From an uncultured bacterium (GTDB lineage: Bacteria; Patescibacteriota; Minisyncoccia; Phycocordibacterales; UBA9973), in NCBI GenBank assembly GCA_937903035.1, contig CALCZP010000003.1, positions 131,156 through 186,257 on the forward strand: a stretch of 55,102 nucleotides of DNA. Direction: 5' to 3'. The first letter of the stretch is position 1. Every line of letters begins with the position of its first letter. The translations under genes were made by a program, and so were the position numbers. Shown here one piece after another: positions 1 to 55,102 of this stretch. The notes under the pieces were generated by a model. It worked only from the letters and a program-made list of their open reading frames with translations, was not told the DNA's origin and did no database searches.

Positions 1-2
1 AT

Positions 3-1931
3 TTGTCACCAGTTTCATTAGATGCGACTGCATATCTCAAGCTCATGAGATGTTGTGAATTTGACTGGTCAGGTATTTCAGCGTCTATTTTTGGATCACT
101 CTTCCAGGGTGTGATGAATGAAAAGCAACGACGAGAGCTTGGTGCACACTATACCTCTGAACTTAATATCATGAAGGTTATCCAGCCACTTTTCCTAGAC
201 GAGCTTTATATTGAATTTGATGCAGTTAAATACGATACCAAAAAGCTTGCAGCTTTTCATGAAAAGCTTGCTAATCTGACATTTCTCGATCCTGCTTGTG
301 GGTGTGGAAACTTTCTTGTGGCATCATATCGTGAGCTTCGAAAACTTGAGCTTCAAGTATTGATGAAACTTCGTAAAACCCCAAAAATGGTTCTCTTTGG
401 AGTAGAAGATATTTCAAAAATAAATGTTAATCAGTTCTATGGTATTGAAATAGAAGAATTTCCAGCATTAGTTGCTCGTACGGCGATGTATCTAGTTGAT
501 CACCAGATGAATATGGAGCTTTCCCAAGAATTTGGTCAGACCTATGCCCGTATTCCACTTCGGGAGCCTGCGACTATTGTGAATGAGGATGCCCTTGAAA
601 TTGAGTGGGAGACCGTCATACCAAAGGGTACACTTTCGTATATTCTCGGGAATCCGCCTTTTCTAGGTCACCATCTTCAATCAGAAAAACAAAAAGAACA
701 ACTCAATACTGTTTTTAAGGACATAGATGCTTCGGGTGTCTTAGATTTTGTTACTGCATGGTATGGAAAAGCTACTGATTACATTAAAAATACAAAGATT
801 AAAGTAGCTTTTGTTTCTACAAACTCAATAGTGCAAGGTGAGCAAGTGGGAATTCTTTGGAAATATCTTGTTGAAGAAAAAGATCTAATTATTCATTTTG
901 CGCATCAGACATTTAAATGGAACAACGATGCTCCAGGGGTTGCAGCTGTCTATTGCGTTATTGTTGGATTCGCGACATTTGATATACCAAAGAAATATTT
1001 GTTTGAGTACGAGACTATCAAAAGTGAACCAAAGGAAAAGGAGGTGCAAAATATAAATTCATACCTGGTCGGAGCAGAAAATATATTTATTGAAAATAGA
1101 AATAAACCAATATGTAATGTTCCAAAAATGATGTATGGAAGTAAGCCCACTGACGGAGGACATTTTTTGTTTACAACCGAAGAAAAAGAACATTTCTTAA
1201 AACAAGAACCAAATGCTGAAAAATTTATCAAACCATTTATTAGTGCAAAAGAATTTCTCCATAATCAGGAGCGTTGGGTGCTTTGGCTTGTAGAAGCAGA
1301 TCCTTCTGAGATTCGACAGTTACCAAAGGTTTTAGAGAGAATAGAAATGGTAAAAAATTTTAGACTTGCAAGTAAAGCAAAATCAACTCGTGACTACTTA
1401 TATCCCACATTGTTTAGACAGATAACTCAACCAGAAACTGATTATATTTTGGTTCCAAGAACAACTTCTGAAAATAGAAATTATATCCCTATGGCGTTTT
1501 TGAGTAAGGATAATATCGTCAGTGATACATGTCAGTCTATTCCAGACGCGACTTTGTACCATTTTGGAATTCTTGAATCTTTAATGCATATGACATGGGT
1601 TTCATATACCTGTGGTAGATTGAAAAGTGACTACCGGTATTCAAAAGATATTGTCTACAACAATTTCCCGTGGCCGGAGCAGGTGACTGATGAGCAAAAG
1701 GGAAGGATTGAGGAATGTGCGCAGAAAGTATTAGATGTTCGACTCCAATTCCCGCACAGTTCACTTGCTGATCTCTATGATCCTAACACCATGCCGCCTG
1801 AGCTTGTGAAAGCACATGATGAGCTTGATAGGGTAGTAGATGCCTGCTATGGGCGAAAGTTTACTAACAAAGAAGAGAGAATTGAATTTCTTTTTGAGCA
1901 ATATAAGAAATATACCCATGCAAGATCTTAG
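3..1931 (+). CDS. MmeI-family type IIL restriction-modification enzyme (helical spacer + N6-adenine methyltransferase + target-recognition + C-terminal domains); 5' part lies outside the window
   Basis: The frame is open from the window edge. Motifs seen: GAHYTSELNIMKVIQPLFLDEL, SAM motif I LDPACGCGNFLV, catalytic motif IV LGNPPFLG, and C-terminal YNNFPWP as in MmeI/YeeA-like enzymes. Confidence 0.8.
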   Translation: MSPVSLDATAYLKLMRCCEFDWSGISASIFGSLFQGVMNEKQRRELGAHYTSELNIMKVIQPLFLDELYIEFDAVKYDTKKLAAFHEKLANLTFLDPACGCGNFLVASYRELRKLELQVLMKLRKTPKMVLFGVEDISKINVNQFYGIEIEEFPALVARTAMYLVDHQMNMELSQEFGQTYARIPLREPATIVNEDALEIEWETVIPKGTLSYILGNPPFLGHHLQSEKQKEQLNTVFKDIDASGVLDFVTAWYGKATDYIKNTKIKVAFVSTNSIVQGEQVGILWKYLVEEKDLIIHFAHQTFKWNNDAPGVAAVYCVIVGFATFDIPKKYLFEYETIKSEPKEKEVQNINSYLVGAENIFIENRNKPICNVPKMMYGSKPTDGGHFLFTTEEKEHFLKQEPNAEKFIKPFISAKEFLHNQERWVLWLVEADPSEIRQLPKVLERIEMVKNFRLASKAKSTRDYLYPTLFRQITQPETDYILVPRTTSENRNYIPMAFLSKDNIVSDTCQSIPDATLYHFGILESLMHMTWVSYTCGRLKSDYRYSKDIVYNNFPWPEQVTDEQKGRIEECAQKVLDVRLQFPHSSLADLYDPNTMPPELVKAHDELDRVVDACYGRKFTNKEERIEFLFEQYKKYTHARS

Positions 1932-2667
1932 TTTTTTGAAGCAAAAATTTGATGATTCGATTAGTGATATCGACAAGGTTGCATCTTTTGGCTCAGAACA
2001 TTCAAGGGTTTTAAATGATCTTATTGGTGTGATAAGTGTTGATCTAAACAGAGCAGTAAAAGGTACAAATTCAGAACAAAAGGTTAATAATGTTCTTGAT
2101 CAAATCAAAAAATTAGATGAACATCCTGAGCTGAAACCCTTAAGTTCTACTGTCTATGGACAATCAGTTGCTCTGATAGTTTCTGCTTTTGAGTCATCAA
2201 TGAATGATCTATTTATTTTTGTTATAGATAAGCATCCTTCACTTATCAAGTGGCCAGAAAAAGAAATAAAGATAAGTACCGATCTTATACAATTTGGCTT
2301 CGATAGTCTTGGAGAGTTTTTACTAAAAAATATTAAAGAAAAAATTAATTTTCAAAATATAGAAGATGTTAAAAGATTCTTATCAGAATACTTTAAAATA
2401 TCTATTAGTTCTCTTAATCAAGAAGAGACAGATTCACTTATTTTTTATAGCCAGCTTAGACATCTAGTTGTGCACAATGCTTCTGTTGTTGATAAACGTT
2501 TCTCCATTAAACTTGAAGAATTAAAACATATAAATACTGTTCTAATAGGGAAGACTGTATGTGATACAAAGTATCCTTTTGACTTGGAAGATTACAAAAA
2601 AGCAAAAGAGGTTTTTAGTAAATTTTTTCAAGAAATACTTAGTGAAATAGAAAATAAGTTGAAATAA
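1918..2667 (+). CDS. hypothetical all-alpha protein with an Rx4H motif (HEPN-like candidate)
   Basis: The ATG at 1918 overlaps the upstream stop (1929-1931) by 14 nt. QLRHLVVHN gives R-x4-H in the C-terminal third. The gene is very AT-rich and ends at a hairpin terminator. Confidence 0.5.
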   Translation: MQDLSFLKQKFDDSISDIDKVASFGSEHSRVLNDLIGVISVDLNRAVKGTNSEQKVNNVLDQIKKLDEHPELKPLSSTVYGQSVALIVSAFESSMNDLFIFVIDKHPSLIKWPEKEIKISTDLIQFGFDSLGEFLLKNIKEKINFQNIEDVKRFLSEYFKISISSLNQEETDSLIFYSQLRHLVVHNASVVDKRFSIKLEELKHINTVLIGKTVCDTKYPFDLEDYKKAKEVFSKFFQEILSEIENKLK

Positions 2668-2699
2668 CAAAATCCCCTCATGTGAGGGGATTTTGTTAT
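2668..2699. terminator. bidirectional intrinsic terminator shared by convergent genes
   Basis: CAAAATCCCCTCA/TGAGGGGATTTTG inverted repeat flanked by an A-tract and a T-tract. It sits between the stop at 2667 and the rplT stop at 2696. Confidence 0.7.
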
Positions 2700-3043
2700 T
2701 TCGTTGCTTGTTCGAATACTTTTTTAAATGTTGCAGGGCTTGAGTGTGCGATGTCGGAGAGGATCTTGCGGTCGATATCAATGTTTGACTTCTTGAGTGC
2801 ATCGATGAACTTTGAGTAGCTCATACCGAGTTCGCGAACTGCAGCATTGATGCGAACCTGCCAGATGCGGCGTGCATCAGACTTCTTGTCGCGGCGGTGT
2901 GCAAATGCATAGCTCCCAGCGTGGGCGATAGCATCCTTTGCCATGCGCTCCTTGGTAGAACGGCCAAAACGATAGCCTTTGACCTGTGCAAGAACATTCT
3001 TTCGTCGCTTATTTGCAATAGTACCTCGTTTTACTCGTGTCAT
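2696..3043 (-). CDS. rplT: 50S ribosomal protein L20
   Basis: MTRVKRGTIANKRRKNVLAQVKGYRFGRS N-terminus; 115 aa; infC-rpmI-rplT gene order. Confidence 0.95.
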   Translation of the reverse strand: MTRVKRGTIANKRRKNVLAQVKGYRFGRSTKERMAKDAIAHAGSYAFAHRRDKKSDARRIWQVRINAAVRELGMSYSKFIDALKKSNIDIDRKILSDIAHSSPATFKKVFEQATK

Positions 3044-3055
3044 AGTAGTGAAAAA

Positions 3056-3247
3056 TTAGTGGTGCGGCAAGAACGTACCCATCTGCTTGTTCGTCATTGG
3101 GAATTCAGCACCTTTCTTACCAGCAAGCTGCGTAACGCGAGACTGCTTTGCATTGAAGTGGTTGAATCCAGGCTTCCGAGCAATGATTTTGCCGGTTTTG
3201 GTCACCTTGAGACGCTTGCTATATGATTTGTTCGTTTTTGCTGCCAT
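3056..3247 (-). CDS. rpmI: 50S ribosomal protein L35
   Basis: 63 aa and basic; KRLKVTKTGKIIARKPGFNHF; lies between infC and rplT. Confidence 0.93.
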   Translation of the reverse strand: MAAKTNKSYSKRLKVTKTGKIIARKPGFNHFNAKQSRVTQLAGKKGAEFPMTNKQMGTFLPHH

Positions 3248-3255
3248 AAATATGA

Positions 3256-3771
3256 TTATTTTGCGCCCCGGTCTCTCTCGATAACAATCGCAAGACCCTT
3301 GGGGGAGCGCTTGTGGGGCTCCGCAATCTTATACTGTTCAGTGATAAAATGCAAGACCCGGTCCAGGCGTTCCTTGAGGAATCCTTCTTCCATACCTTTA
3401 GTACGTCCCCGAAGAAAAAGTTCGACTTTGATACGGTGACCTTCCTTGAGCCATTTTGAGGCCATTTTTGCCTTGAGCTCCAAATCATGGTCTCCGGTAC
3501 CAACTTTGATTTGAATATTCTTGGTTTCGGTTGTTTTTGCCCCGGCACGTGCTTTTTGGAGCTTTTTCTTCTGTTCGTATTGGTATTTGCCGAAGTCCAT
3601 CAATTTTACAATCGGTGGCTTAGCATTTGGGCCTGTTTCAATAAGGTCGATACCACGAGCTTCGGCCATCGCAAGCGCCTCAGCAATAGGCATGACGCCA
3701 ACATTCTGACCCTCATCATCAATGACGCGGACTTCGGTCGCTCGTATTTGTTTGTTGATTCGTTCCTTCAA
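3256..3771 (-). CDS. infC: translation initiation factor IF-3
   Basis: INKQIRATEVRVIDDEGQNVG and IDLIETGPNAKPPIVKLMDFGKY motifs. The start codon is TTG (complement of 3769-3771). Confidence 0.93.
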   Translation of the reverse strand: MKERINKQIRATEVRVIDDEGQNVGVMPIAEALAMAEARGIDLIETGPNAKPPIVKLMDFGKYQYEQKKKLQKARAGAKTTETKNIQIKVGTGDHDLELKAKMASKWLKEGHRIKVELFLRGRTKGMEEGFLKERLDRVLHFITEQYKIAEPHKRSPKGLAIVIERDRGAK

Positions 3772-3791
3772 GATTGCTAGGATGCTAAATA

Positions 3792-4571
3792 ATGTCTCAT
3801 GATTCTACTCAAAAAAACGTTATAAGTCAAGGATATACGCGACTTTTGCAGGTGCAAAAACGTGCAGGTGAGACACTTGCTGCACTTCTTTTGAGGCTTC
3901 GGGGTGAGTATGGTATTCCCGCAGATGTGCCGATGACATATGCCGGACGACTCGACCCGATGGCTGAAGGGTTGATGATTGTTCTCGTGGGAGACGCGTG
4001 TCATGACAAGGAAATGTATATGAGTCGTTCAAAGACATATGAGTTTGAAGTATTACTCGGGGTATCAACTGATACACAGGATATGTTAGGAGTGGTGACT
4101 GATACAGCATTTGGAAAAGAAGTTTCTTTAGAACAGGTACAAAAAGCAATTCAGACGTTAAATACTAAAACGCTTTGGCAATATCCTGCGTATTCATCAA
4201 GGACGGTGAATGGCGTACCACTTTTCGTATCAGCGAGGAAGGGAAGTTTGCCGACAGAACTCCCTACAAAGGAAGGCAAAATTCTCTCATCACAGATACG
4301 AGAAATCGGAACGGTAGTACTCAGCGATGTTGTAGATCAAAAGCTCCCAATCATCAGATTGGTAGTGGGTGACTTTCGACAAGAGGAGATTATCCAAAGC
4401 TGGAAAAAAATGATCAAAGAAAAGGGAAATGAGGAAGTGCAAATTATTTCCTGTATTGCGACGGTAACAAGTGGTGTCTATATTCGAACGATTGCATCTG
4501 AACTAGGGAAACTCCTTGGAATCCCAGCACTTGCATATAGTATTGAGCGAACAGGGATAGAGAAAATATAA
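3792..4571 (+). CDS. truB: TruB-family tRNA pseudouridine synthase (no PUA domain)
   Basis: Catalytic motif YAGRLDPMAEGLMIVLVG, plus KTYEFEVLLGVSTDTQDMLG as in the TruB K-x-Y ... TDT-D-G block. Confidence 0.8.
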   Translation: MSHDSTQKNVISQGYTRLLQVQKRAGETLAALLLRLRGEYGIPADVPMTYAGRLDPMAEGLMIVLVGDACHDKEMYMSRSKTYEFEVLLGVSTDTQDMLGVVTDTAFGKEVSLEQVQKAIQTLNTKTLWQYPAYSSRTVNGVPLFVSARKGSLPTELPTKEGKILSSQIREIGTVVLSDVVDQKLPIIRLVVGDFRQEEIIQSWKKMIKEKGNEEVQIISCIATVTSGVYIRTIASELGKLLGIPALAYSIERTGIEKI

Positions 4572-4599
4572 AATCCCTATCATAAAAATGATAGGGATT
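4572..4599. terminator. hairpin between convergent truB and the 131-aa ORF
   Basis: AATCCCTATCAT/ATGATAGGGATT inverted repeat. The U-rich tract is only on the minus-strand side. Confidence 0.5.
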
Positions 4600-4611
4600 G
4601 GGAGGTAGTAG

Positions 4612-5007
4612 CTATGCAGCACAAGTAAGTTTATGCTTGATAGTATCAAAATACTGGTCAAGAAGTTTTTTTGATACAACAGCATAGTGAATGTTTCGGT
4701 GCTTACACTCTCTTGAGGCAGCAACTCTCAGTTCTTTAGGAATTTGATACAAAGTACTGTTGATGAGAATGATTGTATTGCAGTACTCAAAAGATGATGA
4801 AGAGCCAAAGCGAGGACTTGAAACTTTAAGGCAATTAAGGCTAAGGTTTGTCGCATGCCTTCCTGCGCACGTAATAATTTGGCAACCTAGAGGGTTCATT
4901 CCTAATGTACCATCTTTTGCTTCGTGGTATCTTAGGATTTCACTAACTGAGACAGTAGGAATAGTAATTCCTTTTAATTCATACAAGGCTAGTTTTTTTT
5001 GCTTCAT
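4612..5007 (-). CDS. hypothetical protein (131 aa) in the AT-rich spacer downstream of ssrA
   Basis: It is the only long ORF in this AT-rich gap and I recognised no family. Its stop is followed by the hairpin at 4572-4599. Confidence 0.4.
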   Translation of the reverse strand: MKQKKLALYELKGITIPTVSVSEILRYHEAKDGTLGMNPLGCQIITCAGRHATNLSLNCLKVSSPRFGSSSSFEYCNTIILINSTLYQIPKELRVAASRECKHRNIHYAVVSKKLLDQYFDTIKHKLTCAA

Positions 5008-5209
5008 ACTTTTTTGTATTTGTAATGAAAGATTGTTTTGTATGATTATCTCACTTTTAAAAAATAAGTCAATAGATATGACAAAGCCGCCTCAGAGGTG
5101 GCTTTGCTGTTTATTTTTTGTACACGTTTTTGTGGTATCCCGTTCAGCTCGCGCTTCACAGGATCCTACAAAAATATAGTCGCACTCGAGAGAGTGCTCG
5201 TTATTTTTG

Positions 5210-5601
5210 TGGAGATGGGGGGAATCGAACCCCCGTGTAGAAATGGTGAACAAGTAACTCTCCATGCGTAGTACAGTTTGATGTGTTAGGAGTGAATCTT
5301 AAAACGGTACAAAACAATTCATTCCCGAGCCGTTATGTGTTTGGTGTTGCTCTACGGCGAGAGTGACTGCCTATCCCACTGTCATTATGCCGCACTCACT
5401 CTAGTGGGAGTGAAGTGGTGCGACACCGGATCGGCCTAAAGTTAGGCGAATGCCGGAGCGAAGCCAAATGCGTTAGCAAATGGAGACTTCACTGAAGCGG
5501 TTCTGTTGCCAGGTGACCTGTGGACGACGTTTTGCGAGAGTACGTCCATGCTCGGCATGCATACAGGTTCGAGACCATGTCTGTCGAAACCTATCATCCC
5601 C
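5210..5601 (-). ncRNA. ssrA: tmRNA (transfer-messenger RNA)
   Basis: 5' GGGGATGATAGGTTTCGACAG pairs with 3' ...GGGGGTTCGATTCCCCCCATCTCC-A, giving a G3:U70 Ala identity pair. CCA is not encoded. An internal frame ...GCT AAC GCA TTT GGC TTC GCT CCG GCA TTC GCC TAA (5442-5477) encodes a tag ending ANAFGFAPAFA. The gene lies directly downstream of smpB. Confidence 0.85.
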
Positions 5602-5687
5602 GAATTTTTCCCCGCCTGTAGCTTCCCGGCGGGAACTAGAAAAATTCGTCCAGCGAAGCCGCATGGCGGCTGAGTCGGGCGAACTTA

Positions 5688-6128
5688 CTAATCTGCGAGT
5701 GTTCTTTCTATATCGCGCTTAACTGCGCTATCTTTAAGTGTTGCTCGTTTGTCAAAGACCTTTTTACCTCGTGCGATTGCAATCTGCAGCTTCACGAGAC
5801 TTCCTTTACCGTACAATGATATTGGGACGATAGTCAAGCCTTTGGTTTCTGATGCTTTCTTGAAGTCGTACAATTCCTTTTTCTTGACCAGAAGTTTGCG
5901 TGCACGATAGGGGTCGTAGCTCGATGAGCTATTTTTCTCTTGCCATGCAGGAATGTGTGCGCCGAGTAGGTAGAGCTCGCCACCGAGGAGTTGCACATAG
6001 GCGCCGACCAGTGAGCCGTGATTGTGCTTCACGGATTTGACTTCGGTCCCGAGAAATTCAACACCAACCTCATAGCTGTCCTCGAGGTGGTAGTCAAATG
6101 TCGCCCTTTTGTTACGGAGGTATTCCAT
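5688..6128 (-). CDS. smpB: SsrA-binding protein SmpB
   Basis: RNKRATFDYHLEDSYEVGVEFLGTEVKSVK ... GLTIVPISLYGKGSLVKLQIAIARGKK. The start was trimmed to MEYLRNK (6128) from the longer tracked ORF. Confidence 0.9.
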   Translation of the reverse strand: MEYLRNKRATFDYHLEDSYEVGVEFLGTEVKSVKHNHGSLVGAYVQLLGGELYLLGAHIPAWQEKNSSSSYDPYRARKLLVKKKELYDFKKASETKGLTIVPISLYGKGSLVKLQIAIARGKKVFDKRATLKDSAVKRDIERTLAD

Positions 6129-6172
6129 ATATACAGCATGGTAGCATGAGTTAAGCTCGAGCGAATATTGTG

Positions 6173-6178
6173 TATAAT
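6173..6178 (+). promoter_or_regulatory. -10 box TATAAT 6 nt upstream of the ftsH ATG (leaderless-type start)
   Basis: TATAAT at 6173-6178, ATG at 6185, and no purine-rich SD in between. Confidence 0.45.
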
Positions 6179-6184
6179 GGACGG

Positions 6185-8086
6185 ATGTCAAAACAGCACC
6201 CATTGCCACCCCAGGAGTCCAAGAAAAAGCCGGCTCCAAAGCGCTCACTTTCATCGTATATTGTCTCAACACTCCTTATTTTTGGAGTTATCACCGTACT
6301 ATATTCATTTGTAAGTGGAAATACGAAACCAAAAGAGGATATAGTGACCCTTTCCGAAGTTGCACGACTCGTGCAAGCACAGCAGATCAAATCAATCGTC
6401 GTTGATGGTGAACAGCTCACAATCACCAAAGCAGATGACAGTCTGCTCAAGTCAAAAAAAGAGCCTGATGCATCGCTTGTTGAAACATTGGCTGCATATG
6501 GAGTTGAGCAGACAAAGATCGCAAGTGTTGATATCAGTGTTGCAAGTCAGAGTGGGCTCGCATTCTTTTTACTCTCGATTCTTCCAATAGTGTTACCAAT
6601 CCTTCTCGTCGTATTCTTTTTCTGGATGCTCACCCGTCAGGCAAAGGGGGCGGGTATGCAAGCTTTTAATTTTGGCCAGTCCAAAGCGCGCGTCACCGAT
6701 CCATCTGACAAGAACAATAAGGTCACCTTTAAGGATGTTGCCGGTGCACGTGAGGCAAAAGAAGAACTCAAAGAAATCGTCGACTTCCTCAAAAATCCGA
6801 AAAAGTTTCTTGAGATTGGGGCACGTATTCCAAAGGGAGTGCTTTTAACAGGGGCTCCTGGTACGGGCAAGACCTTGCTTGCTCGTGCGGTTGCAGGAGA
6901 AGCAGGTGTACCATTTTTTCATCTCTCCGGATCTGAATTTGTTGAAATGTTCGTTGGTGTTGGTGCATCACGGGTACGTGATCTCTTTAAAATGGCAAAG
7001 CGTGCGGCACCGTCAATCATCTTTATTGATGAGATTGATGCAGTAGGGCGCGTGCGTGGTGGTGGGTACGGCGGGGGAAATGATGAGCGTGAACAGACGC
7101 TCAACCAGATTCTTGTTGAAATGGATGGCTTTGAACCAAATGACAAAGTGATCGTGATGGCTGCCACCAACCGATCTGATGTGCTTGATCCGGCGCTTCT
7201 TCGTCCAGGTCGTTTTGATCGACGGGTGACACTTGATCTCCCTGATCGTCGTGACCGCGAAGATATTCTTACGGTGCATTCAACCAAAAAACCATTTGCT
7301 GAGGATGTAAACCTCAAAGTCCTTGCGGAGCGAACACCGGGATTCTCTGGCGCAGATTTGTTCTCACTTATGAACGAAGGCGCGATCCTTGCTGCTCGTG
7401 AAAATCGTAAAAAGATTTCACAATTTGATCTCGTGCGCAGTATTGAAAAGGTTATGATGGGTCCTGAGCGCAAGAGTCATCTCTTTACCAAGAAAGAAAA
7501 AGAAATTACTGCATACCATGAAGCAGGGCATGCACTTGTTGCCTCAGTGCTTCCCGATGCTGATCCGGTACATAAAATCTCTATCGTTGCGCGTGGTCGT
7601 GCGGGTGGCTATACGCTCAAGCTTCCACTTGAGGAGCGGAAGCTACAGACACGCAAAGAGTTTCTCGATGATATTGCAATGTCACTGGGTGGCTATGCTG
7701 CAGAGGAGATGATCTATGGCGATGTGACGACTGGTCCGTCAAATGATCTCCAGGTTGCGACCAATCTTGCTCGAGCAATGGTAACCCGTTGGGGGATGAG
7801 TGATATTATCGGACCGCTTGCACTTGAGAATGATGGTGGGCGTGCAATGTTTGGCCAAGGTGTTGAAGGAAAAGAATATTCTGAAAAGACAAGTGCGCTC
7901 ATTGATAGTGAGGTTGAGCGTGTTATGCGTGAAGGACTCGTCCGTGCAAAAGATGTGCTGACACAACACCGTAAGGTCCTTGATATTATCGCCAAGAAAC
8001 TCATCGATGTAGAGACATTAGAACAAGCTGACTACGAAGCGATTATTGCTGCACACGGTATTGTTCCAAAGAAAATAACTATCTAG
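6185..8086 (+). CDS. ftsH: ATP-dependent zinc metalloprotease FtsH
   Basis: Walker [19 protein letters not shown], Walker [13 protein letters not shown] region, HEAGHAL zinc motif, and N-terminal TM segments. Confidence 0.96.
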
Positions 8087-8091
8087 TATAC

Positions 8092-9102
8092 ATGTGGTAC
8101 CTTCGCCCACTCGGAATGCTGTTCTTGATGGGGCTTGCACTTCCGTTTGCTCCAAGCAGGCGTGCATTTTCACCAGAAGCTCCTGTCACTGACATTGTTC
8201 AACACCAGGCGGTCACACTCGTGCTTGTCGGAGATATTATGATGGATCGCGGTGTGAGGCGAAAAGTAGTCCAAAACATGGGCGGTGACTATACGAATCT
8301 CTTTGCACATACGTCATATATCACCGATGCTGATATTGCCTTTGCAAACTTTGAAGGCACTGCTGCGCTCTCAGGTCATAATATAGGCAGTCGATTCTCG
8401 TTTCATATGGATCCTGTAGTGGTGAATGCACTTGCAGCTGCAGGTTTTGATGTCGTGTCGTTTGCAAACAATCATGTAGGAGACTGGGCACGCGAAGCGT
8501 TTGATGAAACACGAAATCATTTGAAAAATAGCGGAATTCTTGTTGCTGGTGCAGGTGACAATGCAGCTGATGCGACAATACCTCGTGTCATTGATGTTCG
8601 TGGTACTACGGTTGGCTTCCTTGCGGCGACTGATGTTGGCCCGAATTGGCTCAAAGCGACAGAAAAGTCTTCGGGAATTTTACTTGCAAATGATCCGAAG
8701 CTTCTAGATAGTATCGCAAAAGCAGATAAGGAAGTGGATGTACTTGTGATGTCATTTCATTTTGGCAATGAGTACTCGCCGACAAATGCGCGACAAGTAG
8801 CACTTGCGCATGCTGCAATCGATGCAGGTGCAGATATTGTGGTAGGGCATCATCCGCATGTCATGCAGCGAGTCGAGGAGTACAGCGGCAAGCCTATATT
8901 TTACAGCCTCGGCAATTTCATATTTGATCAGTCATTTTCACCGCATACGATGCACGGTATGGTAGCGACCGTCAGCATTGATCCAGTTACAAAAACGATC
9001 ACGCACAGCGAACAGGTGAGTCCACTGAACAATATATTTGTACCCCAGTCACTCATTCCATTTGATACATCACTCCTCGTGACCAGAACATTTACTCCAT
9101 AA
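8092..9102 (+). CDS. capA: CapA/PgsA-family metallophosphatase-like protein (copy 1)
   Basis: VGDIMMDRG, FANNHVGDW and GHHPHVMQ motifs; N-terminal hydrophobic anchor; starts 5 nt after ftsH. Confidence 0.8.
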   Translation: MWYLRPLGMLFLMGLALPFAPSRRAFSPEAPVTDIVQHQAVTLVLVGDIMMDRGVRRKVVQNMGGDYTNLFAHTSYITDADIAFANFEGTAALSGHNIGSRFSFHMDPVVVNALAAAGFDVVSFANNHVGDWAREAFDETRNHLKNSGILVAGAGDNAADATIPRVIDVRGTTVGFLAATDVGPNWLKATEKSSGILLANDPKLLDSIAKADKEVDVLVMSFHFGNEYSPTNARQVALAHAAIDAGADIVVGHHPHVMQRVEEYSGKPIFYSLGNFIFDQSFSPHTMHGMVATVSIDPVTKTITHSEQVSPLNNIFVPQSLIPFDTSLLVTRTFTP

Positions 9103-9135
9103 AAAATATCCCGCATCATGCGGGATATTTTTTTT
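9101..9135. terminator. bidirectional intrinsic terminator
   Basis: AAAAAATATCCCGC-ATCAT-GCGGGATATTTTTTTT between convergent genes. Confidence 0.75.
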
Positions 9136-9143
9136 ATCAATAC

Positions 9144-9617
9144 TTATGCAACTGCGCGATCGCCACCAGTGAGGTGGAGTTCACCTTCGGCAAGTTCAAT
9201 GAGTTCATAGTGCCAGTTCACTCCTTCTTCGGCGAGTGTCATGAGACCTTCGTTGTTCATGCCCTCAGCTGCACCACGTACGAGTGCCCAGTGGACGACC
9301 GCCGCACCTTCAAAGAAGCCACTCCACTCCATGAGTTCGGTCGCATTATCCCATTGATCGCCGACATAGAGATCACGCATCTGTTTGAGCTTATCCTCGG
9401 TCTTGGTTGCCTTGGCAAGGGTAGTGTCAATCATGCCCGCATCAGTTGCGACACGGATGATTTCTTCGCCATGGATACGATTCTTTTCTTCCATATCAAG
9501 TACACGATCAGGGCCGAGTGCTTCTACAAGTGCTGTGTGTCCTTTCTCAAGGGTATCACTTCCGACACGAGTAAAAGCAAGTACTTCTCCCAATTTCTTT
9601 GCTACAAATTCATTCAT
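9144..9617 (-). CDS. hypothetical helical protein (possibly ferritin-like four-helix bundle)
   Basis: 157 aa with protein-like composition; the antisense 173-aa ORF is Cys/Phe-rich and runs into a tRNA. TATACT lies 7 nt upstream of the ATG. Confidence 0.5.
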   Translation of the reverse strand: MNEFVAKKLGEVLAFTRVGSDTLEKGHTALVEALGPDRVLDMEEKNRIHGEEIIRVATDAGMIDTTLAKATKTEDKLKQMRDLYVGDQWDNATELMEWSGFFEGAAVVHWALVRGAAEGMNNEGLMTLAEEGVNWHYELIELAEGELHLTGGDRAVA

Positions 9618-9685
9618 ATAGGGGAGTATAACGCGGGGTTTCCTTTTGTGCTATTGCGCTATACAATCTCAGTACCAGCAACAAA

Positions 9686-9759
9686 GGGAGTATAGCTCAG
9701 TTGGTTAGAGCATCGAGCTTATACCTCGACGGTCGATGGTTCGAATCCATCTACTCCCA
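9686..9759 (+). tRNA. tRNA-Ile, anticodon UAU
   Basis: Cloverleaf GGGAGTA/TACTCCC acceptor; anticodon stem TCGAG/CTCGA; loop CTTATAC with anticodon TAT at 9720-9722; T-arm GATGG-TTCGAAT-CCATC. CCA is not encoded. Confidence 0.85.
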
Positions 9760-9766
9760 CAACATA

Positions 9767-9796
9767 TTGACATTTTTGTAATTTTGTGCTAAAAAT
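9767..9796 (+). promoter_or_regulatory. candidate promoter for the lipoprotein gene
   Basis: TTGACA (9767-9772), a 17-18 nt spacer, then TAAAAAT. The spacer also contains TAATTTTG. Confidence 0.4.
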
Positions 9797-9857
9797 ACAA
9801 AAAATCAATTCACCCCTTTTAGAGGGACATTAGCTCATTTAAAACAACACAATAAAT

Positions 9858-11456
9858 ATGAAACAAGTCATGCTAACTACTCTAGTGGTAGTACTTTTTG
9901 CATCCTGCTCAAAAAAAGATGCCGTCGTAGCTCCTCCGGCTGAGATCCTAACAAGTCTCATCAAGGATTCTGGCTATACTGACCAAACAGTTGCGTCTCC
10001 CAAGACAAAGCTTGTGATTGGAAAAATGTCTTATACCGCAGGGGTAGACAATAAGGGTATCAAGAAAATCATGCCCTCATTTGTCCTTAGCGGTATATCG
10101 CTTAGTTCGATCAAGAACTTTTATTGTCGTATCACCCGTGAAGGTGACAGTGCAAATGCAGTATTTACGCTTTCTCCGTCTGCACCAGTACTTGATGGCA
10201 CAATCATCAATACTGATGGAAAGTTTGCTTCTATAAACAACGGCAAGTACACCATTTGGTGGTATGCCGATATAAATGGAGTGCAGACTGGAAATTTGTA
10301 TCTGAAAACAAGTATTGAGTATTTGACATCAGGTATAGCAAAAACAATAGATTTTGTTCGAGGCCAAACGATTACGTTTGCAACAGCAAAACTTGCTACT
10401 GCAGTAAGTGCGACAACGCCGTTATCAAAAAATGTACAAGCAGGTGGCGAGCGTTCAACACTTGATATTGACCTAACTGCATCTGGTGGTTGGATCGATA
10501 TTGTTAGTGCTCAGGTACGGATCGAAGATGCGACCGTTATTTCCGATACAAAAGGATATGATGGTACTAGTCCGATTGGGTTCATTGCGTATAGTGCTAC
10601 TGGAACAGTAACTAAAACGATTCCACTGAACCTTACTATTCCAGATGGTCAAACAGCGACAGTATCATTCAAACATTTGTTGAAACAGATTACTGGTGCA
10701 AGTCAATCTCAAACCAATATTAAAACGACGTTGGTGAGCGTGACGTACAAAAACCAATTTGGGGAAACAAAAACAAATGACACTGCAAGAGAAGGGAATG
10801 ATATCTATGTATATCGTTCGTTACTTGTTGCAGAGTCGGTACCTCAAAGTAATTTACAGCTCGGCAATGGGGTTCGTCGCAAGATGGCTACCCTAAAACT
10901 CACCCCTCAAGGTGATGGATCATTGGCACAAATTACGTATACACTTAACTTCCTGAACACCTTTGGTAATGTATACCAATCGTTAGACAATCTAGAATGC
11001 TGGATCAATGGTGTAAATGTCACTACTATGGTGATATTTAGTACCAAGCAATACCAGTACATAAGTTCAGTTAGTCCACAAATAATGAACCCCTTCATGG
11101 GTGACTCATTGTTGTATATGAAGTATGTCGGTGGTTCAGGAGAATATCCTATTTCAGCTATCGTTACGGTAGAGATTTATGCCACCCCGCAAAACTTTTG
11201 GTGGGGAAATGCCGTTGAGTTTGGAGTAGCATACGATACGCCAGCTCCGCTGATCGGTAGCACATATCTTGTTGCTTCTGCATTTAACCAAAACCTCATG
11301 ACGCTTTCATCAAGTCGATATACTCCAGGTACAACACCTGCGATTATTTACTCTGATAAAAGTGCAGGACCACAGCACACTGCAGTACCGGGAGGAAATT
11401 CTCCTGACTGGTTCAAGATTGCTTGCGGATCTCAGCAAACGTTTTATGCAAATTAG
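9858..11456 (+). CDS. large predicted lipoprotein of unknown function (532 aa)
   Basis: Signal peptide with lipobox LFAS-C (MKQVMLTTLVVVLFASCSKKD). The mature part is beta-rich and Thr/Ser/Gly-rich, and I recognised no family. Confidence 0.7.
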   Translation: MKQVMLTTLVVVLFASCSKKDAVVAPPAEILTSLIKDSGYTDQTVASPKTKLVIGKMSYTAGVDNKGIKKIMPSFVLSGISLSSIKNFYCRITREGDSANAVFTLSPSAPVLDGTIINTDGKFASINNGKYTIWWYADINGVQTGNLYLKTSIEYLTSGIAKTIDFVRGQTITFATAKLATAVSATTPLSKNVQAGGERSTLDIDLTASGGWIDIVSAQVRIEDATVISDTKGYDGTSPIGFIAYSATGTVTKTIPLNLTIPDGQTATVSFKHLLKQITGASQSQTNIKTTLVSVTYKNQFGETKTNDTAREGNDIYVYRSLLVAESVPQSNLQLGNGVRRKMATLKLTPQGDGSLAQITYTLNFLNTFGNVYQSLDNLECWINGVNVTTMVIFSTKQYQYISSVSPQIMNPFMGDSLLYMKYVGGSGEYPISAIVTVEIYATPQNFWWGNAVEFGVAYDTPAPLIGSTYLVASAFNQNLMTLSSSRYTPGTTPAIIYSDKSAGPQHTAVPGGNSPDWFKIACGSQQTFYAN

Positions 11457-11471
11457 TGTTGTCTATAGCTC

Positions 11472-11502
11472 AAAATCCCCACCTAGAAGTGGGGATTTTT
11501 TT
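11472..11502. terminator. bidirectional intrinsic terminator overlapping the recG stop
   Basis: AAAATCCCCAC-CTAGAA-GTGGGGATTTTTTT. Confidence 0.75.
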
Positions 11503-13693
11503 ATTCAAAGTGCATGTCCTGCATGTACGCAATTTTTTTCTTGAGCACTGGATGTGCAGTGAGTGTTTGATCACTTGCAACAAGTGCGATAGCTGATTGA
11601 CGCGCAGCTTCAACAAGCTTTAGGTTCCGCAGTGCTTCCATGCCGATATCAGAGATACCCCACTGTTTCGTACCAGTGAGCTCGCCAGTACCCCGAAGTC
11701 CGAGGTCGTACTCTGCAAGTTCAAAGCCGTTTTTTGCGGTGATGAATAGCTTCATACGTTCCTTGGTCTTGTCACTTTTGGCATCAGCAAAGAGGAAACA
11801 ATACGGCTGATGGCTGCTACGCTGTACACGGCCTCGAAGCTGATGGAGTTGTGAGAGTCCAAAACGCTCGGCACCCTCGATGATGATCACGGTGGCGTTG
11901 GGCACATTCACCCCCACTTCCACGACTGATGTCGCGACTAGAATATCTGTTTCATGGTTTGCAAATGCGCGCATTGCTTCCTCTTTTTTTTCTTTGGTCA
12001 TCTTGCTATGGAGGACATCCACGATGAATTCAGGGAATATCTCATTTCCCAAGCGTTCCGCTTCGGTCATAACAGATTTTGCAATCACTGCAGCTTCTTT
12101 GGTGGGGTCAACTTCATCAATACGTGGACAGATGACATAGGCTTGGCGACCCTCCCCAAGGAGTGTGCGGATCTTTGCATACACTTCATCACGCTTGGTT
12201 GGGAGTACGAGCTCAGTTGCGACTTGTTTGCGACCGTGTGGCATCTGGTCAAGGATTGAGAGGTCGAGGTCACCGTAGATAGTAAGTGCAAGGGTGCGGG
12301 GGATCGGTGTTGCCGTCATCGAGAGGAGGTGAGGAAAGTGTGTGTCTTTCTTCGCAAGGCCTTTGCGCTGGTTGAGTCCAAAGCGATGTTGCTCATCAAT
12401 GATCGCAAGGGCAAGGTGTTTGAATTCTAAACTCTTTTGGATGAGTGTGTGTGTACCGATCACGATAGGGATCTCACCATTTGCAATCCATTTTGCAAGC
12501 TGTGTCCGTGAGATGGTGGTCCACGGTGTTTGTGCAGACGCGACTTTAGTAGGAAATTTTCGGCAGCCGCTCCCGGTGATGAGTGCGATGGAGATCCCGC
12601 TATCCTTGAAGAGCTCGATGAATGACTCAAACTGTTGTGTTGCGAGGATTTCGGTTGGTGCCATATACGCGACCTGGAGATTTCCATAGGTCTGTACTTT
12701 CTCTTTTTTTGTATTGAGCGGGCGATTCATGACGGTCGCATATGCAGCTATTGCTGCGACAGCGGTCTTGCCGGAGCCAACGTCACCTTCGAGGAGTCGT
12801 GACATAGGTACTTCTCGCTCAAGGTCTGCGAGAATATGCCCGACGGCGTTTTGTTGTGCATTAGTGAGATCAAAGCCGAGCTTTTTGATAAACCATGCAG
12901 TATCGAGGCTTTGTGTGTCGATGCGATATGCCTGTTTTGCTTTGAGTTCGGCACGTTCTTTTTGGCGAGCAACATTGATAGAAAAGATTTCATCAAAAGC
13001 AAAACGTTTTCGTGCAATCACTGCATCATCTTTGGACTTTGGTGTATGGATCCAAATGAAGGCACTTTTCAGTCCAGGAAGTGAGTAGGATTTTAAAATA
13101 GCATCAGGGATATGATCAGCAATATCCGGAAGTGATGCAAGTGCACGACCTACCGCATGATGGAACCATTCACTCGACACACCTTTGGTCTCAGGATAGA
13201 GCGGGGTCAGTACGCCATCTGATGCAATAAGTGATGCACTCTCCGTATTTCCAAAGAGACTATCATGGCTATCGATCGGTAGGGTCTTTTCTTCTCTGAT
13301 AGACGGGTTGATGAGGGATGGCTTGTCTTTGTAGACACTGACTTTGCCGGTGAGTTCAACCGGACTTCCAACTGAAAGCATTTTTGCGAGGTAGGGCTGA
13401 TGAAACCATGTGGCATGAATAGTGCCACTCATATCCTCAATCACTGCTTCACTCATAGCGACCTTGGTCTTCCATGACTTTTTCATGGAGATAGATTTCA
13501 CGGTACCACGGATAGTCGCGGTCTCACCGTCGCGTAATCCTTTAATAGAAGTGAAGAGTGAGATGTCAGCATACCGACTTGGGAAGTGGTAGAGCAAATC
13601 ACGTACTGAAACGATACCGAGTCGGCGCAAGCCGACTCGGGTGGTATCTTTGAGTCGTATCAAATCTGAAACAGGTGACTCAAGGGTGAGCAT
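11501..13693 (-). CDS. recG: ATP-dependent DNA helicase RecG
   Basis: N-terminal wedge/OB region; GDVGSGKTAVA Walker A; IIDEQHRFG (DEQH box); C-terminal TRG-like region. Confidence 0.95.
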   Translation of the reverse strand: MLTLESPVSDLIRLKDTTRVGLRRLGIVSVRDLLYHFPSRYADISLFTSIKGLRDGETATIRGTVKSISMKKSWKTKVAMSEAVIEDMSGTIHATWFHQPYLAKMLSVGSPVELTGKVSVYKDKPSLINPSIREEKTLPIDSHDSLFGNTESASLIASDGVLTPLYPETKGVSSEWFHHAVGRALASLPDIADHIPDAILKSYSLPGLKSAFIWIHTPKSKDDAVIARKRFAFDEIFSINVARQKERAELKAKQAYRIDTQSLDTAWFIKKLGFDLTNAQQNAVGHILADLEREVPMSRLLEGDVGSGKTAVAAIAAYATVMNRPLNTKKEKVQTYGNLQVAYMAPTEILATQQFESFIELFKDSGISIALITGSGCRKFPTKVASAQTPWTTISRTQLAKWIANGEIPIVIGTHTLIQKSLEFKHLALAIIDEQHRFGLNQRKGLAKKDTHFPHLLSMTATPIPRTLALTIYGDLDLSILDQMPHGRKQVATELVLPTKRDEVYAKIRTLLGEGRQAYVICPRIDEVDPTKEAAVIAKSVMTEAERLGNEIFPEFIVDVLHSKMTKEKKEEAMRAFANHETDILVATSVVEVGVNVPNATVIIIEGAERFGLSQLHQLRGRVQRSSHQPYCFLFADAKSDKTKERMKLFITAKNGFELAEYDLGLRGTGELTGTKQWGISDIGMEALRNLKLVEAARQSAIALVASDQTLTAHPVLKKKIAYMQDMHFE

Positions 13694-13698
13694 AGGTG

Positions 13699-14166
13699 TT
13701 AGTGCATGCAGGTACCGTCGTCAGGACAGTCGCATTTCTTGTCGCTGTGCAGTTTGCAAATGTTGTCCTTGCAGTCAGAACAGTTGGTACAAATACCGCA
13801 TCCACATGTGTTACCGTGTTTCATACTGAGCCAGTTGAGCTTTTGGATAATCCAAAGTCCAAGCATAGTGAGTCCTGGAATAAGTCCATTTGCTCCAAGC
13901 ATAAACTCTGATGCAATTGCAGCACCGAGATATGCAGTACCAATGAGAACTGCAATGTTGCGAGTTGGACGCCAGATCAATGCTAGAACGATCACTATCT
14001 CGATCCAGCCAAGTGCAACACGGAATCCTTCGAGGTGAAGGGTGTCGAGCATTTGAACTGCCATAGGTGCACTTGTAAGTTTGCCATATGCACTCATGAG
14101 GAACATTGCTGAAACGATCCCAATAAGGACAATCTTGATAATCCGAACAATGGTGTATTTATTCAT
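13699..14166 (-). CDS. DoxX-like 4-TM membrane protein with a Cys-rich C-terminal tail
   Basis: Four hydrophobic helices followed by HGNTCGCGICTNCSDCKDNICKLHSDKKCDCPDDGTCMH. The stop is 5 nt upstream of the recG start. Confidence 0.65.
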   Translation of the reverse strand: MNKYTIVRIIKIVLIGIVSAMFLMSAYGKLTSAPMAVQMLDTLHLEGFRVALGWIEIVIVLALIWRPTRNIAVLIGTAYLGAAIASEFMLGANGLIPGLTMLGLWIIQKLNWLSMKHGNTCGCGICTNCSDCKDNICKLHSDKKCDCPDDGTCMH

Positions 14167-14187
14167 ATAGTAGAAAGTGTACCATAC

Positions 14188-14213
14188 AAAAACCGCCCAG
14201 AAGGGCGGTTTTT
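14188..14213. terminator. intrinsic terminator downstream of the RRM gene
   Basis: AAAAACCGCCC-AGAA-GGGCGGTTTTT. Confidence 0.75.
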
Positions 14214-14231
14214 GTACAGGGGGCTGTTTGA

Positions 14232-14516
14232 CTATCGGTCGCGGTGAGGACGATCTCCACCGTTGTTTTCTTTTGGACGAGCGATGTCAACGAAGATAGT
14301 GCGGCCATCAAGCTCGGTGTTGTTGAGCTTGTCAGCTGCAGCAGCTGCTTCAGCTTCGGTAGCGTATTCAACGAAACCGAAACCTTTTGACTTCCCAGTC
14401 ATCTTGTCATAAATGACAGATGCGCTGGTAACGGTCCCAACGGTTGCGAAGTACGCTTGTAATCCTTCGTTGTCGGTCTTGAATGACAAGCTTCCGACGA
14501 ATACTTTATTTTGCAT
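14232..14516 (-). CDS. RRM-type RNA-binding protein
   Basis: RNP2 VFVGSL and RNP1 KGFGFVEY; 94 aa with a Gly/Arg tail. Confidence 0.9.
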   Translation of the reverse strand: MQNKVFVGSLSFKTDNEGLQAYFATVGTVTSASVIYDKMTGKSKGFGFVEYATEAEAAAAADKLNNTELDGRTIFVDIARPKENNGGDRPHRDR

Positions 14517-14587
14517 TATGTCTCTAATTTACTGATTAACGTGAAGCGCCCCTTTCAGGAGTCATTATCACAATGTGCAGCATACCA

Positions 14588-15154
14588 TTACTTGCTCTCT
14601 TTGGGAAGGAAATAGAACAATGGAGGGACCAAGAGAAATAAGTAGCATGCGGTCGGTGAAATGAATGCACTCACTGAAGCGAGGAGGTAAAACAGTGGAC
14701 CCACCAGTCCACGACCCTTGATGCCGACTTTTGTACCATTACCCTGATGAATGAAAAAACGTACCAGACTAAATGAGACTGAGCCTCCAAAGAGAATCAG
14801 GGACGTTGTCATCATTGCAAGTGGGTGGAGTGGGTTTTCGCTCATAACTGATGTTGCAAAGGGAATCAGTGTGAGAAAGAGGAGAAAGAGCATGTTGCTC
14901 CAGAGGATACGGCGAGACGCTATGGTGAGGTGCTTGGTCATTTGGTGGTGGTTCACCCAAAAGATTGCAACTGTCATGAATGAGAGAACAAAGGTGAGCA
15001 CATTAGGGATCAGTGGGATGAGCTCGCGGATACCACTATCGATAGAAGTACTCATGAGGCGAGGGACATGGAGCTCAAGTGCAAGGAGGGTGATGGCGAT
15101 AGCAAAGACGCCGTCGGAAAATTGTTCAAAGCGCGGTGTGGTACTTGGTTGCAT
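14588..15154 (-). CDS. TMEM175/DUF1211-family potassium channel-like membrane protein
   Basis: RFEQFSDGVFAIAITLLALEL signature and six hydrophobic segments. TATACT lies 7 nt upstream of the ATG. Confidence 0.8.
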   Translation of the reverse strand: MQPSTTPRFEQFSDGVFAIAITLLALELHVPRLMSTSIDSGIRELIPLIPNVLTFVLSFMTVAIFWVNHHQMTKHLTIASRRILWSNMLFLLFLTLIPFATSVMSENPLHPLAMMTTSLILFGGSVSFSLVRFFIHQGNGTKVGIKGRGLVGPLFYLLASVSAFISPTACYLFLLVPPLFYFLPKESK

Positions 15155-15214
15155 AGACAGTAGTATATATGAGTCGTGTTTGTTGACAAAGATATTTTAC
15201 AGTATAGTCTGACA

Positions 15215-15411
15215 AAGGATCTCTTGTTTGAGTACAGAAATCGGGAATCATTTCTACCTGCACGCGTGCTTCTAGGATCGCCGCGGCTTGAGCACTTGTA
15301 ATCAGCGTACGGATATTATGAGCAGTTTCGCCTCAACGGCCCCTGTGCAAACTTATGTGTTTTCTTTACTCAGGCAACCCTCTACTATTATTTAAAAGTA
15401 GAGGGTTTTTT
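15215..15411 (+). ncRNA. candidate ~190-nt structured small RNA of unknown class (6S-like by size only)
   Basis: No credible ORF. The closing helix TTGTTTGAGTA (about 15229-15239) pairs with TACTCAGGCAA (about 15367-15377). It ends in a strong plus-strand intrinsic terminator. Upstream is TTGACA (15183-15188) then TATAGT (15203-15208), but with only a 14-nt spacer. Confidence 0.35.
15376..15411 (+). terminator. intrinsic terminator of the orphan transcript
   Basis: AACCCTCTAC-12 nt loop-GTAGAGGGTT followed by TTTTT. Confidence 0.7.
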
Positions 15412-15459
15412 GTATACAAAATTATGATATAGTGTCGCTGTTCTATAATAAGAGAAACT

Positions 15460-15544
15460 GGAGACGTGTCAGAGTGGTCTAATGTACCTCCTTGCTAAGG
15501 AGGCGGGTGTCACAGCCCCGAGAGTTCGAATCTCTCCGTCTCCG
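15460..15544 (+). tRNA. tRNA-Ser, anticodon GCU (class II, long variable arm)
   Basis: Acceptor GGAGACG/CGTCTCC; anticodon arm CCTCC-TTGCTAA-GGAGG; variable arm CGGGTGTCACAGCCCCG; G73 discriminator. Confidence 0.88.
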
Positions 15545-15610
15545 CAAAGTCGTGCCGACACGAGGTATATTGCTTTTAATAAAATACGGAAAGCAATATA
15601 ATAAAGTTAC

Positions 15611-16054
15611 ATGAGTAAAACACATAAAAATGTAATTGTAATTTTCACAGTGTTTCTGATTATAGGATTATTATCTTCTTATTTTTATTGGGGCAAGGAA
15701 ATAATTTCACTAAACTCAACTATTGAAAAATGTACACAAAAAACAAGTATGTTTTTTAAAAAAATGAATACCAAAATAGATCAACAACTCGACTATTCCT
15801 TTGCTGAAAATGATTCAACATTAAAAGCATTACTTGGTAATAAATATAATTATATATCCGAAAAAGATAATAACTGTTACGCCTTAGTAAAAAATTACAA
15901 TTCTATTATAAATGAGTACCGCTATTCTATTTTGAATGCTGATACCGAAGTATTGGAAGTAGTTTTACTTGATCATGATTTAAAAAGTTCATCTTCAAGA
16001 GGATATCAAGAAGAATTCGTATCTAAATATAATCAATTATTTTTGAAAGAGTAA
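15611..16054 (+). CDS. hypothetical membrane-anchored protein (147 aa), very AT-rich
   Basis: N-terminal TM segment VIVIFTVFLIIGLLSSYFYW. Composition is strikingly more AT-rich than the neighbours, and the gene lies just 3' of tRNA-Ser. Confidence 0.5.
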   Translation: MSKTHKNVIVIFTVFLIIGLLSSYFYWGKEIISLNSTIEKCTQKTSMFFKKMNTKIDQQLDYSFAENDSTLKALLGNKYNYISEKDNNCYALVKNYNSIINEYRYSILNADTEVLEVVLLDHDLKSSSSRGYQEEFVSKYNQLFLKE

Positions 16055-16156
16055 AAAGTCCTCACGAGAGGTATAGATTTAGTTTCTGAAAAAGTTTTAG
16101 AATAACCTTATAAGACTTGTTCATCAAAGGTCGGAACCTGAATCTTTCAGCCTAAT

Positions 16157-16187
16157 AAAAAACCACGATAGTATATCGTGGTTTTTT
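16157..16187. terminator. bidirectional intrinsic terminator
   Basis: AAAAAACCACGATA-GTA-TATCGTGGTTTTTT between convergent genes. Confidence 0.75.
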
Positions 16188-16199
16188 ATTACTCTATTT

Positions 16200-16583
16200 T
16201 TAGAGAGTAGGAGCTACAGCAACAGGATTGAGTTTATGGTATGCCTTGTATGAAAATGCGAGGAGTACCATACATACGACCGGTGCAAGAAGTACTGGAG
16301 TGACACCGTCGACAATGAGGAGACTGAGAAATGCAAAGATGAAATCAAATGCAAATCCAGCATAGATCCATTCTTTGCACACACCTTTGATCATTGGGAG
16401 GACAAGTCCAACTGCGCCAACGACTTTGAAGATCGTGAGGAGGGTACCAAAGTATTCAGGATAGCCGAGATGTCGAATACCTTCCTTTGCAAGCTCGCTC
16501 TGTGAGGTGAGTGCCGGCATGAGCCCTTCGAACAAGAAAATAATAATCGTGGTGACCCAAAAAGTGATTTTTGTTGATTTCAT
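16200..16583 (-). CDS. DoxX-like small membrane protein
   Basis: Start trimmed to MKSTKITFWV. There are four hydrophobic helices, and LGYPEYFGTLLTIFKVVGAVGL resembles DoxX-like proteins. Confidence 0.6.
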   Translation of the reverse strand: MKSTKITFWVTTIIIFLFEGLMPALTSQSELAKEGIRHLGYPEYFGTLLTIFKVVGAVGLVLPMIKGVCKEWIYAGFAFDFIFAFLSLLIVDGVTPVLLAPVVCMVLLAFSYKAYHKLNPVAVAPTL

Positions 16584-16627
16584 AGTAGGAGTGTAAATCG
16601 TGGTTAGTAAACATGCAATAAACACTA

Positions 16628-16636
16628 TGGTATTAT
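16628..16636 (+). promoter_or_regulatory. extended -10 box TGgTATTAT 6 nt upstream of ATG 16643
   Basis: TGGTATTAT at 16628-16636 and ATG at 16643. Confidence 0.45.
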
Positions 16637-16642
16637 TTCGTG

Positions 16643-17209
16643 ATGGAAAGTGTAGAGTTTCTCGTAAATGCAAAACCATTGATCACTGTTGTCCACGTGA
16701 TTAGTGTGGTGTTTGGGATGGGTGCTGCACTGATGTCGGATATTCTTTTTACATTCTATGGCAAAGATCGCAAACTCTCAGTGACCGAGGTGTCGACACT
16801 GCGCATCTTGAGTAATGTCGTCTGGATCAGTCTTGTAGTGATCACGCTCAGTGGTGCAGGATTGTTTTTTTCTAATGTGCCGAAATATCTCGCGTCCGTG
16901 AAGTTTCTAGTGAAGATGTCGATCATGATTGTGCTCTTGCTCAATGGCTTTGTTTTGCATCGCCATGTGTCGGAGCAGATGGCATTGCCGCATTTTCTCA
17001 CGAGCCCGCATTTCGCGGCGACCCGTCGTCTCGCATTTGCGTGCGGTGCGATATCAGTGATTTCTTGGATAGCACTTTGTACACTTGGCGTCCTTGATAG
17101 TGTTTCGGTTTCATATGGAGTACTCATGGCAAGCTACGGAGCAGTGATCCTCTGTGGAATCAGTGTTGCGCTCTTGGTTGAGCGAAAAACCTTTGCTGTC
17201 AAAAAATAG
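16643..17209 (+). CDS. hypothetical polytopic membrane protein
   Basis: Five to six hydrophobic segments. I recognised no family. Confidence 0.6.
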   Translation: MESVEFLVNAKPLITVVHVISVVFGMGAALMSDILFTFYGKDRKLSVTEVSTLRILSNVVWISLVVITLSGAGLFFSNVPKYLASVKFLVKMSIMIVLLLNGFVLHRHVSEQMALPHFLTSPHFAATRRLAFACGAISVISWIALCTLGVLDSVSVSYGVLMASYGAVILCGISVALLVERKTFAVKK

Positions 17210-17271
17210 AGATATTCTTGTATCAAGGGGCTAGAATTTTTTCTCATTTCGTACTAGAATCAGACCACCAC

Positions 17272-17359
17272 GGAGGCGTGGATGAGTGGTTTAAATCAAC
17301 GGTTTACTAAACCGTCGGCCTTAATCGGCCCGAGAGTTCGAATCTCTCCGCCTCCGCCA
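17272..17359 (+). tRNA. class II tRNA with Ser architecture and anticodon ACU (A34); CCA encoded
   Basis: Acceptor GGAGGCG/CGCCTCC; D-arm GAT-GAGTGGTTTAA-ATC; anticodon arm ACGGT-TTACTAA-ACCGT with anticodon at 17306-17308; long variable arm; T-arm GAGAG-TTCGAAT-CTCTC; G73 then CCA. Confidence 0.75.
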
Positions 17360-17362
17360 AAA

Positions 17363-18088
17363 ATGAAAACAAGTGTTCTCATAATTGCATATAACGAAGA
17401 AAAACATATCGGTGCATGTATTGAGTCAGTGCTGAGACAAACAATTCCGGCTGATGAGATCATTGTTGTCGCGCACAACTGTACTGATGCGACGGAGCGT
17501 ATTGCGCAATTATATCCGGTGAAGCTGGTGTCATTTCAAGGACCTGTCGGTATTATCTATGCACGCATCGAGTCACTCAAACAGGTGACAGGGGATGTGG
17601 TGCTCTGTACGGATGGTGATGCGGTGGTTGATCGCAACTGGATTGAAGTGATGACAAGAGTGCTCGTAGAAAACAAAAACATGCTTGTTGGATCGCGTGT
17701 TATGTTTGTCGGGACTTTTTATAATAGATTCTGTAATTTCCTTAATACAATTGTTGGATGGTTTCTGCCTTGCAGTGGTCCAAAAGTTACTCGTGTGATC
17801 TGGGGTCCGAGTATTGCATTTTGGGCAAAGAACAAATATGTTGTCTCAGATATATTTGCACAAAGTTATATATGGTCAAGAAATCTTGGACTCACACGGA
17901 ATCCTGATGACTACTGGCTTGCACTTGAAATGAGTAAACGTGGCAATATTGCCTATACAACTGACACGACTGTGCGCGCAGTCGCAAAAGAACTCACAAG
18001 TCTCGATGCATATAAACGTAATCGTGAAAACAACAAACATGGAAAAAAGATACGTGCGTATTTCAAGTCTAAATACTGTCACTCATAG
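17363..18088 (+). CDS. family 2 glycosyltransferase
   Basis: SVLIIAYNEEKHIGACIESVLRQT ... DEIIVVAHNCTDAT ... CTDGDAV (DxD-like). The start was trimmed because the upstream part of the tracked ORF is the tRNA. Confidence 0.85.
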   Translation: MKTSVLIIAYNEEKHIGACIESVLRQTIPADEIIVVAHNCTDATERIAQLYPVKLVSFQGPVGIIYARIESLKQVTGDVVLCTDGDAVVDRNWIEVMTRVLVENKNMLVGSRVMFVGTFYNRFCNFLNTIVGWFLPCSGPKVTRVIWGPSIAFWAKNKYVVSDIFAQSYIWSRNLGLTRNPDDYWLALEMSKRGNIAYTTDTTVRAVAKELTSLDAYKRNRENNKHGKKIRAYFKSKYCHS

Positions 18089-18090
18089 AT

Positions 18091-18126
18091 AAAAAAATCT
18101 CTTCAATTATTGAAGAGATTTTTTTA
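18091..18126. terminator. bidirectional intrinsic terminator
   Basis: AAAAAAATCTCTTCAA-TTAT-TGAAGAGATTTTTTT. Confidence 0.75.
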
Positions 18127-18303
18127 TTAGTTCTTTGATTCGATTTTTCGGAGCTCTTCTTCTGCTGCCTGAATCAAGAGGTCGATACCAAAATTTTCTT
18201 GCTCAATAAGGTCTTTTTCTGCAGTATCAAATTCGATAAGTGCCTCAGTTTGGTCACTGGTGAGTTCTGCTGGTTCGGGTTGTGGTTGGTCAAAATGATT
18301 CAT
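18127..18303 (-). CDS. small acidic protein (58 aa), third gene of the uncharacterised cassette
   Basis: Not in the ORF track (below 60 aa). I translated it by hand: MNHFDQPQPEPAELTSDQTEALIEFDTAEKDLIEQENFGIDLLIQAAEEELRKIESKN. It starts 11 nt after the upstream stop and ends at the terminator. Confidence 0.4.
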   Translation of the reverse strand: MNHFDQPQPEPAELTSDQTEALIEFDTAEKDLIEQENFGIDLLIQAAEEELRKIESKN

Positions 18304-18314
18304 AGGTATAGCTA

Positions 18315-19460
18315 TTATGCAGCCTGTGCGGCACCAACATCAAGGATGTTTTCTTTTCGCTGTACTAGGTTGCTGACTTTATTCTTAAATTTGTTCAGGA
18401 TATCACCAAGGTGTTTGCCACTGTTCACGAGCTTTTTGGTCAAATGCTCTGCACCGCCACCTGCAGCCATGAGTTCAATTGCATGGAGGACATCCTTGCC
18501 GATACCGAGTGCATGAAGTGATGGGCCGATGAGTACATGTGTGGTGTATTCAGTTGCGGTCGCAAGCATCGGGAACTTGTGTTCAAATTTCTCAAAGAGT
18601 GTTTGATGTTTTGTATGTGCTTCAGACAGTACTTCAGCACCTGTCTGTGCTTTGATATTGTGCTCCATCCCTTGCGCGAATGCTTGCTGGTCTTCTGGTG
18701 AGAGGTGAGCGACACGATCCATCACTTCCTTGAGCTTTGCAAGTTTTGCCTCATGTATTTCAAGTGCTTTTGCTTTCTCAGATTCTGCAGACGCGAGACG
18801 CTCAATCTGCTCGGGTGAGGCTTTTGCGAGGAGTTTCTCTCGCATGCTTTGAGGGAGGTTTGCCGCGACTTTCTCAAACCCTTTGAGTGCCCACATACCA
18901 CCAGCTTTTGATCCTGCAACTGATGTCGCAGCACCGAGGAATCCATGACCTGCGATGGTGCCACCTATACCACCTGCAATATTTCCGATTCGTCCAACCA
19001 TTTTTATCAGTTTTGGGTTGTAGTTGTGTTCATCAGTGAGTTTTTGTTCAAGTTTACTTTGTGCATGGACAAGGTGTGCAAACTTTTCTTTTATGGTGGC
19101 GATGATACTTTTTCCTTCGGGTGACTGTTCTATCTCAGTAGTAATAAATGCTTGTTCTTCTTGTGGTAGCTGTTGTATTTCGGCAAGCGTTGCTTCATGT
19201 GTCTCGGCAAGCGTGCTGCCAATCTCAATCGACTCTACTGTACGGTTAAATTCACTATTCTCAATGGCTGCACTATCCGCCAATGTTTCATTTGGTGGCA
19301 GTGATTCAGGGTTTACAAGTGAGTCTGCTATCTCAATACTTGTTCCTTCGGGAGATATAGCAATGTTCGTCTCATCGACTGTTTCAGGTGCAGCACGTTC
19401 CTCAGTTGGTATAACTACTTCTTCATCGCTATTGGGTCCTGTAGAAAATGTTTCATGCAT
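18315..19460 (-). CDS. hypothetical 381-aa protein: acidic disordered N-terminus, glycine-zipper segment, helical C-terminal half
   Basis: About 110 N-terminal residues are rich in E/T/S/P. It carries MVGRIGNIAGGIGGTIAGHGFLGAATSVAGSKAGG (GxxxG repeats) and a second Gly-rich patch, ELMAAGGGAEH. I recognised no family. Confidence 0.6.
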   Translation of the reverse strand: MHETFSTGPNSDEEVVIPTEERAAPETVDETNIAISPEGTSIEIADSLVNPESLPPNETLADSAAIENSEFNRTVESIEIGSTLAETHEATLAEIQQLPQEEQAFITTEIEQSPEGKSIIATIKEKFAHLVHAQSKLEQKLTDEHNYNPKLIKMVGRIGNIAGGIGGTIAGHGFLGAATSVAGSKAGGMWALKGFEKVAANLPQSMREKLLAKASPEQIERLASAESEKAKALEIHEAKLAKLKEVMDRVAHLSPEDQQAFAQGMEHNIKAQTGAEVLSEAHTKHQTLFEKFEHKFPMLATATEYTTHVLIGPSLHALGIGKDVLHAIELMAAGGGAEHLTKKLVNSGKHLGDILNKFKNKVSNLVQRKENILDVGAAQAA

Positions 19461-19618
19461 TAGTTTGAAGGGGAGTTAAAGCTCTGCTTGATACTGTAGC
19501 GCATGCGCTGGATCTCAGCCTGTTTGAGATAGGCAGCAATTGCTTTGTTATATTCATCAAGTGCACGCTTGAGTGCCTGCGTGTCCGCGATGATTTCTGC
19601 TGTATCCAAAGTGTTCAT
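19460..19618 (-). CDS. small coiled-coil protein (52 aa), first gene of the cassette
   Basis: MNTLDTAEIIADTQALKRALDEYNKAIAAYLKQAEIQRMRYS. Its TAA stop shares nt 19460 with the ATG of the next gene (TAATG). GATAAT lies 7 nt upstream of the ATG at 19618. Confidence 0.4.
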   Translation of the reverse strand: MNTLDTAEIIADTQALKRALDEYNKAIAAYLKQAEIQRMRYSIKQSFNSPSN

Positions 19619-19654
19619 ATGTATGATTATCCATAATACTAGTCCACTTTGCAA

Positions 19655-20299
19655 TTATTTCCTCGCATACCCATGTGAAAGTGCAATACAGTGGATCTTT
19701 TTGGCACCGGAGGCTTTGAGTGCGCGGATGGCTTCGAGGAATGTTGCGCCGGTGGTGGTGACATCATCAATCACGATATAGAGCAACTTTGGATCAAGAC
19801 CTTCATCGGCAGTCATTGAGTGTGTGACATTTTTAAATCTCAGGGATTTGTTTTTGATATGTGCTTGAGGAATCGTAGTTGCTGTTTTAGAGAGGAGCTC
19901 TCGAACGATAGTGTCGGGGATTGATTGGGCTATCCAGATGGCAATGAGTTTGCTCTGATTGAAGCCGCGTTCATGCTTTTTGTATTTGTGTTGGGGAATA
20001 GGGACGAGGATGATGGATTCTCGGTGTATGCTCTGGATCATATCGGTCAGTGTGTCGATGATATGGGGTACCGCTGCGTTGGTGAGTACACGAGCGGATT
20101 CACTCCGACGATGGTACTTGAGATTACGGATTGCACCTGCGACGAGCTTGTGCCCGTATTCAAAGATTGCAGTTATATGTCGGTCATCAGTCTCTCGTGC
20201 AGCAGGGATTGAAGCAATACACCTCTCGCACAGTGCTCGGCTATGCCTGCCGCAGCCGGCACAGCGTTCAGGGAAGAAAAGGCTTGAGAGAAAGCTCAT
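19655..20299 (-). CDS. comFC: ComF-family protein (ComFC-like phosphoribosyltransferase fold)
   Basis: N-terminal CAGCG...CERC zinc-finger-like motif and PRTase motif IVIDDVTTTGATFLEA. Confidence 0.85.
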   Translation of the reverse strand: MSFLSSLFFPERCAGCGRHSRALCERCIASIPAARETDDRHITAIFEYGHKLVAGAIRNLKYHRRSESARVLTNAAVPHIIDTLTDMIQSIHRESIILVPIPQHKYKKHERGFNQSKLIAIWIAQSIPDTIVRELLSKTATTIPQAHIKNKSLRFKNVTHSMTADEGLDPKLLYIVIDDVTTTGATFLEAIRALKASGAKKIHCIALSHGYARK

Positions 20300-20352
20300 A
20301 GGGGAGGGATTAGAAATTATGCAAAATCTGCTCTATACTATATATAGTATAT

Positions 20353-21483
20353 ATGGATAGCATACTCGAAGGAATCAAATCTCTGATCGCAGGACTTTTT
20401 GGCAAAGGGGGCGACAATGTATCAGTTGGTATTGATGTTGGTACTTCATCAATCAAAGTCGTCCAGCTCAAACGTGAGAACGGACGTGCGGTGCTCGACA
20501 CCTATGGTGCACTTGCACTTGGGCAATATCAAAAAGATGGTGTGGTAGGACAAGTAGTGAATCTTGATGTTGATACGCTTGCAAAAGCACTCCGGGATAC
20601 CCTCACTGAAACAAAAATCACGAGTCAGAATGTAGTGATCGGTATTCCATCAGTGTCTTGTATTATCTTTATCTTGCAGCTACCTGCAGAGATTGAAGAA
20701 AAGTCATTGGGTGCGGTGATTCCAAACGAAGCAAAGAAATTTATTCCGGTACCAATCACTGAAGTTTCACTCGACTGGTATGTGATTCCTCGACGTGAAG
20801 ATTCAGGGACGGAGAGTCGTGTGCTCTCAGAGAGTGGGGGAGATGCAAAAATCTCAGTCCTTGTTGTTGCAACATTGAATGAAACTATTACTAAGTTTAC
20901 TGATGTCTTACAAAAAGCTGAGGTCCCAATGAACTCACTTGAGATTGAAGTCTTTAGTCAGATTAGATCAACCCTTACTCGCGAACTTTTCCCGGTGCTT
21001 ATCATTGATATTGGTGCTTCAAAAACAAAACTTGCTATTGTGGAGCACGGTATTGTCGAGACATTCCGACTCGTGACGCGTGGTAGCCAGGATATGACCC
21101 TTGCAATTGCTCGAACACTGCAGATTCCGTTTGTAAAAGCAGAAGCAATCAAAAAAGATAATGGACTTATTGAAAGCCCCGAACATCCACAGGTGCCTGA
21201 GCTCATCAAGACGCAACTTGTTGAAATATTCCAAGAAGCAAATGCTACTATTCTTGCATACGAAAAACGTTACAACAAAAATATTGGCAAGGTCATCTTT
21301 ACTGGTGGAGGATCAATGACGCGTGGTTTCCTTGAATATGCAAAGCCAAGCTTTGCAACTGAGCTCGTAATTGCTGATCCGTTTGCAAAAGTTGATGCAC
21401 CAGTGTTTCTTGCAGGAGTACTGAAAGCAACTGGTCCCGAATTTTCTGCTGCGCTTGGACTTGCAATGAAAAAATTTCAGTAA
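20353..21483 (+). CDS. pilM: type IV pilus assembly protein PilM (actin-like ATPase fold)
   Basis: VGIDVGTSSIKVVQLK and IIDIGASKTKLAIV phosphate motifs; followed by pilN/pilO-like genes. Confidence 0.9.
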   Translation: MDSILEGIKSLIAGLFGKGGDNVSVGIDVGTSSIKVVQLKRENGRAVLDTYGALALGQYQKDGVVGQVVNLDVDTLAKALRDTLTETKITSQNVVIGIPSVSCIIFILQLPAEIEEKSLGAVIPNEAKKFIPVPITEVSLDWYVIPRREDSGTESRVLSESGGDAKISVLVVATLNETITKFTDVLQKAEVPMNSLEIEVFSQIRSTLTRELFPVLIIDIGASKTKLAIVEHGIVETFRLVTRGSQDMTLAIARTLQIPFVKAEAIKKDNGLIESPEHPQVPELIKTQLVEIFQEANATILAYEKRYNKNIGKVIFTGGGSMTRGFLEYAKPSFATELVIADPFAKVDAPVFLAGVLKATGPEFSAALGLAMKKFQ

Positions 21484-21551
21484 TCCCCGGAGAATACGCG
21501 TATAGTACTTGTACACTGCGTGCACTATCGTGATATAATTATCACACATAA

Positions 21552-22253
21552 ATGCCGCCGAACATTCCAACATCATTTATTCCAAAGCGTCCGATTGATA
21601 CGACGAGCGCTGTGACCGAAACAAAGCCAAGCCGAGCAGTCGGTCTCTTGTCGTTTTTGACCGTCATTATTGTGATTGCAACAATAGTCTCATTTGGTGG
21701 GGTATTTCTCTATCAAAAACAATTAGCATCACAAAAGATTGCACTCGAAAAATCTATCAATGATGCGCGTGATGGTCTGGGAACAGAGTTTGTAGGAGAT
21801 ATGAAGCGCCTTGATGCACGTATTGATGGAGTGAAAGCACTCCTGAAGAGTCATGTTGTTGTCTCTCCAGTATTTGCAGCGCTTGAAGCAACCACTCTTC
21901 ATTCAATTCAATACAAAACATTTAAATACACGTTTATTACTGATAGTGGTACGAAGGCGCAGGTAGTACAAGTCAGTCTCAGTGGTATTGCAAAAAGCTA
22001 TGCAACGATTGCACTTCAGTCAGATGCATTTACGCAGAGCGCTCTTATTCGCAATCCGGTATTCTCAAACCTGACGATTGATGACAAAACTGGATCAGTT
22101 GCTTTTAGACTCACCTTTACGGTAAACCCTGCTGATCTCTCGTTCCAAACCTTTATTGATAGTAAACTAAAGGCTACTGGTACTACCACTGCGCAGACTC
22201 CTAGTGTTCCTGCAGTTGTTGATCCAATCAAGCCATTAACTACACCACAATAA
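21552..22253 (+). CDS. pilN: PilN-like bitopic pilus assembly protein
   Basis: Single TM segment (LLSFLTVIIVIATIVSFGGVFLY) then a coiled coil. The call rests on position between pilM and pilO. Confidence 0.6.
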   Translation: MPPNIPTSFIPKRPIDTTSAVTETKPSRAVGLLSFLTVIIVIATIVSFGGVFLYQKQLASQKIALEKSINDARDGLGTEFVGDMKRLDARIDGVKALLKSHVVVSPVFAALEATTLHSIQYKTFKYTFITDSGTKAQVVQVSLSGIAKSYATIALQSDAFTQSALIRNPVFSNLTIDDKTGSVAFRLTFTVNPADLSFQTFIDSKLKATGTTTAQTPSVPAVVDPIKPLTTPQ

Positions 22254-22828
22254 TGAGATATATTTTTTTACTAATCGTTATAGGAGTTTCAGTCGGTGTC
22301 TTCGTGATGTTTGTGTGGCCACGCTATCAGAATATTCAAACAACGCGTGCAGCAATTGCAAACTCTGATAATAGTCTCAGTACTGCGGCAAAACTTAAAG
22401 CATCTCGTGAGGCACTCATTGCAAAATATAACAGTATTCCAAAAGCTGACTTAGACAACTTGAAGACATTGCTTCCTGATACTGTGAACAACATTCGTCT
22501 GATTATTCAGATCAATGCGCTTGCAACCAAAAATGGTCTCTCAGTGCTTCGAAATGTTGAGTATCAAGCGGTACAGGAAAAAGCCGCAGCAGGTGCTGCA
22601 AATACCGAAGCATCAAGGCGGCCTTATGGAGAATTTGCAGTATCATTTGAAACCGTAGGGCAGTATAAGAACTTTCTCGCATTTCTTTCTGATCTTGAGG
22701 CAAACCTTCGCTTGATTGATGTCACTGGTATTGATTTTAGTCTTGGGGCGGGAGCCGGAGGGGATCAAGGTGGGATCGTAAGTAATAGTTATAAAGTGTC
22801 ATTAAAGACCTATTGGTTAAAACAATAA
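22253..22828 (+). CDS. pilO: PilO-like bitopic pilus assembly protein
   Basis: N-terminal TM segment, a coiled coil, then an alpha/beta domain. ATGA start/stop overlap with pilN. Confidence 0.6.
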   Translation: MRYIFLLIVIGVSVGVFVMFVWPRYQNIQTTRAAIANSDNSLSTAAKLKASREALIAKYNSIPKADLDNLKTLLPDTVNNIRLIIQINALATKNGLSVLRNVEYQAVQEKAAAGAANTEASRRPYGEFAVSFETVGQYKNFLAFLSDLEANLRLIDVTGIDFSLGAGAGGDQGGIVSNSYKVSLKTYWLKQ

Positions 22829-22829
22829 T

Positions 22830-23519
22830 ATGAACAAGAAACTCAAAATCGTCATATTCATCGTTATAGGACTTGCCGCTGTTGTTGTAGCACTTAAGGT
22901 CTTTGGTGGCTCATCTGCACAGGTACCCAAGCCGGCAACTGGCACACTCTCAACAACATCTGCAGTTGTTCCAGGAAATACTGCAAAGCCGGTAACTACA
23001 GCCGGACAATCAAGTGAATTTTCAGCACTTCTTTCTAGTGTAAAGTCTATCGATATTGATACGTCTATTTTTGAAAACAATGCATACAAAAGTTTACGCG
23101 ATTATCCCGTTTCTCTCGGTACTGATATTGTTGGGCGCCAAAACCCCTTTGCCCCCATTGGTGTTGATCCTGCAGGTGGTGCAACTACGGGGAGTGGGGT
23201 TGTTGCAACTCCAGAGCTTCAGACATTGCAGCCAAGTAAAATCACGGCAAATGGAGCTGAATTTGGCGCACAAATGACCGTGACTGATGGTGTGCCAGTA
23301 ATGGTGATGTTTGAATACGGTATTAGTGACACATTTGGAAATGCTACTCCTCCGGGGGTACTTGGTAAAAATGGCACGATACTTACACCAGTCACAGGAC
23401 TTGCACCTTCGACACTCTATTATGTGCGCGCAGTTGCGGCACAAGGGTCGAACACAACAACCGGCACTATTATGACATTTACGACATTGGCAAAGCCTGT
23501 CGCCGCACCAAAGCGATGA
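22830..23519 (+). CDS. membrane-anchored pilus-locus protein with a C-terminal fibronectin-III-like domain
   Basis: N-terminal TM segment IVIFIVIGLAAVVVAL, a Thr/Ser/Ala linker, and the C-terminal FN3-like signature LAPSTLYYVRAVAAQGSNTTTGTIMTFTT. Confidence 0.5.
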   Translation: MNKKLKIVIFIVIGLAAVVVALKVFGGSSAQVPKPATGTLSTTSAVVPGNTAKPVTTAGQSSEFSALLSSVKSIDIDTSIFENNAYKSLRDYPVSLGTDIVGRQNPFAPIGVDPAGGATTGSGVVATPELQTLQPSKITANGAEFGAQMTVTDGVPVMVMFEYGISDTFGNATPPGVLGKNGTILTPVTGLAPSTLYYVRAVAAQGSNTTTGTIMTFTTLAKPVAAPKR

Positions 23520-25258
23520 TGTTTCTGGACTTCTTGCTTTCACAGCACATCATAACCGAGCTTCAGTATAATCAAGTATTGGCTGAGGTTGATGCGCAGT
23601 ATGAAGGTAACTACAACAAAGCACTACTTGCAACAGGTGTCAGTGAAGAAGCACTGACTGCTGCAAAGTCTACTTTTTATAAACTCCCGTATCAAAAAAT
23701 TGATGCAAAAAATATTCCTCACGATATTTTGAAGTATGTTGCCGAAGAAGCTGCAACGCATTATAAATTTGTACCGATTGGCTTTGCAGAAGGAGTGCTA
23801 TCTATTGGGGTGACCGAACCTGAAAATATCGAAGGGATGAATGCCTTGCAGTTTATTTCTGCGAAGCAAGGGATTCCGTTCAAGATTTTTCTTATCTCAT
23901 ATAGTGATTTCATTGCAGTACTTGAGAGTTATAAGGCACTTTCACAGGAAGTTGATAGTGCAGTGGGAGAGCTTAATGACGAACTTGAAGGTGCAAATCA
24001 GTCTATTGGGAGTGGCAAGGGTGCAATCGAACAGCTTGTTGGTGATGGAACAAAAAAAGATGATACGGGAAAGCTTGTCGAAGATGCGCCGATCATCAAG
24101 ATTGTGGCAGTGATTATCAATCATGCGGTTGAAGGAAATGCATCCGATATCCATATTGAAAATAATGGCGACAAGGTGAATGTTCGCTATCGTGTTGATG
24201 GAGATCTGCATACGACACTAGTGCTCCCGATCAATACATTTGATGGTATTATTGCGCGTGTCAAAATCCTCTCCAAACTTCGTCTTGATGAAAAGCGAAA
24301 GCCACAAGATGGATCCTTTGCGACAATGATTAGTGGCCGCAAGATCGAGTTTCGTGTCTCCACGTTTCCTGCATACTATGGTGAAAAGGTCGTTATGCGT
24401 ATCTTGGACTCTGAAAAGGGCGTTAAACCATTGGATCAGATTGATCTTAGTCCTGAGCATCTCAAAATGGTACGCGAAGCACTTGATCGTCCGTATGGAC
24501 TCATCCTTATTTCAGGTCCGACTGGTTCCGGTAAATCAACCACGCTCTATTCGATGCTCAACAGTATTGATCGTGAAATTTATAACGTGGTCTCCCTTGA
24601 AGATCCGGTTGAGTACCAAGTATCCGGTGTGACACAGTCACAGATGATGCCTGAGATCGGCTATACCTTTGCGGCAGGTCTTCGCTCTGTGCTTCGTCAG
24701 GACCCTGATGTGATCATGGTGGGAGAAATTCGCGACAAGGAAACTGCACAGCTTGCGATTCAGGCGGCGCTTACTGGTCACTTGGTGTTCTCAACAATTC
24801 ACACCAACACGGCAGTTGGGGTAATCCCACGTCTTGTTGATATGGGTGTTGATCCGTATTTGATTGCACCAACACTTGTGCTTTCGATGGCACAGCGTCT
24901 CGTGCGTCGTGTGCATCCAAGTGTGCGTCACGAAGTACCGATGGATGATGTGACCAAGGAAATGATAAAAAAGCAGCTCGCCGACCTTCCGCCAGAGCAT
25001 CAAGCAGCATTCAAAGTTCCTGAAAAAATGTTTGAGATCAAGCCTTCAGCAGAAGCGCCATCAGGCACACGTGGTCGTATGCCAGTTTTTGAAATGTTTG
25101 CAGTCGACCGAGAAATGCAAGAAATCATCCTCAAGAGTCCTGTCGAGCCTGATATTTATAGGGCAGTGCGTGCCAAAGGAATGCTTATGCTTCGTGAGGA
25201 TGCACTTCAAAAGGCATTAAAGGGCGAAGTAACAATGCAAGAGGTCTACGGACTATAA
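23516..25258 (+). CDS. pilB: type IV pilus assembly (extension) ATPase PilB/GspE family
   Basis: Walker A GPTGSGKSTTLYSML, Asp box, Walker B VIMVGEIRD, His box TGHLVFSTIHTN. Confidence 0.95.
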   Translation: MMFLDFLLSQHIITELQYNQVLAEVDAQYEGNYNKALLATGVSEEALTAAKSTFYKLPYQKIDAKNIPHDILKYVAEEAATHYKFVPIGFAEGVLSIGVTEPENIEGMNALQFISAKQGIPFKIFLISYSDFIAVLESYKALSQEVDSAVGELNDELEGANQSIGSGKGAIEQLVGDGTKKDDTGKLVEDAPIIKIVAVIINHAVEGNASDIHIENNGDKVNVRYRVDGDLHTTLVLPINTFDGIIARVKILSKLRLDEKRKPQDGSFATMISGRKIEFRVSTFPAYYGEKVVMRILDSEKGVKPLDQIDLSPEHLKMVREALDRPYGLILISGPTGSGKSTTLYSMLNSIDREIYNVVSLEDPVEYQVSGVTQSQMMPEIGYTFAAGLRSVLRQDPDVIMVGEIRDKETAQLAIQAALTGHLVFSTIHTNTAVGVIPRLVDMGVDPYLIAPTLVLSMAQRLVRRVHPSVRHEVPMDDVTKEMIKKQLADLPPEHQAAFKVPEKMFEIKPSAEAPSGTRGRMPVFEMFAVDREMQEIILKSPVEPDIYRAVRAKGMLMLREDALQKALKGEVTMQEVYGL

Positions 25259-25297
25259 AAACAAATAGTACACCATAGCCTTTCCTTTGAAAGAGGG

Positions 25298-25303
25298 TAT
25301 ACT
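25298..25303 (+). promoter_or_regulatory. internal -10 box TATACT upstream of the REC gene
   Basis: TATACT at 25298-25303, 8 nt upstream of ATG 25312. This favours 25312 over 25306 as the start. Confidence 0.35.
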
Positions 25304-25311
25304 ATATGTAT

Positions 25312-25737
25312 ATGACCGACGTTATTCAAGAAGTACCAGAAGCTGCTCCGGTAAAAGGAAAGAATATTTTTATTATTGATGATGATATCTTTTTGCTTGA
25401 TATGTATGCAATGCGCTTTGCACAGGCTGGCTACAAGATTGAGACTGCGATGAGTGCTGCTGATGCTATTGCAAAACTTGAAGCTGGTCTTACTCCAGAT
25501 ATTATGCTCATGGATGTGGTGATGCCTGCAGTTGATGGATTTGAAATGCTTGAAAGTATCAATGCAAAAGGCTTGGTCCCAAAAACAATTAAGATTTATT
25601 TATCAAATCTTGGACAAGAACAAGATATTGCTCGAGGTAAATCACTCGGCGCAGCAAGTTATATCGTCAAAGCAAACAGTACTCCGTCAGAAGTCGTTGC
25701 ACATGTAGAAGAAGTTATCAAAACCTATGGATTATAA
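25312..25737 (+). CDS. stand-alone response-regulator receiver domain (CheY/PilH-like)
   Basis: IFIIDDD acidic pocket, phospho-acceptor context DIMLMDVVMPAVDG, and conserved S (YLSNLG) and K (YIVKA). Confidence 0.85.
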   Translation: MTDVIQEVPEAAPVKGKNIFIIDDDIFLLDMYAMRFAQAGYKIETAMSAADAIAKLEAGLTPDIMLMDVVMPAVDGFEMLESINAKGLVPKTIKIYLSNLGQEQDIARGKSLGAASYIVKANSTPSEVVAHVEEVIKTYGL

Positions 25738-26785
25738 AACACTCTTTCGTGATCTGATCAAAATAATGATTGAACAAGGTGCGTCAGACCTCCACCTTGG
25801 TGCGGGGCGTTACCCCGGTATTCGCGTTAATGGTGACCTCACGCAACTCATGGCGCAGCCAATCCTTACACAGGAAGATATGAACGGCATATTACAGTCA
25901 GTTCTTTCCGAGGATAAATATAATAAATTTATTACAAAACAGGAGCTTGACTTCTCCTATGAATATGAGGTTGGTGCACGTCTTCGCGTAAATGCATTTG
26001 TACAACAAGCAAAGTTTGTGATGGTGCTTCGTCTGATTCCCCAAGTGCGCACCTTTGAAGAATTGAAACTCCCGCCAATCCTTGCTGAATTCGCACACAA
26101 AAAACAAGGATTCTTTTTGGTGGTAGGTCCTGTTGGTAGTGGTAAGTCTTCGTCCCTTGCTGCCATGATCAACCTCATCAATGAAGAGCGTCCTGCGCAT
26201 ATCCTCACGATTGAGGATCCGGTTGAGTATGTCTACACACCAAAAAAGTCAGTGATTGACCAGCGTGAAATCGGTCTTGATACCGAAAGTTTCCCAGTTG
26301 CACTCAAAAGCGCACTCCGTGAAGATATGAACGTGATCTTGATCGGTGAGATGCGAAATGCAGAGACGATCGGTGCTGCGGTGACTGCAGCTGAGACGGG
26401 GCACTTGGTGTTCTCAACTCTTCATACGAACACGGCAGGGCAGACGGTGGACCGTATTATCGATTCATTCCCTGGCGATCAACAGGATCAGGTGCGTATG
26501 CAGCTTGCGGCATCACTCCTTGGGGTGTTCTCCCAGCGACTTATTCCCGGAGTAAATGGTGGTCGTGTTCCTGCGTACGAGCTTCTCATCAACAATACTG
26601 CCGTTGCAAACTTGATCCGTGAAAAGCGCACTCATGAGATTGATATGGTTATTGAGACAGGCTTTGAGCTTGGTATGGTTGATATGAACCGTTGTTTGGT
26701 TGATCTCGTGAAGCAGGGACTGATCACTGTTGAGAATGCGTACGCCTATTCGACTAACCCAAAGAACTTGGAGCGCCTCCTTTAA
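25727..26785 (+). CDS. pilT: twitching-motility (retraction) ATPase PilT
   Basis: Walker A GPVGSGKSSSLAAMI, VILIGEMRN, TGHLVFSTLHTN, 352 aa. Confidence 0.95.
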   Translation: MDYKTLFRDLIKIMIEQGASDLHLGAGRYPGIRVNGDLTQLMAQPILTQEDMNGILQSVLSEDKYNKFITKQELDFSYEYEVGARLRVNAFVQQAKFVMVLRLIPQVRTFEELKLPPILAEFAHKKQGFFLVVGPVGSGKSSSLAAMINLINEERPAHILTIEDPVEYVYTPKKSVIDQREIGLDTESFPVALKSALREDMNVILIGEMRNAETIGAAVTAAETGHLVFSTLHTNTAGQTVDRIIDSFPGDQQDQVRMQLAASLLGVFSQRLIPGVNGGRVPAYELLINNTAVANLIREKRTHEIDMVIETGFELGMVDMNRCLVDLVKQGLITVENAYAYSTNPKNLERLL

Positions 26786-26788
26786 TCT

Positions 26789-27997
26789 ATGCTTTTTCAC
26801 TACACTGCACTTACTGATAAGGGAGTAAAACAAGATGGCACCATTGATGCGGCAACACGCGATCTTGCTTCTGCGGGTTTGCAGCGTCGCGGATTGATCG
26901 TGACGTCAATCAAGAGTGAGGAAGAAAACAAAAAATGGTTTGAGATCAGCCTCTTTGAAAAGGTGCCGATGAAAGAAATCGTCATCCTCTCACGTCAGAT
27001 GTCCACACTGTTTGAAGCACAGGTTTCTGCACTCAAGGCATTCTCACTCCTTGCAAACAATACTGAAAACAAACTCCTCAGTCGCAAGCTCAACCAGATT
27101 GTGACTGATCTGCAGGGAGGTTCATCGATTGCAGGTGCGCTCGGCAAACACAAAGATGTTTTCTCAGATTTTTATATCAATATGATCAAGGCAGGTGAGG
27201 AGTCAGGTAAGCTCACCTCAGTGTTTGCATTCATGGCTGACTATCTCGATCGTCAGTATGCATTGACCTCCAAGACCAAGCATGCACTCGTATATCCAGC
27301 ATTCGTTATTGGCATCTTCTTCGTGGTGATGGGACTTATGTTTACGGTCGTGATCCCAAAGCTCTCAGGTATTATCAAAGAAAGTGGGCAGGATGTACCG
27401 TTTTATACCAAAGCAGTGATGGCTATATCTGACTTCACCGTGCAGTACGGTATATTTTTCCTCATTATTGTTGCGGCAGCTATTGGCTATATGATCCACT
27501 TGTCACGTACCAAAAAAGGAAAGGAGGTTCTTGATGAGCTTGCACTCTCTATCCCGATTGTTGGTAATCTCTATCAAAAGCTCTATCTTGCTCGTATTGC
27601 GGATAACATGGATACGATGCTCTCATCTGGTATTCCGATTATTCGTGCAATCGAGATTACTGCCGGTGTGGTAGGAAATAAACGCTATCAAAAAGTGTTG
27701 ATGGAGTCGATGGAGGCGGTAAAGGCCGGAAAGCCATTCTCTCAAGCGCTTGAAGCGCATCCCAAGGAAATTCCAAAACTCATGCCGCAGATCATCAAGG
27801 TTGGTGAAGAAACTGGTAGCATGGGATCTATTCTCAAGATGCTCGCGAAGTTCTATAACCGTGAGGTGAATGAAGCCGTGGATACACTGGTGGGTCTGAT
27901 CGAGCCATTCATGATCATCTCGCTCGGTCTCGGTGTTGGGGTGCTCTTGGTCTCGGTGTTGGTGCCTATCTACAACATCGCTGGGGGTATCCAATAG
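26789..27997 (+). CDS. pilC: type IV pilus platform protein PilC/GspF family
   Basis: Two GspF-type repeats and three TM segments; 402 aa. Confidence 0.9.
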   Translation: MLFHYTALTDKGVKQDGTIDAATRDLASAGLQRRGLIVTSIKSEEENKKWFEISLFEKVPMKEIVILSRQMSTLFEAQVSALKAFSLLANNTENKLLSRKLNQIVTDLQGGSSIAGALGKHKDVFSDFYINMIKAGEESGKLTSVFAFMADYLDRQYALTSKTKHALVYPAFVIGIFFVVMGLMFTVVIPKLSGIIKESGQDVPFYTKAVMAISDFTVQYGIFFLIIVAAAIGYMIHLSRTKKGKEVLDELALSIPIVGNLYQKLYLARIADNMDTMLSSGIPIIRAIEITAGVVGNKRYQKVLMESMEAVKAGKPFSQALEAHPKEIPKLMPQIIKVGEETGSMGSILKMLAKFYNREVNEAVDTLVGLIEPFMIISLGLGVGVLLVSVLVPIYNIAGGIQ

Positions 27998-28028
27998 GGT
28001 ATATCCTTGCATTTCCTGCAGGAACACG

Positions 28029-28037
28029 TGGTATACT
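28029..28037 (+). promoter_or_regulatory. extended -10 box TGgTATACT upstream of the pilin gene
   Basis: TGGTATACT at 28029-28037, which predicts a leader of about 60 nt to ATG 28104. Confidence 0.4.
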
Positions 28038-28103
28038 TATATGGTTACAAGGTTTTGTAATAATCGATTATTATCAGTTCGGTTTAGTAAATTAAATTTG
28101 TTT

Positions 28104-28556
28104 ATGAAAAAGAATCTTACACGTGGTTCAAAGGGTTTTACCCTCATTGAGCTCCTCGTGGTTATCGCGATCATTGGTATCCTCGCTTCAGTTGTCCTCG
28201 CGTCACTCAACAGTGCGCGTTCAAAGGGTGCAGATGCTGCGATCAAAGCAGGCATGGCAAACGCTCGTGCACAGGCTGAGCTCTACTATGATGCTGGTTC
28301 AACCTATGCATCAGTATGTACTGGTACCAATGGTATCGGAACAATTCTTGCTGGTGCTGCAAAGAGTGCTGGTATCGCTGCTGTTACTACAGGTGCTGCT
28401 TCAGCAACTACTGCAACATGTAATGACAGTGCTGCTGCATGGGCTGCAGAAATCCCGCTCAAGACTGCAGGTGCTGGATACTACTGTGTTGACTCAACTG
28501 GTGCTTCAAAAGTAAACGCTACTGTTGGAACATCAGCTTCTGATTACACTTGCTAA
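28104..28556 (+). CDS. pilA: major type IV pilin (prepilin with class III signal peptide)
   Basis: MKKNLTRGSKG|FTLIELLVVIAIIGILASVVLASL cleavage/methylation motif with E5, and four C-terminal Cys. Confidence 0.9.
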   Translation: MKKNLTRGSKGFTLIELLVVIAIIGILASVVLASLNSARSKGADAAIKAGMANARAQAELYYDAGSTYASVCTGTNGIGTILAGAAKSAGIAAVTTGAASATTATCNDSAAAWAAEIPLKTAGAGYYCVDSTGASKVNATVGTSASDYTC

Positions 28557-28576
28557 TACTTTCATAAGTATAAGCT

Positions 28577-28606
28577 CAAAACACTCCGCTCGAGCGGAGT
28601 GTTTTG
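28577..28606 (+). terminator. intrinsic terminator after the pilin gene
   Basis: AAAACACTCCGCTCGAGCGGAGTGTTTTGTTTT. Confidence 0.75.
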
Positions 28607-28624
28607 TTTTCTAGGAGAGAGAGG

Positions 28625-28633
28625 TGGTACAAT
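28625..28633 (+). promoter_or_regulatory. extended -10 box TGgTACAAT 6 nt upstream of the pilD ATG
   Basis: TGGTACAAT at 28625-28633 and ATG at 28640. Confidence 0.45.
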
Positions 28634-28639
28634 ACATGC

Positions 28640-29431
28640 ATGATGTTTATACCACTTGTTGTGTTTGCGTTTGGGCTGTTGATCGGAAGTTTCCTCAATG
28701 TTGTCATCCTTCGGATGAACACAGGACGTACAGTAGTGAAGGGTAGATCAAAGTGTGCACGCTGTAACCAGGTACTTGCTTGGCATGATCTCATCCCAGT
28801 TATTTCTTTCTTAGGTCTTCGCGGCAAGTGTCGACAGTGTCGTGCGCCAATCTCATTTCAGTATCCACTTGTTGAACTTACCACTGGTATTGTTTTTGTA
28901 GTACTGTACGCACATCTTTTGGCACCATTTTATTTCACTATGCTCGCATGGATGTCTTTTGTATTCTCATGTGGTATTGCCGCATTATTGATTGTGATTA
29001 CGGTTTATGATCTGAAGCACAAGATTATTCCTGATATGGTGGTATACCCTTTTATACTGCTTGCTGCGGCTTCTATGTTTTGGAAAGCGGTGTATTTTCC
29101 TGGATTTGGATTACTTCAAGCATTACTTGGTGGGGTAGTTGTTGCACTTCCATTTTTCTTGCTTTGGTTTCTCTCAAAAGGCAAGCTGATGGGCTTTGGT
29201 GATGTGAAGCTTGCACTCGGTATGGGGTGGCTCCTTGGATTTGCTAGTGGTATGACAGCAGTACTCCTCTCATTTTGGTTTGGTGGTGCAGTTGGACTGA
29301 TCTTGCTTGCTATTTCACGCAAACATTCCATGCGCTCAGAAGTACCGTTTGCACCATTTATGATTACCGCGATATTCGTCGTTGGTGTATGGGGTGTCAT
29401 GATTGATACACTCTTTCCAGTATGGCTATAA
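28640..29431 (+). CDS. pilD: prepilin peptidase / N-methyltransferase (A24 family) PilD
   Basis: CARCNQVLAWHDLIPVISFLGLRGKCRQCRAPISFQYPLVEL, catalytic Asp contexts (VYDLKHKIIPD, GFGDVKL), polytopic membrane protein. Confidence 0.9.
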   Translation: MMFIPLVVFAFGLLIGSFLNVVILRMNTGRTVVKGRSKCARCNQVLAWHDLIPVISFLGLRGKCRQCRAPISFQYPLVELTTGIVFVVLYAHLLAPFYFTMLAWMSFVFSCGIAALLIVITVYDLKHKIIPDMVVYPFILLAAASMFWKAVYFPGFGLLQALLGGVVVALPFFLLWFLSKGKLMGFGDVKLALGMGWLLGFASGMTAVLLSFWFGGAVGLILLAISRKHSMRSEVPFAPFMITAIFVVGVWGVMIDTLFPVWL

Positions 29432-30078
29432 AGAGACATTTACAAGCAGGAGTTACGCTCGTTGAGCTTATCGTGGTGGTAGCAATATTTGGACTTGTTT
29501 CAAGTGTGCTCTTCTATAACTATTCTGACTTTAGTACCAATGTATCGGTTAAGAATCTAGCGCAGGATATGGCGCTTTCGATTCGTAAGGCACAGACCTA
29601 TGCAACAAGTGTTCGTACAATTGACTCGGCACAAGGACTCACCACTGATCGGTATTCTGGGTATGGTATGTCGTTTGCACTCGGTACCTCTGCGACTTCG
29701 ACAGTGATCTCTGAGCCTACCAGTAAGGCATTCGTTCTCTTTGCAGATATTCCGTCTAATGGTACTACGTACGGCAATGGTATATATGAAGGCGCTGATG
29801 AATGTGGGGTACCAGCGGCTGGAAGTGAATGTCTCGAAGGATTTGGTATAAACTCAGCTGACAAAATCACCAAAATCTGTACTGATACAGGGTGTCAAGA
29901 TAGTGGGCAGGTAAATGTACTGTTTCGTCGTCCAAGTCCTGAGGCTGAGATTTGTGTAGTGCAAGGAGGAAGCTGTCAGTCAGCAAAGTCATCCTTTTTG
30001 AAAGTAACAATCCAATCACCTAAGGGTCTAGAAAAAGTCGTGACGGTATGGAACACGGGACAGATTGGTGTGCAATAA
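29422..30078 (+). CDS. minor pilin / pseudopilin
   Basis: N-terminal QAG|VTLVELIVVVAIFGL prepilin motif. Confidence 0.75.
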   Translation: MAIKRHLQAGVTLVELIVVVAIFGLVSSVLFYNYSDFSTNVSVKNLAQDMALSIRKAQTYATSVRTIDSAQGLTTDRYSGYGMSFALGTSATSTVISEPTSKAFVLFADIPSNGTTYGNGIYEGADECGVPAAGSECLEGFGINSADKITKICTDTGCQDSGQVNVLFRRPSPEAEICVVQGGSCQSAKSSFLKVTIQSPKGLEKVVTVWNTGQIGVQ

Positions 30079-30082
30079 TAGT

Positions 30083-30688
30083 ATGGTGAAATCATTTTCT
30101 CACAACAAGCAGGCAGGATTTACACTCATTGAGCTTATGGTGGCGCTTACACTGTTTGTTGTGGTAGTAATGGCCGCAATCAGCTCGCTCTATACAGTCA
30201 ATAATGCATCAAAAAAAGTACAGGCAATGCGTATTGTGCTTGATAATCTGAACTTTGGTATGGAGTCGATGTCACGCACGATTCGAACAGGGAACCATAT
30301 TGTTTGTGGTGGTACTCAAAACCAAAGTGGTAACAGTAACTGCCCGTATGCTGACACAGGGACTGAGGCTGGCGAATGTCTTTCACTTTCAAGTACACTT
30401 GGTCGCGATGTAGAAGTGCAATACTGTTTGCGTATGGGTGCTGATGGTCAGCGAGGTGAGATTCAAAAACAGACCAAAGATGAAAATGGTACGTGGTCTA
30501 ACTGGGTGTCGATGACTGCACCAGAAATTGATGTGCAGAAACTCCAGTTTTATGTTGATGGTGCAAACACTGCAGATCTTCGTCAGCCAAGCGTAGTAAT
30601 AATTGCTGAAGGCATCGCAAGTGCAGGGACGGAAAACACGGCGCCGTTTAGTATTCAAACCTATGTCTCACAACGAGCAACCAAATAA
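30083..30688 (+). CDS. minor pilin / pseudopilin
   Basis: N-terminal KQAG|FTLIELMVALTLFVVVV prepilin motif. Confidence 0.75.
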   Translation: MVKSFSHNKQAGFTLIELMVALTLFVVVVMAAISSLYTVNNASKKVQAMRIVLDNLNFGMESMSRTIRTGNHIVCGGTQNQSGNSNCPYADTGTEAGECLSLSSTLGRDVEVQYCLRMGADGQRGEIQKQTKDENGTWSNWVSMTAPEIDVQKLQFYVDGANTADLRQPSVVIIAEGIASAGTENTAPFSIQTYVSQRATK

Positions 30689-30689
30689 T

Positions 30690-31280
30690 ATGAAGCAAAA
30701 AGGATTTACATTGATTGAAACACTCGTTGCTATCCTCATTCTGTCGATGACGGTTGGTGCACTACTTTCACTTGCGGCAGGAGGGTTTTATTCGGTACGA
30801 TATGGACGCAATCAAATTGTCGCAAACAATTTACTCCAAGAATCACTCGAATATGTGAGAAACAGTCGAGACACTGCATTTCTCCAAGGGGCAGATTGGC
30901 AAGGATGGCTTCAAATGCTCAGTGTTGATACACAGGGGCAACCTGTTGTATCTAGTGGTCGCGGAGCAGGCGGTGCTGGATGTTTTGGTCCAACTGGTTG
31001 TTATGTTGATCCATATACAGCAACCGCGCCAATTAAGGCATGTTCAAGAGTATGTCCCGCAGTAGAATATTATGCAGATCAGTCATTATATGGATACGAC
31101 GGCTCATATCCATTTTCAGGTAGTGAATCTGTTACGACTTCGTATGTCAGAACGATTAGTGTTACGAGGTCCACACTTGATCAAGATCAAGTAGTAGTCA
31201 CCGGCACTATTTCGTGGCTTGATGGTCAGACTACAAAAAGACTGACACAATCAATCGTAATCGCAAACTGGAGACCATGA
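30690..31280 (+). CDS. minor pilin / pseudopilin
   Basis: N-terminal MKQKG|FTLIETLVAILILSM prepilin motif. Confidence 0.75.
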   Translation: MKQKGFTLIETLVAILILSMTVGALLSLAAGGFYSVRYGRNQIVANNLLQESLEYVRNSRDTAFLQGADWQGWLQMLSVDTQGQPVVSSGRGAGGAGCFGPTGCYVDPYTATAPIKACSRVCPAVEYYADQSLYGYDGSYPFSGSESVTTSYVRTISVTRSTLDQDQVVVTGTISWLDGQTTKRLTQSIVIANWRP

Positions 31281-31984
31281 TGAAACAACACACTACAACA
31301 AATGGTTTTGCAATGCTCTTTACGGTACTCGTCATGAGTTTAATATTGACGATTGCGGTTGGTATTTCAAATACGACATTCAAACAGACTATTCTCTCGA
31401 GTCTTGCAAAAGATTCTCAGGCTGCGTTTTACCAAGCTGACTCCGCAATGGAGTGTGCACTCTACTATGATATTACCAAGGAGTGGTTTGCATTGAATCT
31501 TTCACTTGATCAGGTGCCACTGACATTAGCTTGTGGTGATGCAGTATTATCACTTGATACGATTGTCAGTTCTCAAAATTATCTCCTGTATACACAGAGA
31601 GTTACTGATCCGACAAAAGGATGTTTTGGTATATTGTTTGATAAAGCAACAAACCCACTTTTTTCAGTTGTACAGGCAAAAGGCTATAACGTTTGTCAGG
31701 ATAATCCTCGAAAGGTAGAGCGCGTACTTGAGGTTCGCTATGCTGAAAGTCCTTCAGGATCCGGAGTTATTGTGCCACCGATTGATCCGGGATTAGGAGG
31801 AGGTACGTTTGATCCAATTACTCCTGTAGGTGGTGATCTTGGAGGTGAAATAAGTCCTACTGATAATGGTGGAGGTCCACGAACAGGAGGAACACCTGTT
31901 AAGGGGGGTGGTCGCGATGACGCAGGGCCACAAAACGGTGGTGATACTGGTGTCAGTGGCTTGCAAACAGACCTTGGCGAATAG
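31277..31984 (+). CDS. PilX/GspK-like minor pilin lacking E5, with a Gly/Pro-rich C-terminal tail
   Basis: TTNG|FAMLFTVLVMSLILTIAVG with no Glu at +5. The last ~75 aa are low-complexity: PPIDPGLGGGTFDPITPVGGDLGGE...GGGRDDAGPQNGGDTG. Confidence 0.55.
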   Translation: MMKQHTTTNGFAMLFTVLVMSLILTIAVGISNTTFKQTILSSLAKDSQAAFYQADSAMECALYYDITKEWFALNLSLDQVPLTLACGDAVLSLDTIVSSQNYLLYTQRVTDPTKGCFGILFDKATNPLFSVVQAKGYNVCQDNPRKVERVLEVRYAESPSGSGVIVPPIDPGLGGGTFDPITPVGGDLGGEISPTDNGGGPRTGGTPVKGGGRDDAGPQNGGDTGVSGLQTDLGE

Positions 31985-34007
<2,023 letters not shown>

Positions 34008-34013
34008 ATCCCC

Positions 34014-34289
34014 ATGAATACCGATCAGGTAAAAAAACTCGCACATTTGGCACGGCTTTCGGTGTCTGACGCAGAACTCGAAGCATTAGCAAAGGAGATG
34101 GATAGTATCCTTGGGTTTGTCGATGAAATTCAGAAAGTAGAAATACCTGATATGGCTACTGTGCTTGGTGACACGAATATCTTTCGTGATGATGTGGTCG
34201 CGCCGATTGTACCAACGCATGACTTGATCGAGGCTGCACCAATGCATCAGGATCATTTTGTGAAGGTACCAAAAGTAATCGGTGAATAA
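34014..34289 (+). CDS. gatC: Asp/Glu-tRNA amidotransferase subunit C
   Basis: VKKLAHLARLSVSDAELEALAKEMDSILGFVDEIQKV; 91 aa; precedes gatA. Confidence 0.9.
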   Translation: MNTDQVKKLAHLARLSVSDAELEALAKEMDSILGFVDEIQKVEIPDMATVLGDTNIFRDDVVAPIVPTHDLIEAAPMHQDHFVKVPKVIGE

Positions 34290-34292
34290 TAT

Positions 34293-35681
34293 ATGGAAAC
34301 TATCGCTGATATCCAAAACAAAATACAGGCAGGTGAGCGTATTCTTGATATTGCTCGTGAATACGAGGCAAAAGCTCGTGCTGATACGCGCAATATTTTC
34401 CGTGAAGTATTTGCTGATATCGAGGCACAAGCACTTGCTGCAGAAGAGATATTGAAATCAGGAAAAGGTACAGCACTTACCGGTGTGCCAGTCGCCATCA
34501 AAGACAACATTCTCTTTGCAGAACATCATGCAGGTGCAAGTTCAAAAATACTTGAAGACTACATCGCAAGTTATGACTCGACCGCAGTTGCTGCACTCCG
34601 TGCGGCAGGTGCAATTATTATCGGTCGTACGAACATGGATGAATTTGCGATGGGGTCATCAACTGAGAACTCTGCGTATGGGGTGACCAAAAATCCGATC
34701 GATGAAACCAAAGTTCCTGGAGGTTCGTCTGGTGGATCTGCTGCAGCTGTTGCTGCCGGGCTTGCAGTTGTCGCACTCGGGTCTGATACCGGTGGATCTA
34801 TTCGTCAGCCTGCGGCATTTTGTGGTGTGGTTGGTATGCTTCCGACCTATGGCACGGTCTCTCGGCACGGCCTCATGGCAATGGGATCATCGCTTGATGT
34901 CATAGGTCCATTCGCGCACACAATCAGTGATGCACAGACACTCTATGATGTTATTAGTACCTATGATGCACATGACAGCACTTGCGTGCCTGTTGAAAAA
35001 AGACTTGCACCAAAAGAATTAAAAAAGCATATTGCTGTACCAAAAGGTATTTGGAATGATGGCGTTGATCCTGAGGTTAAGGCAAATTTTGAGGTAACAG
35101 TTACAAAGCTCAAATCACAAGGCTATACAATTGATGAGATCGAGCTTCCGCATTTTGCAAATGCGCTTGCGGTCTATTATATATTGATGCCTGCCGAAGT
35201 CTCGTCAAACCTTGCGCGCTTTGATGGTATTCGCTATGGATCACGCGTTGGTGAGGGAAGCATTCATGATCTCTATGGTGATACCCGTGGTGCACTATTC
35301 GGACCAGAGACTCGTCGTCGTATTTTGCTCGGTACCTATGTACTCTCGCATGGGTATTATGATGCGTACTATAACAAAGCGATCGCGGTGCGTATGGTGA
35401 TACGTGCAGAGCTTGAAAAAGCATTTGAAACCTACGATGCAATCATTACCCCAACCACTCCTACACCGGCATTCGGTATCGGAGAAAAAGCGAATCATCC
35501 GCTCGCGATGTACCTGTCTGATCTCTATACCGTACCCGCAAACATCGCACAGGTGCCTGCACTTTCCGTACCAAGTGGTATGACTGTTTCAGGACTTCCG
35601 CTCGGCGTTCAGGTGATTGGTCCACAATTTGGCGAACAGATACTCTTTACCATTGGCGCAAGTATCGAACATATACGATAA
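34293..35681 (+). CDS. gatA: Asp/Glu-tRNA amidotransferase subunit A
   Basis: Amidase signature GGSSGGSAAAVAAG ... GSDTGGSIRQPAAFCG. Confidence 0.95.
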   Translation: METIADIQNKIQAGERILDIAREYEAKARADTRNIFREVFADIEAQALAAEEILKSGKGTALTGVPVAIKDNILFAEHHAGASSKILEDYIASYDSTAVAALRAAGAIIIGRTNMDEFAMGSSTENSAYGVTKNPIDETKVPGGSSGGSAAAVAAGLAVVALGSDTGGSIRQPAAFCGVVGMLPTYGTVSRHGLMAMGSSLDVIGPFAHTISDAQTLYDVISTYDAHDSTCVPVEKRLAPKELKKHIAVPKGIWNDGVDPEVKANFEVTVTKLKSQGYTIDEIELPHFANALAVYYILMPAEVSSNLARFDGIRYGSRVGEGSIHDLYGDTRGALFGPETRRRILLGTYVLSHGYYDAYYNKAIAVRMVIRAELEKAFETYDAIITPTTPTPAFGIGEKANHPLAMYLSDLYTVPANIAQVPALSVPSGMTVSGLPLGVQVIGPQFGEQILFTIGASIEHIR

Positions 35682-35688
35682 TATATAC

Positions 35689-36300
35689 ATGCAGCCTGCT
35701 CCTGACCCTGTATTTCTCAATATTGAATATGTGTTTCTGTGGATCTATAACCATACGATCGGTCTTTTTGGAGGTGGATCACTCGGAGGATTTTTCTTTT
35801 TTCTGAAAACACTTGCGGTCATTATTGCGATATTACTTATTACGCTTATTTTGTACTGTCTTGTTCGCTTTTATGAACTTCGTGAAGAAGACAAGAAAAA
35901 AGAAGCTGCGGCACAAAAAACTACTACACCTGTAGCAGGTCCCACTGCAGTGGTTATCCCATCAGGTGCAGTTGGTATTGGTCGTAATGAGACATGGGAA
36001 AACATTCGTGGGAAGCTCCTCTCTGATAATCAAAGTGATTGGAGACTTGCGATTATTGAGGCAGATATTTATCTGGATCGACTTCTTGAGAATAAGGGGT
36101 ACAATGGTGACACGATTGGAGACAAGCTCAAGCAGATCACGCCAAATGTTCTTGGTTCAGTACAGATTGCCTGGGAGGCGCATAAAGTTCGCAATCGTAT
36201 CGCGCACGAAGGCGCTGACTTTACCCTGACGCAGCCTGAAGTGCGTCGCGTGCTTTCATACTACGAAATTGTCTTTCGTGATCTTGGTGCAATAGAATAA
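35689..36300 (+). CDS. hypothetical membrane-anchored protein with a C-terminal Rx4H (DUF4145/HEPN-like) motif
   Basis: TM segments FFFFLKTLAVIIAILLITLILYCLV, and a C-terminal helical domain with AWEAHKVRNRIAHEG. Confidence 0.55.
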   Translation: MQPAPDPVFLNIEYVFLWIYNHTIGLFGGGSLGGFFFFLKTLAVIIAILLITLILYCLVRFYELREEDKKKEAAAQKTTTPVAGPTAVVIPSGAVGIGRNETWENIRGKLLSDNQSDWRLAIIEADIYLDRLLENKGYNGDTIGDKLKQITPNVLGSVQIAWEAHKVRNRIAHEGADFTLTQPEVRRVLSYYEIVFRDLGAIE

Positions 36301-36303
36301 GGG

Positions 36304-36332
36304 TTGCAAAGCAAGAAGTGGTCTTGTACAAT
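36304..36332 (+). promoter_or_regulatory. promoter of the first CAU tRNA
   Basis: TTGCAA, a 17-nt spacer, then TACAAT (36327-36332), about 34 nt upstream of the tRNA 5' end. Confidence 0.5.
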
Positions 36333-36365
36333 CCAAACCGTTCAATAGATAGTTGATATATACAC

Positions 36366-36436
36366 CGCGGGGTAGAGAAGTGGTATCTCGTAAGGCTCAT
36401 AACCTTAAGGCTCTGGTTCGATTCCAGACCCCGCAA
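36366..36436 (+). tRNA. tRNA-Met (CAU), initiator-like
   Basis: CGCGGGG...CCCCGCA gives the C1xA72 mismatch typical of bacterial initiators. Anticodon arm TAAGG-CTCATAA-CCTTA. Short D and variable loops; 71 nt; no CCA. Confidence 0.8.
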
Positions 36437-36444
36437 CAATAAGC

Positions 36445-36468
36445 AAAAGCTCCCAAACGGGAGCTTTT
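36445..36468 (+). terminator. intrinsic terminator after tRNA-Met
   Basis: AAAAGCTCCC-AAAC-GGGAGCTTTT. Confidence 0.7.
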
Positions 36469-36471
36469 GTG

Positions 36472-36499
36472 TTGAAATATAGACGCGATATGGTATATT
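36472..36499 (+). promoter_or_regulatory. promoter of the second CAU tRNA
   Basis: TTGAAA, a 16-nt spacer ending in TGG, then TATATT (extended -10 at 36491-36499). Confidence 0.5.
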
Positions 36500-36519
36500 C
36501 TGGGAGCACTTTCGTACTT

Positions 36520-36593
36520 GTCGGCGTAGCTCAGTTGGTTAGAGCGTAGCATTCATAACGCTAAGGTCGGTGGATCGTGCCCACCCGTCGACA
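36520..36593 (+). tRNA. tRNA with CAU anticodon (elongator Met, or Ile2 if lysidinylated), atypical T-loop
   Basis: Acceptor GTCGGCG/CGTCGAC with one G.U pair. Anticodon arm TAGCA-TTCATAA-CGCTA with an A31.C39 mismatch. T-arm GGTGG-ATCGTGC-CCACC. Confidence 0.7.
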
Positions 36594-36614
36594 CCTTACA
36601 ATCTGCAAAGATTG

Positions 36615-36623
36615 TGATACAAT
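36615..36623 (+). promoter_or_regulatory. extended -10 box TGaTACAAT upstream of tRNA-Asp
   Basis: TGATACAAT at 36615-36623; the tRNA starts at 36643. Confidence 0.4.
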
Positions 36624-36642
36624 CGCCAAGTGCGATACATAT

Positions 36643-36719
36643 GCAGACGTAGCTCAACTGGTTAGAGCACCCGCCTGTCACGCGGGAGGTTACGGGTTCA
36701 AGTCCCGCCGTTTGCGCCA
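36643..36719 (+). tRNA. tRNA-Asp, anticodon GUC; CCA encoded
   Basis: Acceptor GCAGACG/CGTTTGC; anticodon arm CCCGC-CTGTCAC-GCGGG; G73 discriminator then CCA. Confidence 0.9.
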
Positions 36720-36722
36720 TAG

Positions 36723-36750
36723 AAAACAACCCTCTGCAGAGGGTTGTTTT
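36723..36750 (+). terminator. intrinsic terminator after tRNA-Asp
   Basis: AAAACAACCCTC-TGCA-GAGGGTTGTTTT. Confidence 0.75.
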
Positions 36751-36798
36751 CGTATAAGCTGGTATACTTGGTATATATCAATAGTTAAAGATCTTTAT

Positions 36799-36945
36799 AT
36801 GCAAAAAGGAAATACAACGAACGCTATCTTGATCATCTTACTTGTTATTGTTGTAGCGCTTGGTGTTTGGTATGTCACGATGAAAAATGAAGAGTCGAAA
36901 GATAAGCCTGCTCTTGAGCTTAACCTTGGAAATAATACAAACTAA
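36799..36945 (+). CDS. small single-pass membrane protein (48 aa)
   Basis: MQKGNTTNAILIILLVIVVALGVWYVTMK... Tandem TGGTATACT and TGGTATATA boxes (36760-36777) lie upstream and a terminator lies downstream. Confidence 0.4.
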   Translation: MQKGNTTNAILIILLVIVVALGVWYVTMKNEESKDKPALELNLGNNTN

Positions 36946-36963
36946 CTTTATACTATAAGCAAC

Positions 36964-36992
36964 AAAATCAGCCATACGAGTGGCTGATTTTT
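36964..36992 (+). terminator. intrinsic terminator
   Basis: AAAATCAGCCA-TACGAG-TGGCTGATTTTT. Confidence 0.7.
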
Positions 36993-37012
36993 GTATGGAG
37001 TGATATTGCAAA

Positions 37013-37021
37013 TGGTATACT
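37013..37021 (+). promoter_or_regulatory. extended -10 box TGgTATACT 6 nt upstream of ATG 37028
   Basis: TGGTATACT at 37013-37021 and ATG at 37028. Confidence 0.45.
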
Positions 37022-37027
37022 ACACAT

Positions 37028-37873
37028 ATGCGATCTCTCCTCTACTCTATAGTGATAATACTGTCTCTTATTGTCTCGGTACGACATGTCTCTGCTGCGC
37101 CAGTGCCACCACTGGTTGTGCGTGCTCCTGCGCTTGCCGTGTACGGATGGAAAGATGGAGTCATGACGGAACTTGCGAGTAAACGCCAGCATTACCTCCA
37201 TCCGATTGCAAGTATTGTAAAGTTGGTGACTGCAAAAGTTGCGCAAGAGCTCTATACAAAAGACGCAATCTTCACGATATCTCCTAAGGCGGTTTCAGTC
37301 TCAGGATCGATCAAGGGTATTGTCCCTGGTGCACAGTTTACTCGTGATGACTTGCTGACGGCGCTTTTGGTCCAGTCTAGTAATGATAGTGCGATGGCAC
37401 TCATGGAGCCAGTCGGCAGTACAACTTTTCTTGCACATATGAATGATTTTATTCATCGCAATCGATATACGATGACATCGTTCATCAACCCGTCAGGGCT
37501 TGATCCTGCAAAGGGGAGTAAACTCGCGCCAAACCGGATGACGCCGTATCACTTGTCTCGGTTGCTCAGCGATATTTATGAACATGATCCATTGATGACT
37601 CGTATTATGGGGCAGTCAAAAGCATATATTACTGATCAGAAAACAGGTGCACAGCTTGAAATCAGAACCAGTAACGGACTATATTTTTTTGATGACTACA
37701 AGGATAAGGTACTGATTGGTAAGACAGGGCTAACTAATAGTGCAAAGGAGAGTATTGCATTTATTACTCCAGGAACAGCCTCATATGACTACATTACAGT
37801 AGTAATTTTGGGGTCTACTGACCGAGTAAGAGATGCAATGGCGGTTCTGGATTGGATCAAACGTACACAATAG
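37028..37873 (+). CDS. serine-type D-Ala-D-Ala carboxypeptidase (S11/PBP5-like)
   Basis: SxxK ASIVK, SxN SSND, KTG KTGLT, and an N-terminal signal/anchor. Confidence 0.85.
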   Translation: MRSLLYSIVIILSLIVSVRHVSAAPVPPLVVRAPALAVYGWKDGVMTELASKRQHYLHPIASIVKLVTAKVAQELYTKDAIFTISPKAVSVSGSIKGIVPGAQFTRDDLLTALLVQSSNDSAMALMEPVGSTTFLAHMNDFIHRNRYTMTSFINPSGLDPAKGSKLAPNRMTPYHLSRLLSDIYEHDPLMTRIMGQSKAYITDQKTGAQLEIRTSNGLYFFDDYKDKVLIGKTGLTNSAKESIAFITPGTASYDYITVVILGSTDRVRDAMAVLDWIKRTQ

Positions 37874-37991
37874 CAATATTGACACAAGAAGTTGCTCGTG
37901 CTATCGTACTATTGTTACTAAATAATTTCTCGATATCTGGTTGTGTATGTTGCACGGTTAATGGTATCGAAAGCAACAAAAAATACACAAT

Positions 37992-39239
37992 ATGGATTAC
38001 AGATACCCAGGTGGCTCAAGTAGTCGCCCTCGTGGCTCGTTTAATGCGGGTCGCCCATCACAGTCACATTTTCGCGGTCGCCCTTCAATGGGTGGTCGTC
38101 CAATGCAGCGTCGCACCCCAAATCGCGGCCGCAAGGATTTCATTGATGAGAACATGTTCATCAACAAAGCTGCCCTTATAGAAGAAGAGGTGTATGTACC
38201 AACGCATATGTTTGCTGATTTCAAAGTCTCACAGATTTTGAAGAATAATATTATTGAAAAAGGCTATATCACGCCGTCCCCGATTCAGGATCAGTCAATC
38301 CCTGTAGCTCTTAGTGGTCGCGATGTGATTGGTATTGCTGGTACTGGTACTGGAAAAACTGCAGCATTTCTTATTCCACTTATCGACAAGCTTTCAAATG
38401 ATCGCACTCGCAAGGAAAAGTTCATGGTGCTTGCACCGACGCGCGAACTTGCTGAGCAGATCGAACTTGAATTCCGAAGCTTTGCTCGCAACTTGAGACT
38501 CTTTAGTGTCTCTTGTGTCGGTGGATCTCCGATTGGGAGACAGATGCGTGAGCTCGAACGTGGAGTCAGTGTTGTTATTGGTACGCCTGGTCGTGTCAAA
38601 GATCTCATTGCTCGCGGTAAGATCATTCCATCAGAATTCCGAAGTGTTGTCCTTGATGAAGCTGACCGTATGCTTGATATGGGATTCATCGAAGATATGC
38701 GTGCAGTACTTGGTGCAATGCCTGCTGATCGTCAGACACTCTTTTTCTCAGCAACATTCTCTCCTGATATTGCTCGTCTCTGCCATGAGTTTCTCAATGA
38801 TCCTGTAACCGTTTCTGTGAAGACTCGTGCAACTTCAGCAAATGTTGATCAGGATGTCGTGCGTGTTCGTCACGCAAGTGAAAAAGTGGACAAGCTCCAT
38901 GACATTCTTAATGATCCTGCATGCGCAAAGGTGCTGGTCTTTTGTGAGATGAAACGAAGTGTTGATCGTCTCCACGAAGAGCTTCGTGCTCGTGGTCTCA
39001 AGTCGATGCCACTTCATGGTGACATGCGCAACCGCGAACGTGCTCGCGCAGTCTCAGCCCTTGCGAAAGGTGAGGTGCAGACCGTGATCGCAACTGACGT
39101 TGCTGCTCGTGGTATTGATATCAGTGACATCACGCACGTGATTAACTTTGATACACCATCAACGTACGACACTTATATTCACCGTATTGGCCGTACCGGT
39201 CGTGGATCGAAGAAAGGAAACGCATTGACTTTTATCTAA
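37992..39239 (+). CDS. DEAD-box ATP-dependent RNA helicase with an Arg/Gly-rich N-terminal extension
   Basis: Q motif, AGTGTGKTAAF, VLDEADRMLD, SAT, HRIGRTGRG. TTGACA-17 nt-TATCGT at 37877-37905 suggests a leader of about 80 nt. Confidence 0.95.
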   Translation: MDYRYPGGSSSRPRGSFNAGRPSQSHFRGRPSMGGRPMQRRTPNRGRKDFIDENMFINKAALIEEEVYVPTHMFADFKVSQILKNNIIEKGYITPSPIQDQSIPVALSGRDVIGIAGTGTGKTAAFLIPLIDKLSNDRTRKEKFMVLAPTRELAEQIELEFRSFARNLRLFSVSCVGGSPIGRQMRELERGVSVVIGTPGRVKDLIARGKIIPSEFRSVVLDEADRMLDMGFIEDMRAVLGAMPADRQTLFFSATFSPDIARLCHEFLNDPVTVSVKTRATSANVDQDVVRVRHASEKVDKLHDILNDPACAKVLVFCEMKRSVDRLHEELRARGLKSMPLHGDMRNRERARAVSALAKGEVQTVIATDVAARGIDISDITHVINFDTPSTYDTYIHRIGRTGRGSKKGNALTFI

Positions 39240-39249
39240 TACTTGTAAG

Positions 39250-39275
39250 AAAAATCCCGCTTTGGCGGGGTTTTT
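39250..39275 (+). terminator. intrinsic terminator
   Basis: AAAAATCCCGC-TTTG-GCGGGGTTTTT. Confidence 0.75.
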
Positions 39276-39333
39276 CCATGAGTTGCTCTTTTTTAGGGAG
39301 ATAGTAGTATAGATTCAAATTAAACTCTTTTAT

Positions 39334-39801
39334 ATGAAAGTATCATTCTTGCATCAATGTTCTGGGCAGGTCTGTATTGGCTCTCGAGGAGAGTATTCGT
39401 TGAAAGCGTGGTTTACTCCGTTTGGATCAACATATGAATCATGCGTAGTTCATAGTGATAAGGGAATAGTACATTTATTATTACTTCTTAAACTTTCTTT
39501 GCTTAAACAACAAAAGCTAATGAAATATGCAGAAATAAAATATCCTTACCCACTAATTCCTCAGACAGCACAAAAGATCGACAACTTGTTCAAGGATGGC
39601 GCATTTGCATTACTGTATCCTATCAGTAGTGAATCCATTTATGCTCGTATCATAACATTGAGAATACCAGCAATTGATACCAGGATTACACCGCCGTATG
39701 TCCAACAAGGAAAAGGACACTCAATGTTTGGTGCATTACAAAATGCGATCCATGCCCCACAGTCCCCACTAGAAATTATTGATGCCTCGATGTTTATCTA
39801 A
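39334..39801 (+). CDS. hypothetical protein (start uncertain)
   Basis: It is the only ORF in an AT-rich gap and is followed by a strong terminator. I recognised no family. The internal MKYAEIKYPY is an alternative start. Confidence 0.35.
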   Translation: MKVSFLHQCSGQVCIGSRGEYSLKAWFTPFGSTYESCVVHSDKGIVHLLLLLKLSLLKQQKLMKYAEIKYPYPLIPQTAQKIDNLFKDGAFALLYPISSESIYARIITLRIPAIDTRITPPYVQQGKGHSMFGALQNAIHAPQSPLEIIDASMFI

Positions 39802-39836
39802 ATCCCTGACATATAAAGCATGTCAGGGATTTTTTT
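39802..39836 (+). terminator. intrinsic terminator
   Basis: ATCCCTGACAT-loop-ATGTCAGGGAT followed by TTTTTT. Confidence 0.75.
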
Positions 39837-39930
39837 CTTGAAAAAAGAGGGATATGTGGTATCTTTGATATGCTTTCTCATATAGACGAAGAACTTTTGA
39901 GGGCGCCGTGTATCATGAGAAAGCCCTATT

Positions 39931-40003
39931 GCCGTTGTAGCTCAGTTGGTAGAGCACGCCCATGGTAAGGGCGAGGTCATCGGTTCAATCCCGATCAACG
40001 GCT
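39931..40003 (+). tRNA. tRNA-Thr, anticodon GGU
   Basis: Acceptor GCCGTTG/CAACGGC; anticodon arm CGCCC-ATGGTAA-GGGCG; T-arm ATCGG-TTCAATC-CCGAT. Confidence 0.9.
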
Positions 40004-40096
40004 CCTGAAATAATTATTGACAAAACAATTAAAAATAAAAATAGTCAAAACTAACCGACACAAATGTGTCGGTTTTGATTTTTGTGGATTTCGTAG

Positions 40097-40102
40097 TACA
40101 AT
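40097..40102 (+). promoter_or_regulatory. -10 box TACAAT 9 nt upstream of the typA ATG
   Basis: TACAAT at 40097-40102 and ATG at 40112. Confidence 0.4.
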
Positions 40103-40111
40103 CACGACCTT

Positions 40112-41911
40112 ATGGAAATTCGAAACATCGCAATCATCGCGCACGTTGACCACGGCAAGACTACACTCACCGACAAAATGTTGGCATTTTGTGGCGAAGT
40201 CATGGACGGCGGCTCAATGGACTCAAACGCTATCGAACAGGAGCGGGGTATCACTATTTATGCCAAGAACACGGCAGTGACCTACAAGGGCACCAAGATC
40301 AACATCGTGGACACGCCAGGTCATGCGGACTTTGGTTCAGAAGTTGAGCGCGTGCTTCGATCTATCGACTCCGTGCTTCTCATCGTGGATGCACAAGAAG
40401 GGCCAATGCCACAGACTCGCTTTGTACTCAAGAAATCACTCGAACTTGGTCTCAAGCCAATCGTTGTTATTAACAAGATCGATAAGCCGGGTGCTGACTG
40501 TGCCCATACCCACGATGCAGTGTTTGAACTCTTTATGGAACTCGGTGCAAACGATGCACAGCTCGACTTTACGACAGTGTACGCAGTTGGACGTGACGGT
40601 GTTGCGATGCGCAATGAAACCGACGAGCGCAAGGACCTTGGACCACTCTTTGACACCATCCTTGAGAAAGTTCCTGTTGCAGAAAATGACACTACCAAGG
40701 CATTTCGTATGCAGGCATTCAACCTCGCGTATGACAACTTCCTCGGACGTCTCGCGGTGGGTCGCGTATATGAAGGTATTGCAAAGATGGGCGACACCGT
40801 ATTTGTTCGCTCACACGATGGTGTTGCTCGTCAGGCAAAGATCACCAAGCTTTTTACCTTCCATGGCTTCACTCGTGAAGAAGCAACCGAAGCGCAGGCG
40901 GGCGACATCGTCATGCTTGCAGGTATTCCAGACATCTTTATCGGTGAGACTATCTCAGCATCTCGTGATGCAGAGCTTCTTCCAGCTATTACGATTGATG
41001 AGCCGACGATCGTGCTCGACTTCTTGGTTAACAACTCACCGTTCGCTGGTAAGGAAGGCAAGTTTGTAACTTCTCGTCAGATTCGTGAACGTCTTGAGCG
41101 CGAGCTTGAAGTGAACGTTGGGCTCAAGGTTGATTTCACTCCTGATCCTGATCGTATTGCAGAAGGCTTCAAAGTTTTTGGTCGCGGTGAAATGCACATT
41201 GCGGTCTTGCTTGAGACCATGCGTCGCGAGGGGTATGAAATCCAAATCTCGCAGCCGCAGGTTATTATCAAGGATATTGATGGGGTCAAGAGCGAACCGT
41301 TTGAAGAAGTCACGATCGATGCACCAGCTGAACACCAGGGTGTCATCATTGAGAAGCTCGGTATGCGCGGATTTATCATGGGCGATATGAAGCTTGCAAA
41401 CACGACTGTACGTATGGTCTTCACCGGTCCAACTCGTGGACTCCTCGGCTACCGCAACCAGTTTCTCGTGGACACCAAGGGTGAGGGGATTATGTCATCT
41501 CGTGTGATTGGCTTCCAGAAATACGCAGGGGAGATCACTCGCCGAAACGTTGGTTCAATGATCTCTATGGAGAATGGCAAGGCACTCGCATTTGCACTCT
41601 GGAGTCTCCAAGATCGCGGTACGCTCTACATCGGTCCACAGACCGAAGTGTATGCAGGTATGGTGATTGGTAACACTTCAAAGGGTGAAGAAATGACCGT
41701 GAACCCGACCAAAGGTAAGCAGCTCACCAACATGCGTGCTAGTGGGTCAGATGAAGCGGTGTCACTAGTGCCCGCATGGAATATGACCATCGAGCGCGGA
41801 CTTGAAGTGATGATGGATGATGAATTCCTCGAAGTCACGCCACTCTCAGTGCGCCTCCGCAAGCAATATCTCACTGATACCGATCGCGCGAAAGCAAAGC
41901 GAAAGTCATAA
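40112..41911 (+). CDS. typA: translational GTPase TypA/BipA
   Basis: [29 protein letters not shown]; EF-G-like domain order; 599 aa. Confidence 0.95.
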
Positions 41912-41913
41912 AC

Positions 41914-41945
41914 AAAAAGCCTTCTGTAAAAAAGAAGGCTTTTTT
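41914..41945 (+). terminator. intrinsic terminator
   Basis: AAAAAGCCTTCT-GTAAAAA-AGAAGGCTTTTT. Confidence 0.75.
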
Positions 41946-41981
41946 GCAATAAGATAATTTTTCTGATAAAGTGTCAATACT

Positions 41982-42689
41982 ATGAACGAAAAGCGTCTCA
42001 AAGAATTTTGGAACAAGGAATACAAAGATCCAGGCTTTTTCGCACTCTCTGATGACGTATCAGCGGATCTGGTGAAGTTCACGCGGTGGATGCAAAAGGA
42101 ATACGGCAAGGATGCGATTCGTCCCGATACGTTTGTGCTTGATGCTGGCTGTGGCAATGGTCGCAATTTACTCTGGATGAACGAGGTATTTCGGGTGCGT
42201 GGCTATGGTTATGATGTGTCTGATGAGGCGATCAAACAGGCTGAAGCAAAAGCAATAAAGCAACAATGGGGGAGTAAGCTCACCTTTGAAGTACGATCGA
42301 TTGGAGATTTGATCAATTTGCCGGATGAGAGCGTGGATATCGTGATTGATGCAATGGCAAGTCACTTTTTGAAAAACGTGGAGCGTGCACGGTTTATCAC
42401 CGAAGTTGCGCGCGTCCTCAAGCCACAAGGGGTGATGTTCTTCAAGTCATTCTACGCAGAGCGTGACGCGCATGTAAAAGGACTTTTGGAAAATCATGGC
42501 GCAGGTGAGGAGAATGCCTACATTCATCCCAAGCTTGATGTGTATGAGTACGTTTGGACCGATGCGTCTATCGAGACATCGTTTGGTGAGCAGTTCATCA
42601 CCATGTATAAAGCTGCATCGCACAAACACCACATCAAAGGCAAACCCGCCAAGCGCCGTTCAATTACCTGTTACTTTGAAAAGAAGTAA
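41982..42689 (+). CDS. class I SAM-dependent methyltransferase
   Basis: Motif I VLDAGCGNGRN and post-I acidic GYDVS. TGATAAAGT lies 9 nt upstream of the ATG. Confidence 0.8.
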   Translation: MNEKRLKEFWNKEYKDPGFFALSDDVSADLVKFTRWMQKEYGKDAIRPDTFVLDAGCGNGRNLLWMNEVFRVRGYGYDVSDEAIKQAEAKAIKQQWGSKLTFEVRSIGDLINLPDESVDIVIDAMASHFLKNVERARFITEVARVLKPQGVMFFKSFYAERDAHVKGLLENHGAGEENAYIHPKLDVYEYVWTDASIETSFGEQFITMYKAASHKHHIKGKPAKRRSITCYFEKK

Positions 42690-42726
42690 GAAATAAGGTA
42701 GGATACACCTATTGCAATGTGACAAA

Positions 42727-42799
42727 GCCACCTTAGCTCAGCTGGTAGAGCAACGGTATCGTAAACCGTAGGTCCCGAGTTCGATCCTCGGAGGTGGCT
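42727..42799 (+). tRNA. tRNA-Thr, anticodon CGU
   Basis: Acceptor GCCACCT/AGGTGGC; anticodon arm ACGGT-ATCGTAA-ACCGT; T-arm CCGAG-TTCGATC-CTCGG. CCA is not encoded. Confidence 0.9.
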
Positions 42800-42800
42800 C

Positions 42801-44750
42801 ATGAAAACTACACCACATCCAGACCTCTCAGTGCTCAAAGGCGGCGCACAATTTGAAGGCGTCATCAATATTTCTCCCAAAGGCATCGGTTACGTAAAGA
42901 TTCGTGATCTCGGTGTCACGATCGAGATTCCTCGCGAAGCATTGAACCGGGCATTTCACGGTGATGTGGTGTCTGCAGAAATAGTCACGGTTCTTTCCGA
43001 TATGAATCCCACTGGCAAGGTTGTGGATATTGTTCGTCGCGCAAAGAGTGGCTACAGCGGCACGCTTACATTTCAAAATGGTAACCATTGCCTCGCGACA
43101 AGTGATGGTCGCATGTATACGAGCATCATGATTCCGGGTGACAAGCTTGGCGAAGCAAAGCAGGGTGACAAAGTATTCTGTCGTATTTCTGAGTGGCAGG
43201 ATCCGATGCAGGAGCCAGTTGGTGAGATCGTGCGTGTCCTTGGTAAGCCCCTTGAGAACAATGCCGAGATGCTCTCGCTCGCACTTGAAAAAGGCTTCGA
43301 CAACAAGTATCCCGATGCAGTATGGAAAGAAGCAGAGGCTATCAGCGCTCGTGGTATTCCCGAGGAAGACAAGGCGAGTCGTCGCGACTTCCGTGACAAG
43401 GTCGTCTTTACGATCGACCCTGAAGATGCAAAGGACTTTGATGATGCGATCTCGGTGACATTCCTTCCGGATGGCAACACTGAGATCGGTATTCACATTG
43501 CTGATGTATCACACTATGTTCGCCCAAAAGATGCGATTGATGTTGAGGCGGCAGAGCGTGCAACATCGGTGTACCTTGTTGATCGCACGATCCCAATGCT
43601 TCCTGAAACACTTTCAAATGATCTCTGTAGTCTTAACCCAAACGTTGATCGCCTCACCTTCTCCGCTGTGTTTATCTTTACACCCCAGATGAAAATCGTA
43701 AGTGAATGGTTTGGTAAAACAGTGATTCATTCCAAGCAACGCTATAGCTATGAGAGCGCGCAGCAAGTATTAGATACCAAAGAAGGTCCCTATCTCAAGG
43801 AGCTTGAAGCTGCACTTGCAGTATCAAAATATCTCGAGCAAGAGCGTTTCCAAAATGGTGCGATCTCACTTGATACCCAAGAAGTAAAATTCAAACTCGA
43901 TGAAACAGGTCATCCGATTGGCGTCTACAAAAAGGTCCGTGGTGCAACACATCATATGATCGAGGAGCTCATGCTCTTGGCAAATAGAAAAGTTGCCGAA
44001 CATATCGCGACACGTGAAAGCCATGCTGATGAAGTCTTTGTATATCGTATCCATGATGCACCTGATGCTGATCGCATGGATGATCTTCATATGTTCCTCA
44101 AGCGTGTTGGCTACCATGTTAAAGTTGATGAAAACGGTGTGATCCCATCAAAAGAACTCAACAAGCTCGTCCAATCTCTCGAAGGCAAGCCTGAAAAAGA
44201 AACCATTCAGACAGCCATTGTACGCTCAATGATGAAGGCAATCTACTCAACCAAAAACATTGGTCACTACGGTCTCGCATTCAAATACTACACACATTTT
44301 ACATCTCCGATTCGTCGCTATCCTGACCTTATTGTGCATCGTTTGCTTGAGACGTATCTTGAACATCACAAGATTCCAAAGGAGATGTGGGAGTACTACG
44401 ACAAGGTCTGTTTGCATTCATCGACCCGTGAAAAGGAGGCAGCAGATGCAGAGCGTGCATCGATCAAGTACAAGCAAGTCGAATACATGAGCGATCGCAT
44501 TGGTCAGGTATTTGATGGAGTAGTTACTGGTATTTCTCCAAACGGTATCTTTGTTGAGGACAAGGAAACCAAATGTGAAGGTATGGTTCGTATGCGCGAT
44601 ATTGGCAATGATTTCTTTGAATACAATGATCGCGAGCTTGCGATCATTGGTCGCCGTACTGGTAAAGCATTTCGTATTGGAGATATTGTTCGCTACAAGG
44701 TAATGTCGACTGATATCGAGCGTCGACTCATCGATTACGCATTGGTATGA
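42801..44750 (+). CDS. rnr: ribonuclease R (RNB family 3'-5' exoribonuclease)
   Basis: Cold-shock/OB N-terminus, RNB motifs DPEDAKDFDDAISV and HYGLAFKYYTHFTSPIRRYPDLIVHR, and a C-terminal S1 domain. Confidence 0.95.
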   Translation: MKTTPHPDLSVLKGGAQFEGVINISPKGIGYVKIRDLGVTIEIPREALNRAFHGDVVSAEIVTVLSDMNPTGKVVDIVRRAKSGYSGTLTFQNGNHCLATSDGRMYTSIMIPGDKLGEAKQGDKVFCRISEWQDPMQEPVGEIVRVLGKPLENNAEMLSLALEKGFDNKYPDAVWKEAEAISARGIPEEDKASRRDFRDKVVFTIDPEDAKDFDDAISVTFLPDGNTEIGIHIADVSHYVRPKDAIDVEAAERATSVYLVDRTIPMLPETLSNDLCSLNPNVDRLTFSAVFIFTPQMKIVSEWFGKTVIHSKQRYSYESAQQVLDTKEGPYLKELEAALAVSKYLEQERFQNGAISLDTQEVKFKLDETGHPIGVYKKVRGATHHMIEELMLLANRKVAEHIATRESHADEVFVYRIHDAPDADRMDDLHMFLKRVGYHVKVDENGVIPSKELNKLVQSLEGKPEKETIQTAIVRSMMKAIYSTKNIGHYGLAFKYYTHFTSPIRRYPDLIVHRLLETYLEHHKIPKEMWEYYDKVCLHSSTREKEAADAERASIKYKQVEYMSDRIGQVFDGVVTGISPNGIFVEDKETKCEGMVRMRDIGNDFFEYNDRELAIIGRRTGKAFRIGDIVRYKVMSTDIERRLIDYALV

Positions 44751-45766
44751 AGCCTCGGTTGATCCTTATAGCTGGAATCTTTGCAAGTGTCGCCTATGGC
44801 GTTGTAGCTATTTCGCTCCACTCACTCCCACTCCCAATTTTGTCGGCTTTTTCAGTAGATCGGCCAGTGGTTGAGGCACCACATATGTTCACCATCGGAT
44901 GGGTGGGCGATATGGTTCCTGCAGATGGTACATATAATCAGCAGGCATTGATTGGCGTACAACAACTCACACAAAAGCCAGATCTCATGATTGGAAACCT
45001 GGAAGGAACATTTGCAAGTAAGGGGCGTATTTCAAAATGCACACAACTCATGAGTATGTGCCATGCATTTGCGGGAGATGCGAACTTTGCCGATATACTC
45101 AAGAATGCTGGTTTCGATATGGTAAGTCTCGCGAATAATCATGCCTATGACTTTGGTGAAGGAGGTCTAAAAGAAACACAAGTTGAGCTTGATCGTGTTG
45201 GGTTACCCTACGTTACTATTACAACTGCAGCACAGAGCATGGTAGTCGATAGTAAGCGTGTCGGTGTGCTTGGGCTCTCAGGAACTAAACCGTGGAATAC
45301 CGTGATTGATTATGCATTTATCACACGCGAAGTTGCAAAGCTTCGAGAGATAAATGACATTGTTGTTGTTATTTTTCATGCAGGCGCTGAAGGTGCTGAC
45401 AAGACATCGGTCACAGGCGAGACTGAATATATGGGAGATGAAGATCGTGGCAATGTAGAGCTTCTTGCACACACTGCCATCGATGCTGGTGCTGATCTCG
45501 TCCTTGGTTCAGGTCCGCATGTCTTGCGCAAAGTCGAATGGTATAAAGATCGACTCATTGCATATAGTCTTGGAAACTTTGTCGGTGGTAAGCACCTCTC
45601 AACACATGGCATATTGGGTACGTCCGCAATGATCAGTGTGGCATTTGATATGAAGGGCAGACCTATTAGCTACACCCTTGACTCAATCGTACTATCCCCA
45701 AATGGTACCCCTTCTGTTGATCTAGCTGATGCAGGTAGACTTCTGATTGAAAAGCTCTCACGATAA
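44747..45766 (+). CDS. capA: CapA/PgsA-family metallophosphatase-like protein (copy 2)
   Basis: GWVGDMV, LANNHAYDFG and GSGPHVLR motifs; N-terminal TM segment; ATGA overlap with the rnr stop. Confidence 0.8.
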   Translation: MKPRLILIAGIFASVAYGVVAISLHSLPLPILSAFSVDRPVVEAPHMFTIGWVGDMVPADGTYNQQALIGVQQLTQKPDLMIGNLEGTFASKGRISKCTQLMSMCHAFAGDANFADILKNAGFDMVSLANNHAYDFGEGGLKETQVELDRVGLPYVTITTAAQSMVVDSKRVGVLGLSGTKPWNTVIDYAFITREVAKLREINDIVVVIFHAGAEGADKTSVTGETEYMGDEDRGNVELLAHTAIDAGADLVLGSGPHVLRKVEWYKDRLIAYSLGNFVGGKHLSTHGILGTSAMISVAFDMKGRPISYTLDSIVLSPNGTPSVDLADAGRLLIEKLSR

Positions 45767-45790
45767 AACTCCCTGATATCAGGGAGTTTT
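45765..45790. terminator. bidirectional intrinsic terminator
   Basis: AAAACTCCCTGATATCAGGGAGTTTT between convergent genes. Confidence 0.7.
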
Positions 45791-45799
45791 ATCGTTGTG

Positions 45800-45988
45800 C
45801 TAGAGATTTGTTTTAATAAGTGTTTTGAGGGTTGCAACCACAGTTTCTTTTTCTTTTGCCATCTGTTCCCAAAATGCACGTTCTTCGTCAGTTGATGCTT
45901 CTTTTATATAAGTGTTCGCGATTCGCCAGAGACTCTTTGACTCTTGCGTTAGTTGATTGACAAGGTTATATACATTGTTTGTTTCCAT
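45800..45988 (-). CDS. hypothetical small helical protein (62 aa)
   Basis: METNNVYNLVNQLTQESKSLWRIANTYIKEAS... The start was trimmed from the tracked 85-aa ORF. Confidence 0.4.
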   Translation of the reverse strand: METNNVYNLVNQLTQESKSLWRIANTYIKEASTDEERAFWEQMAKEKETVVATLKTLIKTNL

Positions 45989-46057
45989 ACGGGAAGTATA
46001 ACATTTCTTTGACAGGTGGTTCGAAATACGTATAGTTGAAAGTAAATACTGCTGCAC

Positions 46058-46438
46058 ATGATCCTACATCAACAAAACCTGCGAATTTTGTTAGTTGGAA
46101 AAAAAGAAGATAACCTAGATGAGGAGCAACTACCGTTAAAGATACAAGGTTATGGTGTTGAACGACGTTCTTGTTCTATGGATATAGTTCGCTCTCTCGC
46201 TTCAAACTGGGAACCCGACTTGATAGTATTTGGAAAAAGTATTTGGCCTGGACAGGTATGTATTTTTGCAACATGGCTTGCAGAAGAGCCCTGTTCACAA
46301 AAGCCGTATATTATTTCGAGGTATGTACTACGAACAAAGCTATCCCGTAAATTACGAAAGTCTTATCGTACTTGTATTAGAGAGTTTCAGCGTAGAGTGG
46401 TCCTTACGTTTACAAAATTCGCACACACGCTTACCTAA
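46058..46438 (+). CDS. hypothetical protein, possibly a degenerate receiver-like fold
   Basis: RILLVGKKED...GYGVERR...PDLIVFGKSIWPG resembles a REC domain that has lost its acidic pocket and phospho-acceptor Asp. The similarity is weak. Confidence 0.3.
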   Translation: MILHQQNLRILLVGKKEDNLDEEQLPLKIQGYGVERRSCSMDIVRSLASNWEPDLIVFGKSIWPGQVCIFATWLAEEPCSQKPYIISRYVLRTKLSRKLRKSYRTCIREFQRRVVLTFTKFAHTLT

Positions 46439-46466
46439 AGCTGCGTTACATAACGCAGCTTTTTTT
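46437..46466. terminator. bidirectional intrinsic terminator overlapping the thrS stop
   Basis: AAAGCTGCGTT-ACAT-AACGCAGCTTTTTTT. Confidence 0.7.
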
Positions 46467-48216
46467 ATTGCATATCTTTTCGTTCACTGATTTCTGACTG
46501 TAGTCGTCCAAGTAGTGCTTCAAGGGTAAGTCCTTCAAGTTTCGTGCCATCACGACGCTCAACGGTGTAGGTGCCTGACCCGATTTCTTTATCGCCGATA
46601 ACAAGTACATAGGGAGGACGGACTGCTTTTGCAGCATAAATGCGCTTACCTAGGCTGTTGTTGTCATCATATATCTCACTTCGAATCATAGCTCCACGAA
46701 GTTTTTGATGAAGCTTCTTTGCTTCTACTGTATGAGTATCTTTGACTGGAATAATTGCGAGCTGAAGCGGCGCGAGCCAGGTTGGGAATTCGCCACCATA
46801 GTGCTCAGTGAGAAAGCCAATGAAGCGCTCATGGGTGCCAAGCGGTGCACGGTGAATACATAGCGGCGTTTGCTGTGTACCTTCATTATCAGTATAGGTT
46901 AGTCCAAAGCGTGCGGGTACTGCAAAGTCGACTTGGTTGGTCGCAAGAGTAAACTCGCGTCCAATTGCGCTCCATACTTGCACATCAATTTTAGGGCCAT
47001 AAAATGCAGCCTCGTCCTCAACTTCTACGAATGGAATGTTAGCATCAACAAGTGTCTGCCTGACCATTGCCTCGGTTTTTTTCCAGAGCTCTGGTTCATC
47101 CACATACTTTTTACCAAGTTTTGCTGGATCATGTTTTGAAAGGCGCATGACGTACTTCTCAATCCCAAAGATCTTGAAATACCGTAGGTAGAGCTCATTC
47201 ACTTTGCCAAATTCTTCTGCAAACTGCTCCTCAGTACAGTAGATGTGCGCATCGTTCATCTGTAGTGCTCGCACGCGCATGAGTCCAAAGAGTTCACCAC
47301 TTTTTTCATGACGATAGCAAGTACCATACTCTGCAAGGCGAAGCGGAAGATCGCGGTAGCTGCGCTGTTCGGCATCAAAGATTTTGTGATGATGAGGGCA
47401 GTTCATCGCTTTCAAGTAATACTTACCACCATCATACTCCATTGGAGGGTACATGGAGTCCTCGTAGTACGGGAGATGTCCTGAGGTGAGGTACATAGAC
47501 TCCTTTGCAAGATGTGGCGTGCGCACACGAACGTACTCTTGTTCAAACTCTGATTCTTTTGCAAGACGCTCGAGTTCTTCGATCATTGCTGCACCGTTTG
47601 GAAGCCAGAGTGGTAGTCCACCACCAACATCTTCATCGAATGCAAAGAGTGACATTTCTTTACCGAGTTTGCGGTGATCGCGTTTTTCAGCTTCAGCACG
47701 CATCGTGAGGTATGCATCAAGTGCGCCCTTAGACTCAAACGCAAACCCATAGATACGGGTGAGCATCGCATTGTGTTCGTTTCCACGCCAATACGCACCT
47801 GCAATACGGTCGAGTTTGAAACTCTCTGGATCAATAGAGCTTAGGTCGTCGATATGGCCACCACGGCAGAGGTCGGTGAATTCACCCATTGTGTAGAGGG
47901 TGATTTTCTCACCACGATCAACGATCTCATTGATGAGTTCTTCTTTAAATTCATTCCCCTTAAAATACGCAAGTGCTTCATCTTTTGACACTTCTTTATG
48001 AGTCACCGTCTTCCAGGTAGGGAGGAGGTCACGCATCGTTGCTTCAATAACCTTCAGCTCATCGGTGCCAACAGGTCCAGAAAATTTAAAATCATAATAA
48101 AATCCATCATCGATCGCGGGCCCGAGGGTGAGTTTGGCATCGGGGTAGTGCTTGAGCGTCGCTGCACCAAGTAGGTGGGCAAGTGAGTGACGAAGGTGTG
48201 AAATGTCGTGTTGCAT
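46465..48216 (-). CDS. thrS: threonyl-tRNA synthetase (no N-terminal TGS domain)
   Basis: It starts in the editing domain (HLRHSLAHLLG HxxxH), followed by a class II catalytic core and a C-terminal anticodon-binding domain; 583 aa. Confidence 0.95.
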   Translation of the reverse strand: MQHDISHLRHSLAHLLGAATLKHYPDAKLTLGPAIDDGFYYDFKFSGPVGTDELKVIEATMRDLLPTWKTVTHKEVSKDEALAYFKGNEFKEELINEIVDRGEKITLYTMGEFTDLCRGGHIDDLSSIDPESFKLDRIAGAYWRGNEHNAMLTRIYGFAFESKGALDAYLTMRAEAEKRDHRKLGKEMSLFAFDEDVGGGLPLWLPNGAAMIEELERLAKESEFEQEYVRVRTPHLAKESMYLTSGHLPYYEDSMYPPMEYDGGKYYLKAMNCPHHHKIFDAEQRSYRDLPLRLAEYGTCYRHEKSGELFGLMRVRALQMNDAHIYCTEEQFAEEFGKVNELYLRYFKIFGIEKYVMRLSKHDPAKLGKKYVDEPELWKKTEAMVRQTLVDANIPFVEVEDEAAFYGPKIDVQVWSAIGREFTLATNQVDFAVPARFGLTYTDNEGTQQTPLCIHRAPLGTHERFIGFLTEHYGGEFPTWLAPLQLAIIPVKDTHTVEAKKLHQKLRGAMIRSEIYDDNNSLGKRIYAAKAVRPPYVLVIGDKEIGSGTYTVERRDGTKLEGLTLEALLGRLQSEISERKDMQ

Positions 48217-48222
48217 AGAAAA

Positions 48223-48231
48223 ACTATACCA
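48223..48231 (-). promoter_or_regulatory. extended -10 box TGgTATAGT 6 nt upstream of the thrS ATG
   Basis: The minus strand reads TGGTATAGT-TTTTCT-ATG (ATG = complement of 48214-48216). Confidence 0.45.
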
Positions 48232-48301
48232 TCAAATAACGGTTTTTCGAATGCCTTGACAGAATTTATATTTTTAGTACATTGATATCAAATTATATCT
48301 T

Positions 48302-48874
48302 ATGACTGCAACAATTGCCGAGCCTCTTATCATAGAGTCGCTTGAAGAATTACAGTACATTCAATCAGAGCCATTTACTCAACTTAGATTTATTTCGGGT
48401 ACGTCATTAAATCATACATTTGGTGCCATTTGTATTGTGTATGATATCGATATTGACGCAGTGCTGGTCATTCCTTATTTTTTGAAAAAATCACATGAGC
48501 AATTAGAGAAAATTGAAATTTCTGAAAATCCTGAAAGTCTTGCATTGCGATTGATAGTAAAAGAAGCTGAAATGAAATCAAGCAGGGTAAACGTCCTTGG
48601 TTCACCTATTGGTGTTCCAGACAAAAGATCACTAGATCAGACATTTTTCAAATATATCGTTTTAATAACGAACTTCGAACCAGAAGATCGAATTGAAATC
48701 GAAGTAAATTCGACCAAAACAGGAAAACCTGTTTGGGTAAAACGAGAATTACTCAGGTATATTTTTGAAGAGAAGCCACTGATCAATGATTTTCCAAGAA
48801 AACATCCGCACCTTGAAGCCTATCAGCGATTTATGGAAGATTTCCCTCTGAGAAGTGAGTTAGAGCAATGGTGA
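48302..48874 (+). CDS. hypothetical protein (190 aa), AT-rich
   Basis: ORF with its own terminator. I recognised no family, and the resemblance to a Nudix-like fold is only vague. Confidence 0.45.
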   Translation: MTATIAEPLIIESLEELQYIQSEPFTQLRFISGTSLNHTFGAICIVYDIDIDAVLVIPYFLKKSHEQLEKIEISENPESLALRLIVKEAEMKSSRVNVLGSPIGVPDKRSLDQTFFKYIVLITNFEPEDRIEIEVNSTKTGKPVWVKRELLRYIFEEKPLINDFPRKHPHLEAYQRFMEDFPLRSELEQW

Positions 48875-48882
48875 GAATGAGG

Positions 48883-48906
48883 CCACGCAGTGATGCGTGG
48901 TTTTTT
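48883..48906 (+). terminator. intrinsic terminator
   Basis: CCACGCA-GTGA-TGCGTGG followed by TTTTTT. Confidence 0.7.
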
Positions 48907-48945
48907 ATTTACTTTTTTTACATACTAGTGTATGATATTTCCCAT

Positions 48946-49197
48946 ATGGTAGTACGAATGAGACACACACGAGCACACACGGCTAACCGTCGCTCACATC
49001 ATGCACTTAAGGATGCAGCAATCAGTACTGACACCAAAACTGGTGCAGTACACCTCCGTCACCGCGCAAGCAAGGATGGTATGTACAAAGGACGTTCAGT
49101 CATGGGTGATCCAGTCAAGAAAGTTATGAAAAAGCAGGCAAAGCCAGCCGCGAAGAAAGTAGCAAAGAAGGCTCCAAGCAAAAAAGCTAAAAAATAA
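48946..49197 (+). CDS. rpmF: 50S ribosomal protein L32 with a Lys/Ala-rich C-terminal extension
   Basis: HTANRRSHHALK ... TGAVHLRHRASKDGMYKGRSV aligns with the bL32 core (RRSHDAL ... HLRHH..DG.YRGR). It is followed by KKVMKKQAKPAAKKVAKKAPSKKAKK. Confidence 0.85.
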   Translation: MVVRMRHTRAHTANRRSHHALKDAAISTDTKTGAVHLRHRASKDGMYKGRSVMGDPVKKVMKKQAKPAAKKVAKKAPSKKAKK

Positions 49198-49205
49198 TCA
49201 CTATT

Positions 49206-50105
49206 ATGGCAAATCGGCACCTTTCTAGGTCCATCGTTCTTCAATCACTGTTCGAATGGGATTTCACGGGATACCCGGATGGTATGCGTGTGACCGTTGA
49301 CCGAAACATTGCCGAATTTGCTCCTGGTCACAACGATACCGCATTTATCTATGGTCTTGCTGAGCTCGTCGAGCGCAAGCGCACGATCATTGACGATATT
49401 ATCACCAAGGCTGCGCCTGAATGGCCACTCGACAAGATCTCAAACGTTGATCGTAACGTTCTTCGCATGGGACTTGCGGAACTTCTCTTTGGTGATCGTG
49501 AACAAGTACCTCCAAAAGTTGCAATTAACGAATCTATTGAACTCGCCAAGACGTTTGGCGGAGAAAACAGTGGTAAATTTGTCAACGGTGTGCTCGGCGC
49601 TGTCTACAAAGAAATTGGTGAGCCTGGCAAAGACCAGACGACCAAGCAAAAAGGTCCAAAGCCGGTAGTTGAAGAAGATCTTTCCAAGATTCCTATCGAA
49701 CAAAAAGCGGGTGCTATTATTTATGCAAAACATGATGGTGTTGTATATCTTGCACTCGTCCATGATGTGTTTGGCTATTGGACCCTTTCAAAAGGAGGTG
49801 TAGAAGCTAATGAGAGTATTGAGGACGGTGCAGTGCGTGAGATTAAAGAAGAGCTTGGTATTGATATTACTATCGAAGACAAGCTTGGAGATATCGAATA
49901 CATGGCATTTCATCCAGTCGAAGGCAAGATTCGCAAGCAGGTTGCATTCTTCCTCGCAAAGGCTGACTATCAGGAACTCAAGCTTCAAAGCAGTGGTGGT
50001 CTCGATAAGGCCGCATGGTTTCAATTGCATGAAGTGGTTGACTTGACCGTCTACGATGATATATTGCCGCTGATCGCAAAGGCGATCGAACTTATCAATA
50101 AGTAA
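49206..50105 (+). CDS. nusB: NusB antitermination factor fused to a C-terminal Nudix hydrolase domain
   Basis: Residues ~1-135 are NusB (RSIVLQSLFEWDF, DRNVLRMGLAELLF, INESIELAKTFGGENSGKFVNGVLGAV). The C-terminal ~135 aa carry a perfect Nudix box, GGVEANESIEDGAVREIKEELGI. Confidence 0.85.
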   Translation: MANRHLSRSIVLQSLFEWDFTGYPDGMRVTVDRNIAEFAPGHNDTAFIYGLAELVERKRTIIDDIITKAAPEWPLDKISNVDRNVLRMGLAELLFGDREQVPPKVAINESIELAKTFGGENSGKFVNGVLGAVYKEIGEPGKDQTTKQKGPKPVVEEDLSKIPIEQKAGAIIYAKHDGVVYLALVHDVFGYWTLSKGGVEANESIEDGAVREIKEELGIDITIEDKLGDIEYMAFHPVEGKIRKQVAFFLAKADYQELKLQSSGGLDKAAWFQLHEVVDLTVYDDILPLIAKAIELINK

Positions 50106-50154
50106 CAACAATGACTATTGGCGCATGGGGATCACAATCCGCATACGCGAGTAG

Positions 50155-50160
50155 TACAAT
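50155..50160 (+). promoter_or_regulatory. -10 box TACAAT 6 nt upstream of the rnc ATG
   Basis: TACAAT at 50155-50160 and ATG at 50167. Confidence 0.45.
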
Positions 50161-50166
50161 CCATAT

Positions 50167-50856
50167 ATGAAAGATTTTACCCCCTTTGAACGCTCACTCA
50201 GTATTTCATTCACTGACAAAGCAATCCTTGCTCGTGCATTTACTCACCGTTCGTATATCAATGAAAATCCTCGTTCAGGACTCGAACATAATGAACGGTA
50301 TGAATTTCTTGGTGATGCGGTGATTGAGCTCATTATTACTGACTATTTGTTTCGTCAGTATCCAACTCATGCTGAGGGTGATCTCACTGCATACCGAAGT
50401 GCACTTGTAAACGCAATCATCATGGGCGAGGCGGCAAGTGAACTCGGGATGAATGACTACCTCCTCCTTTCAAAAGGTGAGCAAAAAGACACTGGTCGTG
50501 CACGGCAAACAATCCTTGCCAATGCATATGAAGCATTTGTTGGTGCGCTCTATCTTGATCAGGGCTATGATGTTTGTGTGACATTTGTGACCAATAGTCT
50601 TATTCCTCGACTTCCTGAGATCATCAAAAAGAAGCTTTGGAAAGACGCAAAAAGTTTGGTCCAAGAAGAAGCACAAGAACGACTCAATCTTACACCGTCA
50701 TACAAAGTGGTCGCAGAGACAGGTCCAGATCATGATAAGTGGTTCACGATCGGTATTTACTTTGGTGATAAAAAAATAGCTGAAGGTAAGGGACGTTCCA
50801 AGCAAGAAGGTGAGCAGAGTGCAGCACGTGCTGCACTCGAAGCAAAAGGGTGGTAG
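50167..50856 (+). CDS. rnc: ribonuclease III
   Basis: Signature NERYEFLGDAVIEL, catalytic EAFVGALYLD, and a C-terminal dsRBD. Confidence 0.95.
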   Translation: MKDFTPFERSLSISFTDKAILARAFTHRSYINENPRSGLEHNERYEFLGDAVIELIITDYLFRQYPTHAEGDLTAYRSALVNAIIMGEAASELGMNDYLLLSKGEQKDTGRARQTILANAYEAFVGALYLDQGYDVCVTFVTNSLIPRLPEIIKKKLWKDAKSLVQEEAQERLNLTPSYKVVAETGPDHDKWFTIGIYFGDKKIAEGKGRSKQEGEQSAARAALEAKGW

Positions 50857-50864
50857 CAACTCCA

Positions 50865-50873
50865 TGCTATACT
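50865..50873 (+). promoter_or_regulatory. extended -10 box TGcTATACT 7 nt upstream of the smc ATG
   Basis: TGCTATACT at 50865-50873 and ATG at 50881. Confidence 0.45.
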
Positions 50874-50880
50874 TTTGATC

Positions 50881-53139
50881 ATGCGCCTCAAGCATATCGA
50901 GCTGGTTGGCTTTAAATCGTTTGCGAAAAAAGCAACGCTTTCTTTCAATACTCCAGTGACCGCAGTAGTGGGTCCTAATGGTTCTGGTAAATCAAATGTT
51001 GTTGAAGCATTTCGTTTTGTACTTGGTGAGCAGTCAATGAAAAGTATGCGTGGAAAAGTGGGTGCTGACCTAATCTTTCGCGGTGCTGGTGCCAAAATGA
51101 ACCGTGCTGCAGTCTCAATCACCTTTGATAATAGTGACAAGGTTTTTGGGTTTCAAACGGGCGAAGGCAAGTCGCCACTCCTCTTTGATACAGTAACATT
51201 TACTCGTGAGCTCTTTGCTGACGGGACGAGCAAGTACTCGATGAATGGAAGCGAGATTAAGCTCAAGGCAATGACTGAGCTTCTCTCATCAGTTAATATC
51301 GGTACCTCGAGTCATCATATTATCTCGCAGGGTGAGGCTGATGGAATACTACGTGCCAATCCTCGAGAGCGTCGTGAAATGCTTGAGGATGCGCTTGGGC
51401 TCAAGATCTACCATTTTCGCATCAAGGAAAGTGAATCTAAGCTCGCCAAAGCAACAAATACACTTAAGGAAGTACAATCACTTCGTCGCGAGCTTGCACC
51501 GCATCTCAAGTTTCTGCAGAAGCAGGTTGAGAAGATTGAAAAGGGTCGTGCGATTCGTACTGAGCTTGAGGATGCACTGTTGAGATTTCTCGCGACTGAG
51601 CGTGCGCAGCTTGGGCAGGAAGATATGCGACTTCGTGATGCAATGCAGCTTATCAAAGATCGCAAGCAGGCTATTGAGTCCAAACTCGCCGCCCTTCCAG
51701 ATGAAGTTTCTGTGCAAGATGATGAAAGTATTACGGTGCTTTCTAAGTTTCGCACCGAGCTCTCCCATGTCCGTGATGAACGTCGCAGTATTGAGCAGAA
51801 GGTGAGTCGTCTCGAAGGGATGCTTGAAGCGCATCGGCATATTGCTCGTGTGCCGCACAAGCCGATCACTCATCCATCTATCATATTTGCACCGAGCGAG
51901 TACCATCAGATTATTTCTGATATCGAATTTTTCATAACCGCAGTACGCAGTGCAGAGTCGCTCGATGATGCACGTCATGCGATGGCTCGTATCGAACCAA
52001 TCCTTTCCAAGCTCAAATCGCGCGAACCAAAGAGTGAGCCGGTTGAGTCGCACCCCCAGCCCGATCATCAGCTCCTCAAAGATACCGCGCTTGAGCTCGA
52101 AGGACTCGCAGTGTCACTTACATCTCTTATCAAAAGAGAGGATCATATCCAACAGCAAATCAATGCTACAGAGTCAGCTCGCGAAGCATCACTTGTCGAT
52201 GCGCGTATTGCGACCCGTGCACGGTATGAATTGCAGAATGAGCTGACGCACTGTGACGCAGAGCAACAGATACTCATGGTCTCACAGAGTGGCTTTGTTG
52301 CTCGCAAGGAGCAGTTTGATGCTGACCTCAAGGAAGCAGGATTCATGTTTGGTCCGACTTTTTTGCACAAGCTGAAAGAAAGCGTTGTAGTGCCTGAGAT
52401 TGATCTCCATACATTGAAACGCGATATTGATCGTCTCAAGATCAGACTTGATGAGCATTCAGGTATCGGCAACGATGTGCTTGGTGAATATGACACAGCA
52501 CGAGAGCGCGATGAATTCTTGGCACGTGAACTTAGTGATACTGAAGGAAGTATTAGAAATCTTGAATCGCTCATTATTGAGCTCAAGAAAGTTCTTGATG
52601 AGCAGTTTACGGGCGGTGTCAAAATCATCAATGAGCGCTTTAGTGAATTCTTCAAGTCGATGTTCGGTGGCGGCAATGCATTCCTCTCGATCACCCTTGA
52701 AAAGAAGCGTAAACGAAAGATGTCAGAAGAGGAGCTGATGGAAGATATGGAACAGTCTGGTGAGGATGATGATCAACTCTTTGAGCGGGGTATTGATGTG
52801 CATGTAAGTCTACCTGAAAAGAAGGTGAAGGAGATTCACATGTTCTCAGGTGGTGAGCGATCACTCGTCTCCATTGCGCTTCTCTTTGCGATTTCACAGG
52901 TGAACCCACCACCATTTCTTGTACTTGATGAGACTGACGCAGCACTCGACGAAGCAAATAGTCGTAAGTATGGCGATATGATCGAACGCCTTGCTGAATA
53001 CTCACAGCTCATCGTGGTGACACACAATCGTGAGACCATGTCTCGCGCATCAGTTCTTTATGGTGTGACCCTTGGTGCTGATGCGGGATCTAAACTCCTC
53101 TCAATCAAATTTGATGATGCAGTGAAAGTTGCGAAATAA
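50881..53139 (+). CDS. smc: SMC chromosome-condensation ATPase, unusually short (752 aa) with no recognisable hinge
   Basis: N-head IELVGFKSFAKK...VVGPNGSGKSNVVEAFRFVLGEQS. C-head signature FSGGERSLVSIALLFA and Walker B FLVLDETDAALD. rnc-smc synteny as in Firmicutes. Confidence 0.88.
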   Translation: MRLKHIELVGFKSFAKKATLSFNTPVTAVVGPNGSGKSNVVEAFRFVLGEQSMKSMRGKVGADLIFRGAGAKMNRAAVSITFDNSDKVFGFQTGEGKSPLLFDTVTFTRELFADGTSKYSMNGSEIKLKAMTELLSSVNIGTSSHHIISQGEADGILRANPRERREMLEDALGLKIYHFRIKESESKLAKATNTLKEVQSLRRELAPHLKFLQKQVEKIEKGRAIRTELEDALLRFLATERAQLGQEDMRLRDAMQLIKDRKQAIESKLAALPDEVSVQDDESITVLSKFRTELSHVRDERRSIEQKVSRLEGMLEAHRHIARVPHKPITHPSIIFAPSEYHQIISDIEFFITAVRSAESLDDARHAMARIEPILSKLKSREPKSEPVESHPQPDHQLLKDTALELEGLAVSLTSLIKREDHIQQQINATESAREASLVDARIATRARYELQNELTHCDAEQQILMVSQSGFVARKEQFDADLKEAGFMFGPTFLHKLKESVVVPEIDLHTLKRDIDRLKIRLDEHSGIGNDVLGEYDTARERDEFLARELSDTEGSIRNLESLIIELKKVLDEQFTGGVKIINERFSEFFKSMFGGGNAFLSITLEKKRKRKMSEEELMEDMEQSGEDDDQLFERGIDVHVSLPEKKVKEIHMFSGGERSLVSIALLFAISQVNPPPFLVLDETDAALDEANSRKYGDMIERLAEYSQLIVVTHNRETMSRASVLYGVTLGADAGSKLLSIKFDDAVKVAK

Positions 53140-53164
53140 TATCTAATATATAGTATTAAACTCT

Positions 53165-53485
53165 ATGGCAACGATCTACAATAAACTCATTCGCGATAAA
53201 GTTCTTGATATACTCGACAAAAAAGGCATTGCACACAAGTCGCATATTGCAGATGATCAAGAGTTTGAGGAAAAGCTATTTCTTAAACTACTTGAAGAAG
53301 CAGCTGAAGTTGCTACTGAAGAGGATAGTGAAAAGCTCAAAGAAGAACTCGCTGATTTACTAGAAGTGATTGAGGCCATCAAGTCTCACAAAGGTTTTAC
53401 TACAGCAGAAATTGAAGAAACCCGTCTTGCAAAAATTGCTGAGCGCGGTAGTTTTGACAAACGGATTATTCTTGAGGAGTCCTAG
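53165..53485 (+). CDS. MazG-like / phosphoribosyl-ATP pyrophosphohydrolase-like small NTP pyrophosphatase
   Basis: YNKLIRDKVLDIL N-terminus and EExxE acidic helices (LLEEAAEV, ELADLLEVIEAI); 106 aa. Confidence 0.65.
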   Translation: MATIYNKLIRDKVLDILDKKGIAHKSHIADDQEFEEKLFLKLLEEAAEVATEEDSEKLKEELADLLEVIEAIKSHKGFTTAEIEETRLAKIAERGSFDKRIILEES

Positions 53486-53652
53486 TTGATTTTCCTGTTA
53501 AAAAGGAGTTTACTGAAACAAATAGCATGCGTATGAAACAAGTAATAAGGTTCTGTAAAGACTTCGTATTCCTCTTTATTTTTATGTATCAAAGCTTTCA
53601 AATCCTCAAAGCTCGAGCAAAAGCTGAAGACTTGTTGCAGAACTAATCAAGG

Positions 53653-53688
53653 CACCCGACCGGTAGGTACTGTCGGGTGTTTACTTTT
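53653..53688 (+). terminator. hairpin with a weak U-tract in the AT-rich spacer
   Basis: CACCCGAC-11 nt-GTCGGGTG followed by TTTACTTTT. Confidence 0.35.
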
Positions 53689-53732
53689 ATATAATATGTG
53701 CTATTGTTTGATCCAACCAAATTGTACGTTAT

Positions 53733-54305
53733 ATGCAACAAAAAACCCTGGTCGCCACTACCGAGAAAGTGACTTCAACTGTTGAACTCAATCATCAAGA
53801 AGTAAAAGAGGCACTTCTGGTGATACTTTTTTCTTTTTGGAAAAAAATGAGGATGTTTCATTTGAGTCCTCCAAAAAAGATTCACCTGTTTTACTCTATT
53901 GAGAAAGTACAAATTCTCAATGACGAGCAGGAATGCCTCATTGTGTTTTCCAATATGAAACTTGGAAAGCAGGTCTATGACCTACTCAAAAGTAGTCTGA
54001 CAGATTCTCCTGAGAATGTGCTCAAACGCATTAAGGGTCGTATCAATCAAGACAAGGAAACAAGTGCTCGAAACATGTTAATGCAGCTGATCGATGAGCA
54101 TTCTACGGTTACGTACCCATGGCCGTGGGGACTGGACGATGATGGGTTGATTCTGGTTTGCAAAAATGGAACCAGTATCTTCTTTGCCCCAGAGCAAATT
54201 AGTTGGGAGATTTTAAGAAAAATCATTGAGGTGAAAAAGACAGCAAAACCAAAGGCATCACCTAAAGCCCTTAACCAAGGAAGATACTCAAGTACGGCAT
54301 ACTAG
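53733..54305 (+). CDS. hypothetical protein (190 aa)
   Basis: ORF followed by a strong terminator. I recognised no family. Confidence 0.4.
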   Translation: MQQKTLVATTEKVTSTVELNHQEVKEALLVILFSFWKKMRMFHLSPPKKIHLFYSIEKVQILNDEQECLIVFSNMKLGKQVYDLLKSSLTDSPENVLKRIKGRINQDKETSARNMLMQLIDEHSTVTYPWPWGLDDDGLILVCKNGTSIFFAPEQISWEILRKIIEVKKTAKPKASPKALNQGRYSSTAY

Positions 54306-54327
54306 AGTGCTTGACTAGGCCGCATTT

Positions 54328-54360
54328 AAAGCCTATTTCCCAAGGGGAAATAGGCTTTTT
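54328..54360 (+). terminator. intrinsic terminator
   Basis: AAAGCCTATTTCCCCAAGGGGAAATAGGCTTTTT. Confidence 0.75.
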
Positions 54361-54367
54361 GTATTGC

Positions 54368-54395
54368 TTGACTTTCAAACCTTGCCGTATATAAT
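54368..54395 (+). promoter_or_regulatory. candidate rRNA operon promoter
   Basis: TTGACT (54368-54373), a 16-nt spacer, then TATAAT (54390-54395), about 155 nt upstream of the 16S 5' end. Confidence 0.55.
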
Positions 54396-54548
54396 AGGGG
54401 TCGCTCACAAGTTCGAGCAAGTTGTTTGAAAATTGTATAGTACGTAATGCAAAACAATCCAAAATAACCTGTTTATTTTATTTGAGAGGCAAAATGAAAG
54501 TCATCTTTCTTTTGCCTCGGTCTAAGACATACTTATTTATAAGTGTCT

Positions 54549-55102
<554 letters not shown>

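Follow-up and report, generated by a model that had tools for sequence, protein, structure and literature searches.

The window, that is, the whole stretch of 55,102 nucleotides analysed here, carries three co-directional genes, designated A, B and C, on its minus strand, in the places that an earlier sequence-only reading of this DNA had assigned to them. The trio and its immediate surroundings comprise the following features:

19618 to 19460, minus strand: gene A, first cistron, 52 aa, ATG start
19460 to 18315, minus strand: gene B, 381 aa
18303 to 18127, minus strand: gene C, 58 aa, pI 4.05
19626 to 19654, minus strand: sigma70-like promoter of the trio, from a promoter scan
18088 to 18128, no strand: bidirectional intrinsic-terminator hairpin, common to gene C and the convergent GT2 gene
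19655 to 20299, minus strand: comFC-like gene upstream of the trio, with a phosphoribosyltransferase domain and a zinc ribbon (context only)
17363 to 18088, plus strand: GT2 glycosyltransferase gene, convergent with the trio (context only)

The TAA stop of A and the ATG of B overlap at nucleotide 19460 (TAATG, 19462-19458). A and B are translationally coupled via this junction, which is unchanged in two related genomes, and the intergenic gap between B and C amounts to 11 nt; both arrangements had been proposed previously and are borne out. The ORF finder also lists a 64-aa form of gene A with a TTG start; this form is spurious, because the same frame holds a TAG in the homologous locus L001 (L numbers designate such loci throughout; L001-L024 stem from Logan and ENA runs).

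The promoter scan locates the control element of the trio between the comFC-like gene and A, with a -35 box TTGCAA at 19654-19649, a spacer of 17 nt and a -10 box GATAAT at 19631-19626, the end of which lies 7 nt from the ATG of A in the window. The element is also present in L001 and L003, despite saturated synonymous sites. In L001, similarity to the window starts just 5' of the -35 box, because RadC has been inserted further upstream. Comparable promoters are found in L009, L013 and L015, leaving 6-9 nt between the -10 box and the ATG, and this spacing applies to 6 of 11 loci; L022 has a perfect consensus promoter, 13 nt upstream. Taking into account that the -10 box is so near the start of A, the mRNA of the trio is probably leaderless or nearly so.

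At the opposite end, the bidirectional terminator expected after gene C takes the form of a perfect 19-nt inverted repeat (arms 18089-18107 and 18109-18127) with an A-run and a T-run either side, lying between C and the convergent GT2 gene. For the latter, the ORF-finder start at 17282 overlaps a tRNA-Ser gene (17272-17359). Neither of the two matches of the comFC-like gene, to TIGR00201 ComF (E 1.9e-19) and to GntX (E 1.6e-20), reaches its curated cut-off. The GC content of the trio (0.43-0.47) matches that of the chromosome (window mean 0.44) and no flanking direct repeats were found around it; the idea of a compositional island or horizontal transfer was consequently rejected. The trio is a predicted autonomous operon, with its own conserved sigma70-type promoter and terminator, so far encountered only in Paceibacteria.

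Distribution, conservation and genomic neighbours

When 1.84 billion representatives are searched exhaustively by HMM, the B family amounts to 15 clusters, and all named members are annotated as "hypothetical protein" of Ca. Paceibacterota/Patescibacteria. This search was more productive than a word-index search with a 17-sequence profile, which returned 4 proteins only. A locus search with a 7-sequence subset of the B alignment yielded three metagenome loci and 0 viral contigs, so that with this query no B relative is found among the IMG/VR viral contigs. The family is very rare, an uncommon trait for a core structural function.

The arrangement of one B gene with two small genes is present in every homologous locus with flanks, which supports the tight three-gene unit claimed earlier, and it persists in lineages where B identity is only 23-37%; in the most distant locus, L025, the order is permuted to B-C-A. 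The dN/dS values, calculated against two related genomes at saturated synonymous sites, are 0.07-0.15 for A, 0.11-0.15 for B and 0.09-0.22 for C; the three are judged to be real genes under purifying selection, not chance ORFs. B and C diverge faster than the flanking genes (58% identity for B vs 96% for pilM). Within B, conservation is strongest in the core, and the N-terminus is the variable part.

In the window, L003 and L005, the trio adjoins comFC and stands back-to-back with a pilM-pilN-pilO-pilB-pilT-pilC cluster; the B proteins of L003 and L005 are 55-58% identical to that of the window. In L001 the pil cluster is nearby, and RadC and a gene for 87 aa interrupt the stretch from comFC to A. 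The GT2 gene also follows the trio in L001 and L004. This proximity, together with the fact that com and type IV pilus genes are widespread in Patescibacteria and act together (PMC10633639), speaks for an accessory module of the competence/type IV pilus apparatus tied to comFC and pilM. Such an assignment is nevertheless highly improbable. The linkage is gone in all more distant members with flanks (L009/L021, L013, L015/L023, L016, L017, L022 and L025), where the neighbours are UvrC, FolD, ParA-like, M23 peptidase, or RNase HII...SecA genes; the position between comFC and the pilus genes, once regarded as fixed, is confined to the closest relatives. Since the linkage is not conserved, the interpretation as a competence or surface module fails. 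Furthermore, promoter and terminator belong to the trio itself, the L001 insertion separates A from comFC, and the B family is far rarer in the phylum than com/T4P genes. A, B and C possess neither a signal peptide nor a prepilin-type N_methyl motif, and they have no N_methyl, PilN, PilO or related Pfam/NCBIfam match. The comFC/pilM linkage is, judging by these neighbourhoods, local synteny only, and the trio is not predicted to be part of the competence or pilus machinery, a reading that the synteny has largely refuted already. The neighbours of the trio are mostly housekeeping genes. In L013 a serine recombinase lies beside the trio, in L017 a 1273-aa S74 peptidase protein is encoded there, and the ParA-like genes of L015/L023 form a pair.

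Architecture of the three proteins

In B, predicted to be all-helical, two homologous modules of ~140 aa come after a disordered, acidic N-terminus. The main regions of B are:

19176 to 19460, minus strand: B residues 1-95, acidic (net charge -20), S/T/P-rich, length-variable, predicted disordered
18885 to 19004, minus strand: B residues 153-192, hairpin 1 (Gly-rich), where amphipathic basic helices flank a basic glycine zipper
18441 to 18575, minus strand: B residues 296-340, Gly-rich hairpin 2, net acidic, aligned with hairpin 1 in the internal-repeat alignment

D/E make up 23% and S/T/P 28% of the first 110 residues, which contain two Arg and no Lys, in line with the acidic, Ser/Thr/Pro-rich N-terminus of about this length described before. 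In the AF2 model no secondary structure is assigned to residues 1-58; pLDDT is below 50 at residues 1-63, 74-79 and 81-86, and block means are 31-54 up to residue 90. For the remainder, hhalign detects an internal duplication with 96% probability (E 4e-9), compared with 9.7% for the reversed and at most 0.4% for the shuffled control. B is accordingly described as a predicted tandem duplication in which both copies of a ~140-aa helical module finish with a Gly-rich helix-turn-helix. The overall confidence of the AF2 model rises from a pLDDT of 34 with a 3-sequence alignment to 57 with 17 sequences.

Both the glycine-zipper stretch and the second Gly-rich patch reported for B are present. The former, GRIGNIAGGIGGTIAGHGFLGAATSVAGSKAGG, spans residues 156-188 and contains the zipper G159-x3-G163-x3-G167-x3-G171, which conforms to the glycine-zipper pattern GxxxGxxxG / (G,A,S)xxxGxxxG, i.e., at least three small residues, Gly for the most part, at i, i+4 and i+8 along a single helix face; the motif reportedly goes back to Kim et al. 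in 2005. Across the 17 family members on which the alignment and conservation analysis is based, G159, G163, G164 and G167 each reach a conservation of 90% or more, G183 is also nearly invariant, and the consensus of hairpin 1 reads VGxxGKxxGGxxGxxxGHG...AVAGSKxGG. The hairpin has a net charge of +1 to +2, and together with both flanks it is mostly net positive across the family. AF2 places its helices at 149-170 and 176-200, with block-mean pLDDT of 54-83, lowest at the turn; the hairpin at 149-200 is thus moderately confident.

Hairpin 2 (consensus KYPxLATxxExxxHxxIGPxL...HxIExxAAxGGAEK) includes the second patch, AAGGGAE, at residues 332-338. P297, E304, H308 and E338 are invariant, as is E293 just upstream, and the only invariant polar residues of B are Glu and His, clustered in this hairpin. 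H326 and E329 are kept in most members and lost in distant ones. Beyond residue 310 the pLDDT of the 17-sequence model falls below 50. The protein terminates in -AA, as do many B proteins. A candidate tmRNA tag frame of this genome ends in ...FAPAFA, so the tail is not an exact copy of the tag and this explanation was set aside.

The partner proteins are small and hydrophilic (GRAVY -0.58 for A, -0.82 for C), and no hydrophobic stretch was found in either. A is a single-helix protein with the family motif EYNKAxxEYL(K/R)xxEIxRxxYSLK; its pI spans 4.7-9.2 across the family, which makes a conserved DNA-binding role unlikely. C is acidic (pI 4.05) and begins with the motif M-x-x-F-(D/E)-x-P. The possibility that A or C are pieces of the B repeat was rejected, with hhalign probabilities of 0.1-2%.

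Similarity searches and possible roles

None of the three proteins gives a significant match in Pfam, NCBIfam, PHROGs or PADLOC, and the lack of any family assignment noted previously stands. In PADLOC-DB there is no match at E <= 1; no toxin domain or TA family is matched in Pfam, NCBIfam or PADLOC, and no LXG/WXG100 or T7SS family in Pfam or NCBIfam. Profile searches against the PDB returned only coiled-coil noise for A, B and C. Foldseek of the B model against PDB and BFVD gave nothing at E <= 0.1, with BAR or chemoreceptor-like long helices only. No paper linking the glycine zipper with Patescibacteria was found in the literature, and DUF6861 occurred in one unrelated preprint.

Scanning the 17 B members produced sub-threshold matches only, mostly to glycine-zipper or coiled-coil families. 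The mapped weak PHROG/NCBIfam matches lie mostly on hairpin 1, where the families matched weakly are membrane glycine-zipper families, namely MccV, C19orf12, DUF6861, phage holin, PRK11280 and phage tape-measure-like PHROGs. Against a curated set of glycine-zipper and Gly-rich membrane families (Pfam MccV, C19orf12, DUF6861, Phage_holin_3_5 and TatA_B_E; NCBIfam PRK11280 and YiaD_Gzip_OmpA), B relatives score 15-19 bits vs cut-offs of 27-99. The only match of the window B in this set at E <= 1 is TatA_B_E, on the C-terminal helix (11.9 bits vs a cut-off of 21).

The PHROG matches raise the question of whether a phage tape-measure-like protein and its small chaperones survive here in domesticated form. 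In support of this origin, phrog_16692 is matched by 7 of the 17 members (best E 4.5e-06; in the five members mapped, over profile positions ~724-862 of 1107), the tape-measure phrog_167 is matched by four, and B is flanked by small genes. The matches in the relatives, however, are weak and partial, with matched stretches of ~60-270 residues. Most mapped matches are confined to the Gly-zipper segment and the adjacent coiled coil, and are therefore probably compositional. The window B has no PHROG match at E <= 0.1, most loci are without nearby tail genes, there is no IMG/VR relative, and B is 3-4 times shorter than tape-measure proteins. A phage origin of this kind thus appears very remote.

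As for insertion into the membrane, the best 19-mer of B has a Hessa sum of +6.0 kcal/mol (KD19 1.05), and the minimum across the family is +2.0 kcal/mol, compared with -2.2 to -3.3 kcal/mol for the pilN/O/C-like TM helices of the same window. The Gly-rich segments are not predicted to be translocon-type TM helices. Of the membrane activity ascribed earlier to the Gly-rich stretch, the motif is retained and the membrane-spanning character is not. A membrane-active role is possible for hairpin 1, the helices of which are only ~15-17 residues long, and amphipathic segments (muH ~0.5) are found at residues 145-162, 190-207 and 343-369. B has no signal peptide, its acidic, disordered N-terminus being without a hydrophobic core.

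Hairpin 1 is also central to an unlikely alternative, in which B would be a glycine-zipper membrane-permeabilising effector (of toxin, abortive-infection or lysis type) whose hairpin oligomerises into a pore. A would then be a co-translated chaperone and the acidic C a neutralising partner, masking the basic hairpin until release, details that we consider no less doubtful. The conserved glycine-zipper motif points in this direction, as do the weak resemblance of B to microcin V, to a holin and to the glycine-zipper segments of phage tape-measure-like proteins, the patchy and rare distribution with varying genomic neighbours, and the mobile or phage-like genes beside some loci (the L013 recombinase and the L017 S74 peptidase protein). 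The faster divergence of B and C relative to flanking genes (the 58% vs 96% above) and the -AA ending of many B proteins, a possible degron, also agree with it. Glycine zippers in T6SS Tde1 and tape-measure proteins have been tied to membrane permeabilisation/translocation (PMC10240207). On the other hand, signal peptide, secretion system and leader are all missing, and no ABC/T1SS, T6SS or T7SS gene occurs among the Pfam-annotated neighbours in related loci. Immunity proteins against pore-formers are normally membrane proteins, whereas A and C are hydrophilic without any hydrophobic segment, and no adjacent gene for a small integral-membrane immunity protein was found. There is no PADLOC, toxin-domain or viral-contig match. 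The synteny between comFC and GT2 is stable and vertical in three lineages, with GC equal to that of the chromosome. The consensus-like promoter suggests constitutive expression, and the conserved core with a variable N-terminus is the opposite of polymorphic toxins. The glycine-zipper toxin with small partners of the sequence-only reading is possible and gains no support here, in view of the missing signal peptide, PADLOC match and polymorphic C-terminus.

A further reading, to which we likewise give a low probability, dispenses with the membrane: A, B and C would form a soluble cytoplasmic helical-bundle complex. It is similarly doubtful that basic hairpin 1 packs on acidic hairpin 2 as a tight pseudo-symmetric four-helix core, and that the invariant E293/E304/H308/E338 cluster, joined by H326/E329 in most members, serves as a site for a metal or small ligand. 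The internal duplication of B, the opposite net charge of its two hairpins, and the restriction of invariant polar residues to Glu and His within hairpin 2 are consistent with this model, as are a hydrophobicity too low for TM helices and the missing signal peptide. The net acidic character of hairpin 2 makes the core of a soluble bundle a better fit for it than a lipid environment. Against it, no metal-binding or four-helix-bundle family is matched, H326 and E329 are absent in distant members, and AF2 confidence is low around the Glu/His cluster. The single RNR-R2 match (E 0.005, P0013) covers residues 47-185, on repeat 1 and away from the cluster. A ferritin-like di-iron site, considered because of weak RNR-R2 and ferritin matches and the Glu/His cluster, was rejected as unsupported; the spacing in B is ExxxH and HxxE, unlike the paired E...ExxH of ferritin-like di-iron bundles.

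We tentatively propose, with less than even confidence, that the trio forms a cytoplasmic, membrane-peripheral, three-subunit scaffold, predicted to be all-alpha-helical. B would stay cytoplasmic, because it has neither a signal peptide nor a segment hydrophobic enough for Sec insertion, and would dock on the inner membrane face, peripherally or re-entrantly, through basic hairpin 1, its flanking amphipathic basic helices and the basic amphipathic C-terminal helix. Its GxxxG faces would drive tight helix packing and oligomerisation, and acidic hairpin 2, with the invariant Glu/His cluster, may pack on hairpin 1 or bind a cation, while the acidic disordered N-terminus would project into the cytoplasm. 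A (coupled, presumably 1:1) and the acidic C would be small single-helix partners capping or regulating the helices of B; a physical A-B-C complex is suggested by the gene coupling only. The role of such an assembly would be that of a membrane-associated scaffold or membrane-organising complex in ultrasmall cells. In favour of this reading are the retention of the trio amid changing neighbours, the purifying selection on all three genes, the mostly positive charge of hairpin 1 and its flanks, the amphipathic segments, and the weak hairpin 1 matches to membrane glycine-zipper families. The Hessa sum of +6, the KD19 of ~1.0, the short helices of hairpin 1, the acidic hairpin 2, the weak AF2 model and the rarity of the family argue against a membrane scaffold. 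It is rather improbable that the trio is a Paceibacteria-specific, three-component membrane-active machine of a new kind, in which B, held soluble by A and C, inserts post-translationally on a trigger and opens or remodels its own membrane or that of a host cell to which the episymbiont is attached; by analogy, such an insertion, itself improbable, would resemble membrane breaching by tape-measure and Tde1 glycine zippers.

Comparison with known systems

A substantial part of the diversity of uncultured bacteria belongs to the Patescibacteria, whose lineage-specific genes are mostly without known function. An anonymous stretch is here converted into a defined, testable unit of three co-inherited proteins with promoter, coupling and terminator. 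The core of B is duplicated and combines a conserved glycine zipper with an invariant Glu/His cluster, in a family of 15 clusters small enough for exhaustive study. If B is membrane-active, it would represent a new architecture among glycine-zipper proteins and could be relevant to the ways in which membranes are organised or breached by ultrasmall episymbionts. If the trio is an ordinary scaffold, its description still corrects a tempting wrong assignment to the competence/pilus machinery.

With glycine-zipper membrane hairpin proteins of the MccV, C19orf12, DUF6861 and E. coli PRK11280 type, B shares consecutive GxxxG motifs in a helix-turn-helix with conserved Gly. In contrast to these, it exceeds them 3-10-fold in length, consists mostly of soluble coiled coil, is far less hydrophobic than a TM hairpin, has no signal peptide or lipobox, and is accompanied by two small obligate partner genes. 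The likeness to tape-measure proteins and T6SS Tde1 (PMC10240207) consists of a Gly zipper inside a long helical protein, the weak PHROG matches to tape-measure-like families, and small helpers encoded alongside. B differs from them in that neither a tail or T6SS context nor a nuclease or lysin domain is present and viral contigs contain no relatives, and most of the mapped similarity is the Gly-rich stretch and the next helix.

Toxin-partner modules with small helical accessory proteins include the T7SS LXG toxins with their Lap proteins and the glycine-zipper toxin TspA. By analogy, the trio shares with them a large helical glycine-zipper protein and small helical proteins in one operon. The N-terminus of B is disordered and acidic, unlike the helical LXG domain of T7SS toxins, there is no membrane immunity protein, and no type VII secretion genes occur among the called genes of any locus examined.

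PspA with PspB/C and DivIVA-type proteins are peripheral membrane coiled-coil scaffolds with small partner proteins. Neither in sequence nor in fold does B match PspA/IM30, DivIVA or ESCRT-III, which in turn are without a glycine zipper or a B-type internal duplication. The resemblance, offered as an analogy, lies in a cytoplasmic coiled-coil protein with amphipathic basic helices and tiny helical partners encoded in the same operon.

The three genes and their expression signals

Three co-directional minus-strand reading frames lie between comFC and a convergent GT2 gene, at exactly the coordinates (19618-18127) given by the sequence-only reading. The features it listed, namely the TAATG overlap, the 11-nt B-C spacing, the acidic S/T/P-rich start of B, its glycine-zipper string and a second Gly patch, are all present.

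Gene A: 19618-19460, minus strand, 52 aa
Gene B: 19460-18315, minus strand, 381 aa
Gene C: 18303-18127, minus strand, 58 aa, pI 4.05
Hairpin: 18089-18127, between C and the convergent GT2 gene, perfect 19-nt inverted repeat with A/T-run flanks
Promoter-like element: TTGCAA-17 nt-GATAAT, in the 36-nt comFC-A interval, its 3' end 7 nt ahead of the A start codon

TAATG contains both the stop codon of A and the start codon of B, and 11 nt separate B from C. The dN/dS ratios against two related genomes, in which synonymous sites are saturated (pS 0.56-0.78), are 0.07-0.15 for A, 0.11-0.15 for B and 0.09-0.22 for C; all three are genuine coding genes. The GC content of the trio equals that of the surrounding chromosome. 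A 64-aa TTG variant of A was rejected, as the same frame in the related locus L001 is interrupted by an in-frame TAG ahead of the conserved ATG.

A promoter scan returned seven promoter-like matches versus 6.6 expected, and one such match is not significant; the weight of the element upstream of A derives from its conservation. It is nearly identical in L001 and L003, and independent lineages carry counterparts: TTGACA-17-GATAAT 8 nt before the ATG in L009, TTGAAC-17-TATGCT-6 nt in L013, TATACT-9 nt in L015 and a perfect TTGACA-17-TATAAT-13 nt in L022. No Shine-Dalgarno-like sequence was found before A, B or C. We infer from these sequence signals that the trio has a promoter of its own and that its first cistron is leaderless or nearly so. 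Termination-reinitiation would couple translation of B to that of A, C would follow after the short gap, and transcription would stop at the hairpin.

Conservation of the trio among changing neighbours

The trio is an autonomous, vertically inherited three-gene operon, so far encountered only in Paceibacteria. A 41-60-aa gene precedes B and a 44-76-aa gene follows it in all loci with sufficient flank (L001, L003-L006, L008/L022, L009-L011/L021, L012, L013/14, L015, L016, L017-19 and L023/24). The genes are tightly spaced: A and B overlap by 1 nt at one extreme and lie 16 nt apart at the other, and the B-C spacing is mostly 4-25 nt. The upstream proteins have the motif EYNKAxxEYL(K/R)xxEIxRxxYSLK in common; the downstream ones, mostly acidic, have M-x-x-F-(D/E)-x-P at the N-terminus. 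In L025, the most distant lineage, the order is B, an acidic 73-aa protein and an A-like 60-aa protein with ...ERIKFKIEK, so that all three components survive a rearrangement.

Genes flanking the trio in the window and in related loci
Window, L003-5: comFC and GT2
L001: RadC and an 87-aa gene, inserted between comFC and A
L009/L021: UvrC
L013: FolD, serine recombinase
L015/L023: FUR, ParA-like, Cys-rich protein
L016: M23 peptidase
L017: OmdA, 1273-aa S74-peptidase protein
L022: RNase HII ... SecA

The flanking genes are wholly different from lineage to lineage; consequently, adjacency to comFC/pilM represents local synteny of one sub-lineage and not a family trait. A role as competence or pilus accessory, suggested by the position beside comFC, is very improbable, as this linkage is missing in related genomes, and the proposed connection with DNA uptake does not hold.

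The L001 insert (8757-9761) comprises a RadC/UPF0758 gene (245 aa) and the unassigned 87-aa gene on the opposite strand, and stops just upstream of the trio's -35 box; similarity between L001 and the window starts there because the sequence further upstream is this insertion. In one sub-lineage, represented by L015 (6085-7669) and L023 (3730-5749), the trio is preceded on its own strand by a 281-aa ParA/MinD-like ATPase and a conserved Cys-rich protein of 218-239 aa without a Pfam match, with a FUR gene further upstream in L023; the pair could be a lineage-specific functional partner. In L017, the 1273-aa protein (1846-5667) carries a Peptidase_S74 domain, which serves phage tail spikes and fibres as an intramolecular chaperone, so a prophage or tail-fibre-like surface protein may adjoin the trio there.

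Identity between the window and L003 is 96% for pilM, 75% for comFC, 58% for B and 45% for C. For pilM and comFC, L003 is as close to the window as L001 or closer; L001 is by far the nearer of the two for A, B and C. This discordance among neighbouring genes (18127-21483) points to a trio that evolves faster or recombines.

Other features of the window are as follows.

tmRNA: 5207-5601, minus strand, Rfam, 101 bits
tRNA-Ser(GCT): 15460-15545, plus strand
147-aa reading frame with hydrophobic N-terminus: 15611-16054
Perfect 18-nt hairpin: 16153-16191
tRNA-Ser: 17272-17359, plus strand, anticodon ACT per ARAGORN, unusual for bacteria
Complete type IV pilus assembly cluster: 20353-27997, plus strand, divergent from comFC

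The second tRNA-Ser is 71% identical to the first, 1.8 kb upstream. It is overlapped by the mechanically called 268-aa GT2 frame (start 17282), so the true GT2 start is probably the ATG at 17363. The 147-aa frame and the 18-nt hairpin occupy a low-GC island (~15500-16400; GC 0.29-0.33, window mean 0.44) between the two tRNA genes; the island possibly represents a small insertion next to one of them. ARAGORN, even when run on 5207-5601 alone, returned no tmRNA; the candidate tag frame ends ...FAPAFA*. The pilus cluster, co-linear and size-matched with the Pfam-annotated clusters of L001 and L003, contains pilM, three small bitopic proteins (233, 191, 229 aa), a PilB-type ATPase (580 aa), a response regulator (143 aa), a PilT-type ATPase (352 aa) and PilC (402 aa).

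Architecture of the B protein

A 17-sequence alignment and the AF2 model derived from it (pLDDT 57; block means 54-83 over residues 90-290) give B an acidic, disordered and variable N-terminus, followed by an all-helical body punctuated by S/T-P-E-E caps. Residues 1-110 of B are 23% D/E and 28% S/T/P. Profile-profile comparison of residues 60-205 with 206-365 gave 96% probability (E 4e-9), with the L-(S)-P-E-E cap, the Y-(N)-P turn and a Gly-rich hairpin in register; in the controls, reversing the second half gave 9.7%, and none of 20 column shuffles exceeded 0.4%. It follows that a ~140-aa module is tandemly duplicated in B. The A and C profiles reached 0.1-2% probability against the B halves.

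The helix-turn-helix of the first module (hairpin 1, residues 153-192, with the zipper string at 156-188) has nearly invariant glycines, a GHG turn, a net charge of +1 to +2 and mostly basic flanks, and sits between amphipathic segments (muH about 0.5). Neither this hairpin nor its counterpart in the second module is as hydrophobic as a TM helix: on the Hessa scale the best 19-mer comes to +6.0 kcal/mol, compared with -2.2 to -3.3 for TM helices of nearby pilN/O/C-like genes. The expectation that the Gly-rich segment inserts into membranes thus finds no predicted TM segment. We tentatively prefer a cytoplasmic, membrane-peripheral three-subunit scaffold, in which the basic hairpin and the amphipathic helices would form the anchor.

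Hairpin 2 (residues 296-340, with the second Gly patch AAGGGAE at 332-338) is net acidic, with invariant P297, E304, H308 and E338; E293, just upstream, is also invariant, and H326 and E329 occur in most members. A soluble, pseudo-symmetric bundle of helices that has a Glu/His ligand site is an unlikely alternative to the scaffold.

The C-terminus of B is encoded at 18315-18340. Where the tail is complete, most members terminate in -AA or -xA (QAA, IAA, MAA, NAA, VAA, TAA, VLA, LPA), resembling C-terminal ClpXP-type degrons, which hints at regulated proteolysis.

Family extent and comparison with known systems

A word-indexed search found two B relatives (73% and 55% identity). Exhaustive HMMER searching of 1.84 billion cluster representatives with their profile added relatives at 23-37% identity, in 15 clusters at E <= 0.001 (13 below 1e-10). 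All named members are hypothetical proteins of Candidatus Paceibacterota, Pacebacteria or Patescibacteria group, and IMG/VR viral contigs yielded none. Lineage-specific hypothetical operons are common in Patescibacteria.

Nothing above threshold matched A, B or C in Pfam, NCBIfam, PHROGs, PADLOC or PDB sequences, and Foldseek gave no significant match in PDB or BFVD. The initial inability to assign a family is borne out, with no housekeeping homology in these libraries, and the B family is new to the four libraries Pfam, NCBIfam, PHROGs and PADLOC.

The weak recurring matches in B relatives are MccV, C19orf12, DUF6861, a holin, PRK11280, phrog_16692 (in 7 of 17 members, best E 4.5e-06) and tape-measure PHROGs; most of those mapped span hairpin 1 and the helix after it. 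A tape-measure-like remnant is very improbable. Glycine zippers of tape-measure proteins and of the T6SS effector Tde1 have been linked to the permeabilisation of membranes and to translocation (PMC10240207); this hints at the motif's capabilities and is not evidence that B belongs with them. A glycine-zipper effector that lies latent and permeabilises membranes, accompanied by a chaperone and a neutralising partner, is unlikely. The order of preference is scaffold, effector, soluble bundle, competence or pilus accessory and tape-measure-like remnant, the remaining probability being reserved for functions outside these readings.

The literature library that was searched contained no paper connecting a glycine zipper with Patescibacteria. 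The trio is real, sharply delimited and experimentally tractable; its products are an orphan helical protein with an internal duplication and a conserved glycine zipper, and two conserved mini-proteins. A glycine-zipper helical-hairpin protein as such is of a known kind; the duplicated architecture with two obligate mini-partners is new.

Follow-up and report, generated by a model that had tools for sequence, protein, structure and literature searches.

A widespread NusB–Nudix fusion protein of Patescibacteria with a frequently altered Nudix box

A nusB gene that carries a second domain

In its classical form, NusB stands alone and has ~140 amino acids. In the 55,102-nucleotide window (the whole stretch of DNA analysed here), the gene between rpmF and rnc encodes a NusB that continues, through a linker, into a Nudix-fold domain. 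The genes of the locus, the parts of the fusion protein and the features of the 16S rRNA leader are listed in Table 1. rpmF and nusB-nudix probably belong to one operon.

Table 1. Genes, protein domains and leader elements of the nusB-nudix locus (window coordinates)
Feature	Position	Strand	Basis and remarks
rpmF (ribosomal protein L32), 83 aa	48946..49197	+	Pfam, TIGR01031; 8 nt upstream of nusB-nudix
nusB-nudix gene, 299 aa + stop	49206..50105	+	ORF list (ATG to TAA), both Pfam domains
NusB domain, residues 1-138	49206..49619	+	PF01029, TIGR01951, PDB matches, Foldseek
Linker, flexible, Lys/Pro-rich, residues 139-160	49620..49685	+	Low pLDDT, variable length across the family
Nudix-fold domain, Ap4A/Ap6A-hydrolase type, residues 161-299	49686..50102	+	PF00293, PDB matches, Foldseek
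Nudix box GGVEANESIEDGAVREIKEELGI, residues 197-219, intact	49794..49862	+	Translation
rnc (RNase III)	50167..50856	+	Pfam Ribonucleas_3_3 and dsrm; 61 nt downstream of nusB-nudix
smc, short, 754 aa	50875..53139	+	Pfam domains; member of the conserved rpmF-nusB-rnc-smc block
16S promoter-like site, predicted, TTGACT-16-TATAAT	54368..54395	+	Consensus scan, 11 of 12 matches
BoxA-like element GTTGTTTGAAAA, presumed NusB/S10 site	54421..54432	+	Relaxed pattern scan of the window
16S rRNA gene, 5′ part, truncated at the window end	54549..55102	+	Rfam RF00177, 428 bits

The first-pass annotation had read the N-terminal ~135 amino acids as a normal NusB and the remainder, beyond a Lys/Pro-rich linker, as a Nudix domain with a perfect box. 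Pfam searches confirmed both halves. PF01029 (NusB) matched residues 7-135 (E 1.7e-29, 103.3 bits against a cut-off of 23.1) and PF00293 (NUDIX) residues 168-282 (E 5.7e-15, 55.9 bits against a cut-off of 21.1), while the NCBIfam equivalog TIGR01951 (nusB) scored 110.8 bits, above its cut-off of 88.35. The translation agreed, the Nudix box being an exact fit to G-x5-E-x7-R-E-U-x-E-E-x-G-U.

Both domains were confidently folded in an AlphaFold model (mean pLDDT 82). The NusB half forms the all-helical NusB fold, with seven helices in residues 4-137, and gave target-normalised TM scores (Foldseek) of 0.85 to 1tzv and 0.87 to 3r2d_B; its sequence matches to NusB proteins of the PDB reached down to E 1e-19. 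The linker, PGKDQTTKQKGPKPVVEEDLSK, is rich in Lys and Pro and has a pLDDT below 50 over residues 140-157. Across the fusion family it varies between 8 and 37 residues in length and is poorly conserved, except for a GEPGK motif at its NusB end. The model has a pTM of 0.51 and no confident arrangement of the two domains, and gives no structural hint of an effect of the Nudix half on NusB. A recent acquisition of the Nudix half is not marked by base composition (GC 0.43 in the Nudix half, 0.48 in the NusB half and 0.44 in the window).

It is extremely improbable that an indel in the sequencing or a false join in the assembly merged separate nusB and Nudix genes here, and no support for such an artefact was found. 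The identical 299-aa product is encoded on contigs of ENA ERZ650304, ENA ERZ650271, Logan SRR6231147 and Logan SRR6231148; two studies thus supply at least four independent assemblies with it. The organism occurs at wastewater or sludge sites. In a comparison of assembled contigs, the region 49000-50300, which spans the junction, showed 0 differences and 0 gaps across the contigs of the four runs, so that there is no frameshift or join near 49620-49700, where a check had been advised. In addition, a separate Nudix protein would lack a start, as no Met codon occurs from the linker up to residue 233.

The same single-ORF architecture was found in more than 120 protein clusters and in 50 GTDB species genomes. 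Both domains were present in all of the at least 120 homologue clusters listed, at identities down to 69%, and 32 full-length fusions were recovered among the representatives of 50%-identity clusters. Among fusions, the identity of the Nudix half drops to as low as 25%. Among the best 80 GTDB species loci, 50 have the fused gene, their hosts including Kaiser-, Nomura-, Zambryski-, Ryan-, Niyogi- and Komeilibacteria. We conclude that the NusB–Nudix fusion is real and widespread and that both of its halves are under purifying selection. The first-pass annotation had held that the fusion would lose its point if it proved to be common and already functionally annotated. Common it is, but its database name is only “NusB”, with the second domain hidden. 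A literature search found no paper with NusB and Nudix together in title or abstract, and no paper linking NusB with Patescibacteria.

Within the window there is one NusB and one Nudix domain of this family, and no second NusB. The gene order rpmF-nusB-rnc-smc is common to the 50 fused and ~29 unfused Patescibacteria loci; rnc lies 3′ of nusB in nearly all related loci, fused or unfused, and the position of rpmF is kept in most related loci that have enough upstream sequence. Because lineages with and without the fusion share this order, the NusB–Nudix gene is the organism’s orthologous nusB, in the Paceibacteria/Minisyncoccia class of Patescibacteria. It also follows that the RNA-processing neighbourhood is ancestral and not specific to the fusion. 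The placement of the gene between rpmF and rnc had been taken as a clue to the role of the Nudix half; the placement is correct, but the order predates the fusion and, being found without a Nudix domain as well, is uninformative on that half. The NusB of locus L057 is 65% identical to the NusB half studied here and has no Nudix domain, so the module is dispensable in some near relatives.

Other possible Nudix genes nearby were considered and rejected. A 190-aa ORF at 48302-48874, considered as a degenerate Nudix domain, gave no significant hhalign match to the fusion family (probability 0.2%, E 0.3, box region only), and Nudix genes near the fusion in loci L086 and L087 showed generic box similarity (E 2.5e-5 over 39 residues) or none, and were not retained as paralogues.

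The putative 16S promoter and the boxA-like element lie ~4.3 kb downstream of nusB-nudix, upstream of a 16S rRNA gene that is complete in locus L001. The boxA-like element is the single match in the window to the relaxed pattern GTTSTTTGAAAA (0.04 expected by chance) and is located ~20-30 nt after the predicted transcription start; the E. coli-type boxA GYTCTTTRA has one match in the window, far from the 16S gene. Compared with the E. coli consensus GYTCTTTAANA (PMC5725501), the element differs at two positions, and it carries a G at an important C of the E. coli boxA (PMC5725501). The promoter arrangement is repeated in two other fusion-bearing species, with a boxA-like element that is identical in the leader of L087 and has the variant form GTGCCTTGAAAA in that of L088. 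No such element was present, within two substitutions, in the 16S leaders of L067 and L079, whose NusB is stand-alone; these are too few leaders for a comparison of fused and unfused lineages.

Affinities of the Nudix half and erosion of its catalytic box

The Nudix half is nearest to Ap4A/Ap6A hydrolases (Aquifex 3i7u, Thermus Ndx1) and not to RppH. Its best sequence matches in the PDB were 3i7u (E 8.5e-9), 1vc8 (2.3e-8) and 1kt9 (5.5e-6). The structural comparison, which had been suggested with RppH, NudC and ADP-ribose pyrophosphatases as references, led to the same group of enzymes: ApnA hydrolases occupied Foldseek ranks 1-3, 7 and 9, with target-normalised TM scores of 0.87 for 3i7u and 0.86 for 1vc8, and no RppH structure was named among the 50 best matches. 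The Nudix domain of NrtR (3gz8) was present at ranks 5-6 (TM 0.72), a likeness of Nudix fold only, and Dcp2 decapping enzymes occurred among both sequence and fold matches. RppH profiles, whose cut-offs span 116-241 bits, scored at best 23.4 bits (NF001936, cut-off 118) and otherwise 16-20 bits. No NCBIfam equivalog matched the Nudix half at its cut-off. Stand-alone Nudix relatives of the domain occur in unrelated genomic contexts.

We scored five residues of the Nudix box (E203, R211, E212, E215 and E216) in fused and stand-alone proteins. All five were canonical in only 6 of 32 divergent fusions, as against 28 of 31 stand-alone relatives. Among close relatives of the protein, the box was intact in 48 of 119 and E216K was present in 70, and of the GTDB fusions 23 out of 50 kept the full set, with eight different residues found at position 212. 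In orthologues with a broken box, which make up about half or more, between one and four of these five residues are missing, most often the Glu of “RE”; R-K-V-K-E-E and R-E-I-K-E-K are examples of broken types. A neighbour-joining tree, noisy and built from ~135 residues, requires ~14 changes between the intact and broken states. Residue 216 aligns with E50 of Ndx1, the residue mutated to Q in structure 1vc9.

In proteins with a broken box, the non-catalytic signature residues are still conserved at 93-100%. D187, G190, W192, T193, K196, Y232, G265 and W271 are present in every one of the 27 non-canonical GTDB fusions, and Y283 in 96% of them. Another set (F189, P237, G240, G265, F272 and L280) is conserved in the fusions and far rarer in stand-alone relatives. 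These conservation patterns suggest that the conserved job of the Nudix domain in the fusion family is probably not hydrolysis; as the box is not conserved across fusions, it is unlikely that hydrolysis explains the fusion throughout the family. A changed Nudix box need not put an end to catalysis, however, and some of the “broken” orthologues could be enzymes of a different kind, and the perfect box of the protein studied here would allow a purely catalytic role in this particular case.

Possible roles of the tethered domain

The explanation that we favour, tentatively and with somewhat less than even confidence, is that of an orthologous NusB with a tethered Nudix module whose conserved job would be binding rather than hydrolysis. 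The NusB of this lineage acquired a C-terminal Nudix domain of the Ap4A/Ap6A type, attached through a flexible linker of 8-37 residues. The NusB half would work as usual, pairing with S10 and binding the boxA-like element of the 16S leader, and the Nudix half would be an accessory module whose binding role is deduced from conservation patterns. One option is that it binds an adenine or purine polyphosphate (an Ap4A-like compound, an NTP, or an RNA 5′ end or cap), which would render NusB ligand-responsive, much as the Nudix-like effector domain does in NrtR. Another option is that it binds a protein partner in the antitermination complex, with SuhB as a precedent. In this genome, given the intact box, the domain may in addition hydrolyse its ligand. 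A more specific version, in which the protein is a ligand-gated antitermination factor that senses adenine polyphosphate (Ap4A or the NTP pool) and, where the box is intact, degrades it too, appears unlikely to us; here the Nudix half would act through its tether on the engagement of boxA or of polymerase by NusB/S10.

We give about the same low weight to the idea of a passenger enzyme, i.e., an ordinary housekeeping Ap4A/NTP pyrophosphohydrolase that was joined to NusB when a stop codon was lost in a compact genome. In that case the halves would be independent and the fusion would ensure co-expression only. The flexible, poorly conserved linker of variable length, the low-confidence domain arrangement in the model, the scattered genomic contexts of stand-alone relatives and the close NusB of L057 that lacks the domain are all consistent with it. 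However, a passenger should have kept its box as 28 of 31 stand-alone relatives did, and the fused copies have not; they have conserved residues of their own, and the fusion has lasted through a divergence of the Nudix half down to 25% identity.

Slightly less probable still is the model of the first-pass annotation, in which an active RppH-like pyrophosphohydrolase or decapper would be brought by NusB/S10 and boxA to the nascent rRNA leader. There it would convert a 5′-triphosphate or an Np4 cap to a monophosphate and thereby couple 5′-end chemistry to antitermination and RNase III processing. The link to rRNA transcription is reasonable, since the protein is a NusB orthologue; assignment to the RppH type and catalysis as the function of the whole family are less well supported. 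The rRNA leader is removed by processing anyway, and the rnc neighbourhood is older than the fusion. About half or more of the orthologues lack catalytic residues, RppH profiles remain at 16-23 bits against cut-offs of 116-241, and RppH is missing from the 50 best fold matches. The domain is also acidic (net charge ~-9 in this protein; median -5), which disfavours binding to an RNA backbone. On the other side, the Nudix box is intact in this protein, and decapping enzymes of the Dcp2 type are found among the sequence and fold matches. With a boxA-like element ~20-30 nt from the predicted start, a domain on a ~20-residue linker could presumably reach the 5′ end. Moreover, Np4 caps, which are added by RNA polymerase and taken off by RppH or ApaH, involve the same chemistry as Ap4A (PMC7044304, PMC8833179).

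NusB is a universal and much-studied part of the machinery of rRNA synthesis. In a large branch of the Patescibacteria it has remained fused to a Nudix domain through deep divergence, while the residues on which Nudix catalysis depends were discarded again and again. This points to an accessory role, so far unrecognised, within the rRNA antitermination complex, which could be ligand sensing, 5′-end capture or scaffolding. If so, it would be the second case, after NrtR, of a Nudix hydrolase turned into a regulatory module of a transcription factor. Were the ligand-gated version true, nucleotide status would feed directly into rRNA synthesis in tiny bacteria whose regulatory repertoires are minimal and whose cultivation is difficult, and the protein would be the first known transcription elongation factor with a small-molecule sensor domain of its own.

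Comparison with known systems

Residues 1-138 match the equivalog and the fold of NusB (1tzv of T. maritima; the Aquifex NusB–NusE–RNA structures 3r2c/3r2d), and a stand-alone NusB gene occupies the same rpmF/rnc position in sister lineages; compared with classical NusB, the protein has ~160 extra C-terminal residues, made up of linker and Nudix domain. RsmB models also match it, over residues 29-140. RsmB/Sun, the 16S rRNA m5C methyltransferase, is a precedent for a covalent link between a NusB-like N-domain and an enzyme domain with rRNA as its substrate. In RsmB, however, a NusB paralogue precedes a methyltransferase, whereas here a true NusB orthologue is followed by a Nudix domain.

The Ap4A/Ap6A hydrolases (aq_158 3i7u, Ndx1 1vc8, the C. 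elegans and human enzymes and mycobacterial MutT1) are the best matches to residues 161-299. They have an intact Nudix box, as does this protein, and 3i7u has a Tyr aligned with the conserved Tyr232 of the fusion. These hydrolases stand alone (or, in the case of MutT1, are fused to a different domain), while here the domain hangs on NusB, and their catalytic Glu and Arg are replaced in many NusB–Nudix orthologues. RppH, an enzyme that takes off Np4 caps and 5′ pyrophosphate (PMC8833179), is a Nudix superfamily member like the fused domain, yet its profiles fall far below their cut-offs and none of its structures is named among the best 50.

SuhB of the E. coli rRNA antitermination complex has an enzyme fold, but catalysis is not what counts in the NusB/NusE/NusA/NusG complex that recruits it (PMC4807359, PMC6614797, PMC6614801), its growth defects not being tied to inositol monophosphatase activity (PMC4807359). 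It is a separate polypeptide with an inositol monophosphatase fold and no relation to Nudix in sequence or fold, and a scaffold role of the Nudix half could be likened to it by analogy only.

A further parallel is NrtR, in which a Nudix hydrolase is fused to a nucleic-acid-binding domain and the Nudix signature is lost in many members and intact in some (PMC2330246). The published reading is that catalysis was lost and ligand binding kept, leaving an effector-binding domain (PMC2330246). Both families thus join a Nudix domain to a nucleic-acid-binding transcription factor, and in both the signature is perturbed in many members but intact in others. The Nudix domain of NrtR lies at the N-terminus, resembles ADP-ribose pyrophosphatases and is joined to a winged-helix DNA-binding domain; in NusB–Nudix it is C-terminal, resembles Ap4A hydrolases and sits on an RNA-binding antitermination factor. 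Pfam finds NusB followed by Nudix and no winged helix. NusB–Nudix is therefore not a member of the NrtR family, and the likeness between the two is functional only.

The NusB-Nudix gene and its neighbourhood

The nusB-nudix gene encodes two Pfam domains, NusB (residues 7-135, E 1.7e-29) and NUDIX (residues 168-282, E 5.7e-15), both far over the curated cut-offs, and the product scores 110.8 bits with the NCBIfam NusB equivalog TIGR01951, over its cut-off of 88.35. The Nudix box, GGVEANESIEDGAVREIKEELGI, occupies residues 197-219 and satisfies each defined position of GX5EX7REUXEEXGU. In an AlphaFold model, for which 30 homologues were used as input, two confidently folded domains (mean pLDDT 82) were predicted: seven helices at residues 4-137 and an alpha/beta domain beginning at residue 164, with a segment of pLDDT <50 between them (residues 140-157). 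The Nudix half is acidic, with a net charge of about -9 (family median -5). rpmF (L32) ends 8 nt upstream of the gene and rnc (RNase III) begins 61 nt downstream. Thus, the first-pass annotation, which described a NusB N-terminal half, a perfect Nudix box in the C-terminal half and a location between rpmF and rnc, is correct in all particulars as to the gene and its surroundings.

Features located in the window
Feature	Position	Strand	Remarks
tmRNA gene	5207-5601	-	Rfam RF00023, 101 bits
tRNA-Ile	9686-9760		anticodon TAT (ARAGORN)
tRNA-Ser	17272-17359		anticodon ACT (ARAGORN)
190-aa ORF	48302-48874	+	between thrS and rpmF
rpmF (L32)	48946-49197	+	Lys-rich C-terminal tail KKVMKKQAKPAAKKVAKKAPSKKAKK extends past Pfam domain
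nusB-nudix	49206..50105	+	299 residues (ORF translation)
smc	50875-53139	+	SMC protein of just 754 aa
106-aa ORF	53165-53485	+	smc-16S interval; MazG nucleotide pyrophosphohydrolase-like
Promoter-like site	54368-54395		TTGACT-16-TATAAT, 11/12 consensus
boxA-like element	54421-54432		GTTGTTTGAAAA; single occurrence in window, 0.04 expected by chance
16S rRNA gene	54549-55102	+	start at 54549; cut by the window end

The possibility that two genes were merged by an indel or an assembly join is excluded. The same identical protein was called on contigs from four separate assemblies, and contigs from four runs and two studies (assembled contigs, not raw reads) span 49000-50300 with 0 substitutions, gaps or joints. 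Both Pfam domains are present in all of the best 120 homologue clusters (69-100% identity, 297-310 residues). Separate translation of a Nudix protein is unlikely, since the fusion-protein sequence lacks an in-frame Met between the linker and residue 233.

The order rpmF-nusB-rnc-smc was found in nearly all inspected GTDB loci, whether the Nudix domain is present or absent, and was corroborated by gene calls on selected related loci. It follows that the fused gene is an orthologue of ordinary nusB; the block predates the fusion. The RNA-processing neighbourhood had been taken as a clue to the role of the Nudix half; because the order is identical in loci whose NusB lacks a Nudix domain, it is uninformative in this respect. 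Neither a second NusB nor another Nudix of the fused family was found within the window. Stand-alone relatives of the Nudix half lie in unrelated genomic contexts. One adjoins histidine biosynthesis genes; P0154, an intact-box protein among the closer stand-alone relatives (locus L089, 6001-6453), belongs to an apparent phage or mobile-element island, which also carries an integrase, a DNA methylase and a Rep_O-like gene.

Bacterial SMC proteins are typically much longer than that of the window, and short ones (752-761 aa) are also present in relatives. The 190-aa ORF matched no Pfam or NCBIfam family; ORFs of similar size occupy its position in three related loci (L087, 196 aa; L088, 179 aa; L086, 213 aa). 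When it was compared with the fusion family by hhalign, the Nudix-box region alone aligned, and not significantly.

Type and distribution of the Nudix domain

By sequence, the best solved relative of the Nudix half is the Aquifex aeolicus Ap4A hydrolase 3i7u (E 8.5e-9), followed by Thermus thermophilus Ndx1, an Ap6A hydrolase (E 2.3e-8), the C. elegans Ap4A hydrolase, and thereafter Dcp2, MutT1 and others. The fold ranking agrees (target-normalised TM 0.87 for 3i7u and 0.86 for 1vc8), with mycobacterial MutT1/Rv2985, the NrtR Nudix domain and the Ap4A hydrolases of C. elegans, human and Chlamydia coming next. None of the 50 fold matches listed is named as RppH, NudC first appears at rank 44, and RppH profile models reach just 16-23 bits where the cut-offs are 116-241. 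On the strength of these rankings and scores, the Nudix half is, by sequence and predicted fold, of the Ap4A/Ap6A-hydrolase type and not an RppH orthologue. Its Tyr232 falls opposite a Tyr of 3i7u in the alignment; a Tyr at a similar distance past the box, which stacks on adenine, is a mark of Ap4A hydrolases. A domain of this type may still act on RNA ends, since Np4A compounds serve RNA polymerase as transcript starters and RppH and ApaH take off the caps so formed (PMC7044304, PMC8833179). Dcp2 decapping enzymes (fold ranks 33-49) align over >255 columns with rmsd >10 Å, and, as in NusB-Nudix, their helical N-terminal domain is followed by a Nudix domain; the resemblance is architectural, and the N-terminal domains are probably not homologous.

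The Nudix half alone was searched against representatives of 50%-identity clusters, and 193 clusters were retrieved at E ≤ 1e-10. The best 150 of these include 32 full-length NusB-Nudix proteins, with Nudix halves just 25-58% identical to that of the window protein, and 31 apparently complete Nudix proteins that stand alone (about 140-150 residues). A GTDB scan with one genome per species gave 590 NusB relatives. Among the best 80, NusB and Nudix share a single ORF in 50 (labels include Kaiserbacteria, Nomurabacteria, Zambryskibacteria, Ryanbacteria, Niyogibacteria, Komeilibacteria and "Paceibacterota"), and about 29 are stand-alone NusB proteins (including Azambacteria, Yanofskybacteria, Moranbacteria, Nealsonbacteria and Wildermuthbacteria). 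In a neighbour-joining tree built from NusB halves, a rough guide given ~135 residues, about 4 changes between the fused and unfused states are required. The stand-alone NusB of Candidatus Azambacteria (L057, 4998-5444) shares 65% identity with the NusB half of the window protein and clusters with it on this rough tree, an indication that at least one near lineage lost the Nudix domain secondarily.

The architecture is thus already visible in public databases and common within one class of Patescibacteria, source names among the clusters listed being Candidatus Paceibacterota, Minisyncoccia, Pacebacteria and Patescibacteria. The first-pass annotation had allowed that the fusion might prove both common and functionally annotated; common it is, but the clusters listed are named solely "transcription antitermination factor NusB" or "N utilization substance protein B". 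Databases yielded no functional annotation of the fusion, and the literature search no paper on it.

Erosion of the catalytic box

Five box residues were scored (E203, R211, E212, E215 and E216 in the window protein). All five are canonical in 28/31 stand-alone relatives, 6/32 divergent fusions, 48/119 close relatives (≥69% identity) and 23/50 GTDB fusions; at least one of the three stand-alone proteins with unusual boxes may be a fragment of a fusion. The Glu of "RE" is kept in 8/32 divergent fusions and is elsewhere V, K, I, A or T. The 119 close relatives have Lys at 216 in 70 cases and Ser at 212 in 5, and position 212 of the 50 GTDB fusions is E, K, A, V, S, I, G or T. It is the sole box loss in 13 GTDB fusion species; others have two to four box residues gone. 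Position 216 aligns with Glu50 of Ndx1, which is Gln in the deposited Mg-ATP complex 1vc9, a mutant presumably picked for being inactive. About 14 changes between intact and broken boxes are required among 49 fusions on the NusB-half tree (neighbour-joining, ~135 residues, hence a rough guide). The catalytic box is not the feature conserved across the fusion family.

Across the 27 GTDB fusions whose box is non-canonical, D187, G190, W192, T193, K196, Y232, G265 and W271 are each 100% conserved, Y283 and F189 96% and H186 93%, and non-catalytic conservation is at least that of the intact-box subset. Judged by these alignments, the Nudix domain is still under selection despite the broken box. 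F189, P237, G240, G265, F272 and L280 are conserved in fusions and much rarer in stand-alone relatives. In most representatives, the NusB half is better conserved than the Nudix half (34-67% versus 25-58% identity). There appears to be no earlier report of box erosion under selection.

The rRNA leader and possible roles of the fusion

Upstream of the 16S gene lie a terminator of the preceding gene, the promoter-like site and the boxA-like element. L087, a species whose fusion protein is 73% identical, has the identical element in its 16S leader, again behind a similar promoter, and a variant, GTGCCTTGAAAA, is present in a third species (L088). Compared with the gamma-proteobacterial consensus GYTCTTTAANA, the window element has mismatches at positions 4 and 8, position 4 being important in E. 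coli (PMC5725501); we call it boxA-like and claim nothing stronger. In a longer copy of the contig (L001, 15344-18985), the 16S gene is complete; an OMP-decarboxylase gene and a tRNA, not 23S, come after it, so the rRNA genes are unlinked. The 106-aa ORF scores 21.7 bits against a Pfam cut-off of 22; if truly MazG-like, it would be a second nucleotide-pyrophosphatase-type fold close to the rRNA gene. Both tRNA anticodons in the window are uncommon in bacteria.

The first-pass annotation proposed that 5'-end chemistry is coupled to antitermination, the Nudix half acting, RppH-like, on the RNA 5' end within the complex. This suits the window protein with its intact box. If the boxA-like element is a NusB/S10 site, it would be a plausible site of action, lying ~20-30 nt from the predicted transcript 5' end, a distance that a tethered domain could span, and the proposal therefore stays viable for intact-box species. 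It does not suit the fusion family, where the box is eroded, and with RppH profiles under their cut-offs we consider it quite improbable. That the Nudix half is a passenger housekeeping enzyme would agree with the variable linker and the close unfused NusB of L057, but catalytic residues are lost while selection continues and some conserved residues are fusion-specific; this reading is unlikely. A nucleotide-sensing antitermination factor would, if true, be of high interest, though such a role is doubtful.

We favour an ordinary NusB with a tethered, accessory Nudix-like binding module; the sequence itself is not new. The NusB half would do standard NusB work and the Nudix half would serve for binding, its target being a purine polyphosphate ligand, the 5' end of an RNA or a protein partner; with its perfect box, the window genome's version may turn the ligand over as well. 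This reading is suggested by an NrtR-like pattern and by the SuhB precedent. SuhB, an enzyme fold whose chemistry is not needed, has a growth phenotype independent of its inositol monophosphatase activity (PMC4807359) and is an integral component of the rRNA antitermination complex (PMC6614797, PMC6614801). In NrtR regulators, the Nudix domain has turned into an effector-binding module; tested proteins with a perturbed signature had no appreciable hydrolase activity, and members with an intact signature may still hydrolyse their ligand (PMC2330246). As in NrtR, an enzyme domain is joined in NusB-Nudix to a nucleic-acid-binding transcription factor, with the signature kept in some members and perturbed in many, and the rest of the domain is tightly conserved.
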